Assembly (NCBI GenBank): GCA_010909165.1
Contig: MU008191.1
Coordinates: 186,001 to 250,000 of the forward strand
Origin: Anthoceros angustus
Lineage: Eukaryota; Plantae; Anthocerotophyta
Direction: 5' to 3'
DNA: 64,000 bases
Under the pieces are notes generated by a model. The model saw only the letters and a list, made by a program, of their open reading frames with translations, was not told where the DNA came from and did no database searches. The translations under genes were made by a program, and so were the position numbers. Shown here one piece after another: positions 1 to 64,000 of this stretch (the first letter of the stretch is position 1; each line of letters begins with the position of its first letter).

Positions 1-601
1 AGGCCTGCCCTGCACAAGATGCCAGGTTGTTTCAAGTACTCCATGACAAGATGCAATCACAAAACAGGGTCCGTCAATCTCAACTAGTTACCTCTGAAGG
101 CGCAGACACTGTACTGTACAACCTTCTGCTCATGAAAGAACTGCCATGCTGCTCTCTGGACAGCCAGGTGAAAATCTGCTAAAGCCACAAGTTCTGGTCA
201 CTGCATGCACAGCAAAGAGGAGCAACGAGATGGCAGGTTCGCATATTCCGCACCGCATTCTGTCGCAACTTCGTTGTAGAAATAGTGGACAGTCCATCCC
301 AGCCAGCGGAATTGGAGCACGCCGAGTGATGACATCGTGCTGAGAACCGTCGATCGAGCTGCATGCAAACGGAGCTCCCTTGCAGGCATACTCGCAAATA
401 ATCAGCTGATTTGGTGGGAGACAAACTGGCAGAGGCAGAATTGGTGGGACAGGCAGGCGTGAAAGTGCTTCTGGACGGGGCAAGGGCAGCCTGAACGCCA
501 GCTTCAAACGCGATCGGTAGAGATGACACAGCACACAGATGCGACTTGTACAAGTGACCTACAAGAGGAAGAAGGCGCGAGATGTGTCCAACACCTGCCA
601 T
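1..601 (-). CDS. 5' part of an unidentified spliced gene running off the left edge, possibly organelle-targeted
   Basis: ATG at 601 (MAGVGHISRLL..., Ser/Arg/Ala-rich). Candidate exon at about 175-92 (IFTWLSREQHGSSFMSRRLYSTVCLRLQR) is bounded by AG/GT, with a further acceptor near position 10. No domain recognised. Confidence 0.3.
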
Positions 602-888
602 TGCGGCCAAAAGAACCACAGGATTTCCCAGCGATTCTGCCAATGCGGGCGCTACACAAACCACAAACTCAACCAAGACTCGCGTTGATCTCCACTCAAT
701 TCAGCGACGGGGAAAGAAAAGACTGTACAGCGAACGAGAGCAGAAATTGCCTGTGCAGGCGCGGTCTCTGAGGAAGAGCGGCTTCGTGCTTTGTGAGGTA
801 GATAGGTTAGAACTTCACAAGCCTGACCTCGGGTTGGGACGGGTTTTCCACACATCCACGGATTGTCAAGCCTGATATCTTCGTGTTG

Positions 889-2061
889 ATGGCGAGCGAG
901 AGCGTGCCGGCGGAAGCTGTGCAGAATGTGCTGCGGGCGTCATCGCTGGCGGGGCTCGAGGGCCGGCAATCCGTGTCCGGGTTCGAGTTCAACAATGGGC
1001 TGGACTACGGGGGCTTGCTGCAGGCCATGCAGCACACAGGTTTCCAGGCGTCGCAGCTGGGGAGGGCGGTGGAGGAGGTGAACCGGATGCTGGACTGGAG
1101 GCTGAGCGACGAGCCCGTGGAGGAGGGGAGCAGCGAGGCGGAGCAGGATGCGGGCTTCAGGGCTTCGGTGCGGTGCAAGCTCTTTCTGGGGTGCACATCC
1201 AACCTGGTGTCGTCGGGGGTGCGGGAGAGCATCCGGTACCTGGTGGAGCATAGGATGGTGGACGTGCTGGTCACCACGGCCGGGGGAATCGAGGAGGACA
1301 TCATCAAATGCCTGGCTCCCACCTACATGGGGGACTTCACCCTGCCCGGGGCCCAGCTGCGGGCTCAGGGGCTGAACCGGATTGGGAACCTGCTGGTGCC
1401 CAACGACAACTACTGCAAGTTCGAGGACTGGGTGATGCCGGTGCTGGACAGGCTGCTGGCCGAGCAGAGGGAGCAGGGGGTGCTGTGGACGCCGTCCACA
1501 GTGATTGCCAGGCTGGGCAGGGAGATCGACAACCCTAGCTCCATTTTGTACTGGGCTCAGAGGAACGGTGTCCCGGTGTTCTGCCCTGCGCTCACCGATG
1601 GCTCTCTTGGGGACATGATCTACTTCCACTCCTACCGGAACCCGGGCCTGGTGATCGATATTGTGCAGGACATTGCGCGGATGAACGGGGAGGCTGTGCA
1701 CGCTGCCCCGCGCAAGACCGGCATCATCGTGCTCGGAGGCGGCCTGCCCAAGCACCATATCTGCAACGCGAACCTGATGAGGAACGGTGCGGATTTTTCC
1801 GTCTTCATCAACACCGCGCAGGAGTATGATGGGAGCGATTCCGGAGCTTCTCCGGACGAAGCCGTGTCTTGGGGGAAAATTCGGGGCTCCGCCAAGCCGA
1901 TTAAGGTGCATTGTGACGCCACCATCGCCTTCCCTTTGCTGGTTGCCCAGACCTTCGTCCCAAGAGTTCTCCGGGAGCAGGCACGGCGGCAGGAAGCCCC
2001 TAAACCCTCAGCTTTCATTTTAGGGTCTCAAGAGGATTGCATGCGCATACAAATATGCTGA
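889..2061 (+). CDS. DHS: Deoxyhypusine synthase (eIF5A hypusination), intronless
   Basis: Single ORF with GFQAxx[64 protein letters not shown], ILGGGxxKHH-type, [16 protein letters not shown] (catalytic Lys) and [10 protein letters not shown] motifs. First ATG is at 889. Confidence 0.96.
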
Positions 2062-2610
2062 GCATGGTGAGAATTCGATGAGAAACACAGCTTTCGCTGC
2101 CACCTTCCCTCATTCCATGCACATAGACGCTGCAGATATGCCAGCCGCACCTGAGCCCCGTAAGACGTGACCCACAAGGAGAGTCCACTGACACCATGCC
2201 CAAACGGTAGAACATGTGCTCTTCGTGTCAGATTGAGATGGGGACGGTTCCACACACATTAAGAGCCAAATGATTGTTTCTCTCCTTATTCAAAGCAAGC
2301 CCAATGCCAACAGACATCTGTTCTTGTCGCTCGGCACCGCGGAGCTTTGCACATCGACAATTAGCATTCCGGAGCAGCGTGCACCCTGGAGGAACAACAG
2401 CTTGAATGAGGTGGGTGCCTCATGTTTGTTGTACCCGATGCTTTGACAGAGAAAGAAAGGTTCCTCCGGTCCTGAACTGCTGTTTGCTGATGGTCGCACC
2501 ATTTCATATTGTTTCAAAGGTGCACGCCGATTTCAGACCCTGTACACACCATGCATGGGTTCACGGGAAGCATGGACCAGGAGAGACTCTGACTTCTGCC
2601 ACTGATCGTT

Positions 2611-4781
2611 ATGAGCCGGCGTCGAAGAATGGTGGAAGGTCCATTTCCGCCACTGAGCTGCTTTTGCCACTGTGTTTTTTCTGGGGCACGCAGGTTAGAG
2701 TCCTGGGATACCCACTTTGTTTGGACAGCCTCTCACAAATGCAGGGTGGCACAGTGTGAAGCAGATGTTGATGTGGGAACAGCATTTGAGGATGCAGAGG
2801 TCGTTGAAGCTGTCACGCCTTTGGAGATCCTGGTGGACCAAGGGTCTTATGTTTCCCTGCATCTTTTCTATGATGCAGTCAGAAAGTGCATGGCAGACAA
2901 GTTTCTGGTTCATGGCAGTCATGTTCATGCTGTCAGTGGTAGAAGTGGATACCAGTCCAACACCTTTTTGGCCAACAACATCATCCGGATGTATGCGGCC
3001 CACAAGAAATTGCAGGAAGCAAAGACGTGTTTGCTCACCATGGTGCACCAAATTTTTATATGTGGTTTTCCATTATCTCAGCTCATGTTGAACTTGGACA
3101 GGGTGCGCAGGCTATACAACTGTGTGCAAAAATGCCGCTATCAGCTATTGAGCCCACCGGCGGTTGAGAACAATGTGTTTGTTGGCAACGGCATAGTGGA
3201 TATGTCTGCAAAATGTGGCAGCTTGGACGATGCTCGCAGGGTTTTCGACTGTTTGACGACAAAAGATGTGGTCTCATGGAATACGATGATTTCAGGCCAT
3301 GTCCAGCATGGGCAAGTTGAGGCCTGTCTCTCTCTTGATGCTCATATGTGTCTGGAGCACACCACTGCATCTGATAATGTTACATTTCTGTGCATTTTGA
3401 AAGCATGTGCCAGCATTGGAGCGTTACATCAGGGCAGCAAGCTCAATGCCCTCACGCTGGAAGGGGACTCGATGGCAGATCTTGCTATCGCAAATTGCCT
3501 GGTGGACATGTATGCCAAATGCGGAAGCTTGAATGACGCTCGCAGAGTCTTTGACACGCTTGCTTCCAAAGAAGTTGTGACATGGACTTCAATGATTGCG
3601 GGATATGCTGAGCATGGTTTTGGTCGAGAAACCCTTGCAACATATGCGCAGATGCAATCGAAATGCACTACCCCATCTGAAAGCGTTATGCTTGCCTCCC
3701 TTTTAAAATCCTGTGCGGGCATTGAGTGTATCCCGTGATCATTTCTTGAGGGTAAGAGATTCTTGTCACCGGTGATGCAGAAGGACGGAATTATTCCAGC
3801 CAATCATGTTACATTTGTGTGCCTTTTGAAAGCATGTGTCAGCATTGGAGCTCTACGTGAGGGCGAAGATCCATTCGCAGATACAAAACAGAGGTTTGGA
3901 AGATGATGTTATTGGCAACTGCTTGGTGGACATGTATGCAAAATGTGGCAGCCTAGACAAAGCACGCTCAGTGTTTGACAGCTTACCAACAAAAGATGTG
4001 GTTACATGGAATGCATGTCCACCAGGACAGGAAAGAGCTCGGTTTCGAATCCCCAGTCTTGAACCTGGGAATGAAGGTGCTTTCCCTGCTGTAAAGCCCC
4101 AAAACTTTTTCTCAGCATATCCGACAATCATCGCAGTCCATGTCACCACATCTCTTACCGGCAGTCTGTCAAAAACCATGCGTGCATCCTCTAAACTCCC
4201 ACATTTGGCGTACATGTCAACCAGGCAGTTGCGGATGACAATATCGAGTTCAAGCCCTTTGCACTGGATCTGGGAGTGAATTTGTCTCCCCTGATGCAAA
4301 TCTCCAACACTGACACATGCTTGCAAGAGGCAGGTAAGCAAAAGAACATCAGCACTTACGATGCCCCGCTGTTGCATACTTGCGTAGAGAAGAGAGAGAG
4401 GCTCTTCACCACATCCATGCTGAGCTTAACCATCAATGATCGCAGTCCATGCCACCACGTCTTTTGTGGTCAAATTGTTAAAGTTCTGGCACTTCTTGTA
4501 CATGTCCCCTTGGAGAACATGCCTTCAATCATGTGGTGCATCTTCAGCCGAAGCACTCCGCTGCATATGTGTTGATGGCACACATTTATGCTGGTGCTGA
4601 TTTGTTGGATCATGCATGGGAGGTGCACAGGCGCATGGAAGACCCCGGGTTGAGTTGGATCGAGCGTCACCACCAAGTACACATTTTTGTGGTAGGAGAC
4701 TGCCAGAGTCCTCGGCATAAGCAACTGACTGACTTGCTGAAGAGTTTAGGATCGCAGCTGGAGGAGATAAGACCGCTCTAA
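2611..4781 (+). pseudogene. Degenerate PLS-class PPR (E/E+) gene with stops, frameshifts, deletions and an internal inversion
   Basis: The N-terminal signature matches the two intact neighbours (LVDQGSYV...VHA...SG..SNTFLANNIIRMY). PLS motifs run to a stop at 3738 and continue frameshifted to about 4015. E2/PG-box-like end (AYVLMAHIY...GLSWIERHHQVHIFVVGD) lies at 4509-4781. Confidence 0.9.
4014..4508 (-). pseudogene. Inverted internal PPR segment within the PPR pseudogene
   Basis: The minus strand reads KDVVAWTAIIDG*AQHG...LLQACVSVGDLHQGRQIH...NCLVDMYAKCGSLEDARMVFD...GALQQGKHLHSQV...LVDM, while both flanks encode PPR sequence on the plus strand. Confidence 0.88.
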
Positions 4782-5012
4782 ACCCCCCATGCGCGATAGT
4801 AGAACAAGAACGCCTGTTCCCATTTCCAGCATCATCTGGCCGCATCAGCTCGCCTGTTCTCTATTGCGGTACGGCCCGCTATTTCTTGTCATCAAAAGAA
4901 TGAACATAGAAAGGATTGGCAGGCTTGGTTTTCAATTACGCAATACCGGTGCTATTTCTGACCGAAACGTGAACAGCCCTTCAGCGAGCGCATCTCCGTA
5001 TCCGCCTCCACA

Positions 5013-5093
5013 GGCATCTCACGATAAAAGGGATAATACGGCATCTCACGATAAAAGGGATAATAAGGCATCTCACGATAAAAGGGATAATAA
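5013..5093. repeat. 27-bp tandem repeat x3 (ggcatctcacgataaaagggataata[c/a])
   Basis: Copies start at 5013, 5040 and 5067. Confidence 0.95.
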
Positions 5094-5514
5094 TAACGTC
5101 GACAACAATCGGGCAACGAAGTCTTGATTGGCTTGTCGGGTATACCCCATATCACGCAGAAGACCTGCGTAGCAACTGTGGTCCTACTTAGACTAGCATC
5201 CGGGCATGGAAGTGTATGAGCCGTGTGTTCAGCACAAAGCGAACTATTCTTTCGCCTTTTACTAAAGAATACCGTGCGCGGGACACAAAAAGCGGCATAC
5301 TCCACTTTTTGGGCTGAGCCCTTCGGGGCTCTACAATTAAAACTTAAATCGGATCATAGCCATGGCTGACAGGTTACCGTGATTCCGCCATGTCTGATAT
5401 GTTGCCGCGATCCCGTTCCTTACGCCCCATGACTGAGCAGTGGCATCCTGCGTGATGTGATCCTCCCGTGCGGTCAAAACGAGTACGGTGTACGATGCTG
5501 CCAAAACGATTTTT

Positions 5515-5798
5515 TACGATGCGGCTAAAACGAATTCGGGTTTGGTAAAAATTGTTACGATGCGGCCAAAACGAATTCGGGTTTGGTAAAAATTGCTACG
5601 ATGCGGCCAAAACGAATTCGGGTTTGGTAAAAATTGTTACGATGCGGCCAAAACGAATTCGGGTTTGGTAAAAATTGTTACGATGCGGCCAAAACGAATT
5701 CGGGTTTGGTAAAAATTGTTACGATGCGGCCAAAACGAATTCGGGTTTGGTAAAAATTGTTACGATGCGGCCAAAACGAATTCGAGTTTGGTAAAATT
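5515..5798. repeat. 41-bp minisatellite x7 (tacgatgcggccaaaacgaattcgggtttggtaaaaattgt)
   Basis: Near-identical copies every 41 bp from 5515 to 5761, with a partial copy at about 5491. No unique spacers. Confidence 0.97.
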
Positions 5799-6301
5799 AG
5801 ACTGTCTCACTTTTTGTGGCCACTCAAATTCCTAATCGTGTTTTGGGCCTCTCCCTCTCCCGCCCGCCTTTGAGCATTTATTTATTTTTTGTTTAGTATT
5901 TTCATGTAGATATTTTAAAGTACACATCGAAGTCGAGCATCAGGATTTTAATAGAGTAACATGTAGGAAACTAAGAATTGCTGGCTCAACTTACTCCTAT
6001 TTAGTCTAGTTAGAATACTAATTTAAAGTAATATATAGGGCACTAACAATTGGCATCTTAAGTTACTCCTCCTTAGTCTAGTTACGGGTTGTTGCCTGTG
6101 CTTTCATCTGATAATGCCATCACCCATGGTGGTTATTCTCACTATAACATCATTCTCCTAGTACCTCCGTTTCGAGTCGGTGAATGCCCTTAAAATATGG
6201 AAGAGTTAACCCTAGAGGATGGACATACTCGTTTTGAGTGGTTTATTTCAAGTGGTGAACGCCCTTAAAATATGAGATAGTTAACTTCTAGAGTAATGAA
6301 C

Positions 6302-8963
6302 CTACTCATTTTCAATGGTTTTGGGTGCATTCTGAGCTCTAAGAGTGTGTACACTGCCCTTCTTGAGCTGAAGGTTTACCTTTTCCAAAAGGTCGTACAG
6401 TTCCTCGTGTTGCGAGTGGTTATCTCCAACCACAAACGAGTACACTTCCTGGTCATGCTCAATCCAACTCTGGGCAGGATCCTTCCAGGTACCTTGCTTC
6501 TCCATTAGCCTATGCAACTCCGTTGCATGTTCGGAGATGCCAGCGGCAGCATATATCTGTGACATCAACAGATATGGGGCGGCATCCTTACGGTCCAGAT
6601 GCACTGCACATTCAAATGCCTGTTCTCCCAGAACTGCGTTGCCATGTTTTCGACACCCACCCAGCAAACACAGCCACAAGGCCCGATTAGGCTGCATTGG
6701 CATTGTGAGCAGCATGTTTTCTACCTGCTTGAAATGTCCTGCACGTGCAAAGAGGTCTATCATACTGACGTAGTGATCGATTGCTGGAGTTATGCCATGA
6801 TCTCTGCTCATGGAGTTGAAATACACCACCCCTTGGTCCACTAGACCAGCATGTCGACATGCAGAAAGAAGTGCAAGGAAGGTAACCGCGTCAGGCTTCC
6901 TCCCGGCTAGTTGCATTCTCTCATAGCATTGCAGGGCTTCCTTAGAGCATCCGTGCTGAGCATATCCCGCAAGCATCGTGTTCCAAGCCACCACATCCCT
7001 GCTGGGTAGTGTCTCAAAAACTCCGCAGGCACCATCGAGGTTCCCGCATTTCGCATACATGTCCAACAGGCAGTTGCCAATAAGCTCATCGGCCTGCAGT
7101 CCTTTTTCTTGAATATGGGAGTGTATGTCCATACCTTGGTGCAAGGCTCCAATACTAGCACATGCTTTCAAAAGGCACATCCATGTAACCTGATTCGGGA
7201 CACAAACACCCTCCTGCTGCATATTTGAATAAAGGCTAAGGGATTCTTGGCCAAGCCCATGCTGAGCATAGCCTGCAAGCAGTGCGTTCCATGTCACCAC
7301 ATCTCTTGCAGGCATCTTGTCGAACACCCTACGGGAATATTCTAAGCTCCCACATTTTGCATACATGTCTACAAGACTGTTCCCGACAACAAGGTCTGCC
7401 CCCAATCCCTGGCCAAGAATCTGAGCGTGAAGCTGTTCACCTTGATGTAGAGCTCCAACCCTGGCACAAGCTTTCAAAAGACAAACAAATGTGACATGAT
7501 CGGCTGGACTAACGCCATCCTTCTGCATATCAGCATACAGCATGAGACATTCTTGACCCCACCCTTCCTTAGCATATCCTGCAATCATGGCAGTCCATGC
7601 GATAACGTCTTTCAGGGGCAACATGTCAAACACATGGCGAGCATCCTCAAGGCTGCCGCATTTTGCGTACATGTCCACCAGGCAGCTGCCAAGAACCACA
7701 TCAGCTTCCCAGCCCCTTCTCTGAATCTGGGAGTGAAGCTCCTTGCCCTGATGTAAAGCTCCAAAGCTGGCACACGCTTTAAGGAGGCATACAAATGTGG
7801 ACTGATTACCTAAAATGGCACCCTCCTGTTGCATACTGGAGAATAGAGAAAACGACTCCTGACCACGCCCATGCTGAGCGTATCCTGCAATCATCGCATT
7901 CCATGACACCACGTCCTTGGAGGTTAAGCCGTCGAACACTATGCGGGCATCCTCTAAACTCCCACATTTTGCATACATGTTCACCAGGCTGCTACCAAGG
8001 AACACATTCAATTCACACTTGCTCTGCACAATATCAGCATGTACCTCCTTGCCCGATACGACATCTGCTGCTGCACCACAAGCTTTTAGCACCGCCACAA
8101 ACACGTAGGTGTTGGGCTTCACAGCTGACAGTTGCATCTGTTTATACAGTCGTATGACATGGGTGGGTTGCCCATATTCAGCATGTGCCAGAATAATGGA
8201 GAGCCACATGGAAGCATTGCGTGTAGCTACACTATCGAACACCTTAGTAGCTTGCTGCAAGCTACCACGAGAAGCATACATGCGAATGATGCGGTCTGCC
8301 AAGGACGTGTTTGAGAAGGACCCGCTTTTGAGTACAAGAGCATGAACACGCGTTCCCAGAACGCCATCCTTGTCAGCTGCACAACTTCTGAGGAGACAAT
8401 GGAACAGGGATGAAGATACATACGACCCTCGTGCCACCAGAAGGGCCAAGGCCTCAACGTCCTCACTGAGTCCCTCTCCACTCGATTCCCTCCAGGTTCC
8501 ATTCTTCAGGTGCGTGTCAGGCTCGGCTGCTCTTGCACTGTCAAAATTGCCATGGTTCAGGTTCGTATCCCCAAGTCTGTCTCCAAGGGCTTCACATGTT
8601 GGCAAAGCAGCTGAAGGACAGCGGAAGAAAACTGCACCTCTCAACAAAATTCCCACTGCCAGCTCTGAGTTGGAATCTTCGTAGACATAGAATGTTTGCT
8701 GGTCCCAGCCCCTGTGTGGGTGGGCGTTCTCTGCGCTGTTGAAACGAACAACGGCTTGGAGACGTACAGCTGCTCAGGTGCCCATCACACAGATGGCAAA
8801 TGGATGGCACTGAATACTGATGTACCTTATGGGATGACAATCTGCTCTGCTCCGGTGCGCCCAGGGGCATCAACTGGTGCTTGCACAAGCTCTCCACATG
8901 GGAACCGAATTTGACTGGAACCAAGCGCCACCCAAGCCAATTGCCACCAAGACGACCACGCAT
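6302..8963 (-). CDS. PLS-class PPR protein with E1-E2 and truncated DYW (E+), organellar RNA-editing specificity factor
   Basis: 784-aa ORF with about 5 PLS triplets (xxMYAKCGSLEDAR.VFD / DVVxWNAMIAGYAQHG / TFVCLLKAC), P2-L2-S2, E domains and PAQSWIEHDQEVYSFVVGD, ending before HxE/CxxC. The 5' exons from ATG 8963 are inferred from GT-AG phasing and are less certain. Confidence 0.92.
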
Positions 8964-9222
8964 CTCCCCTGTAACAGCTCATGGCAAAAGTCCTGCCAAG
9001 CTAATTGAGAGCCCCGATCAACTGTGACTGCAGGGCGGAGGAAAACCAACTGCCAGGGAGGGGGGAACAAGCTTGCGATTCAAATCAAAAATGCAATTTT
9101 GTGCAGCATCCGCTTCCATGGGGCTTGCTCCGACAGTTTTCCACCTGCTCCCCAGCGCCGTCTTCATCGCGTGGCACTGGGACTGCCCCTCAATGCAAAG
9201 CCGCAAATGAAGTTCCCTTCAA

Positions 9223-12200
9223 ATGAGCGCGAGAAGAGCTGGTGAAACCGCCGCACATTTGACCCTGTTCCGCCCAACACAAGGTCGACCCAGCACTTGG
9301 AAGCTACGGTGTGGGCTCCTGTCATCGTTGAGGGGAACAGCAAACCATTTTCTTGAGCATCGACGACCTCCTTGTGTACATCATTCGACACCAACTCACC
9401 GTGCGGCAATACACGGGTGAGACGTTGGGTCCAATTTTCTTGTTGCCATGCTTGCCTAATTAGCTTTTCCGCCTTGAAATCCGTCAATCGTGCAGGGGGG
9501 TGGAGAAGGAATCAAGGGATGGGAACCAGAGTGAATCGCGTGATGATGGCCAGCTCCATAATGCTGTTCAGCAGGTGGGCCTCATGGTGGAACGAGGATC
9601 ATATGTTCCTTTATCGCTCTTGCATGGTGTTCTCAAAGACTGCAATACGGAAAAAGATCTGGATCTTGGGAGGAGCGTTCATGCTCTTACTTGCAAGAGT
9701 GGGTACGAGTCAAGTGCGTTCTTGGCCAACGACCTTATTCGTATGTATGTTTCGCATGGAAGATTGCAGGAAGCAATGCAGCTGTTCGACAAATTGCTTG
9801 CACCAGACACTTTCTTATGGTCCTCCATCATTTTGGCTCATGCTGATCACGGACAGCCTGGACTTGCTTTGCAGCTTTTTAGACAGATGCAGCAGTCGGC
9901 TACCAAGCCAAACAAGTATGTCTTTGTTGCTGTCCTCAAAGCATGTGGACATGCAACGGATTTGGCATTCGGCAGACAAGTCCACGCTGATGTTCTGGAT
10001 ACCATGGGTGAGCCTAATGTGTACGTTGCCAGCAGTCTGGTGGACATGTATACCAAATGCGGCAGCTTAGGAGATGCTCGCAAAGTTTTTGATAGCTTAA
10101 CTGTAAAGGACGTGGTGCTGTGGAATGCTATGATGGCAGCATATGCTAAGAATGGGCTTTATCAAGAAGCTCTAGATCTCTTCGCCAGCATGCAACAGAA
10201 GGGCATCACTTCAGTTGATCGAGTTACACTCGTCTGCCTTCTGAAAGCTTGCTCTGGCATTGGAGATCTGCAGCAGGGTAAGGAGTTTCATCGCTGGATT
10301 CAGGAAATGGGATTGGAAGCTGATGTTGTCCTTGGTAGCTGTCTGGTGGACATGTACTCAAAATGTGGAAGCCTGGAGGATGCACGCAGGGTGTTCGATA
10401 AGTTGGCCAAGAAAGATGTTGTGACGTGGAATGCAATGCTTGGAGGGTATGCTCTGCACGGATTTGGTCAAGAATGCCTTAGTCTATACACAATTATGCA
10501 ACAGTTGGGTGTCAGTTCATCAAACCGTGTGACATTTGTGTGCCTTCTGAAAGCTTGCTCCAACGCTCAAGACTTATGTCAGGGCAAGAAGCTTCATGCT
10601 GAGATTCAGGAACGAGGACTGGAAAGTGATGTTATCATTGGAAACTGCCTCATTGATATGTATGCAAAATGTAGCAGCCTAGAAGATGCGCGTACACTGT
10701 TTGACGGATTGCCAATGAGAGATGTAGTGTCATGGAACGTGATGCTTTCGGGGTATGCTCAGCATGGGCTTGGTCAAGAGGCTTTGACTCTATATGAAAG
10801 TCTGCAGCAGGAGGCCATCGCTTCTGTGGATCATCTTACGTTTGCCTACCTGCTAAAAGCATGTGCTAATGTTAGTTCTCTACATCGAGGAAGGCAGGTT
10901 CATTCCCAGATTCTGGGCCGAAGACTGGAAGCTGATATTATAATTGGCAACTCTCTGGTGGACATGTATGCCAAGTGTGGGAGTCTAGAGGATGCTTGCA
11001 GTGTATTTGACAAGTTGACGGTGAAAGATGTGGTCACGTGGAATGCCATGCTGGCCGGATATGTGCAGCATGGGCTTGCTCAAGAAACGCTTGGCCTGTA
11101 TGCAAGTATGCAACAGGAGTGCTCCTTGCCAGCAAATCAGGTCACGTTTGTGGCCCTCCTAAAAGCGTGTGCAAGCATTGGAGCTTTACATCAGGGCAAG
11201 GAGTTTCACTTCCAAATTCAGGAAAGAGGACTGGACAGTGACTTGGTGATTTGCAACAGCTTGGTGTTCATGTATGCAAAATGTGGCAGCTTAGAGGATG
11301 CACGCACAGTGTTTGACCGTGTTCCCAGAAAAGATTTGGTGACCTGGAATGCCATGATCACAGGCTATGCTCAGCATGGCATGGGCAGCGAAGCTCTTGC
11401 CGTCTATTCAAGGATGCAGCAGGAGGGCATCACCCCAGCTGATCATATCACGCTTTCTGCCCTTTTAAAGGCGTGTGCCAGCATCAGAGACGTACACCAG
11501 GGAAAGCAGCTCCATCTTGATATGGAGTCCAAAGGGTTGGTCAATTTGGTTACTGGGAACTGTCTCGTGGATATGTATGCAAAATGTGGAAGCTTGGAGG
11601 ATGCTCGAAGTGTGTTTGATAGACTAACCACCAAAGATGTGGTGTCGTGGAATGCTATGCTTGCAGGTTATGCTCAGCATGAGCTTGGTCGAGAAGCTCT
11701 TAGTCTTTATGCGGTTATGCATCAGGAAGGCATCATACAAGCCAATCATGTCACATTTGTCTGCGTTCTGAAAGCATGCACGAGCCTAGGAGCTTTGCAT
11801 GAAGGCAAGAAGCTTCACACCGAGATTCAGAGCAGCGGACTGCAAGATGATATTGTCATTGGCAACTGCCTTGTGGACATGTATGCAAAGTGTGGGAGCT
11901 TAGAAGATGCTCGAAGGGTGTTTGACAGGATGCCAATTAGAGATGTGGTGACATGGACTGCCATGATCTCTGGCTATGCTGACCATGGGGTTGGCAAAGA
12001 ATCTCTAGCTCTTTATGACAGGATGCAAGAGGAGGGTATCACACCAACTGATCATATTGCGCTTGCCTGCCTTTTGAGAGCATGTGCCAGTGTTGGAGCC
12101 TTACCTCAGGGTAAGGAGCTTCATTCCCAAATAACAGGTCAAGGATTAGAAAAGGATGCGGTTATTGGCAACTGCCTCATGGACATGTATGCAAAATGTG

Positions 12201-13144
12201 GCAGCTTAGAGGATGCTCGGAGGGTATTTGAGAGACTGACCACCAAAGATATAGTGACTTGGAATGTTATGATCCGAGGATATGCTCAACATGGGCCTGG
12301 TCAGGAAGCCCTTGCTCTCTATGCAAGGATGCAAGTGGAGGGGAATACTCCTCCTGACCATATTACATTTGCTTGCCTCTTGAAAGCTTGTGCCAGTATT
12401 GGAACTCTACATAAAGGAGAGCAGCTCCATGCCCAGATTCAGGACTTGGGACTGGAAGCTGATGTGGTTGTTGGCAGCAGCCTGGTGGATATGTATGCAA
12501 AATGCGGGAGCTTACAGGATGCCTGCAAAGTTTTTGAAAGATTGCCCAGAAGAGACATTGTCACTTGGAATGCCATGATTGCTGGATATGCGCAGCATGG
12601 GTGCTGTCCAGAGGCCCTCCAATGCTACGAGAAAATGCAGGAGGTGGGTGTGAAGCCAGATCAAGTTACATTTCTCTCACTTCTTTCTGCTTGCAGCCAT
12701 GCTGGGCTCGTCGACAAAGGCGTTGGATACTTTGCATCCATGAGCAGGGATCATGGGCTAACTCCAGACATTCAGCATTACGTCAGCATGGTAGACTTGT
12801 ATGGCCGTGCAGGATGCTTCACACCGTTACGAGATTTGTTGTCAAAAATGCCAGTGCAGCCTGATCTGGCCATGTGCTTGTGCTTGCTCGGTGCTTGTCG
12901 GAAGCATGGCAATGTAGAGCTGGGTGAAGAAGCCTTTTACTTTGCAGTTCGTCTGCAGCCGACACATGCTGCTTCATATATGTTAATGTCACAGATCTAC
13001 TCTGATGCTGGTCTTTTGGAACACGCACTAGAGGTGCATGTTTTGAGACAAGCTGAAGGTGCATGGAAGAAGCAAGGCAAGAGCTGGATTGAGTGTGAGC
13101 AGCAAGTTCAGACTTTTGTGGTAGGGGATCACGAGTTCCCATAG
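9223..13144 (+). CDS. Long PLS-class PPR protein (about 10 PLS triplets) with E1-E2 and PG box only (E/E+)
   Basis: join(9223..9416,9496..13144): the intron is in phase and exon 1 is a transit-peptide-like Arg/Ser/Thr-rich segment. Nine xMYxKCxSL S-motifs follow the first motif. The protein ends GKSWIECEQQVQTFVVGDHEFP*. Confidence 0.95.
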
Positions 13145-13689
13145 CGTTAACTGCTATGTATGTCACACCTTATATAAGGTTAGGTTGGGGCTGTTACGGA
13201 AAATGATAAGTTGTGTTTTAAGCCTAAGAGCAGGAAGGCACCTCCTGATGTAGACAGGCTCACTGGCCAGAAGATAAGAAATGAGAGGATTGTTGATTAC
13301 TGACCTGCATTGAAACGTGTTACACCCAGCAGCGTAAGTCAGGACATAAATCGCGCATGTCATAGTGTGCAAAGAAACTTCTGGAGATCAAATCTTTTTC
13401 ATTTTACAAGACTGTAGCTACCGTACCCCCGAGTGGTGGCTCAACAGTGTAATGTAGAAATAATTATTTTTAAAAAATATATAGGTTCAACATCTATATT
13501 TATATTTTAATAACTGAATATTTCTAATGATTTATTAAATTTTTAACATTTACTAAAATATATTTTATAATTATCAAAACATTTCCACCCTTTTAGATCC
13601 CACCCCACGTACCATACCTCCCTATTCCTCCATCACTTAATTTCTATTTTCTCTTCTCCATGTCCCATACCCATCCCAATCCCCCTCCC

Positions 13690-13840
13690 CTATCCACACT
13701 TCTTGTATTCCCCCCTCACCCCTTCCCTATCCACACTTCCTGTATTCCCCCCTCACCCCTTCCCTATCCACACTTCATGTATTCCCCCCTCACCCCTTCC
13801 CTATCCACACTTCCTGTATTCCCCCCTCACCCCTTCCCTA
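13690..13840. repeat. 37-bp pyrimidine-rich tandem repeat x4
   Basis: Unit ctatccacacttcctgtattcccccctcaccccttcc at about 13690, 13727, 13764 and 13801. Confidence 0.95.
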
Positions 13841-14250
13841 TTCTCACTGCTGAAGTGGCCAAGGCCCTCTTGGACTATGATCACCCCAAGCTCCTAGATA
13901 TTGTCTTATCTAAGATTTACCACTTCTGGGGTCCTGCCCCCTGCCTGGAGGAAGTCCTCGGCTTTCCCCATGCACAAAAAAGGGGATGTCTTACTCACAA
14001 ATAACTATAGGGTGGTAAATCTTTCACAAGATCTTCGCTAAGTGCATAGAAATACAAATCCGAGATGAGCAACTGCAAGGCCCAAATACCTATCAAGTAG
14101 GGTTTTGGGCAGACATGAACTACCAAGACTATGTTCTAGCACTCCATACCATCATCCAGGCAAGTAAGGCAGCTTCCCCCTCTCTTCATCTCTATTTCGT
14201 TGACTTTCACAAGGCATTTGATACTGTGCCAAGATAGAAGCTTTGGGCTA
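13841..14250 (+). mobile_element. Degenerate non-LTR (LINE) reverse-transcriptase fragment
   Basis: Frameshifted translations give TAEVAKAL, FPMHKKGDVLLTNNYRVV, YQVGF...DYVLALHTII and YFVDFHKAFDTVPR*KLW, which match the non-LTR RT motifs PIxKKGD..NYR, QxGFR and DFxKAFDxV. Confidence 0.85.
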
Positions 14251-14934
14251 CTACACAGTACCCCAGGGAGTTCAGGTGTCACCTACCTTGATTAGAGCCG
14301 CGCAACTAGCCTACCACATCAATAGCATACCACAAGCTTCATCATCAGGTTTGCGAGATGAGAGGCGGTTGGTGGGCATGATTTGTTTGTTTTCGTTTAT
14401 GTTGCAAGAAACTGATCATGTACGTGGTAAGAAGTTAAGGGATTGGTTGAGGGTTAAGGATTTATCCTAATATGCGTGTTTTGCTATTATGTGTAGTTGA
14501 TCCCAAAGAACATGATCATAAAGACAAGATACTAGAATTGCAAGCAGCTTTGGAGGTTGTCTCAGCAAGACTGAAGAAAACTGAGAAAAAGGAATAGAGG
14601 CTGACTAGTGCAGCCGAAATCACTAAATCACTACATCAAAGGGTTGTACATGTTGCAACCAAGCTACAATTGCCAGATGACTAATCTTCTCTGAACCCTT
14701 TAATATGTTTAGCTCTTTTCATTCCAGGATCTGTGCTTGGATCAAATTTCCGCTTTTTGGAGCTTAATGCCAAATTTTTGCTAATTCGTACAACAATTGT
14801 TGGTAATGAATTTGTTTTGATTGTCTCTCGTGCATCAATCTGCAACAAGTTAACTCACCAAATCACAACAGCATAAAAAACCTAAGACACCATGCACAAA
14901 AGCTCAAATACCATAATAAACAAAAAAAAAAATC

Positions 14935-15960
14935 TCATACATGTGTTGTCATTACTGGATTGTTTAAGCAGGTTCTGTGCATGACTCTCCGATCCAATGG
15001 AGGAGGTAGCTTTGGCGCAGTGGCAACGACAGTCTCCATGTCTCCTATTTCCGCAACCGGAGATATGTCGGCCAGCCTATCGTACTTCGCGATCAGAGGA
15101 CATGGCACCGGTACTAGTGATACTATTTCATTGGCCACAATGTGTGCATGAGCCTCTACCTTGTTGAGTGAGAGAGCACTCATCCTTTTGGCAATGTCCT
15201 CCTTACATTTCTTTACATCCCATAAGGCTTCCATGTTTTCCACCCCGTGGGCCAAAGCCCAAGTTGTCTCTTCTGGTGTTGGGATTTTTTCCCATTTCAG
15301 CAGAAACTGGCGTTGGAATTCAACAGCTCCAGCTTTGCCAAGTGGGTTCGACCTAGTGAATTGGTATTTCTCAATTTCTGCCTCCACTTTGCCTTTTAGT
15401 TGTTGCATTGTTGGCCAACTGCCATTTCCTTGGTTCAGCAATTGCACACCAGTTTCAACCCATTCTGTCCATATTTTTTCATCCACATCTAGTGGACGCA
15501 ATGCATGGGCATGATCGTAGTTGCCTTTTGCTTTGACTTGTTTCGCAGCCAACTTCATTTTCTTACCAACATAGCGAATTCTCGCTCTACAGCATTTTAA
15601 GAAATGGACTCCAATGTAATTGCGATTAGTAATGGTTGGAAATTCAGCAGCCACTTGATTTATGAGTTTTTCCCGCAACTGGGTATCATGCTTTGACCAG
15701 GGTAGCAGGAAAGTGAGCTTCAAAACTGTAAGCTCCATGATCCTCCTTTGGAAATCTCGCTTTTTATTTCCACTGAGCTCGCCCACCACATTGTTGGTTA
15801 GATCATCCAATATCCATGACATTTCAAAGCTAGAAATTGTGTTAGTTGCTGCTTGTACAGCTGGAGCCCCATGCAACTTTATCAGACATATAACTACATC
15901 TTCCAAGTCAAGTGGTCTCAGAATTTCTGCTAGAGCCAGTACCTTAGAACCTTTCCCCAT
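14935..15960 (-). mobile_element. CACTA/En-Spm TnpA-like (Transposase_24/Ptta-like) ORF, probable TE gene
   Basis: 341-aa intronless ORF in an AT-rich repeat island. RPLDVDEKIWTEWV...NPLGKAGAVEFQRQFLLKWEKIPTPEE resembles the P-x-W..W / G-x-x-G / P-x-x-E pattern of plant CACTA TnpA proteins. No TIRs were located. Confidence 0.5.
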
Positions 15961-16060
15961 CTCTTAAGAAGTATCCAAAATGATATCTTTTGAAATTACC
16001 GATATTATTAAAAGTATTATAACACTATCCCCTCACACGGGCTGATTAGCCAGGTTCAAA

Positions 16061-16292
16061 TATTAGTAAAGAGATATGTATAGTTGGCTCGGCCTTGGCT
16101 GGTGGAACTTCACTATAGAAATATAGCTAGAGGGACATGTATAGCTACCTCTTCCTTAGATAGTGGAGCATGTGATTATTAGTAAAAAGATATGTATAGT
16201 TGGCTCATCCTTGGCATGTGGAACTTCACTATAGAGATATAGCTAGAGGGACATATAAAGATACCTCTTGCTTGGATAGTGGAGCTTGATTA
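16061..16292. repeat. 116-bp direct tandem duplication (2 copies plus a partial third)
   Basis: tattagtaaa...gatatgtatagttggctc...ggaacttcactataga...tagtggagc starts at 16061 and 16177. Confidence 0.9.
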
Positions 16293-16762
16293 TAATAAAT
16301 TTATAATGCATGGGGCCTATACATATAGTTGCTTCATCCTTGGACATTGGAGCTTCGTAATAAAGATAAAGTATCTAGAACTAGGATTACATAAAACATG
16401 GTATTGATTTCAATAAATATTGAAAACCAGCTCAAATTGAGTAGTTTTGGACGAGACACCGAGAGGCTCTCGGTTAGAAATGAGCTCAGTGGAGACCTGG
16501 CTCTCAGCTAAAAAGTTTTGGAGAGGCCCGGATGACCCGGCTCTCAGCTAAAAAGTTTGGAGAAGTGGAGATGAGCCTCCTTGGCTGGTTGGCTGTAGGT
16601 GCCTTCCTGATTTTGGAGCGAGAGGCTCCAAAATCTTTGGAGAAGTTGAAATGAGCCTTCCTGGCTGCTTGCCTTTGGGTGTTGGCCTCTGTTTTTGCGT
16701 TTCCGCTCCGATCAGGTTCCGCGTGCCTCCTTGGGTGTTGGATGTCCGGTTGCGTGCACCTT

Positions 16763-16864
16763 GCCTCTTTGGGTGTTGGCCTCTTCGGGTGTTGGCCTCT
16801 TTGGGTGTTGGCCTCTTTGGGTGTTGGCCTCTTTGGGTGTTGGCCTATTTGGGTGTTGGCCTCT
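16763..16864. repeat. 16-bp minisatellite x6 (gcctctttgggtgttg)
   Basis: Read directly; it produces the 16-aa periodic ORFs seen in all three frames. Confidence 0.95.
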
Positions 16865-18461
16865 GCGGTTCCGCTCTGGTTATGTCCCTCGCGCATCTTC
16901 ATGTGCTGGTCTCCGTTTTGTGGCATGCTCGCTGTTCATGTCCCTCGGTACGGCCCTTGGTTGTAAATTTGTCTTCCGGTTCCCCTCTCCTCATGTCCCT
17001 CGCTGCGGGACTTGGTTCTGAATTTCGTTTCGTGTAAAGTCTTGATTTGCACAAAGCCATAAATCATGCTTTGAATGTGTAGTCCCATTTTGCATAAAAC
17101 TCCATATGCTACAAGATATTGGAAGTACTTAATCCCATTTTATGGGCCCGCAAAACTCCCACAAAGATGGACGTGGGGGCATGTTCGGGGATGGCTTGCT
17201 AGCTCCACACCCGCGCGGGGAAGCCTAGTCAAAAGCTTACCAGGTGGATACGGAAACATGACGATGTTGTGGCATAGAGCTAACGGGGAGTAAAGGCATA
17301 GAAACATCCAACGTCTTTTTCGTCGTGCAGCAGCGTGCATCGGAGTGGCTAAGGCCGTGATGGGACATACCAAAAGGATGAGGTGAGTAAAGCAAAGCAG
17401 CGTGCATCGAAGAGACATCCTCCCATATCAATCATACGCCTCCCAGCTTCACATGCTTCTCGTCCATCTTTCAAACGCCCGCATGCTACTTTACTAGTAA
17501 AATAACAATATTCTACTGCTGCAAGCTTTAGGCCAAAAGCAAGACCAATGGCGTCCGCCGCCTTGCGCTTTTCCCGCAAACACTCACATGGCTGTCATGT
17601 CTCATGTCGGAAAGGCCAAGGCTTGTCCATACACTAACTCAGTTCAGTTGTGGGCGTTTGCTGGATGGTTTCCGAGGTGCGTCGCTGTTTTGCTTTCCAA
17701 AATGTCTCACTCGCGGCCACAAAATCCACATCTCCTCCTTCACATTTACGCTGCATTAGTACGTTGCTTAACGTAAGGGAAGTTTGAATGAAGCCCCACA
17801 CGTGAGCCTCCCGCTTCGCTAACGTGCACGGGTACAGGAATTAGCGTCGACACATGACCCCTGTCGTCCCTTCACGCAGCCGGCATTATGGGTGTTCAAA
17901 CTGGCCGAGGCCGAGTCGCGACCGGTGTAATGTGCGTGTTGCGGAGTCGACTGTCGACTTGGGCGTTGGGGTTTCGCCGTTCCCGTTTCGCCGCCTTCCA
18001 GTACGGCCACGGCCGGGAGGACGGACGTCGAGGGGGCCCGGGCCCGGGTCTGGCAGCCTACCTTTTTGCCCGCCCCTGTTGGCTGGCGCCCTCTGCCTGT
18101 GAGCATATATTTTTTCTTCCCGTTGGCGCAGTTTCGAAATTTGAGCAAGCGAGGGACGCCAACGCACAGGCCCACACCGCGCGGGCCTCCCGGTGGGAGC
18201 GCATTCATGTCCGGATTGCCATTTATTTATGCGGGCGCAGGAAGAGGGAGCCCCAAGGCGCGGGTGGCATCCCGGGCCCCGAGGGCTGGGAACTGTCCCC
18301 GTAAAGGAAGGCGATGGCGTTCCGTTATCGCGCGCCGTACACCTCGCGGCGAAACCCCGTTTCGCCGCGGCAGGACGGACGGGCGGGCGCTCGGACGGAA
18401 GGCCGTGGGCTGTCCGTCCGTCGCCCATCATGGAATGCGGTCCTCTGACGGGCCTGGCCTG

Positions 18462-18630
18462 GCCTGCGCCTGCGCCTGCGCCTGCGCCTGCGCCTGGGCC
18501 TGGGCCTGGGCCTGGGCCTGGGCCTGGGCCTGGGCCTGCTCCTGCGTGCCTGGCTGGTGGTGGCTCCACAGACGAGCCTGCAGCGTGCTGCAGCAGGAGC
18601 GGCAGAGGCAGAGGCAGAGGCAGAGGCGGA
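18462..18630. repeat. Compound hexamer microsatellites (CCTGCG)n(CCTGGG)n and (GGCAGA)n upstream of the kinase
   Basis: Read directly. A (GGA)n tract also lies at about 19100-19148. Confidence 0.9.
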
Positions 18631-19378
18631 CGCGGACGCAGAAGAAGCATTGTCTGTTGGGCGCCGGTTTCGGTGGTTGGTTGCTCGCCCCGCTGCCTTC
18701 AGAGCTTCCACAGCTTTCAGTGCTTTCACCAGCCCTTTCGCTGGCGCCTCAGTGCCATCATCAGTGCGTCGTTTGTGTCTGTGTGAAAGAGATGAGTGAT
18801 GCAGAGGGCGGTGGGTGCATCTTAGTGTAGGATAGGGAAGGAAGTTGGAGTGTAGCATTGTCCTGTCGCTCTCGCTCTCCCTGCCCCTTCTTATTCTCTC
18901 TGCTGCTGCCCCTTCTGCCATGGCGGGCCTTCTCTGGCCATTGCTGTTGCCAAGAGTCGTTCCCCGCTTGAAAGAACGGGTGGCAGCTGACGGCCGCCGT
19001 CCGTGACGCTCCATGGAATGTTAACTGCCTGAGACAGCGATTGCAACAAGAAGAGGAAGAAAAGAAGTTACGGGCAGCTAGGCAACAAGAACAAGAAGAG
19101 GAGGAAGAGGAGGAGGAGGAGGAGGAGGAGGAGGTGGAGGAGGAGGATTGGGAGGAGCAGCTGGAGGAAGCATGTCAGGGAGGCAAGTTGTGGAACTGGA
19201 ACATGTGATGCTATAGCCTGATGACATGATGTGGAGTGGTGGTGGTGGAAATGGGTGGTGGGGAAGGAGGAGGGGCAAAGAATGAGGCAGGGGGAATTGA
19301 TGAGCTGGGCAGTGAAGCTTGCACAAGACTGTTTGCCGCCATCGCCATAGGGGCAGGCGTGGCGGAGCCTTGATCATC

Positions 19379-20596
19379 ATGTCGTGCTTTAATCACTTTC
19401 TCTCCTTCTTGCATTGCAGCATTGCGCTGGTGGTGATCATCGCAATTGCGCTGGTGGCCGTGGTGTCGTCGTGCGTGGCGCTGGGGTACTATTGCTATAT
19501 TCGGAGGAAGGTGCGGCAGAATGGAAGCGGGGTGTGCAGCAAGCAGCTGAAGCAGCAGCTCAAGGGGAATGGCAGCTGCAGCCACAGCAAGCCGGGGATG
19601 GGGATGGCGCTGGGGATGGGGCTGGCGGGGCAGGAGTACAGCCTGGTGGCGCCCAGGGCGGCCCGGGGCTGGCCTCCGAGGCGCAGGTTCACTTACCGCC
19701 TGCTGCAGCAGGCCACGGACAACTTCAGCCCGGTGAAGGTAGTGGGGCACGGCGGCTTCGGCTGCGTGTACAGAGGGACGCTCCCGGATGGCAGGGTGGC
19801 GGCCATCAAGCAGCTGGACTGGGCCGGGAAGCAGGGGGACCACGAGTTCCGGGTGGAGGTGGACATGCTCTCCCGTCTGCACTCGCACTTCCTGCTCGAC
19901 CTCATCGGCTACTGCGCGGACCAGGATCACCGCCTCCTCGTCTACGAGTTCATGCCCAACGGCAGCCTGCAGGAGCATCTCTACCCGGACATCTCCGCCT
20001 ACGTGAGGCCCACCCAGGTGCTGGACTGGCGCAAGCGCATGCGCATCGCCCTGGACGCGGCCAGGGGGCTGGAGTACCTGCACGAGCTGGTGCGGCCTCC
20101 CATCATCCACCGCGACCTCAAGAGTTCCAACATCCTGCTCGACGACAGGTTCAACGCCAAGGTGTCCGACTTCGGGCTCGCCAAGCACGGATCTGAGAAG
20201 GTTGGAGGCCATGTCTCCACCCGGGTGCTCGGCACTACAGGCTACGTCGCCCCCGAGTACGCCCTCACCGGGCACCTCACCACCAAGTCCGACGTCTACA
20301 GCTATGGCGTCGTGCTGCTGGAGCTCATCACCGGCCGCGTCCCCGTGGACATGAAGCGGCCCCCCGGCCAGGGCGTGCTCGTCTCCTGGGCTCTCCCCCG
20401 GCTCACCGACCGCGACAAGCTCATCGAGATGGTGGACCCTGCCCTCGGCGGCCACTTCCCCGTCAAGGAGCTCATCCAGGTTGCCGCTATCGCCGCCATG
20501 TGCGTGCAGCCTGAGGCGGACTACCGCCCCCTCATGACCGACGTCGTCCAGTCTCTCGTCCCCCTCGTCCGGGCGCACCTTGCTTCATCGTCATGA
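19379..20596 (+). CDS. RLK/Pelle Ser/Thr kinase with N-terminal transmembrane anchor (At3g58690-like)
   Basis: TM helix IALVVIIAIALVAVVSSCVALGYYCYIRRK; GHGGFG, AIK, HRDLKSSN, DFGLAK, GHVSTRVLGTTGYVAPEYALTGHLTTKSDVYSYG, AMCVQPEADYRPLM. A possible acceptor at about 19419 means the true start could be in an upstream exon. Confidence 0.93.
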   Translation: MSCFNHFLSFLHCSIALVVIIAIALVAVVSSCVALGYYCYIRRKVRQNGSGVCSKQLKQQLKGNGSCSHSKPGMGMALGMGLAGQEYSLVAPRAARGWPPRRRFTYRLLQQATDNFSPVKVVGHGGFGCVYRGTLPDGRVAAIKQLDWAGKQGDHEFRVEVDMLSRLHSHFLLDLIGYCADQDHRLLVYEFMPNGSLQEHLYPDISAYVRPTQVLDWRKRMRIALDAARGLEYLHELVRPPIIHRDLKSSNILLDDRFNAKVSDFGLAKHGSEKVGGHVSTRVLGTTGYVAPEYALTGHLTTKSDVYSYGVVLLELITGRVPVDMKRPPGQGVLVSWALPRLTDRDKLIEMVDPALGGHFPVKELIQVAAIAAMCVQPEADYRPLMTDVVQSLVPLVRAHLASSS

Positions 20597-21844
20597 TCTT
20601 CTTCTGCCCCTTTCTTTCTTCTTCTGGTTTCTTCACCATTCACTTCCTCGCACAGCGCAGCTGTAGGAGAAGGGAGGACGCGCTTGGATCGGATCCCATG
20701 GAGCTAGGGTTTTGCTTGCCTCTTGTGCAGATTATGGCCTAGGGTTTCTTTCACCATCCCTGCTTTTCGATGCTTTGCGATACTTGCTCGACAAGGGAAG
20801 GAAGGCAAGAAGGAAGCATGGAAGGAGGCATCGCCACCGGATGTAAAATACGTGAGGAACGGAGGACGCCATGGATCCAACGCCCGAACTTAGCCTGTGC
20901 CTGTAAGCTAGGGCTATAGCTACAATTGTTGTAATCTAACACCTACACAAGACTCTGCCATCCTTGACTCTTCTAGGCTGGCTGCCCGCAAGACATTCCT
21001 CTCTTCTGTCTCTTACTTAGCTAACCAACTCCCGGACAGGGACATGGCTATGCACCTGCGCATTTGGAATCTCCATCGCTTGTTGTGCAGGTAGATACAT
21101 CAGGATCCTTGACTTGATCCACACTGTTTGTATTTGCTGCCTGTTTCTTGTCTCTGCTGCTGCTGCTGGTCGGTGCTGCTCGGATAGCATCACATTTGCA
21201 CATGGCGCCTGCTCCTGCTCCTCACGTGGATAGCGGGTTCTTGTTTTTTTAAGGTTTGGAACAGTGCCGACCGTGGGCGGTGGGAGATCATGCGTCCTGC
21301 TTTTCTTGATGAATCTTTGCCGTTGGGAACAAGAGCATGCAGGCCTGCTGACGACGGCTTGAGTCATCTGAATGCTTGAGCAGCAAGCAAGGGCTATGCA
21401 ACTCGCAAGTTGCAACCCCTGTGTACCGGATCTCGATGCGTCGGTGTCAGGAGATCACGTGAAGACCCCCTTGGCGTTTTGAATAGCATGACGTGCACCG
21501 TCCAGCTCTTTTTTTCCTTTCCCTTCTCCTCCCATGGTTTTGACGTGAAGTGCTTGACCGCGTCCATAGCACCTGCCTCCTCTCTTGCACCTTTAGGTGG
21601 GGGCCCCCTTCACGCGCTGGATGAAACTCTACTGACGGGGCGGGGGCGTCCTTCTAGCTGCCTCTCTATCAGCAGCACGTCTGTGAAGTGAGTGAGTCTG
21701 ATCCCAAGTGTAGACGCAGCCGCTAACAAGTGAGAAGCAGACAATTGGATGCCTATGCCCCTTGCAACCTGCGGGATGATGGGTTCTTGGTACAACAAAC
21801 CTGCCGTGCTTCGTGACACCTGCCTCTCTGTGAGCAGGATCACA

Positions 21845-22974
21845 TCAGATGCCGGTGACGGATGATCGAACTGAGCGCGGTTTTTGTGCTTGCCCTTGCC
21901 CTCCTCCCTCCTCCTCATGGTCAAGAACCCTCATTGTCCACTGCAAATGCCAGACACGCAACTGGTATGTACTCAGATCCAAGATAACAGATCCACCTGA
22001 ATACTGAGCACGTCAGGGCCAGAGGAAAACACTCATGCTACCCTTGTTTGTTCGGACCATTTCTGTTGCAGTACAAATCTGTGGCGTGCAGGGTACCAGT
22101 GCCACATGACTAGTAATGGTACCAACAAGGCCATTGTACATACAGAGAAACATGAAAATGATGTTGTAACCCGACCCATGGTGGTGATGGTCCCTTCTTC
22201 CCACATCCTTTTTCTCTTTTACTGCTCCCTTGCCCCACTTTCAAGCAAGGCATTTGATGAATGCATGCACGGTGGCCTACCATGTCAAGTAGCAGCTGAT
22301 ACTTGAAGTCCAGCAGATTCCACTTCTCCCGGAGCTCCTTGACTTCAGCCACTTGAGTTGCATACTTTTCCAGTTCCTTTTTCTGCACTCTCTCACAGTA
22401 CCACCACCATCCTCTTTGTGTCAGACACGGTTCCCCTCTTAGCAACTGATAGCAACAAACGGACTAGAGACAGCCCTCCCTGCCAAGTCACTTTCTCTCC
22501 AGCTAGCTGTCCTTTACCTTCTTACAGTTGAGCGTTACAAACAAAGCTCACCATTCTCTTCTTCTCTCGCCGGAGCTCCACAAGTTCCTTTTCCAGGTTC
22601 CCCCCTGCTGCCCCTTCTGGAACGGCTCCTTCATAATCTGTGGGAATGCCAGTTACGATTTCTTTTCTTCAGTGTACTCCATTGGGTATGAGAAAAGTTG
22701 TCTCTCAACCCATCAAGTGAAAAAATGACAGCCCAGGAAGAGTGACCTGCTTCCCAGACTCCATCGTCAAAGGTGAGGTGGTTCCCGTCCAAAACCAGGC
22801 TGATGGGTCCTAAATCGGATGCCTCTGCCATGGCTTGCTCCGACCTCGGTAGCCGCTTCTTGCTGTCATGGGTTAAACATCCATCGTTTGACATCAACCG
22901 GGAATATCATCCAGGCCGGCCAAACCAATCTGCAGCAGACAAATCTGGGTTTGTGCTCACCGGAATAGGCTCAT
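21845..22974 (-). CDS. CBY1: Chibby-family basal body/transition-zone coiled-coil protein (5 exons)
   Basis: Hand-spliced in phase: MSLFR|KKRLPRSEQAMAEASDLGPISLVLDGNHLTFDDGVWEA|DYEG...NLEKELVELRREKKRM|KKELEKYATQVAEVKELREKWNLLDFKYQLLLDM|WTMRVLDHEEE...*. This matches the Chibby blocks G.P.MxLxGxxLxFExGxW and NNLLRLKVDILLDM. Confidence 0.8.
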
Positions 22975-23658
22975 CGTGCAAAATGGTTGCGTGATGATGT
23001 CCATTATGCCAACAGGGGCTGTGTATGCAGATCTTAGAGAAGTCGGTCGCAATTAATGCAAAATCGTGGCTGTTACAGGACCACTAGTCACGAATGATTT
23101 ACGGCTAGCGCATTTGCATGTGCTGGGTGCAACGCAATTCTGGATGTCGGCCATTACCACATCTGCTGCAGGTTACGTGCACATGCGGTTGCGTAAAATC
23201 CGTCACACCACGCTGTTACTTTACTTGCTGGGAATTTGAGATGTGAGAAAGAAGCTTCGAGACCCAGGAAATTCTAGTGTCAGGGGAACGCGGCAGCCGC
23301 GCGGTTTAGCCGCGCGGGGGGCATGCCAACGGCCATAACCGCCATCCATCCCAGGAAAGGGGCCCTAAATGCACAATCTTCGGCCTCAGAAGCTGGTTGC
23401 GCTCGCGAGCATCATCTATGCCTTGTGCGAGAGCGATCACATTCCTGCCTCTTACGATTTGTGAAGATATCGGCAGAGCCGCAACAGCTGCTCAAGATGT
23501 TGGCCACACTGTACTGGAGTTTGGTGTTCCTTGTTGTCTGCACCACCAACGTTCTCATATCTTCTTCCTGCACTTCCGGGTCCGATTGCGACCCTCAGCC
23601 TGAGATCGAGGACTCCTTTTAGCCCCGAGGATGGTTTCACTCCCACATAGGAGCAGCA

Positions 23659-25675
23659 ATGCCGCAATTACTGATGAAAGCCGTCCCGGGCCCCAGTCTC
23701 CACCTGCCGGCATGTTCAGAGCTGTCCCAAGCTTGTCAATCATCAGCTGCCTTGAGATGCGCACGCCCAGGCGACTGTTTCTCCTTCAGCCTCAGTTGCC
23801 AGACTCAATTCAGACAAGAGGATCATGCGCAATGCATCACCCAGACCTCGAGGTCAGCCTTCCCTACAGCAACAACGTCCAAGTACAGGCACGCATTGGA
23901 GAAACACCTTCTACGGAAACCTGACGAGGCTGCTCTTGCTGCGGACCTGCCCCTGATCTGGAGGGGGGAAACCAGCGGACCTTCTCATCATGCAGAGAGG
24001 CTGAGGAATGGTGTTAAGTCCGATCAAAGTCATCTCAAAGACAGGATCAGGAGGCCGAGCACGTTAGGGCGCTGCCCATGGGGACGATGGCACCGGGCTG
24101 GCAGATTGCGATGCAGGTCTAGACACGAGGGCGATGGGAGGTTGGCGGAGGGTGTGGTGACCGATATGCGGAAGCTTCTTGAAGGTGAAACCGGCAACGC
24201 CACCAAGGCAGCAACTGAACTTGTCACCGCTATCGATCAACGAGGCAGAGCTGCTCTGCTATGTGCTCTGTATTCCAGTGGTACTACTTGAAAGCCCTCC
24301 TTGTGAAAATTTTTGAGTGTCGATCAAGAGGCAGGCGAAGTCATCTTGTAGGTGACCCTGTCCTCTTGGGCATGCAGCTTCCGACCATTCCACTGCTGAC
24401 CTGCTGTTTAAGGAGGCAGACAAAAATGCAGACGGTGTGCTTGATAGGGAGGAGTTTGCAAACTATTTAGAGGCACAGGAGAAGTTGTCCTCCAGGCCAC
24501 TGACGGTTTACCAGATTTTCAACCTTGGGATCAGAGCTGCTGTCGGTACAGAACATCCGTCTCCTTTCCAAAGAATTCTTGCCTTTGTTTGGAAGACTGT
24601 TCAATCCTTTCTCCCAATTTCTTTTACAACTCCGTACTTCTAGAGTTGTGCAAGCTTATGGAGGGTCGGAAACTTCTGCATTCTATGTACTGACCACGTG
24701 TTTTTTCTCTGCGACCACCGTTCTCTACAGGGATGCTGGGCTTCGGTTTTGTAGGTGTGGATAAGTACTAACTCCAACTCCTCTGCTGCTCCAGTGTTAC
24801 AAAATAGTGTTTAATGCTTCATAGTGAGATGCGTCTGTGTCAGCCATGGCTTCTGCTGCCTCTGAACCATCCTGATGTTCGTTGCAGACAATGCAGTAAT
24901 GATTATAGCTGGGGATGCCATTGAGAACAGCCTTGGTGCGCTGTTTGGCCTGACAACTCTGACGGTACATTAATTTCCTGTAGCATGCACGGAAAGGGGG
25001 CCTTCACGGTTTTGGGAGCATATACCGATTGATGGAACCGAGAAGAGAATCTCACTGTGCTGTTGCTTGATTTGATTGCAGTCTGCTGGACTAGGGAACG
25101 CAGTCTCTGATTTTCTAGGGACTGCGTTCTCTGGGTACATAGACGGGGCTTGCACACCACTTATGCCAGAACTCAAAGTCTCCACCCTGCAAATGAACTC
25201 CAAAGAGGCATGGTGGGCAGAGACTGTTGGGTCCTCCCTTGGCATCACATTGGGCTGCCTTCTTGGTCTCACACCCCTTCTGTTCATCGGGGAGAAAGCC
25301 TCCGGAGCCAAGGCACTTCGTCCTAAGTCTTCTCCCCCGGGCCCGCGTCAGACAGCTGTTTCAGACAAGATGGCTAGACTTCGAAGTCGACTCAAACGCT
25401 CCAAAAGCATCGACAAACCTCTTGGATCCATTCGGTCACATGATTTGAGGTGGTGTTCTGCAAGCATGGCCTTGGGATCACGGTTTGGAAGGCCTTTCAC
25501 GTTTGCCTGCATGGAATCTGCTGCGGATCTGGGGGCTAGGTTCTGCTACGTGTCGGGCCATTGGGATCTGGCTGAGACACTTTTGGTTCTGGCGATGGCA
25601 ACGATCGTGGCATTCAAACGATTGCAGACAGAGCACAGACGTCGAAAGGAAAGGAAGATTGTGCAACATATCTGA
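23659..25675 (+). CDS. TMEM65: TMEM65-family membrane protein with an EF-hand and long N-terminal extension
   Basis: Exons about 23659-24280, 24378-24545, 24731-24754, 24888-24964 and 25082-25675 are all in phase. They give GMLGFGFVDNAVMIIAGDAIENSLGALFGLTTLTSAGLGNAVSDFLG...GITLGCLLGLTPLLF (TMEM65 core) preceded by LFKEADKNADGVLDREEFANYL. The start is uncertain. Confidence 0.85.
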
Positions 25676-28108
25676 ATTTGTACAGGGATGCTTCAGATGC
25701 CAGATCCAGGACCAAATATGTCAATGAAGTTACAATGCAGAAGAGCTCAGCATGGGTGCATCGTAGTCAGGACAAGGAGTGACCTTAACGTCTACATCTG
25801 GTTGTCCGAAAAGAAGAAACGTTCAGATTACGGAATTTATGCACCGAAACCAAAGGATAAGGACTGGAGTCCGATGCTTGCCGTGTTGGTTCAAAGTGGA
25901 GTTTGGCTTCTGAAGGCCCGAGGAGTCGGACTTCAGGTCTGTCGGCAAACAGGGATACATGGACATGTATCTTTCGGAACGTTCAGACATGTCAAATCCG
26001 GAGTGACAATACAGCAACATCATCACAGCTTGAGAGTCATGTGACTTGATAAGCATCTGTGCACCTTCCTGGAGTCTCAGGTGGCTCATTCATAGTGATT
26101 CGCAGCTGCATCATGTCCTGCGCAGGGGTGGCACCACCCTCTCTCACGCAGATGAGATGGGTCTGGTGGATGGACCTCTCGTGTACAGAGATTCTGAGTC
26201 CTGGTAGACTTCAAATGATCCTTGAATTGATCAACTGGTGTGACAGCAATTCCTTTCCATGACGAGATGATCACGTAGTAAACAGAAACGGCAACGGCCC
26301 TCAGGAAGCAAGTGCCACCCACCTCCACTAGAGTCACCAACCACAAGCCTGCAGTCCTGGCTCGGCAAGGCAAGCAACTTCACGCCGTCACACCACCTTG
26401 TTACATCGGACTGCGGAACTTGATGCTTGCTGGATAGAGACCTCTCACAGAGTACCAACATCCCTTGCACGTGATTGCATCCCAGACCTTTCCCAGATAA
26501 GCCTGAGAGAACAATGCTAACTGGGCGGTATAAAGAAAAGGGCTGAGGAGTCGGACTGGACTGGAGCAGCCATGGCCTGAGAGCCAAAGCACGTGGCGCG
26601 CTCTCCGACGCCATGGCTTTTCTGAGAGAGAGGACACGGATTCATGAAGACAGAGGATGCATCAAAAAGGAGCACTTTGTCATCAGTTATTAAGACTGGC
26701 GGACAAATTTGGGAGAGATCAAGAGGAGACCATTATGGGGCCTGACCGCTGCACGAGGCCATGCCTTGCCGTGCGCCCAACACTACCATCATCCTGGTCC
26801 TACCTGCATTATCAGCTGTATGGTTATGGTGTAGCCTCAACTCCCGCGCCCAAGTACAGCCTCAGTGCTGCTGCTGCCTCCAATTGTGGAACAGCAGAAG
26901 CACATCCAAAGTCTAGACCAAGCCCTGCAGCAGCATTTTGCCATTGCTGCAGTCACTGCTGCTTGATTGAATATTGGCAATCAACCACTCCATGCATTGC
27001 GGGTTGCAGCTACGGATGTCAGTTCTGTTGCCCCACTTTCATCACTTAGAGATGAGCGAACACAGATGCTACTGTGAGTGTGCTGCACAAACACGGATGG
27101 AGCCTGGTATTCCTTGTCGCTTCTGCCACTCATCCCCAACATATTCATATAATATTACAGACTATTATCCACGACCAAGACTTCATCTCCTTCTCCCCGG
27201 TGTCGTACTGAAGGGGATACAGTACTTCATTGTTTTGTGTGCGACCTTGATGCCCTCATCCGGCATGCTCCTGGGATACACTTCATTGGGTCCTCTGCCA
27301 ATTCCTGCAAGCACCAAAGCTGCAGGATGCTCCGCATTCAATGAAATGTAAACCACAGAGTACAAACGTATGTAGGACAATATAGAGGTACTTTACTATG
27401 TGTAATTTTACAACAGTGAGATCCACATCGACGTAGAGCCTGGACTGGTAGTTTGGCTTACAGATCAACTCAGGGATGGCTCTGGACAGAAGCACAACAC
27501 GAGCCAACTTATCCAATCTCCAGTCCGACAGAAGACAGGACAGAGGAGATTGTGATACGTTGGACTCTGTTTGCCTCCACCCGGCCTTCCTTTGATTGGG
27601 GAATTCAATTGCAGCTGCTGCTACTACCAAAAAATTGGGATACCCAAGGCAGCAAAAGCTTTATCCTCTACCTAAAGGTATACTTGCTGCTGCCATTCTC
27701 GCCAGCACATGTGAGCTGAAACAGCTCGCCGGCCGACTGTGGGTGAGAATGGGATCAGCAGGTGGCAAGCACCAGCACTGAACAAATCCAGCCATTAAGT
27801 GGCTGTATTTGCCGGCCAGCCGCATTGCCCAGGTTATGGAATACACCATACATGTACATAAGTGCTCTTGGTCCAGCACTGTCAGATGAGCCTACCATCC
27901 GCTCCTCCTCAATGTACAAATGTAGCAGGCACGCACCGGCGCAGATCAAATCAGACCTTGTGGAGGCTGATTAGTCGGCCGGCCGCGACGCCCAGAGAAA
28001 TCATCAGCCACAGCTCTGGCAATCCAGATGGGAATTGCCGGCCGAGCAAATTTTTGATGAATCAAAAGAACTTCTGTACACCAGCTCCAGCTTATGGTCT
28101 CCAAACAT

Positions 28109-29946
28109 TCACTTCTGCTTGGCAAGCTCCTGGGCCGTGATGTAGGTACCGTGAAAGCCATAGGGCACCCTGGAAGGCAGGTGCACCTTGGCCACAGGCT
28201 CCAGAGAGGGAGACTGAGCATCCAGGACCAGGAGCTGCGATTCCCCAGTCTCCTCGTTGTGCATGAAGGTGACAATGTAGCCTTCGTCCTCTGCCGCCTG
28301 AGGGTGCGAGGAGCGCGGCACAAAGCACGGCTCTCCGCCGTAGCAGTTTTCAGGGTAGCGGATTCTCCCAACCACACTCGTCTCCGCTCCCGTGAGCAAA
28401 TCCACCTTGGCTATGCCGGAAACCTTGGGCCACGGCTCCGCCACAGCCAGATACGCGTACCGGCTTCTCCTTCCGACAAACTTCTTGTTCACCTGGCCCG
28501 CCTCCAGATTCAGGCCCGGTGTGATCTCCCTCCTTGTGGACTGTCCAGTGCGGCGATTCAGCCTGATCTCGGACAGAATGCTGGCCAGCGTCTCTTGGGA
28601 CTCGTTGAAGATGCTGTCGGCCGGAGTCATGCAGGATCCAATCACCACCACCTCATCTTCATTCTCCTCCCACGCGTTCCAGAGATGGAAGCAGAAGCAG
28701 TCGGGAACATCGATCCACTGCATCCCACTCTCATCCGTGTCGTAGCGCGGGAGAATTCCGAATCTTGCCATCTTGCTGCCGTCGTAGATGACCGGGGAGC
28801 CCCCGTGCAGCAGCTCCTTCATCTGGAACACCACCTGCTGGTCTGGCACGACCACGAAGTTCTCCGTGATGGCGAAGTCGTGCATCATAGTCGGCTGCTG
28901 CAGCGTGATGTCCACCTCGGGGCTCTTGACGCCATCAGGAGACACATAGAAGTACTTGAGGAAGGGAGCCGCCAGCACGTTGTAGCTGAGATTGAACAAT
29001 TCTCCCGTCCTGGCATCCACCTTGGGGTGCGCGATCATGGACTGCACGCTGGCGAGCTGGCCGTCGAAGTCATACCGTCCCAGCGTCTCCAAGTCCCCGT
29101 TCTCCGTGATCCGCACATAGTAGGGCAGGTCATCCTCCGACATAGCCAGAAGCTTGCCGTTGTGGAACACCAGTCCGGCATTGGCCACTCCCATCCCCTG
29201 CGAGGCATCCACCAAGCCGCACACCGCCCGCGCACCGTACAGCATGAGCCGCGCCACGCCGCCATGGCCGTGCAGCTCCCCGATGGCCTTGGGAAACACC
29301 GGCCTCCCAGCCCTGGCCTCCTCCTCCAGCCTGTAGGTCCTGGTATATCTGCAGCAGTAGCTAGCGAGCCCTTGCTTGAACCTCACGGCGTGCACCATCC
29401 CATCTCCATCGAAAAAGTGATGCCCTGCCAGCGGCGGGAACTGCGGATTGGCGCCGTTCCGCAGATACATCCCTTCCAGGCACGCCGGGATGCTCCCTTC
29501 CACCTCCAGCTCGTGCTCCACCGGATGCTCCGACACCGGGGAGAAGTTCCCCTCCAGCTGCACCCGCGGATCCGCTGTGGACGGCAGCGGCTTGGCGCCT
29601 TCCAGCTTGGGAATCCACTCCTCTCAATCACATCCAGCGCGGATGCCGCCATCGCCTGGAAGAAATTCCTCGACCTCCTTCCTTCCCCCGCCTCCTCCTC
29701 CCGCCGGAGCGTCACGCTCCCGCTCCCGCTCCCGCTCCCGCTCCCGGCACTCGACACACTGGCCTCGCTCACCGCCGATAGCCGGTCGCAAGCGGGACGC
29801 GACTTGCTGAACTGGTCGACGCTCAAACTGGCGGTGGTGCGGGGGCCAGCCGGGAAGGCAGCATTCCGCTTCCAGGCGCAATTGGCGTGCACCCTGGGCA
29901 TCGGCCGAGCGAAATCCGGACACGCCAGGCTCTTCATCGTCAACAT
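28109..29946 (-). CDS. NCED: 9-cis-epoxycarotenoid dioxygenase, intronless, plastid-targeted, with a 1-nt frameshift at about 29623
   Basis: N-terminal transit peptide and [15 protein letters not shown] lie in one frame. [79 protein letters not shown] and [10 protein letters not shown] lie in another. The four Fe-ligand His motifs are present. Confidence 0.95.
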
Positions 29947-30279
29947 TCTCCACCCTCCGGATGCCAATTCCCGCAGTTCCCACGGCAAAATAATGTCACG
30001 CACTTCTGGCACTCCAACAGAGCGCAACCGGCAGGCAGGAGCGGGAGCAGGAGCGGGAGCAGGAGGTTGCGCTTGCCTTCATGAAAAACTTCTCTGGCAG
30101 CGAATACACAACCACAGGTGCAGCACAACACTCCGCAATCCAAAGAGATGTGGAAGCGAGCGAGCAGCAATCTCGGTAGGAAGGGCAAGAAAGAAGAAAA
30201 GGAGCGAATGCGGAAGAGGGGCAGGAGAGGGGAGGGGAGGGGAGGCGAAGGGATTGTTGTGGTCCTGAATGGAGGAAGG

Positions 30280-30389
30280 GAAGCTTGAAGCTTGAAGCTT
30301 GAAGCTTGAAGCTTGCAACCGCAGCGCTTGTGCCTTCCCAACGGCGGGGCTCGCGCTATATGGAGAGCGTGGCACCCGGGCTACGTGTC
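30280..30389 (-). promoter_or_regulatory. NCED upstream region: (GAAGCTT)5 tract and ABRE-type ACGTGTC core
   Basis: Five GAAGCTT units at 30280-30314, ACGTGTC at 30383-30389, GCGTGGC at about 30367 and another ACGTG at about 30754. Confidence 0.4.
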
Positions 30390-31249
30390 GGGACTCCACA
30401 CGGGCTGCTCTTGTAGCAATAGAAAAGACCAAGCCTCGCGCAGAGTACGAAGTGAAAACTCCAAACGTTACCGCGGCGCGTGCGAGCAGTCACGCTGCAG
30501 AGTTATTACGCTTTGAATGCGCCGAACGGAGTGTGGCCGCACCAGGTGGTGATGTACAATATCCTACTCAAAATAAATAATAAATACAGGCAAGGACATA
30601 TATTGAACGTCCATGCGCGCGACACCGGAGGTCGTATTTTTGTAGTTTCCGGGCGGCCGTTCGCCGTTCACCGGGGCCGCCATGTGACCAGGCGGAGGCG
30701 GAAGCCGAAGCCGAAGCTGATTGCCGAATGGCGAATGGGGGACCACAAAACATACGTGCCCGCGTCTCCGCGACCCGTTCCGTTATGCAAACACATGGCC
30801 TCCTGGCTACACCCCGTTACTTATTTTGGAGTGTCACGCGGTCCGCGAGTCAGGCTCGCTGCCCGAATCGAGGTCCCATGACGCTGCCATTTTGGACAGC
30901 TCTGTTTCGGTCTCTCGTCTCCAACTTTCAAACGCCGTCTCCCAACGCCACCGGAATCTCCACTCCTCACGCCTCCTGTAAAACACCGGAAGGGAGCCAA
31001 ATGCTCTCAAGCTCCCACACTCCCCCTCAGTATCTGCATCTTGCATCTTTATGTCTTCATTATTTGTTACGGTAGTTTGTAGATTGTATCTCTATGGAGT
31101 GTTTGCACATTCGGAGAAAATATAGGACAACTTCTAACTCCTTATCTATGTAGATGAGTTACAGAATTACCCACCACATCACACAAGCCAAAGACAAGAA
31201 TTCACAACACACACAGACTGACAGACAGGAAAAGCCATCCATACCTCTG

Positions 31250-33529
31250 CTATTCCAGTGGAGGTACGTCGTCACAGTTCAATTCTTCCTCCTTATAAAT
31301 GTACTTTTTCGTGGCTTGTACTTGCGTTTCCTACAAAATAAATGTTGGGTAGAAGTTTATTCATGGATAAGGTGTTCTTGTTGATCTTGCGACAAGAGGT
31401 GGATCATAAGCTTACTTGGAGAGCCATATTTTGATTCTTCTCTACATCAACAATGCTACAAACTTTCACAGTTTTCTTCTCTGCTTGTTTCTTGGGTGTG
31501 ACTTGGGTGTTTAAAAGCTTTGTGGTAATGAAGGTCATTGCATCCGTCTTGGACTTTATTTTAGGCATGGTTACTACAAGATTTCCCGTAACGCTGGATC
31601 TTTGTGCAATACTATTGTCAGTCTTCACCTGTGCATTCAAGGAAGCTTAAAAATGTGATATTCATAAATTCCGTGTGTTGACTTATATTTGGGCATATCT
31701 ACCTCGTCTGGAAGTTGCAATTGCAATAACTTTCCTTTAATCAAAACTCTAATCCAATTCGGCTGAATATCAATATCGATAAATGAGGTATCTAAAAACT
31801 TGCTCAATTTTAGATCCAAAATCACCATCTCCTTGCACTCACTTTCATGTAGTTTGAATTTCCATCTATCCAATCAGTGTTTTAGTAAGCTTCAATTTTT
31901 AAACCTATCAACTTCCAAGTCTTGGGGCTTTAGAGCAACCAAAGAGAATATTATGTGGCATATCTTATGGACATACCCTCCCTCATTTTTCTGGTATATG
32001 CGTCCTTCTAAGGGCAAGGGATCAAATCCTGTGCGTCTTTTGGATTTCTTCACTTGTTCAGGCTTGGTCTGAGATGCATTCAATAAATGAAAAACTATTT
32101 TTGCAAGAAAGATTAAATTACCAAATGTGGATCTCTCTCTTTTAAGTCTACGAGACAAAGAATGAAGTTTGGAAGGATACATACGTCTTGACCTTGTTTT
32201 CTCATTTCTAGCATCTCTTCATGTTCCGCAATTCTAGTAGCTGGAGAATAGGTTCGCACTTTTTCTCCTTTCTCATTTCTACACCAAACTCTTTATCTTA
32301 GAATGAAACATGATAGCTTATTTAAGAAAAACAAAATTAATCCATGGAAAATAAATTACCTACACTTGAACTTCTTCAGCATCCAATTCATCTTGGTTGG
32401 AAAGATAATTATCACATTCTTGTTGGTTCTCTATTTCTAATTCTTCACAAATTGTGCTATACTCCTACATGCATATTAAGCATGAGAGACAAATAATTGT
32501 AAAATGAGAAGAGAAATCACTTAACGATATGTATAACGTGATTTTGATATGTTGCTAACCTTTCTTGCTTTTTGCCGCTCTAAATTTGTTACTTGATGTG
32601 CATCCAACCTCTTTAAGTTTTTCAAAAAAGAGTGTCGTTGAAAATATTCATTTTTCGTCAAGTACTCTATCCATTAAACTCATTGTACAAATTCTTTGGT
32701 ACGAACCTTGAGCGTAGAAAGTGTTGCTATGACAAACGTCCTATATGCATGAAAATCTTGACAAGGATTTCCTGTCAGAAAACTGTAAGCAACTCAGAAA
32801 TAATAGCTATCAAGGAAACAAATAGCTCTTTGAAGGCTGAGGATAACTCAAAATAATCAATGATCAAAGTTAGAAGGGTACATTCTACACTTACAACTCT
32901 TTTAGATGAATATTCCGTGTAAGAGCTCTTATGCTATGGAGGTTTTGTTTGTCCACAAAATTCAAGGTCAAATCAAGCTTCTCTAATGACTCACATCCTT
33001 CCAATCCCTCTACCTTTCATAATAACAAGAAGAACATTACGTGCAAATGGTGGACGACATATTCACACCTACATTTCTCCATGAGTTATGAGTTCCAACC
33101 TTGGTAATATTGTTCAAAGCTAGATTCAAATATTGTAGTTCTTTCAATCGCCGCAAGTTTTCTAACCATGTGATAATAAAAACTTGTAGTTAGATGCATA
33201 CGAGTTTGGAGGATATGCTTGGTGCAGAGCGAAAAAAACTGTTATTCATGTACCAAGTTTTCCAATCAAGTTGTTGGGCATATATAAAATCTTGAGATGA
33301 GGACACACGTTCCCAAGCAGCTCAATCTTTTCAATGCCCTCCTCTTGTAATACTAGCTCCTGCAATACCAAAATCTCATCCCTTTGAGAAGCACGCCAAA
33401 ACTCGCAACTATGAGCTTGATTATGGATTAGGGTATGAAGAAGAGAGGATTATGGACCTCCAAAGTGAAGAGGATTCCTTCATTGTGCTCCGCTCGCCGC
33501 CTGATCATGTCTACATTGATGGGCGCCAT
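31250..33529 (-). CDS. LRRC6: Dynein axonemal assembly factor LRRC6/DNAAF11 (TilB), multi-exon
   Basis: [24 protein letters not shown]|[13 protein letters not shown]...[14 protein letters not shown]|[21 protein letters not shown]|...[10 protein letters not shown]...LTGNPC...; CS-like region [34 protein letters not shown]...[16 protein letters not shown]; C-terminus DDVPPLE*. Confidence 0.93.
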
Positions 33530-36500
33530 GTTTGGTGTACTACGTGGCCGTACTATGGAAACACTCACAAGCCACCAGGATACCCGGGAAGCGGAAGTAA
33601 TAAGGCTGCGCAGATATTCCAGAGCCTCGATTATATTAGTGTATTTCAGTACAGACAGCCAAGCCCAGGAGCTCAGGAAGCGGGCCGACCGACAGGTGGC
33701 CTGGACCGCGCGTGGCCTCCGGTATATTCGGGGGCCCAAGCCCTTATCCGGCGGCCAGCGAGAGTTAACCGCCGGGTAGCCGTTTTCCGGCGGGGAGGAT
33801 TGCACGCTCCCGGTGGGCCAGTGTATCCACAGGGATTTGGCAATCTATGCCCGCCCAATGTTTGCCCGACACCCGATCCGGACCCAGGTGGGAGCACCGC
33901 TTCAGCCGGTGGCCTCAGACAAAAAAAAAAAAAAGCTGCGCCGTTCATGCTCAAAATATGTATTTGTGTATAGTGTATGTATACATCCACCTTCTATACC
34001 CTTGGGTCCATGGGACATGGGTGTGTATGTATCATGTATGCAAGGGTTCTGATTCCCCCATGTTACACATCGTATTATCCCAATGTGTTTTTAGGTGACA
34101 AGGTTTTTCTTTTTGTGGGGCGAGCTCGATAAGAATTGAGTCGTTTTTCCCACAAGCCTGAAGTGGGCCACATGCATACACTGAGATAACTGCAGTTGGT
34201 ACGGGGATGGCTGACGGGGGAAGGCATCACAGGCCCAGGTCAGAGGCCAGCCGCCCTGGTGTGGATGATGGATCCACGCAAGTGCCGGCGTGTTGGTCGG
34301 TAACTTTGGCTGCGCCGTCCAGGATGGTGCTTGCAGGCAGGATGGATGGTACGATGGAGGAGGTGGAGCCTGTGTGAGCTGGGGGAAGCGGAGAAGGGGT
34401 GGGTTGTTGGCTTGCAAGTCCAAGTGGACTTTAATAGACTTCTTCGTCTTCCAAAGGCAAAGGCAAAGGCACATACATATCTTATGCATGCAGTTGGGCT
34501 GCCGAGGATAAGCAGGGTCGGTTGGACCTTTGGCCCGTTCATGGGCTTCCGCATGTCCGGCCAATGCATGTACCCAACTCGCGATGGAGGCTTGCATCGG
34601 TGGAGAGCATCGGGGCCAGGTGTTGTGTTGCCGACCTGCACACACGTCCGCTTGCCGAGGAGTGTGGATTCAGGTGATAACTGGTGGCGGGGGCAATGGG
34701 AAGATGTGGGTGGATATGGTTGGCGGATGGTTGGCCATGGGTGTGTCCATCTATGGGTGGCTATGGGTGGGCTGTGAGTATGTCTATGGGTGCCGACTGG
34801 TGGCTCCGGGAATGGGGAATGGGTAGATGGGACTCCAGAACCTGGGCAGACTAGTGTGGAGATACTGCACATGAGTGATGTGGTGGTTGGAGCAGTTGAA
34901 TGTGCGCATAACTGCCCCGGCTACAAGGATGGGCAGAGAATCTGTGTGTGGCAGAACTGGTGTCATTGTGGGACTCGTCCAAGGAGTCCGATCGCTCCGA
35001 CGTTGGCAGTTGCAGAGTTCTAGTACTCGTCTAGACTCTAGTGCAGACTGCTGCAGACCTGCCCATGTGCTGCACGGATCAGGAGCGCCATGGCAGATGC
35101 ATGTACAGACACATACAGAATGTACCCTCCCCCCACCTGGCCCATGGCTGCGACTTCCACGGTGCCCACACTACTGCGTTGTCTTTCCACTGGAGCCATG
35201 GAAGAAGGCTGTAAGAAGGCGTCTGGTCCTGGTCATGGTGCCGTGAACACTGAAAACCCAACCCCCACATGTGACTTGGAGCTCCCCGCAGCAGCAGCTT
35301 TCCCCAGACAGGCTGCTGCAGGCTGCTGCTGGGTGTCAGAAACAAGGAATAGATGTATCGCTCGATATGCAGATGCACGCTTGTCGCATCCCATGTCTCT
35401 CGGGGCTTGCGCCATGGAGGCCTGGTTTGTACACACATACATACAGTTCTAGTGCAGCGCATGGGCCATGGGCCATGCCCCATGCCCCTCTATTGGCGCG
35501 GAGCCTGTGAAGCTTGTGAAGGGGAGCGGAATCTGGGGTGCTTGATCCCCTCCGAGTCCGAGTCCGAGTCCGAGGTCCGAGTCCGAGTCCTGTTCCTGTA
35601 CATGTAGTGCAGCTCGAGGCACAATGGTGCGTGTTCGAAGGCCCTCAAGCTTTTCCTTTTGGGGACTTGGACAGGGGCCCGGATTCCGTGGCCATGTTCT
35701 CGGCCTGCTGCATGCGCTTTTGTGCAGGGCGCGGCGTCGCAACACGCGTCCGAGCTTGCGTTCCTGAATAATCACTGCCCTGCCACTGCATCGGTGCGTC
35801 TGTCGTTCTCGCACCAACACACAACGGCCCAGGAAGTACTCCAGAACCGAGCTGCGCCATCATGCGACGAGATAAGAAGAGACGTATTCCATGGCTGTAT
35901 CTGCATCACATTCACGCCCGTCTTCTTCCTCTTCCCTCCATCACAGATTCACACAGCGACCCACAACAGTCATACGACTCATCACGGGCGACGGGCGTGG
36001 CAGCAAACCAGGCTTCTCAGCGCCAATCGTACGCCTCGCACCCCGTCGTGGAACAGTGAACAGTGCTTCCAGAGCGGGGACAGAAGCATGAGCAATGCGC
36101 GCTTGCTTTTTTTCACCAGTCCTTCACATAAATAAAAAGGAAAGGTTTGTTCTCCTTCCCTTCTTCCCTTCCCTTCCCTTCCCCTCCTCTCCCGTTTCCC
36201 TGGCAACCGCAATCAGCCACAACAGGCATCTTTTAAAACACATTTACTACCCCCTCTTTTCCCCCGCTCTTCATCGGCAGACACGACCACGCTCCATGCG
36301 TCGCGCACGCATGGCCGATGCGCAACCACCGTTCCCAGCCTCCCAGCCTCCCTTCGCCTCCAAATTTGAACCGGGCCCAGCGGCTATTTATAAGGCAGGC
36401 TAGGCAGGTGTTGTAAAACCAGACCCGGCATCAAGCGAGATCAGATCCGCTTGACAGAAACCTGGTGCCAGGCACCGGCCATGGCTACCAATTGGAGCTC

Positions 36501-37221
36501 TCAAGCCTCCCTTCCGCAGACCAGCTTTTCGGCTGCAACCCCTTGGGGGCTCGGCCTGGCCGTTGGGCACCTGTGTCGCATGTGCGTTACGGTGATGCGT
36601 GCATTCCATCGGCTGCTTCATGTGAAATTGGGCGCAGCAGGCCCGACACATGCGTGGCCTTCGTCCAGGGGAAAGGAGAAACAAAGTGTACACTTCAGTC
36701 ACCGCGGTGTTAGTCGACCCAGTGTTAGCAGACAGGAATCTGGTCCAGAATTAGGGCATCAGGCTGCGACCAGGGTCAATCGGACAATCCCCCTGCTCCC
36801 GACACATAGCAACAAGGCAGAATTTGTGTGCTCGATAAGATGCCGGTCAAAGGCGGGGGGGCATGCACGTCGTAGTGCAGCCTGACACAGCACGCAGTGT
36901 CAGGCGACTTGTGGTCCGCAGACTCCAGCTTCCATGAGTCAGACGCAACCCGAGTCCAGGACCGAGCAGTTTGCTTCCCCCGAGGGCTCATCACTTGCAA
37001 CGCCACCCACTACGAGTTTGGCAGGACGCGGGAGGAAGGAAGGGACTGAGGAAATGTCTGTCTGCTCGATTGTCCAGCTGCCGGAACTTCCTGGGGAAGC
37101 TTCGGGGATTGTGTTGATGTGCGGGGGGGACTAGAACTCGTTACTGGTACAGGATGGAAGGCTGATCTGGGCTTCTAGAAGACGGCAGTGCGACAGGTCT
37201 CCTGGCCCAGCCTCTGTCCCC

Positions 37222-40200
37222 TCACCCGAGCTCCACGCTGGCCGCGTCGCCTTGCTTCACCACCACGTCAACCAGGTCGAAGCCTTGTGCGATGTCGCTG
37301 TAAGCTTGGGACACGATGAGAACGGTGCCTTGTGCCAGGTCTCGCAGCGCCGAAATCACTCTCGCCTTGCCCTCCCCGTCCAGATGCTGCAGTGCAGAGC
37401 GGTTGCCCGACATTAGAGAGATGGCATGACTTGGAGAGGGCGTTCAACTTCACTTTATCAGAGAGATGGCATGACATGACGAGGGAGTTCAACTTCACAT
37501 TTGTCTTGCGTCATGACAGGTGCTTCTTACCTGTAGCACCTCGTCCAGAACCAGAAGATCACAGTGTAGGCCGCCTCTCTCGGCTGCAAGCTCAGCATAC
37601 CCTAAGGCCAGTGCCAGTGCCTGCAAGCGAGATGTGTAGACGACCATAAGCTTGATCAACATCCACATGAACGAACATACATGAACTGGGTGAAAGCAGG
37701 ACAAGAGCATGTGCCACTCACCAGCCTGCGACGCTCACCCCCGCTCAGCTGACGGATGGAACGTTCCTCGGTCGTGCCGTCCGCCAAACGGACAACAGCG
37801 ATCTTCTCGATGCTCTCCACACTAGTCTTGGTTGATTTCCGTTCCCTGGTAGGGTTCAACAATAGGTCTAATGACCCGCCGGAGAAAGCATGCGCGAAAC
37901 GAGCTGTCCGTTCTTGCAGCTCTGCCAATGCACTTTCCAACACGTAGCTCTGCAGCACGGACACAGAGGCATCATGTGTGTGAGCCCCATGTGAACAAAG
38001 GCACCAAGATGGAAGATACCGAGGCACTGGAAGATCCCTAGTACCTGGATACCGCTGTGGCCAAATGCTGCATCTATCTCCTTCAACCATAGAGCAGACT
38101 GCTTTGCTTGCTCGAGGGAGGCCACCTTCTCCTGCAGTTCCTTCTCTACTCGGGTTTGGTACTCGGAGAGGGACCTGTACTCTGCTGCATAAAGGTTTTT
38201 CTCAGTTCTTGCCACGTCCAGGGTCCGCTTCACATCCTGCAACCTCCTGGTGCACACCCTTGCATCAGCCACTTTTCCGTTAAGCTCCACAACCAGCTGT
38301 CTCAGTTGTTCCAGTTTTGGTTCAAGGGAGTCATCGAAAGAAAGAGCTTGATTCTGGCTTTCGTCACGTTCTGGATGCACATTTTGAGAGTGCAGCTCAG
38401 GGGACATGTCCTTCAGTTCACGTGAGATGAAGCTGCAAGCTTCCTCCACACAAACTTTCGCGGATGCAACGGCCTCCCAAGTTCTGTTCACCTGCCGAAA
38501 CAGTCCATTGAAAGTATGAAGACTGCAGAGGGTAAGAATACTGTCACGTAAAGCCTTATCAATCCAGAAACTCACCCGAGCAAGAACCTTGTTGGACTTT
38601 GCCTTCTGCGAAGCACGTGCACTTGCTTGCTGTTGGTTCATCTCCACCATTGCTGCAGTCAAAGATAAACTTTTTTGTGCTATCTCCGATCTTGCCTGGA
38701 AATGCGAAGGTCTGTCAGTCACAGCATTTCGAGTTACCTCAGCCAGTACCTAGCAAACTTCACAAAGAAGAGGAGATTTGCAACACTCACTGCTTCAAGA
38801 TTCACTATCCGCTGCTGCAAGGCAGTAATGTCCTTCCATAAACGTGTTACGTGCTCAGAAATATGACTCGCAGAAATATCCTGGTGACAATGGTCACAGA
38901 ACAGTGTGTTCGAAGTGCTCTCCTGGAACTTCTTCAGCGTATTCGCCCTCTGCCTTACAGCATCTAGTGCGTGTTTGTGCTGAAACATTCAGAGTCATTT
39001 CCATTCAGAGACATCCAGGAGACTGCTTGCATCTCTGTAGTGCATCCAAGACTCCTAGTCCGTTCATCCCTACTGCAAGGGTGGAAATGCTGACCTCTAC
39101 TTCAATCTCTGTTTGCTGTCTCACAAGTGAATCACGTTCCTCTGACCTCATGCTAATGGTCGTACCAGTGGGTTCTTGTAGAGGAACGGAATCAGAGACC
39201 AAAAACTGCTCCAGAGAAATTGCAAAAGAATCCCACTCCCTTACAGAGTCTAGCACCATCTGCAAACAGCGAGTGCAATCTGCTGATGCTCTTCTCAGCT
39301 CTGCTTGAGCGAGATGAAGTTCAGACTCCATACGAGACAGCTTTCTGGCCCTGGAAATAAGAAGAAGAGGTGTGACCAAACTATGCACATCACTGCTGCT
39401 CCTTCAAACACTGTATCACCGAAAGACTGGCTATTTCCAGACACCTCCTCTCACATGCATCACAGGAGATTAAATGGAACCACTTACTGTGATTGCTCCC
39501 AATCTTGCACACGTTGATGTGAAAGCTTCACCTACAGGTCGGACAACTCAATACACAGCTGAGGTAAGCAAGGATTTCGTTCTGGTCACGCACGTAGTTG
39601 ATGTCCCATTGTTATGTGCAATGCTACATGTCTGAGTGGAAAGGGAAAAATGGTGTAAAATTCCTCTTCTGCACCTGATCTGAGAGCTGCATATTTTGTT
39701 CGGATAATTGTGCAGCCGCCCCTCCCATGTTCTCTACTTGATCTCGCACATGCCTAAGATCTGTGGTGCTTTTCTCCTTTGCTGCAAACCAAATTTCCAT
39801 CAAGACTACTCTGCTGAGCTCCTCCTGCAGAACCAATGCTGTCATGAGAGACCTATACTTGATAACCTGAAAGCATAGAAACCTTGGCTACATCTTACCT
39901 TGAAAGTTTTGTCATTGGCTTCAAGCAATCCACCAACCCCATACTGCCCATGAAAAACGGCTCGGTGCAATAGAGTCGTATTTCTGGGAGCCGCGTATGT
40001 CAGAATACATAACTACTAATATGGTAAGTGCCATGCCAGTCCAAAGCAGGGGTACTGGCAAGGGTGATTAACAGATACACTTACAAGGATGCGTCGATTC
40101 GTTCTTGAGTCAACTTAATCTCCTGGCATGTTTGATCCTCTCCATCCAAAATAAATCTCAGTGATTTCCGACTGAAACCAGCATATACGCCGGTAAGCAA

Positions 40201-42805
40201 TGTAGAACACCGACCATCACAAAAAGGAACAACCATTCTGTGTCACATTACCTGCCTGCCGTACGCTCTATCATAAAAGGCTTCTCATTGACTGTGCCCT
40301 CCACCTGGACTCGAGCTCGTTTAGACTTGTGATGGACAACGTCGGATGCTGTTAAGCCTTTCGCTGAGTCTGGTCGAGGATCTGTCGAACCTGAAATAGA
40401 AGTTACAGCATACCGGACATTGGTACACAGATCTTAAGGGAAAGCAATCACTTGGGACACAAGAACAGACTTACCTGTGATTGCCCATAGGGGAGCCATT
40501 ACAAGTGTCGTTTTCCCAGCACCATTACTATCGGCTCCATAGGAATCTGAGTTTCTACCAGAAACAACCCTTATTCCCCGCTGTGCAAGTGGATATGTCA
40601 CAGGATCCAAAAAGGGGCCAAATCCCTCCAGCTCAACAGACTTCAACACCAGCCAAACTACAAGGGACAAAGAGAGCTTCAGTAAGATAACAGCAAACAG
40701 AAAGACACAATCACAACAGATTTCTGGAGCACTTGAGAAAACCTTGAGGCCTCTGAATGGCATTGGCAGGCAATGACAACGCATGGAGGATCTCTACAGC
40801 CATTTTAGTGGCCCCAATACTCATGTTCACACTCTTTGCATACAGTCTGAAGAGTTCAAATGCATTCTGCAAGGTCAACAAATGAAGTAAAAACCCAAGC
40901 TGAAAAATAAAATATTCCAAGAGAGAAAAGCTCACCGTAGTGAAATCAGCCACCTCTACTGACCAGGTCCTCAGCATTCTCGATGCGGGGTCTCGGAGCA
41001 ATGCTCGGAAAGACAATGTCAATATGCACTCCTTCACGCTTGAGCTTAGTCTGTTCCAAAAGCCAGGTGATCCTTTGTGAAATTTACGACTGGATTGGGC
41101 ACAAACTCATGTAGCACCCGAAAACGTCCATACGCAACCACAATACAAGCACTTCAGAACAAGGTCATACAGAACAGGCTACCAGGAGTTTTTTTGCAGG
41201 GTTTGACAGCGTTTCAGTTGGCAGGAGCCAGCGTACACGGTCACCTTTTCGGAGAGATTTTATGGCATCTGTGTCTAGTATTTCATTTTCATAAATATAA
41301 TGGCGTGGCCCAATGTCAATGGGGATCTCACCAACTTTCTGCAGGATCAGGAAATTCACAATGGTTAGAGACATTCATAGCTTGAACGTAAACATGGCCA
41401 AAGAAATCAAACGAGTTGCAGCATCACACCCAAAGTTGCCCATCCAATACTGCTTACTTACTTCCCACTGGTGATTAAGAAGCAAAAGCCTCTTTGCCTG
41501 TCCACTTTCGCTGGCAGAAACCTGATAGGGCGAGCCAACGTACTCAATCTGACTGCCATTAACAACATGCGGCTTGTGGTAGTGGCCCGTAAAAACTGGC
41601 AGATGTGAAGGGAAAATGGATGGATCAATGCCATCGCTTGCCTGACGTTGCTCACTCATATATGCCCCAACCTGATGCGGCTCACACCTGTTCCTGGTTA
41701 GTCATGAGTACCCAGATTCTAACAGCCAAGGGAAAACGAAGCAACTCACACATGACTGCGCACCACATCAAGATGGGCGAAGATGACCCTTGTATCAGAA
41801 TGGCTTGTCACAGCATCCTTGATAACACCTGGCTCTCGTCGAAAGGGTAGCCACAATGCTCCCAAGTACTGAGTGGGCTCTGATATAACTTTAATATAGT
41901 AATTTGTAGCTTCCAGCACACTGAGAGCATGAACCTCCCCGCCATGATTGACCTGCAGAGTGATGTATAAAACTTGATACGCTCATGGTAGTGAGCTGCG
42001 ACTGGGTATCTTCAGAGGGTGCTACGAGAAAGACCTGGTCATGGTTGCCCGGTATGAAAATTGTTGGACAGGACCATGTCTGCAGCTCAGAGACGGCCAA
42101 GTTCAACAGCTCCACTGGGAGAGCTCCTCTCGCATGCCAAAAGTCTCCTAAGAATATTATTCCTGCATTCCTGGACAGCACACAATCTACAGCTGAGAGC
42201 TTGAGCAATACAAGAGAGCAGGCCCTGACCTGCTGTCTCCACAGGGAGGACAAAAAGTCTCACCTTGCAGATGCCTCGGCATGCACAGTTTGAAGGACTT
42301 CCAAGCAGATGTCAGCAGTTCTCCTGCTCAAGTGCAGGTCCGAGAAAACCACCCATGTCTTCACCTCTGCCCATATATCGGCATCCGTGAGCAGTCCCTG
42401 AAGCAAAAGAAAGATGTCGGTCAACATTTGCTCTCCACTAACTGGTCCCATTCTTCACCGACGCACCTTCAAACACTCTACCTTCAGCCTCTGTGCTGAA
42501 GCTGCAAAAGGCGACAAGTTCGGATGCACAAACTCATCTGGCACCGCGGTGTTCTGTTCTGCTTTCAACCCTCGGAGTAAGCTTTCCTGAAAATGCAAAC
42601 TTGCCGCAACGCAGCGAAGCAGTCTCGGTCCTTTTCCACTCTTCCTTGACAGCGGGTGCTCAAGATCATGTCCAGACTTCAGCTGAGCCAATCCTTGCAC
42701 CCTCCAGTGAACCAGCCTCACGCAATAGCATCTCAAACCGACGTCTTTGTATCTCACAAGAACAGAGAACGGCAAACGCAGAACTCCAGGCCTTGCGAGC
42801 ACCAT
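37222..42805 (-). CDS. Single-chain SbcD/Mre11-like metallophosphoesterase nuclease fused to SbcC/Rad50-like SMC ABC-ATPase, with a putative organellar transit peptide (multi-exon)
   Basis: Nuclease motifs: FSDLH, LGDFWH, PGNHD, FAH, FTGHYHKPH, YVGSPYQ. ATPase motifs: LEGFGPF, SNGAGKTT (Walker A), FHGQ (Q-loop), coiled coils, CDHC zinc hook (38887-38898), LSGGERRRL, LLVLDEVLQHLD (Walker B/D-loop). The linker splices in frame (RPQ|VWLVLKSVELEGF). Confidence 0.9.
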
Positions 42806-45558
42806 GACTAGGAAAAAGCCGGGGCCAACGTCCTCATCGAAGAAGCAGCTCCTCCGCCAATCTGTAGCCCAAGCTGCATTGGCACCGTGGTCCTCGTAAG
42901 CTTATGGGCATTTCAGCTTGCTCCGCCGATCAAAGAACTGGGCGCTTCACTAGCGTGCAAGAAGATGAAGGGCAGCTGAAATTCTTTAAAAGATCGGGGA
43001 AAGCCGCTTCATTTTCGCCCTTTGCCTGCATACTGCATGGGGATGATGCGCGGACAATTAGAGAGAGGCCACTTTGTACATACTGCCTTATTCATTGTCA
43101 GCTCGGAAGGTGATCGGCTCAAGCATTTCGATGGCACTAAATGCTTTCCTTTGTTTTTTACGCGGGCGTCCTACTGCCTTCAAAACTCAGCAAACTTCAG
43201 ACTCTTTGCTCATCGTTCCTGACAGCCTCACTGAATCCCTGGCCACGTCCCTCCTCCCGCCACCCAATCCAGCCGAGAGTTAGTGCAGTTCGGACACGCC
43301 AGCGGTGCCGAAAATTGATTGGGCCTGGACAGTCAGGCCAATACGTCCAAGGACACCGGAACCGGATGCAATTGGAGCCATTCTTCGTCCAGGAACCAGA
43401 TAATTTCCGCAATTTGCAGCTCTCGAGGATGCTGATGACGAGCCCAAGAAGAGACGATGGCGGCTGCGGCCGTCCTGGACTCCTGCGCAAGGGCCTGCAG
43501 AAGTTGCCATGGTCTTGTGAAGACGCGACCTTGGCGTGTGGGCGTTTGTGGCGGGCGGGATGGCACTTCAGGTGCAGGAGGATTGATCAGACGGGGCCCG
43601 TCACAGAAATCTGGAGATGTGTAATAAAGCCGAAAGATTTGGTGAAGCATCGCGTTGCCTGGAGCGGCGTGGGGAGGAGGGCCCGGGGTGCTGTCTCCGA
43701 GGCGAGCTGCATGCAAATGATAGTCGGGCCGGGGAATGACGAGCCTTGGGTGGACCCGGGCTGGCTTGTTACCAACGCACATTCATGACATATGGTCATG
43801 AGGCTGTTAGTACGGGATCACACACACAGCAAATGGAGAGGCTCCTTCTTACTATCACTCGTCAAAGGATTACATCAGCCAGCTTGCCTAAACTCAAGCA
43901 CGAGGGCTTACGTAATATCGTTTCTTCCCAACAATCTGGCTTTGGGCTACAGCGTAATGGCAATCCATTACCTACAAATGCTATTCGTATGCACCGTGCA
44001 GACTAACGCTACCGTCGTCCCTCAATCTCGAACGTATCAAAGGAAGGGGTCCTCCAGTGGAGTGCTGCAGGGATGACTTGATACCCTCAACTCGTACGCC
44101 GAACACCTTGTCTCACAGATCGACCTAGAAGAGGACTCGGACAAAAGAGATATCTAGCTTGTAGGAGCGAAGGCCATAGCTCCATACAGGAACCGAGCTT
44201 TTCGTTTCAAACAAGGAGGTCACCTCTTATAGCAGGCCCTTGTTTCTACCTTAAAAATCTCTACGTAAGACTACGCCCCCTGCTCAATTCCCTAGGTCTT
44301 TCTAACATAAGGAACATGCTACATGCTTGGATCATTTCCTATTTCCAGCAGTCTACGTATGACCAGGCTCTAGCACGGCTTTCCACGTAAACAGCTCTTT
44401 CCCCTAACAGTGGCACGCCCCCTGGCCGCTGCCTGGCCCGTAGATCCCCTGGTCATGAGGTCAGGAAAACCAAAAAGCCGAGATATGTCCTTCTTGTTCT
44501 GACACACTTACAAATATCCCCACACACACATACCTAGGTAGACATGGAATTCCATGAGTGGCCCAATGATGTGTACACACCACACCAGCCTGTGACATTC
44601 ATCGGGCTCAAAGATAGTCAAGGCCCCGGAGCGAACTTGAGTAAAGCTTACCACGATCCTAACTCAAACACAGCTCGAATCGTGTCCAGCAGTTCACACA
44701 AAGGAATCCTAAGCTCTAGTTGTTACTCACATATTCTCCCAGCCTGGATAAGAACCTTACGCAGGCTTCTTGCTCGTACATGATTCCTCTTCCTCGTGAG
44801 GGATGGGTGCATAAGAACTCCCCTTCCACTCCTATACGAGCTTTTGCATTAGCTTCACAAGTTCCTCAGGCGGCTCACCCTCAGCCTCATTCGAATGTAT
44901 CCCAAGTGAATCCACCAACAATTTCTTATGTGCCCCAGAGGTCAGGTTGCTCTCCCCCAAACTTCGTTACCAATTTCAGGAATTCTCACATTATGGGGAC
45001 CAACGCCAGTATACGACACCTTTCCTAAGTAACGTTAAGAAGGGACTTAGCAGAGCATGCCAACCAAAATACTCACGTGACCTTCCTCACACTCTTAGCA
45101 TGGCTAACCAAGCAAGCAAATCCGCATGGTTGGAGGGGCAAATGTGGTCACAGCAAGATCCATCCACTTTCATCACCTCAACATCTGCAGAAACTTGATG
45201 TAACCATATACGCGACCTTAGATGAGACCAACATACTTTGACATGCTACGGACCATTCGAATAGACTACTCCTCAGAGATACGGCTAAGGGCCCCTCAAA
45301 CACTCAAAGTCCTCGATAGGACACCAGGCATTATGCCTTTCACGGTAAGCTTAAGCTAACCACAACTTCACCTCTTGCTTGTATCATGGGTCATGAAGGC
45401 AAAACCAGTACCAGCCATGTGCATTTCAAGACAAGCTAGAACTAAATTAAAATTTTTAAGTTGCATAGAAGCAAATGATGACTTTCACTTTTGGAACATA
45501 GTGCATAAAAATCTGATTGAAGTAAAAGCTAAAAGATTATGATACTATTGATACTGAA

Positions 45559-45660
45559 CATGAAAATGCAACTAAAGGTTTCATGTTTAGCAATGTGATA
45601 TCTTATGTGCATGAAAATGCAACTAAAGGTTTCATGTTTAGCTATGTGATATCTTATGTG
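45559..45660. repeat. 51-bp direct tandem duplication
   Basis: catgaaaatgcaactaaaggtttcatgtttagc[a/t]atgtgatatcttatgtg at 45559 and 45610. Confidence 0.95.
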
Positions 45661-45902
45661 AGATGATGGCAGGCTTGACAGTATAGATAAAACATGGATC
45701 ATAAGAAGTTGGATTGTTTTATTGGTGAGACCTCATAAGAGCTCGGGTGAGTGAGGCTCAAGGACCTCACTTGGACAAATTTCAAGAACTTGGATAGTTT
45801 CAAAAAAAATAAGCATAAAATTGTTGAGCTGAGAATGATAAAAATCATATGTACATAATTTTTATAAAATAGTATAAAAAATTCAACTTCTATTGAATTT
45901 TG

Positions 45903-48900
45903 TTAAGGAGACGCCTCCTTAGAAGGAACGGGCTGAACAACATGATTCCCTCCCGTTCTCTTAGTAAACATCAAACGCACACTTGGTCCTAGCTTTTCGT
46001 TAAGTTTAATCATGATTAAGAACAAGCATCTGTAGAGAAAAACTTGTACAAAAATAATACCAAGATTCGTCCATTTGCCCCTGCTTTCCGGAACTTGATA
46101 ATACTGACGGACTACTTCTTCCCCACTAATCAATACTTGATTTTGCGGATAGTCTCTGGGCCGAAACTGCAGGCCTAAAAAGTCGTTCTCGAATAATCCC
46201 TGTCCACCCCCACATTCTCTATTAGCTTAAAAGGATGAATTATGGACGATGGAAAGAATAACTAAACATAATAGGTACCTATTACGCTTCACGATGAACT
46301 AGATCAGCATAAGGAGAAAAAACAAAATGCTGGATTTGCTATTGGCTAGATAAGAATCCGCACAGGTTGAAAATCCCAACCAAACGCACCTGAAAGCCAT
46401 AGGTGTGAAAAGCGATGTAGGAGATAGGGTACCGCCACACGGGCTTGGGCAGGTCATTGGGCAGGCGGAAGAAACCACCGTTTAGCATGAAAAAACCCTA
46501 CAGTCCACCGTGAGCGTTAGATACAGACCTTTGCGTAAGACTTCTCAAGGTCCGAATAGAATGAAAAAGGAAGCCAAACAGACCTGAATTCCAGCTCCGA
46601 TGATTATGCCCATGAGGAAGTTTGGGACTACGCTTGAGATTGCCATCATCAAGCCCTCCACAGCAGATGTGGTGGAGAAGATGATCAAGACGAAGTAAAG
46701 GAAGTGGATAAAGCCGGGATGCAGGTCCACCAGGAAGTACATAGAGGCTCCAGAAATGAAAGCGATGAGCAATAGGAATGGAAGAGAAGAGAGGGTGCTA
46801 CTGATGACAAAAGCTCCCACCCCATAGTGCCCGTTGAGCCGCTCTCGAGAGAACACCTGCTAGTATTGAGTTAGGTTGTGAGACTCTTGTCATTGCCAAG
46901 CTTGGAGTAAGCAACAAAGTCATGCAAAGTGTACCTTCATCTCCTCTACAAAAGAAGGGAATCCCCCAATGGCCATGAAGGTGAGGAAGCTAACGACAAA
47001 TGCCAAGCACGATGCTCTTGCCTGTACCAGCACCACCAACAACACGCAAGGAAAGATGTTAAGAACAACGACTAGGCTGCACAGAATGGAGATATGGGGA
47101 CCTGAGTCGAAATGCTCACTCACCTGTATGGCATTATAGCTATTGCCGACGTTGTAGAATATGGTTCCGATGGCCAGGCACAGAGCAAGATACATTGCAA
47201 GACGTAGCCAGTAGTAACCCACGTCTCTGGACATGTTGACGAAGGACCTTCGAGTGAGGGTGAAACACTGCATCAGGGTGCTGGCTTCGCTTCCTGTCGA
47301 CTCTTGCAAGGAGCCATTCTGCAATAAGTCGATGTGATTTAGCTATGCATGATGGAGAAGGCATCGCCAAACAGAAGCAGGGATGGTCGTGCTTGGTGTT
47401 GGAAAGGAGACGACATACCATCTTAGAGATCTGTTCAGCAGTATCTGCGGCATTTTGAGCAAAACTGGATGACTTATACTTGCTCACTAGCATGTCCACT
47501 CGTGATGCGGTGGACATAGCTTTAAGAGGATCCGAATCTTCAGGATCAGCGGGGTCCTGATCATCCCAGCTAGCGCTCGGTGTCCGGGACGCCTGCACAT
47601 GCCACATGTGATGAGATCGAAGAGCACAACAAGGTGTAAACGCGAGATGGTGGGAAGGTAGATGAATTCCCACCGGCAGAACTCTGCGAGATCCTTGAAC
47701 AGCAACCGAGACTTTGTCGAAGTCCGAGTTGATTGCACGAAGAAAATGGTCCGCTGGATTCCGCCATGGTGGACAAGGTATACCAGCATCCAGAAAATGC
47801 TGATTCAACACGGGACATCCAGTCACCACATGTAAATGATATGCACTGGATTACGCATCCAAATCCTGATCCCTGCTCTACCAACCTGTTTAGCCTCCAC
47901 AGCGGCACCAAAGTATATCGTCCTGCCTCCAGATAGCAGGACGAGGTCGTCGAATAGCTCAAAGACTTCGCTGCTGGGCTGGTGAATAGAAGTGATGACA
48001 GTCCGTCCATCTCGAGCCAAATTCTTCAACGTAGTCGTAACAAAGAAGGCTGCAGCACTGCAACAAGCCCACCTCCCATTTCAGAACCGAATCAGTACGA
48101 GAAGAAACAAAAAACACAACTGCCAATGTGCACCATCCCCGCACACCTATCCAAGCCACTGGTAGGCTCATCCAGAAACAACAAGCGAGGCTTGGTGAGC
48201 AGCTCCAAGGCAATGGTGACCCGTCTCCTCTCACCCCCGCTCACCCCTCTGAGATGCCAATTCCCTATGGGCGTGTGCGCAGCTTCCTGAAGACCCATTT
48301 CCTGGATCGTGTTGTTAATAATCTCCATCTTCTGTGCCCTGGGCATCCTATCCGGAAGCCGGAAGAAAGCCGAGTACATTATAGTCTCAAACACGGTGAG
48401 AGTCCCGAGCAAGTTGTCATCCTGCGTCACATAGGCCTACAATCACAGCAACGATGAGCTCCCAAAGTGACAGTGACAGTAACAGTCCCAGTCCTAGTCC
48501 TAGTCCTAGTCCTAGTCCTAGTCCCAAAACTAGTCTCATTCCCTTAATGCCCACTTACCGCCACGCCGTAAGACAGCCTCTGCTTATTCCCATTGAGCCA
48601 AATGTGCCCCGTCTGCCTCGCATTCTTAGCCAGCCTCCCTGTCCAAATGACAATGTGATCCACCAAACCACTTCCTGTCAAGCATTGTGCGAGACCAGGT
48701 CCTTCCCGAAGGACCCAACAAAACTGTCACGTCCCACACACCTGCCAGAGTATCGAGAAGGGTGGATTTGCCGGAGCCAGAAGGCCCCATGATGGCAGTG
48801 ATCTGCCCAGGCTCTGCGTACCCAGTCACGCCATCCAGCAGAAGTCGAGATCTCCCTGAAGCCCATGACGCCGTCACACTGAGATTCCTCCAGGCCAGGT

Positions 48901-48940
48901 GAGCTCCAGGCCGATCGTGCTCGCCTCCGGACTGCGCCAT
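45903..48940 (-). CDS. ABCG half-transporter (WBC type, ABCG11/15-like; cuticle-lipid export by family analogy)
   Basis: [107 protein letters not shown] and [14 protein letters not shown]. The NBD-TMD order runs across GT-AG introns. Confidence 0.95.
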
Positions 48941-49574
48941 CTCATCTAAGCTGGCCGACTGGAAGCTGAACGCACTCTTAACGTATTCCGTGAGGTCGAC
49001 ACTGCTTCCGAGTGTCGGGACCTCCAGTCCGTACGGGGCTACCGTCGCTTGTCATCCGCTCCACAATGAAGGCAGTGTGTCAACAAGTTCCGCGAAAGAC
49101 ATCGGCACCCCACTTGGCTAAACATGCGACGGAGTCGGCTGGCTGTGGCAGTGGCAGTTTAGACTTCTGACTAATTGCGCGCAAGTTGAGCAACCACAAG
49201 CAGGCGGCTCGTCTTCCCACCGACACACGGTCCCTGCAACTCTTCCAAAAGCCGGCTATTCGTTCAAGACGCTGGAACCTTCTCACCTCATCTTTACAGC
49301 ACAAAAGAGTTTCTTTCTGTAAGCTGGGGGGTGGCCTACCTAAGCAGCTGGCGTTATTATACGCATGAGCACGCAGGTGTCGTAGGAACAGTCAACTACC
49401 GGCCCGGATCACAAACACGACGAAATAATAGCTACATTTCAAAAGCCCCATTTCGAAAGCCCTGTGAGAATAGCCCCGTCTAGTAGCGAAGTCCATGGGG
49501 GGCCCGCGATACTTGTGATGGCAACATGCTTCTAAAGCAACTTACACATGCTTCTCACAGGGCAACTCACACAT

Positions 49575-49884
49575 CGCAGCCCACCCATGCTCCTCACCGC
49601 AGCCCACCAACACTCCTCACCGCAGCCCACGCACACGCCTCATCGCAGCCCACGCACCCGCCTCATCGCAGCCCACGCACCCGCCTCATCGCAGCCCACC
49701 CATGCTCCTCACCGCAGCCCACCCATGCTCCTCACCGCAGCCCACACACACGCCTCATCGCAGCCCACGCACCCGCCTCATCGCAGCCCACCCATGCTCC
49801 TCACCGCAGCCCACCCATGCTCCTCACCGCAGCCCACGCACACGCCTCATCACAGCCCACGCAGACTCCTCATCGCAGCCCACG
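49575..49884. repeat. 23-bp minisatellite, about 14 units, two interleaved variants
   Basis: Core cgcagcccac recurs every 23 bp, followed by ccatgctcctcac or gcac[a/c]cgcctcat. Confidence 0.95.
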
Positions 49885-51848
49885 TCGACTGCTTATGGTA
49901 ACCCACACACACATCTCATCGTAACTGCAGGAGCGGATTTCACGCGGGACCCTGCCAGAGAGAACAGAATGAAATTGAATCGGGTTAATGCAAGTTTAAC
50001 CCTAGGTCAAGTGAGCTTTTCAAGGTACGTATCTTACCATGTGAGTTGCTGATGTTGCCAAGGCAGGGAAGGACTCCTTTGTTATGACGTCTAAGCTGTT
50101 GGGATTCAAGGAACGCTGTTTTGGCGCAAGTCTCTTGCGATCATCTTGGACACCTCAATCCCTGCGTCAAATCCTCTGTGAACCAAGAATTTTCAACCAG
50201 CCTCCCTTTGCCAGATTTCACAGAACGTGTTCATACTGGAGCCGTTAGATTCCTCGGATTGAACCACATCCGCAAGCCTCCTCCACAGCTGGTTACGTCT
50301 GGCACGATTAGGGTTCAAGTCCAAGCCTCGAACTTGCAACATGATGTCAGCCTGCAAAGTGCAAATTGCATCCAACAGTTCGGATTCAGACAAGATCTGG
50401 TTATCGACCTCACACCTTCGTGTCCTGTGCGGCTGAGAGAAAACCTGTTGTCGGACATCTCAATCTGAGAAATCGGTACAAGCGGGGAAGCCAGGCAGGC
50501 TCGCAAAGGCGATGGCTGTGTTCACCAGGCCAACTACAGGAGCTTGGCCTGGTGCTACGCATCCATCGCCTCTGATAACCTAAGCCGGCGATTGCAGCAT
50601 GCGGAACATGGAAAGGGAAACCTAAAACGGGTCGCTTGTCAACTCCTTCAGTTTGCAAGGGCCCAGATCGAGCTAGTGTGGGAGCGCTCCGGCTTCTCGG
50701 TGTCCACATGCGTTGATGCTCCCACGACAGCGTCGTATTGTTGCTCCACAGTCGCCAACGGCATGTCTTGACTGCGTTAAGGATCGTCCACAGCCTGCTC
50801 TGCCTCGAAAGAGCATCCCTCGCAGCAGCCATAATAACCAGCCGTAGCTCTTCCACAAAGCCCGTAGTGCGAGGGAAAGCCGTCAAGGACTCCAATCCTA
50901 CCACAAGATCATCCCGGCAGGCGAAGTGCGCTTCTTCCGTGACCGAAAGCTGGAGAACTCTCGCGCTGGACAGTAGCACCTGGCCACGGCACGCGAGCAG
51001 GCAATTTGCTCAAGGATGTTGGACAGGAAAGATACCGTGCTCCACTGGCAACTCCGCTGACACCCTAATAACTCCGGTTGCCGAACGGATCCAATGTTCG
51101 GCTAAAAGAACGTGGTGGTGAAAGCACAGTATACATATGACACACGAGAGACATTCCCAACATGTTTCCGACATCTGTAAATACTGTGCAGGACGTGCGG
51201 CGTGCCATCCAAGTTGAGCAAGTTTCCTCTCGGTACTCGAGACATGCTTCCTCCGATGTCATCCTCCCCTCGGCAGAAACTAAGCCACATGCATACCTCT
51301 TGTGGAACAGGAGTCTTCAGCGCGTACAACTTGCTATAGAACTAGGTCATCCAAACACCGCGGACAGAACTGGCAAGGCGGCCTTCCCTCACAGTCTGTG
51401 TCCGCCACTCCAAATTTTCCAAAGGCGCTCAAGCGACTCCACGGCTTCTTCGTCTCGTACGTAACTGCGTCCTTCCACAGGAAGGATCACACGCTTGGAG
51501 TTGCTCAACGACAAAGGCTCCACAAAGGACATATGTTACATCATAAAATACAAGAGCAACAACCACCCGCCGGAGCAGAGGACGAAGACCAGGGGAAGTG
51601 TCCCGGATCTCTCATGCTCATTCCTACGGACACGCCTGCCAGTAACTAAGTTCTGTACGTAAAGTGAAGCCGACAAATTACGAGGGGAGTGAAAGGAAGA
51701 TCAGGTTCCTCTACGTAGATCTAGCCACAAAACCGTCAGCGAATCGTAGAACGAAACACAGCGCGCGAGCTGTACATCACGGCAACATGTCGCCGTTCCT
51801 CCCTGACGCGTAAACTGAAGCCGTTACAGAATTTACTCATGACCAATG

Positions 51849-54800
51849 TCACTGCTCTTTCATCGTCGAATCCCTTCCCGTTTGTAAGAGCAGGTCGTAA
51901 TTGATGGATGCTAACTGCGAGAGGTTCTGCAACATTGGACACAGGACGTCAGTGAGCCATCAGCGCATCGTTCACATGACAACGGAGCCAGGAGTCATGG
52001 GACTTACTTTGAAAGAAAAATTGCTGAACGAATATTTTACAGAAGGCGTAATCTCGAACTCGGCAAGATCCCGGCATTCATCACCCTGCGGGCGAGTACT
52101 TGTCAGATGACTTGCTCTGCGTCACCACACCTAAACGTTCAAGCAGAACCTCGAATTGTTATAATCAAAGCACAAACTTACTCCCTCTTGGCCGCTGCCG
52201 ACCGTGGTGGTGCTATCACCACTACTGCTTTCGTAGTCACTTGAGTCACCTATCTCCTGCTCCGAAAACGCATGTGTCTCTGAAGCATTCCATACGTGAC
52301 GTGACGTGAAGTAGCTGGTGTCGTGTGCTGTGTCAGGACTCGGGATGAATGCTGCCTGTACATCGCCATGTGCATGAGATGTTGGATACTTCAACAGAAC
52401 CTCAACTGGAATAAGACCTTGATGATCTCTGTACCTTTTGTCTTGCGAGTGTATCCCAATTGATATGCTTGAAGAAAGGATGAGCTTTAACCTGTTAACA
52501 GCAGCAATACGTTCGTTTCTGTAACAGTTTTCTGGACAAAGGAAAGTGCACGTCTGTATACACTGAGTGCATACAAGATACCACGGTGTAGGCATCTCTG
52601 TTACCTCTGCAGCTCCCTTCGCACCAAGTCGCTGATTGGGATCCCAAGTGAGAAGCCTGTGTCATGGAGCAAAGAACATGCAAAATATGAGAATATGGAA
52701 ATATGCTTCCTGAGTGCTTCCTAGCTCCTGTAATCAAAACAGGCCACCTCTCTCATCTCGGTCACATTGCTGAACCACTTTGAAGACCTCTTTACCTGTC
52801 GATCAAGTCTTGCGCCTCAAAGGACATGTGATCGGGTACAAGAGGCCAGGGTATGTTCCTATTGAGAATATTGTCAAAAATGATCTGCACCAAAATCACG
52901 AGTTAAGACTTCTTGCTTCTTCAGATTATGGACTGCAGTTCTGAGCTAATGGTTGGTCATATCATGCTGTTGTTGGCTAAATCAGCCAAAGATAGCCAGA
53001 AACAGAGTCCTTCAAGATCAACTATATTCACCTGAGGATGTTCTGCATTGAAAGGTGGAATGCCTACAAGACATTCAAAGAGGATAACACCAGTTGACCA
53101 CCAGTCCACCGTGTAGCCTGCAAATAGGATGAGCACATTCATGCCCCTCATCTTCTGACAGTAGCACATTGCTTTAACGGAATGTTCCCAAGGCACTCTC
53201 GATTGCATCCATCTTCCTGCTAATTACACCTCAGACACGATCAACCCCGACAGGATTCAACTCACCATGCCCTGTGCCCAGAAGTATTTCTGGTGCGAGA
53301 TAGTCAGGGGTACCAACAGCTGATCGCTCCCTTTTCTGTTCTTTTTGCTGAGAATTTCCTGATGAGGTATTACTACAATCCTCAGCAAGCTTCGGTTTGC
53401 TTGCAGCTGGCCCTGATAGATCTTCAGTGCTGTTGATAAGACCAACCCTTGAAAGACCAAAATCTGTCAGCTGCATCACACACTCTGTGTCAGCCCCGTT
53501 CAACGTGCCACATTTGACAGCTTTTGCCAGCACCAACAAGGTGCAGACATGTGTCACCTTTATGTGCCCATCATGAGCTATTAGAAGATTGTCTGGCTTC
53601 AGATCCCGATGCACCACTCCAAGTGAATGCAGATATTCAAGAGCCAGCACCTGGAAAGAATGAGAACTTATGACCTTGAGAGCTCATGATACAGAGCACT
53701 TTGAATGACAGCCTATACAACCTATGCTATTCAGAGCTCCCTCGGATCTGAGAGGGAAACCTAAGTGTACCACGTCACAGCTGTGAGCAACAATAAAAAC
53801 AAGCATTGCATCTCAAGTAAGTTTGCTGGGGGAAGGCAATGGCTAACCAGCTCTGCAATGTAGATACGAGCCATGTCCTCCTCCAGGCATCCCAAGTTCC
53901 TTAACATGGAGTACAGGTCACCTCCATTCAAGTACTCCATGACAAGGTAAAGGTTGTCCTTGCACGTGAATGAATAGAAAAATCGTACCTATAGAAGGAA
54001 ACTCGCCTAATTAAGGACAAAAATGAGCAGCAAGACAGGTTGAGGGGCTTGCTACTTCAGCCATACTATAGACATGGCACAGAGCCAAGGGTTTGCACCA
54101 TGAAAGGGTTGCGAGCACTGATCAAAATGTTACGCTCAGCTTGCACACTTTCCACTGCGTTTTTCCTGATCATATGTAACTTCCTCAGCACCTACAGAAA
54201 AACATCACAAGGACAGGTCAAGACTGGTGTTGCAGTGCTATCATGATGCACTGACATGTCACCTACAACATCAGAGCATTCTGTTGACACATTGACAAAT
54301 GTCGAAGCAGGAGGCATAGACAGAAGGACTAATTAACCATCCATGACGTCCATTCAGACAAACCCTGACCTTGATAGCAAAAAGATCGCCTGTTGTCCTC
54401 TTTCTTGCTAGAAACACCCTACCATAAGCACCTCGACTGATTGGTTTAATGATTTCGAAGTCATCTTTGGTGGTCCGGTCCTTGTAAGCAGGATGAACAG
54501 GGGTGGACCTAAAACCATCATCTTCGAATTGGCCCTCTGGATCATGCTCACAACTTGCTGCATCGGAGATACTCCCTTCCGCGGCATCGCAGACCATACA
54601 GTATTTGTCCCTGCCATGTTACCAAAACCGAAGTGAGCTGATTTTTGTTGATTCTTGCAACCTTGTGAACCATCGAAAAGTCAATTCCATGTATCTCACA
54701 ACACTTTGATCGGCAACAAAGATGTAATTTATTTGGACACCTCCATTATACCGTACCTCAAAAGTCTTCGAATCCGCCTTCCAAAAGTGTCCACTGTAAG

Positions 54801-57735
54801 GGCTGCAGTCTTGCTTTGCTGAAGGACGTCTTCCAGGTCTTGTATGCAGGAGTCTAGGTACTCCAACACCCCACCATCTGATGTGTTTGCATTTGCAGCA
54901 CATCTGGCAATGTCAGCTAGCTCATTGATCTGTGCACGACAACAATTAGTGGGTCAGACCTGAGCCTGGTTGCCAAAATTGGACGGAATCAGCAAATAAT
55001 TGCACCCTAAAATGTGCAGAAACCCAGGAAGGTAATGTTCGACCTGCATAAGATCTTCAGCATCAGCAAGATGGATCCGATCACCCATTGACAGATCCAT
55101 CACACTTGTCGGTGTAACAAGAGGAGATGCTGTGGAAGAAGTCGAACTTTGCTCAGACCTTGGACGAGCTTGCCCATTAACCGGATGCTCAAATTCCTCA
55201 GCCCCTCCGTTATCCTGGATATCCTCCATCATGTGCTTGCCCCTATCATGAAGTGCTCCTGTTGGATCATGAAACCAATCCACACCTTCAGAGTGGGAAA
55301 GCTTCATATTTTCATTAAAGCCATTTGACCCACTCTGTGCGCTATTTGCGTTGTGGAAATCGGTTGACTTTTCCAGAATCATGGCGAGTCTCAGTAACCT
55401 CTCATCTACACTCAAAGCTTTGTGGTCGCACCTATCCGCACAAGCACATATGTGAGAGTGCTCCTCCAAACACAAGCTAGGGACTTCGTCTTCACAAATT
55501 CTACAAATGACCGGACAGTTGTCATCCAAGATGTTTGGTTGGTCGCCCCAATAACCCCATGCGACTCTATGGTGTTGAGAAGTCCTAGAAGCATGCATCT
55601 CAACATCCTTGGAAAAGGGTTTCACATTAGACGTCTTTCCTTTTCTTTCTACATGGGATTCGCCTAAAAACGTTTGCACTTTTTCAGAAGAGGTCTGATG
55701 TGCAGAACTTGATGAAGCAGCACTTGATAGACTTGACCCAGCCGACTTCTGCCAAGTTAAAACCCTGTCAGATACAGTACTATCCACCCGCTTGCCCCTC
55801 ACAACTCCAGACTCGCTTCCGACATGCTGCACAGATTTAGAAACGCCAGTTTCGCTGATTGCTTGACCAGGCCAATCTGTGATGACGCTCGCATCAGAAC
55901 TTCCTCCTGGTGCAACACCCCTCCTGATGTCCGGGAAGGACGATTTTGCATTTTCATGGATAGTCCATGCTCTATCAAATGTTGGTCTATCAAATGTTGG
56001 AGCTTCGCTTTTCCCATTCTCCTGGAGAGTCCATGCTCTATCAAGTGACGGAACTTCCCTGAAGTTCTTATGGAATCTGTGAAGAGCACCACCTTCATTT
56101 AAAGCATTCTCTTTCTGTAACTGCAGCAGCCTTGTACACCGTGTCAAAATAAATAGCATCCGCGTATGAAGCTGTTTCAAGATACCCATTGGCAGCTCTT
56201 GTCGCCTGTCATCTAAATCCTGAACGATGGCCTCACACTCCTCCCGGAAATCCGTTTGAGACATCATAGCACACCTCCGTGCCAAGACCAACAAGTCCTC
56301 AATGCCCTCTTGCAAGTGTGGCTGGGAGTGCTCACTTGACTCAAGCATTTCCACAAGATTTCCAGCAAAAACTTCTAGTTCCGAATCAACTTCCTCTTTC
56401 ACAGAAACAAATCGAGATTGAAGAGCATCCAAAATCTCCTGCAAAAGTCACATCCTGATTCAACATCAAACGTTCTGCCAAAAACTTTCACTTTCCTGAT
56501 CTGCAACAGATATTTCAAGATCCACCAAGCACACAGACGATGGTTTGCTAATCTAACCTCTACGTTCGAGCTGTGAGGCCTCCAGAAATCACCAAGCCGA
56601 ACACCCTTTGGATCAAGCTCATGTGAAAAGCTTTTGATATCCTTCAGTGGCTTTGACTTTCCTCCTGTCATCCTTAATAATGCTTGGAAGCGTGGCGACT
56701 CTGTCTCTTTGGGAGCATCCGACTGGCTCATTGGGCTCTGAGCAAAGAGAGAAAAAGAGACAAGCAAGACCCAGTCGTTTGAGCTCAGCATAAGCTTTTG
56801 AAAAAAGGTAGGCGGGACAGCAAAGCAAGGGCTGAGCTGAACCCAGCTACCTCATTATCAGACGAATCCAAATCACCAGCTCGATTACTCTGTCCGACGT
56901 TCACAGCCTTGATAGACAGGGTTTCAACATCAGAAGCCATCTGCGTATACGCAGACTCCAAAACCCCTGCTTTCGGCGCTGACACGTTCCTCGTACTGTC
57001 ACGACCAAGCTTCTCATCAGGCTGCAAAACAAGATGCGTCAGTTCGAAGCCAACAACCCCATGCTGCCTACAAACAAGCTTCCAAGGGCAAGCACCAACC
57101 TTGGCTGCATCCAGGCAAGACGACGATTCAAAAGCAGTTGTGTCGCGTCCTGTCCTAAAGCCACCGTCGGAAAACCTCCTATGGCCTTCTACAGCCCGCC
57201 CAGGCTTGAGACGCGTCCTCTCTTCGGCCTTGGCCCGCCGATCCACTTTGGCATCCGCATTCGTTCCCGCAAACAGAATCAGCGGCCCCGACCGCGTGTG
57301 AATCCGGTTGAGCCTGGAAAAGTTGGGGGAGTAAAGACGTCCCTCAAAACTCGATTCTGGCTCTGCGTGGCCCGGCGCAGTGGGAATTTGTGGCCTCTCT
57401 CGCTGCACCTTCCACTTCGAAGGAGGCTTCTCTGCAGATGCTACATGCCTTGCACTCGCTGCCTGCGGCCCATCCCCATCTCGAGCAGCAGCTGTTCTGG
57501 AGCCCAGCACACCCTTCCCTTTCAGCTCGCCCGCCCGCACCTTGCTATCTACCGCCCTGCTGGACTCCCTGGACGAATCCTGGTTGCTGGACAAGTGCCC
57601 CTTGGAGAAGGAATGCGCCTCGTCAGCCCCCTTCCTGTGGCTGCTGCTCCCGTCATCCCTGCCACCCTCCGCGCCCTTGCTCCGCCCCTCCTTGCCCTTG
57701 AGCAGGCCCAACCCCACCTTGCCCAGCCCCTTCAT
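51849..57735 (-). CDS. IRE: IRE/IREH1-family AGC kinase (Greatwall/MAST-like), multi-exon
   Basis: [44 protein letters not shown]...HSHIC zinc finger, [66 protein letters not shown]|[13 protein letters not shown]...*. Confidence 0.95.
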
Positions 57736-58799
57736 GATACAAGGCCAGCTGCAGGAATCCTAAAACTGGCAACCTGATCAACGCAAGCAACATCAACTCC
57801 ACCTCCCTCTACAGCATGGTACAAGCTGCGCAACGCCTAAGCGCAGCGATTCCCCTCATCCTCATTCCATCCCTCTACCTGCATGCTGAGAAAATGGTGA
57901 GGGGAAGGGGGAAGCAAACAGACACGCATTCTACTCAGCCTGCATCACCCACAAACTCATTGCCTAATCTTTAGTGTCAAAAAACTCCATGCCAGAAGCA
58001 TGGTCACCGGTTCCAGCCTCCCAGCTCTGCCCAAGCCCAAGCTGGAGCTGCAGGCAAGCTGCATGACAGCGGGCACTGCCACACCCAATTCACAAAACCC
58101 GATTAAATTTGGCTCACTCGGAACCCGAGAGAGAGAGGAGTTGGGCAGCCCAGCTTCCGTTTGTGTTCACGACCGGCCCTCATCACGGAGCTGACCTGCA
58201 GACAGACAGGGCAGCGCACTGGCAGGCGACAGGGGCAGTAGGTAGCATGCTGGGCTGATTCAGGCAAAAGGGAAATGCGAATGCAACCGCGTGGATTGGC
58301 ATTGACGAGAGGAAGTGCAGGTACTCCTTCATGCCATTTCTCGGCGTGCTGCCGGGGTCGGTGCTTCCCGTGCCGGCACGGGGTTCTGGGTCAAGCTTGA
58401 CTGCAGACGCAGTCAAGGTTCCCCGGCCTGCCATTGGCTCTCCCTGCTCCTTCCTCAGTTTTGCTTATAAGCAACCCTAAGCTACATTCCATCTTTCTCT
58501 ACACCTCGTCAATGTAGATGCTGAGATCACGTTGTAACGTCACACCTCTGATCAATTGGACTTTTTCACATTAAATTACACTCAAACTAGGTAGTTGGTG
58601 TGCACTAACCGTTGTACTAACAACCGAAGTATCACAGAAGATATAGGTTGGTAACATTTTCTCCATCATGTTTTCATGGTGTGATGAGAAATTAGGTGAT
58701 GGCTCTGTGGGACTCATTCTTGGAACTCGTTTCGAGAAGATATCTTGAAATCAGGAAACAATCGAAGTCAGGCCACTTGGGTCCAATTGCTCTACAAAG

Positions 58800-59100
58800 T
58801 CTGGATGGGAACAAGCCTCTTGGTCTTGCCCATGATGTGCATACCCAGAGGGAACAAGCCTCTTGGTGAGCCCATGATGTGCATACCCAGATATCAAGGC
58901 ATTTCATGTCACGCCAAGGTGTGCAAAAGCCTTTCATGCACCTTGATCACCACATTTTGCATGTAAACATGTCCACCAGGCAGTTGCCAACAAATAAACT
59001 AGTTAGGACTGCCACTGTGCAACACATCACTCTGCTGTTTTCTGCCACATTCCAAGTCCGCAGCGACTGCCCAAGCTTGATGCTTGATACGTGAGCATTC
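58800..59100 (-). pseudogene. Degenerate PPR fragment (duplicated at about 61480-61780)
   Basis: LFVGNCLVDM.. KCG ... *NALISGYAHHG, with frameshifts and a short internal duplication. Confidence 0.75.
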
Positions 59101-60099
59101 GCATGCACGTACACCAGAGCTACTCGTGATGCTCGCGATCTGGTTTCCATATTTGGGTTCGGAGATTATGGAACCCACATGAAGTTTGCTTATCCTGGTG
59201 AACACATCCATCGTCGCTTCCAAGTTTGGTATCCGGTGCCCCACAGCCACTCAGCCTTAGCTGCACATAGCATTCTTCTCATGAAAGAGAGATTGAGAAG
59301 CAAGACAAGCCTGTCTGCGCAAGGGACAACGGCCCCATTAAAAAAATTTCCCCTGTCAGGCTCAGGCCTATAAGGAACGGATGTGCGGGCTTGGAAGGAT
59401 ATGTGGATGAGGCATCGTGTTTGGATACGCGGATGAGGCATCCCTTCAACGACGTTATTAGATCCAGTTCCTCCGTCTCGTCTCAGGTTCACTGAGATGA
59501 TGCTGGTGACTGGCGTTGTCGTCCTCAGCTGAATACCCACGGGAAAGCACAGAAGAAACATGAGCGCGTTAATTCTCGAACACCAGAGGAATGGTCGATT
59601 CGAAGCATATTGGACCAGCTTCAAGTCGGTAGGCTTTCATCTTCTTTGGAGGAAATGTGAGACTGGTTACACTGTGAGGCTGATCAGTGGCTGGTAAACA
59701 CCTCACGAACTGATGAATATCTTCGTTGTTTAGAAATGATCTACACTTGCACTTGAGGACTTGGTTGCTCAATCCTCCTGTTACCTATCTCTGTGTTGAG
59801 CGGTTCCCGACATCGGAGGTACATTATTACAGAAGCACATGGAAAGATGTGGACTACCGATTTGCCTGCTTTGCCAAGCAAGCAGGAGAAGGAGCGCCAG
59901 CGAGGGATAGAAGCAAAGCGACAAATGACACCCTTTGCATATGGCATATACTGAGTAGGAGCTATAGGTACTGTGCTTGAGATTTGTCACTAGAATCGAT
60001 CAAGGTGATGAAGAGCTTAGAGCCATATGCATGGGCGGATGATGCTTCCCTCAAGTGTTAGATCTCTGTAGGAGACCAAGACAATGGCCCTTCCTGGGC

Positions 60100-60324
60100 T
60101 CAAGCTGGCCTGCCTTCCTAGCCCAGGATGGAGAGCCATAGTCTTGAGGGCTATGGCCCTTCCTGGGCCTTTTGCCAACGATCTCCGGCTTGACTCCATT
60201 GTCCTTTGTCCGTCATCGTCTCCCTCCGGCTCGTCCGCACCGTTCTTCCTGTCATCATCGCCATCGCCCTCCGGCTCGTCCGCACCGTTCTTCCTGTCAT
60301 CATCGCCATCGCCTCCGTCTCGTC
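60100..60324 (-). pseudogene. 5'-truncated copy of the secreted acidic-repeat protein gene (2 repeat units)
   Basis: Matches about 62770-63090 but lacks the signal peptide and two 45-nt units. It is cut at the 60312-60324 junction. Confidence 0.85.
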
Positions 60325-62823
60325 TCAGGTTCACTGAGATGATGCTGGTGACTGGCGTTGTCGTCCTCAGCTGAATACCCACGGGAAAGCACAGAAGAAA
60401 CATGAGCGCGTTAATTCTCGAACACCAGAGGAATGGTCGATTCGAAGCATATTGGACCAGCTTCAAGTCGGTAGGCTTTCATCTTCTTTGGAGGAAATGT
60501 GAGACTGGTTACACTGTGAGGCTGATCAGTGGCTGGTAAACACCTCACGAACTGATGAATATCTTCGTTGTTTAGAAATGATCTACACTTGCACTTGAGG
60601 ACTTGGTTGCTCAATCCTCCTGTTACCTATCTCTGTGTTGAGCGGTTCCCGACATCGGAGGTACATTATTACAGAAGCATGGTCACCGGTTCCAGCCTCC
60701 CAGCTCTGCCCAAGCCCAAGCTGGAGCTGCAGGCAAGCTGCATGACAGCGGGCACTGCCACACCCAATTCACAAAACCCGATTAAATTTGGCTCACTCGG
60801 AACCCGAGAGAGAGAGGAGTTGGGCAGCCCAGCTTCCGTTTGTGTTCACGACCGGCCCTCATCACGGAGCTGACCTGCAGACAGACAGGGCAGCGCACTG
60901 GCAGGCGACAGGGGCAGTAGGTAGCATGCTGGGCTGATTCAGGCAAAAGGGAAATGCGAATGCAACCGCGTGGATTGGCATTGACGAGAGGAAGTGCAGG
61001 TACTCCTTCATGCCATTTCTCGGCGTGCTGCCGGGGTCGGTGCTTCCCGTGCCGGCACGGGGTTCTGGGTCAAGCTTGACTGCAGACGCAGTCAAGGTTC
61101 CCCGGCCTGCCATTGGCTCTCCCTGCTCCTTCCTCAGTTTTGCTTATAAGCAACCCTAAGCTACATTCCATCTTTCTCTACACCTCGTCAATGTAGATGC
61201 TGAGATCACGTTGTAACGTCACACCTCTGATCAATTGGACTTTTTCACATTAAATTACACTCAAACTAGGTAGTTGGTGTGCACTAACCGTTGTACTAAC
61301 AACCGAAGTATCACAGAAGATATAGGTTGGTAACATTTTCTCCATCATGTTTTCATGGTGTGATGAGAAATTAGGTGATGGCTCTGTGGGACTCATTCTT
61401 GGAACTCGTTTCGAGAAGATATCTTGAAATCAGGAAACAATCGAAGTCAGGCCACTTGGGTCCAATTGCTCTACAAAGTCTGGATGGGAACAAGCCTCTT
61501 GGTCTTGCCCATGATGTGCATACCCAGAGGGAACAAGCCTCTTGGTGAGCCCATGATGTGCATACCCAGATATCAAGGCATTTCATGTCACGCCAAGGTG
61601 TGCAAAAGCCTTTCATGCACCTTGATCACCACATTTTGCATGTAAACATGTCCACCAGGCAGTTGCCAACAAATAAACTAGTTAGGACTGCCACTGTGCA
61701 ACACATCACTCTGCTGTTTTCTGCCACATTCCAAGTCCGCAGCGACTGCCCAAGCTTGATGCTTGATACGTGAGCATTCGCATGCACGTACACCAGAGCT
61801 ACTCGTGATGCTCGCGATCTGGTTTCCATATTTGGGTTCGGAGATTATGGAACCCACATGAAGTTTGCTTATCCTGGTGAACACATCCATCGTCGCTTCC
61901 AAGTTTGGTATCCGGTGCCCACAGCCACTCAGCCTTAGCTGCACATAGCATTCTTCTCATGAAAGAGATTGAGAAGCAAGACAAGCCTGTCTGCGCAAGG
62001 GACAACGGCCCCATTAAAAATTTCCCTGTCAGGCTCAGGCCTATAAGGAACGGATGTGCGGGCTTGGAAGGATATGTGGATGAGGCATCGTGTTTGGATA
62101 CGCGGATGAGGCATCCCTTCAACGACGTTATTAGATCCAGTTCCTCCGTCTCGTCTCAGGTTCACTGAGATGATGCTGGTGACTGGCGTTGTCGTCCTCA
62201 GCTGAATACCCACGGGAAAGCACAGAAGAAACATGAGCGCGTTAATTCTCGAACACCAGAGGAATGGTCGATTCGAAGCATATTGGACCAGCTTCAAGTC
62301 GGTAGGCTTTCATCTTCTTTGGAGGAAATGTGAGACTGGTTACACTGTGAGGCTGATCAGTGGCTGGTAAACACCTCACGAACTGATGAATATCTTCGTT
62401 GTTTAGAAATGATCTACACTTGCACTTGAGGACTTGGTTGCTCAATCCTCCTGTTACCTATCTCTGTGTTGAGCGGTTCCCGACATCGGAGGTACATTAT
62501 TACAGAAGCACATGGAAAGATGTGGATCATTGATTTGCCTGCTTTGCCAAGCAAGCAGGAGAAGGAGCGCCAGCGAGGATAGAAGCAAAGCGACAAATGA
62601 CACCCTTTGCATATGGCATATACTGAGTAGGAGCTATAGGTACTGTGCTTGAGATTTGTCACTAGAATCGATCAAGGTGATGAAGAGCTTAGAGCCATAT
62701 GCATGGGCGGATGATGCTTCCCTCAAGTGTTAGATCTCTGTAGGAGACCAAGACAATGGCCCTTCCTGGGCTCAAGCTGGGCCTGCCTTCCTAGCCCAGG
62801 ATGGAGAGCCATAGTCTTGAGGG

Positions 62824-63339
62824 CTATGGCCCTTCCTGGGCCTTTTTGCCAACGATCTCCGGCTTGACTCCATTGTCCTTTTGTCCGTCATCGTCTCCCT
62901 CCGGCTCGTCTGCTCCGTTCTTCCTGTCATCATCGCCATCGCCCTCTGGCTCGTCTGCTCCGTTCTTTCTGTCATCATCGCCATCGCCCTCCGGCTCGTC
63001 CGCACCGTTCTTCCTGTCATCATCGCCATCGCCCTCCGGCTCGTCTGCTCCGTTCTTCCTGTCATCATCGCCATCGCCCTCCGTCTCGTCCCCTCCCTCC
63101 TTCTCTTCTCCTGCTTCGCCAGCGATTTTGGCAACAGGCTTGGGCAAGTATCCAGCTCCGAGGGGTCCCGCGTTCGCAGACGTGTGCGCCAACTCGCTTG
63201 TGCCGCCTTTGACAGCATCATGCGGCTCCGCCAGCATTTTGCGTCCCTTGTTGTCAGCGATGGCCAATTGGAGCGAAATGGAAACAAGCAGCAGCACCGC
63301 CATCGCCGCGAAGGCAGCATTGCTCATGAAGCGAGCCAT
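62824..63339 (-). CDS. Secreted acidic repeat protein: signal peptide, RKML pro-motif, (EGDGDDDRKNGADEP)x4
   Basis: MARFMSNAAFAAMAVLLLVSISLQLAIA-DNKGRKMLAE... followed by four 45-nt repeats that differ only at synonymous positions. The C-terminus depends on a homopolymer length. Confidence 0.75.
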   Translation of the reverse strand: MARFMSNAAFAAMAVLLLVSISLQLAIADNKGRKMLAEPHDAVKGGTSELAHTSANAGPLGAGYLPKPVAKIAGEAGEEKEGGDETEGDGDDDRKNGADEPEGDGDDDRKNGADEPEGDGDDDRKNGADEPEGDGDDDRKNGADEPEGDDDGQKDNGVKPEIVGKKAQEGP

Positions 63340-64000
63340 GTCGACAGACTGTTGTGCAAGCTTCTGCTCCTGAGGATGCCCGAGCGCCTGCACATGTACA
63401 GCGCTCTAGACTATTGCCCGATCGTTGAAAACTGATCAAGTGCGTACCGATCCCTTGGTGGAAGCGCCTTATGTAGTCTCAAGTTCTCACTCTCAGACCG
63501 GTAGGATCCTCACACGTTCCATGCCTGCATCATCTGCACCCTGCAGGTGAGCAGGCTCGCTGCATGCTCTATGCTCTATGCAATGAGTATAAATTCCGGT
63601 ACAGGCCTACAGATTCTTGGCGCACCCTAGCGAGCAAAAGGAATAGGCTTTGTCTACGATTCTGGACTGGTGCCTGATGGATCAAGGTGAGATAACATTG
63701 GCGAACTTGTGACATTATTGTCATCAGCTGAATATGTAAAAGCACAGAAGAAGCATGAGCTCGTTGATTCTTGAACAACGAAGTCACCGATTAAGTACAA
63801 TTCGTGGACGTTTGATGATATTCTTGATGTACTGGCAGCATCGTATGCTCAAGAGTCTGGAATCAGTTGAGGTGGGTCTCTCAGTTGTACATGTATGGCT
63901 CATGATGCCTTATGAGGTGTCAGTGGTAACTAATTTGGTCCAAGCTTAGAGATGAGCTTGCATCTTCAAGTGGACCAGATTCAAGTCGGTAGGCTTTCAT

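What the first reader, a model, noticed from the sequence alone, without database searches (positions are those of the whole stretch)
37222..42805. Intron-containing plant gene for a one-piece SbcD-SbcC (Mre11-Rad50-type) nuclease-ATPase with an organellar leader
Seen: a complete metallophosphoesterase module splices in frame into a complete SbcC/Rad50 ATPase (Walker A, Q-loop, coiled coil, CxxC hook, LSGGE, Walker B), behind about 110 aa of Arg/Leu/Ser-rich leader. Established: nuclear MRE11 and RAD50 are separate, larger genes. The compact motifs here (YVGSPYQ, LEGFGPF, SNGAGKTT) look like bacterial SbcCD or T4 gp47/gp46, and a Mre11/Rad50 fusion is known from Mimivirus. Inference: this is a domesticated prokaryote- or virus-type enzyme imported into plastids or mitochondria to resect breaks or cleave hairpins. 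It would be an organellar genome-maintenance system that I do not know from angiosperm models.
Basis: partly seen in the sequence, partly recalled or inferred. Interest (0 to 1): 0.85.

Follow-up and report, generated by a model that had tools for sequence, protein, structure and literature searches.

The report
Phage-type fused Mre11-Rad50 plant gene
This is a real, spliced and expressed plant nuclear gene for a single protein joining a phage-type DNA-end nuclease to its ATPase partner; the family has been known in moss, green algae and diatoms since 2011, occurs only in plastid-bearing lineages, is missing from seed plants, and probably works in organelles, though that is untested.

Summary
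On the minus strand, 21 exons (ATG at 42805, stop at 37222-37224, 20 GT..AG introns) give an uninterrupted 1180-aa frame. It holds a basic leader, all five Mre11/SbcD motifs, two linker helices, and a Rad50/SbcC ATPase with coiled coil and CDHC hook. One 100%-identical spliced contig from a public run spans the whole gene, including the nuclease/ATPase junction.

The gene is not new. It belongs to the fused Mre11/Rad50 family reported in 2011 from Physcomitrella, Micromonas and Phaeodactylum (PMC3175470).

New here:
- Named members come only from plastid-bearing lineages. None is from a fern, seed plant or oomycete.
- The eukaryotic clade is monophyletic. Its sister group is already-fused genes on viral contigs, flanked by UvsX-like recombinase and RuvC-like resolvase genes.
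- Intron positions are shared with Marchantia.
- Diatom members carry a signal peptide followed by an aromatic residue, which is typical of plastid import.
- Green-lineage and diatom members have Gln in place of the H-loop His.

Organellar import is plausible but unproven; the window's own leader looks like a presequence of undetermined destination. One 82-nt intron is retained in the assembled transcripts and would truncate the protein.

The joined protein was not searched or folded. Single exons and orthologues were used instead.

The parts
42482..42805 (-). Exon 1: start codon and a 108-aa leader that is basic, Leu-rich and poor in acidic residues, and has no similarity to any family
   Evidence: No Pfam hit. 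First 50 aa: 8 Arg/Lys, 3 Asp/Glu, 2 Ser/Thr. The equivalent part of the orthologue is modelled as disordered, pLDDT about 28.
42264..42397 (-). Exon 2: phosphoesterase motif I (DLH)
   Evidence: Family-invariant D101 and H103 are kept at 42340 and 42334.
42035..42170 (-). Exon 3: motifs II (GDFWH) and III (GNHD)
   Evidence: Pfam Metallophos 2.4e-4. PHROG 100 SbcD-like 6e-6. Invariants kept.
41953..42034 (-). Intron 3 (82 nt, GTCTTT..TGCAG), retained in the assembled transcripts of two species
   Evidence: X1 and X4 contigs run unbroken over 41762-42169. If kept, the frame stops at 41891-41893. Homology requires its removal. Marchantia has an intron at the same place.
41764..41952 (-). Exon 4: motif IV (AHLD)
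   Evidence: H231 at 41775.
41462..41671 (-). Exon 5: motif V (GHYH) and YVGSPYQ
   Evidence: NCBIfam SbcD models 1.4e-5. PHROG 100 9.4e-10.
40743..41338 (-). Exons 6-8 (41183-41338, 40964-41050, 40743-40866): capping domain and the two helices that link to the ATPase
   Evidence: The orthologue model shows a capping-domain sheet and helices 388-399 and 403-415. Foldseek aligns the whole nuclease half to E. coli SbcD.
40658..40742 (-).
   Evidence: Joint 40657/40743 is present in the contigs of X1, X2, X4 and X19.
40475..40657 (-). Exon 9: Rad50 N-terminal strand (LEGFGPF) and Walker A (SNGAGKTT)
   Evidence: Pfam AAA_23 3.7e-5. This exon found 387 relatives, many of 1100-1400 aa with the match at residues 340-670.
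39899..40390 (-). Exons 10-12 (40252-40390, 40085-40171, 39899-39983): ATPase N-lobe and Q-loop (FHGQ)
   Evidence: Q577 at 39946.
39095..39824 (-). Exons 13-15: ascending coiled-coil arm
   Evidence: The orthologue model has long helices 602-707 and 726-767.
38791..38979 (-). Exon 16: hook with CDHC (CxxC)
   Evidence: Family C771 (nearly invariant) and C774 (invariant) are kept at 38898 and 38889. They lie at the turn between the two arms in the model.
38045..38695 (-). Exons 17-18: descending coiled-coil arm
   Evidence: Differences from related species' transcripts fall mostly on third codon positions.
37722..37949 (-). Exon 19: ATPase C-lobe with signature LSGGE
   Evidence: It is 70.5% identical to Marchantia over this exon.
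37531..37620 (-). Exon 20: Walker B (LLVLDE)
   Evidence: D1094 and E1095 at 37545 and 37542.
37222..37386 (-). Exon 21: D-loop (HLD), Gln in place of the H-loop His (LIVSQ), and the stop codon

Best explanation
Shown: this is an intact, intron-bearing, transcribed nuclear gene of a non-seed land plant (probably a hornwort). It encodes one 1180-aa polypeptide made of an N-terminal leader, an Mre11/SbcD-type Mn-phosphoesterase nuclease with capping domain, two linker helices, and a Rad50/SbcC-type ABC ATPase whose antiparallel coiled coil ends in a CxxC hook. It is an orthologue of the fused Mre11/Rad50 family first reported in 2011 from moss, prasinophytes and a diatom. The family forms one clade, is inherited vertically in the green lineage, and is sister to already-fused genes that sit in recombination modules on viral contigs.

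Inferred mechanism: two chains pair through the nuclease domains and, by zinc, through the hooks, forming the equivalent of an M2R2 complex. ATP binding engages the two ATPase heads on DNA ends or hairpins. Hydrolysis lets the nuclease cut and resect, as in SbcCD and T4 gp46/47. This would supply 3' tails for RecA-type recombination repair and recombination-dependent replication.

Inferred place of action: an organelle. The plastid is favoured by the family's distribution and by diatom targeting signals. A mitochondrial or dual location is not excluded for this plant.
For: Gene and frame:
- 21 exons, 20 GT..AG introns, 1180 aa without a stop.
- All family-invariant catalytic residues are kept.
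- Of 37 listed differences from related species' transcripts, 26 are synonymous and 24 lie at third codon positions.

Expression as one piece:
- A single 100%-identical spliced contig covers both halves, and the same joints are seen in three other runs.

Family:
- Collinear full-length orthologues exist in lycophyte, liverworts and mosses.
- The 2011 description is PMC3175470.

Fold (on the orthologue P0007):
- The nuclease half gives pLDDT 88.9, with E. coli SbcD in the SbcCD head as top match (1.5e-15, TM 0.61).
- The full-length model shows a disordered leader, heads, a long helical hairpin and the hook. The top match is Chaetomium Rad50.

Phage type:
- PHROG 77 scores 1.5e-52 and PHROG 100 scores 1.8e-28.
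- The tree puts the eukaryotic clade (100/99) next to the fused viral ORFs L036, L037 and L040.
- L036 and L040 are flanked by UvsX-like recombinase and RuvC-like resolvase genes, and L036 also by an SSB gene. L037's neighbours were not scanned.

Vertical descent:
- The green part of the tree follows the species tree.
- Intron positions are shared with Marchantia.

Organelle:
- Every eukaryotic member examined with a complete N-terminus has a leader of about 40-340 aa that the phage relatives lack.
- Six Thalassiosirales members have a hydrophobic signal-like segment followed by S|F or S|Y, and Cyclotella cryptica has R|F. Other ochrophytes have signal-like N-termini.
- Named members come only from green plants and algae, red algae, ochrophytes, a cryptophyte, Chromera and Euglena, including the non-photosynthetic diatom Nitzschia Nitz4. 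None is from an oomycete, animal or fungus.
Against: - No localisation, proteomic or genetic data were found for any member.
- No targeting predictor was available. The window's leader is Arg/Leu-rich and Ser-poor, more like a mitochondrial than a plastid presequence.
- Some algal gene models lack a leader or start at an internal module.
- The assembled transcripts retain intron 3, which would truncate the protein at 245 aa. The productive mRNA is therefore inferred, not seen.
- The H-loop His, important for hydrolysis in many ABC ATPases, is Gln.
- The family scores far below the curated cut-offs for SbcC and SbcD.
- Fold evidence rests on an orthologue, not on the window's own joined protein.
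- The runs are only guessed to be RNA, although contigs lacking GT..AG introns can hardly be anything else.
Confidence: 0.6

Rival explanations
1. The protein is real and active but works in the nucleus or cytosol. It would be a second, non-canonical end- or hairpin-processing nuclease, or a guard against foreign or viral DNA. The N-terminal extension would be a disordered regulatory tail rather than a targeting signal.
For: Nothing shows import. PADLOC gives a match of the ATPase half to a defence-system ATPase (mad3, 1e-24), and the phage relative matches LmuB. The 2011 paper proposed only that the fused proteins have a role different from canonical MR. The window's leader is not typical of a plastid transit peptide.
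Against: The defence matches cover only the generic SMC-like head and are weaker than the match to the phage recombination nuclease family (85 against 180 bits). Leaders are present throughout the eukaryotic members but not conserved in sequence, basic and acid-poor. Diatom members begin with signal-peptide-like segments followed by an aromatic residue, which does not fit a nuclear protein. The restriction to plastid-bearing lineages is not explained.
Confidence: 0.25
2. The gene is mitochondrial only, serving recombination surveillance of the mitochondrial genome.
For: The first 50 residues of the window's leader and of the moss orthologues are Arg-rich and Ser-poor. Many plant organellar DNA-maintenance proteins are mitochondrial or dual-targeted (general knowledge).
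Against: All eukaryotes have mitochondria, yet the family was found only where there is a plastid. Diatom members carry ER-type signal peptides, which mitochondrial proteins lack. Diphasiastrum, Marchantia and Sphagnum leaders are Ser/Thr-rich like plastid transit peptides.
Confidence: 0.1
3. In this species the gene is effectively silent or decaying: the retained intron makes a truncated 245-aa product and no full-length protein is made.
For: The only X1 contig and organism C's contig retain intron 3, giving a premature stop. No full-length protein from this genome appeared among the database hits.
Against: The other 19 introns are precisely removed. All downstream exons are open and keep every invariant residue. 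Substitutions against related species are mostly synonymous. Contigs of X2 appear to break at both borders of intron 3, as expected if both forms exist. Contigs drop rare variants, so absence of the spliced form is not shown.
Confidence: 0.04
4. The two halves are separate genes, or the stretch is bacterial or phage contamination.
For: Most prokaryotic and viral relatives are adjacent gene pairs, not fusions.
Against: One spliced contig crosses the junction. There are twenty spliceosomal introns, at positions shared with Marchantia. The flanks carry plant PPR genes and a U5 snRNA.
Confidence: 0.01

Closest known systems
Fused Mre11/Rad50 proteins of the 'moss-diatom-prasinophyte group' (Physcomitrella A9RK34, Micromonas C1N0B1 and C1FJU6, Phaeodactylum B7FXD6; Yoshida, Claverie and Ogata 2011, PMC3175470)
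   Same: Same domain order and length. The exon holding Walker A is 79% identical to a moss-type member (P0003), whose 90% cluster holds the Physcomitrium protein. The gene is collinear with related full-length proteins and falls in the same clade of the tree by its orthologues.
   Different: A new species and probably a new lineage (hornwort). The 2011 paper read the distribution as sporadic lateral transfer and did not consider organelles. Today's sampling shows a plastid-lineage-wide, largely vertical pattern.
Fused SbcD-SbcC ORFs of uncultured phages (IMG/VR contigs L036, L037, L040), and phage gp47/gp46-type recombination nucleases (PHROG 100 and 77)
   Same: Same fusion order and the same motifs. 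They are sister to the eukaryotic clade, with strong profile matches. L036 and L040 sit in a recombination module with UvsX-like recombinase and RuvC-like resolvase genes.
   Different: About 25-34% identity only. The phage genes have no leader and no introns and are 973-1006 aa long. The phage proteins keep the H-loop His. Cultured phages (Herelleviridae, T4) have two genes rather than one.
E. coli SbcCD (structures 6S6V, 7YZO)
   Same: It is the best structural match of the nuclease half, covering the nuclease and capping domains and the C-terminal helices. It shares the ABC head, coiled coil and CxxC hook architecture, and the mechanism is inferred from it.
   Different: Two subunits. About 17-18% identity. 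The family reaches only 20-33 bits against NCBIfam SbcC and SbcD models whose cut-offs are 478 and 78. E. coli SbcCD is distant in the tree.
Canonical eukaryotic MRE11-RAD50(-NBS1)
   Same: Same superfamily and same overall logic. Chaetomium and human Rad50 and human MRE11 appear among the fold matches.
   Different: Separate, larger genes. No match to any other Pfam family (including the Mre11 DNA-binding domain or the Rad50 zinc-hook family) appeared in the orthologues at E up to 0.01. The 2011 tree places the fused group outside the canonical clades. The moss keeps canonical MRE11 and RAD50 as well.
Mimivirus R555 Mre11/Rad50 fusion
   Same: One-piece nuclease-ATPase in a virus, reported in the same 2011 paper.
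   Different: In that paper R555 and its metagenomic relatives form a separate group from the moss-diatom-prasinophyte group. This was not retested here.

Membership tests
Mre11/SbcD-type nuclease | Five calcineurin-like phosphoesterase motifs with their metal-binding Asp, His and Asn residues | tested here: met
   DLH, GDFWH, GNHD, AHLD and GHYH are in exons 2-5. They are invariant across 24 family members and kept in the window. Pfam Metallophos hits exon 3.
Mre11/SbcD-type nuclease | Nuclease-plus-capping-domain fold | tested here: met
   Tested on the orthologue P0007 residues 88-432, not on the window's joined protein. pLDDT 88.9. Top matches are E. coli SbcD and Thermotoga, Pyrococcus and Methanocaldococcus Mre11, TM 0.55-0.62.
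Mre11/SbcD-type nuclease | Score above the curated cut-off of the SbcD family models | tested here: not met
   TIGR00619 scores 17-29 bits against a cut-off of 77.65. The SbcD equivalog models score about 24 bits against 450-480.
Mre11/SbcD-type nuclease | Mn-dependent exo- and endonuclease activity | not testable with these tools
   Needs purified protein.
Rad50/SbcC ABC ATPase | Walker A, Q-loop, signature, Walker B and D-loop motifs | tested here: met
   SNGAGKTT, FHGQ, LSGGE, LLVLDE and HLD. The residues are conserved across the family and kept in the window. In the orthologues, Pfam SMC_N scores 44.7-57.5 bits against a cut-off of 40 and AAA_23 scores 34.8-41.2 against 27.
Rad50/SbcC ABC ATPase | H-loop histidine | tested here: not met
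   The window has LIVSQ. Gln is found in green-lineage and diatom members, while His is kept in Cyanidium, E. coli SbcC and the aligned phage and bacterial relatives.
Rad50/SbcC ABC ATPase | Long antiparallel coiled coil with a CxxC zinc hook at its tip | tested here: met
   CDHC is in exon 16, with both Cys kept (C774 invariant, C771 nearly so). The orthologue model has helices 602-767 and 780-1015 with the hook at 768-779. Zinc binding itself was not tested.
Rad50/SbcC ABC ATPase | Score above the curated cut-off of the SbcC family model | tested here: not met
   TIGR00618 scores 24-33 bits against a cut-off of 478.5.
Fused Mre11/Rad50 family of plastid-bearing eukaryotes (2011 'moss-diatom-prasinophyte group') | Both halves in one polypeptide, made from one transcript | tested here: met
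   One frame across 21 exons. One spliced contig spans both halves, although intron 3 is retained in it.
Fused Mre11/Rad50 family of plastid-bearing eukaryotes (2011 'moss-diatom-prasinophyte group') | Orthology to the moss and green-algal members | tested here: met
   Full-length collinearity, with 54-70% identity in the best-conserved catalytic exons and about 30-50% elsewhere, against Diphasiastrum and Marchantia. The moss-type hit P0003 clusters with the Physcomitrium protein. Intron positions are shared with Marchantia. The window's joined protein was not put in the tree.
Phage gp47/gp46-type recombination nuclease (PHROG 100 and 77) | Significant match to both phage profiles | tested here: met
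   Orthologues: 1.5e-52 and 1.8e-28. Window exons 3 and 5: 6e-6 and 9e-10.
Canonical eukaryotic MRE11 and RAD50 | Separate genes, Mre11 DNA-binding domain, and placement in the eukaryotic clade | tested here: not met
   The gene is fused. No Pfam family beyond the six listed appeared in the orthologues at E up to 0.01. The nearest relatives are phage genes. The published tree places the group outside the canonical clades. Canonical sequences could not be added to my own tree.
Organelle-imported protein | Cleavable N-terminal targeting sequence | tested here: inconclusive
   A leader of about 114 aa that is basic and acid-poor; the equivalent leader is disordered in the orthologue model. No TargetP or similar predictor was available. 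Diatom members show a signal peptide followed by an aromatic residue.
Organelle-imported protein | Observed in plastids or mitochondria | not testable with these tools
   No localisation or proteome report was found.

The most novel reading that the evidence does not exclude
This family is the missing break-end and hairpin-processing nuclease of plastid DNA (perhaps also of mitochondrial DNA). It would be a phage recombination nuclease, already fused, captured once near the origin of primary plastids. It then moved with secondary plastids into ochrophytes, cryptophytes, chromerids and euglenids, and was later lost in ferns and seed plants. That would make it another phage-derived part of the organellar DNA machinery, alongside the T7-like RNA polymerase and Twinkle.
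Probability: 0.4. Interest if true: 0.75.

Novelty: new member of a known kind. Interest (0 to 1): 0.55.

Why it matters
It is not known which enzyme starts resection of broken ends in plant organelles. A 2021 review can only propose RecJ- and RecQ-like proteins by analogy (PMC8383295). An Mre11-Rad50-class nuclease present in every sampled plastid-bearing lineage except ferns and seed plants would be a concrete candidate. It can be tested directly in Physcomitrium, Marchantia, Chlamydomonas relatives or diatoms.

Three further points follow:
- What the 2011 paper saw as sporadic lateral transfer now looks like one ancient capture from a phage followed by vertical and plastid-linked inheritance.
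- The loss in seed plants raises the question of what replaced the enzyme there.
- For annotation, the retained intron may explain why no full-length model for this species appeared in the protein databases.

Tried and rejected
- Cyanobacterial origin. A pattern scan of 185,579 prokaryotic species genomes gave only 21-33% identical relatives and no cyanobacterium. This scan is limited to the patterns used, so it is weak evidence.
- Close cultured phage relatives. None was found: Herelleviridae pairs are 21-28% identical.
- Organism identification. A neighbouring PPR gene gave named hits of only 41-48% identity. Earlier-findings searches gave nothing relevant. 'Hornwort' remains my guess, based on tiny introns, about 50% GC, many PLS-class PPR genes, and a genome of roughly 120 Mb or more (1867 windows of 64 kb noted so far, on 265 pieces).
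- Literature. Searches for any functional or localisation study of the family found only the 2011 paper. One search was a syntax error.
- Tree building. The trees reported use LG+G4.
- Defence-system reading. It was considered because of PADLOC mad3 and LmuB matches, and ranked low.
- Steps not run. Complex prediction was not used, so the homodimer is inferred from the family. The joined spliced protein of the window was not sent to any search, fold or tree. Scripts only walked the exons to check frame and codon positions, single exons were searched by reference, and orthologues served as proxies.

Full report
**Observation**

I fixed the exon borders from three sources. The first was the joints of public contigs laid on 37100-42900. 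The second was a GT..AG check of each joint. The third was reading the sequence by eye where the table was cut.

The model has 21 coding exons and 20 introns of 74-144 nt, all GT..AG. The ATG is at 42805 and the stop at 37222-37224, giving an open frame of 1180 aa. Its exon lengths also add up to the spacing of the pieces inside the X1 contig.

Single exons hit Pfam Metallophos and AAA_23, NCBIfam SbcD models and the phage SbcD-like family PHROG 100. Each exon aligns to consecutive parts of the Diphasiastrum orthologue. All 66 invariant residues of a 24-member family alignment are present. Two apparent misses were a spurious alignment of exon 1 and a codon split by an intron.

**Expression**

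Run X1 (organism A) holds 56% of the sampled words of the genomic stretch, about the exon share. It has one contig of 4844 nt with no mismatch. That contig runs from beyond 42900 to beyond 37100 with 19 introns removed, including 40658-40742 between the nuclease and the ATPase. Contigs from organisms B, C and D (about 90-99% alike) show the same joints. The library type is only guessed to be RNA, but contigs lacking GT..AG introns are cDNA-like. The two-transcript rival is therefore rejected.

One reservation remains. The 82-nt intron 41953-42034 (weak donor GTCTTT) is retained in the X1 and X4 contigs and would stop the frame at 41891-41893 after 245 aa. Homology needs it removed, and Marchantia has an intron at the same place.

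Downstream exons are intact. Of 37 listed differences from related species' transcripts, 26 are synonymous. I read the intron as slowly or conditionally spliced, not as a dead gene. The productive junction itself was not seen.

**What it is**

The Walker A exon found 387 relatives among 1.84 billion representatives. Many are 1100-1400 aa long with the match at residues 340-670, that is, fused. A search seeded with the Diphasiastrum protein found full-length members in the following groups:
- a lycophyte, liverworts and mosses;
- streptophyte and chlorophyte algae;
- red algae;
- diatoms, a cryptophyte, Chromera and Euglena.

A diatom-seeded search added brown and yellow-green algae and the non-photosynthetic diatom Nitzschia Nitz4. 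It found no oomycete, animal or fungus. No fern or seed plant appeared, although the database holds them.

The family was described in 2011 as Mre11/Rad50 fusions in Physcomitrella, Micromonas and Phaeodactylum, placed outside the canonical clades (PMC3175470). So the gene is a new member of a known, uncharacterised family.

**Relatives and origin**

- Bacterial SbcC and SbcD models are matched far below their cut-offs.
- A PDB profile search finds archaeal and Thermotoga Rad50, then SMC6 and yeast RAD50 at lower scores, and SbcD.
- Phage profiles match best: PHROG 77 at 1.5e-52 and PHROG 100 at 1.8e-28.
- Prokaryotic and viral relatives are mostly adjacent nuclease-ATPase gene pairs. Three viral contigs (L036, L037, L040) carry single fused ORFs of 973-1006 aa.
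- L036 and L040 are flanked by UvsX-like recombinase and RuvC-like resolvase genes, and L036 also by an SSB gene. L037's neighbours were not scanned.

In maximum-likelihood trees the eukaryotic family is one clade (100/99) and is sister to these fused phage genes. E. coli SbcCD, T4 gp47/46 and Brochothrix phage A9 are distant. Inside the clade the green lineage follows the species tree: Chlorokybus with Mesostigma, then Spirogloea next to land plants. This pattern, together with the shared intron positions, argues for ancient capture and vertical descent.

The trees use LG+G4. Canonical eukaryotic sequences and the window's own joined protein are not in them.

**Structure (orthologue P0007 as proxy)**

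The nuclease half folds with pLDDT 88.9 and matches E. coli SbcD in the SbcCD head complex best. Prokaryotic Mre11 comes next and human MRE11 after that. The full-length model has these parts:

| Residues | Feature |
|---|---|
| 1-87 | disordered leader |
| about 88-385 | nuclease and capping domains |
| 388-415 | two linker helices |
| about 428-600 and 1019-1150 | bipartite ATPase head |
| 602-767 and 780-1015 | long helical hairpin |
| 768-779 | hook, with the CxxC at its tip |

**Mechanism and place**

By analogy with SbcCD and gp46/47, I infer a homodimer that clamps DNA ends or hairpins when ATP is bound and cuts on hydrolysis, feeding RecA-type recombination.

An organellar site is supported indirectly:
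- Every eukaryotic member examined with a complete N-terminus has a non-conserved, basic, acid-poor leader that the phage relatives lack.
- Six Thalassiosirales members show a hydrophobic signal-like segment followed by S|F or S|Y, and Cyclotella cryptica shows R|F. This is the known hallmark of diatom plastid import. Other ochrophytes have signal-like N-termini.
- The family is restricted to plastid-bearing lineages.

The window's own leader is Arg/Leu-rich and Ser-poor, so for this plant the destination is open: plastid, mitochondrion or both. No experimental study was found.

**Oddities**

- Gln replaces the H-loop His in green-lineage and diatom members, but not in Cyanidium or the phage relatives.
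- Diatom and Euglena members share an extra N-terminal GxGWYxV module, and Euglena groups with diatoms in the tree.

**Limits**

Exons were searched singly by reference, scripts only walked the exons for frame and codon position, and orthologues stood in for the whole protein.

**Verdict**

The gene is a new member of a known family, with a testable and still unproven organellar role.

Noticed in passing
window 41953-42034 (-): This is the only one of 20 introns kept in the assembled transcripts of two species. It has a weak donor (GTCTTT), and its retention gives a premature stop. It may be a detained or regulated intron.
   Followed up: partly
window about 37290-37310 (-); family alignment A1: The H-loop His of the ATPase is Gln in green-lineage and diatom members. 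It is His in the red alga Cyanidium and in the aligned phage and bacterial relatives.
   Followed up: partly
window 42806-42900 and beyond (-): The X1 contig runs 692 nt past 42900, at least 787 nt upstream of the ATG. This is either a long 5' leader or read-through from a neighbour; it was not resolved.
   Followed up: no
window 5219-5333 (+): U5 spliceosomal snRNA gene (Rfam RF00020, 89 bits, full length).
   Followed up: no
window 2611-3738 (+), 6302-8656 (-), 9500-13144 (+): Three intronless PPR genes. Two are PLS-class with an E motif (candidate RNA-editing factors). The best named relatives are only 41-48% identical.
   Followed up: partly
window 46920-48430 (-): Exons of an ABC transporter (ABC_tran at 48092-48430, ABC2_membrane at 46920-47324). 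This explains a weak ATPase cross-hit at 48149-48355.
   Followed up: no
proteins P0215, P0217, P0228, P0226, P0241 and others: Diatom and Euglena members carry a small extra module (xVGDxV...GxGWYxV, SH3- or Tudor-like) between the leader and the nuclease. In the tree Euglena groups with diatoms, not with green algae.
   Followed up: partly
loci L036 1379-6470 and L040 1821-6969: Uncultured phage recombination cassette: UvsX-like recombinase, fused SbcD-SbcC and RuvC-like resolvase in a row. L036 also has an SSB gene upstream. No cultured phage relative exceeds about 25% identity.
   Followed up: partly
protein P0227 (Galdieria, 1666 aa): The gene model ends in a dehydrogenase (PF00180) instead of the ATPase C-lobe, so two genes were probably merged by the annotator.
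   Followed up: no
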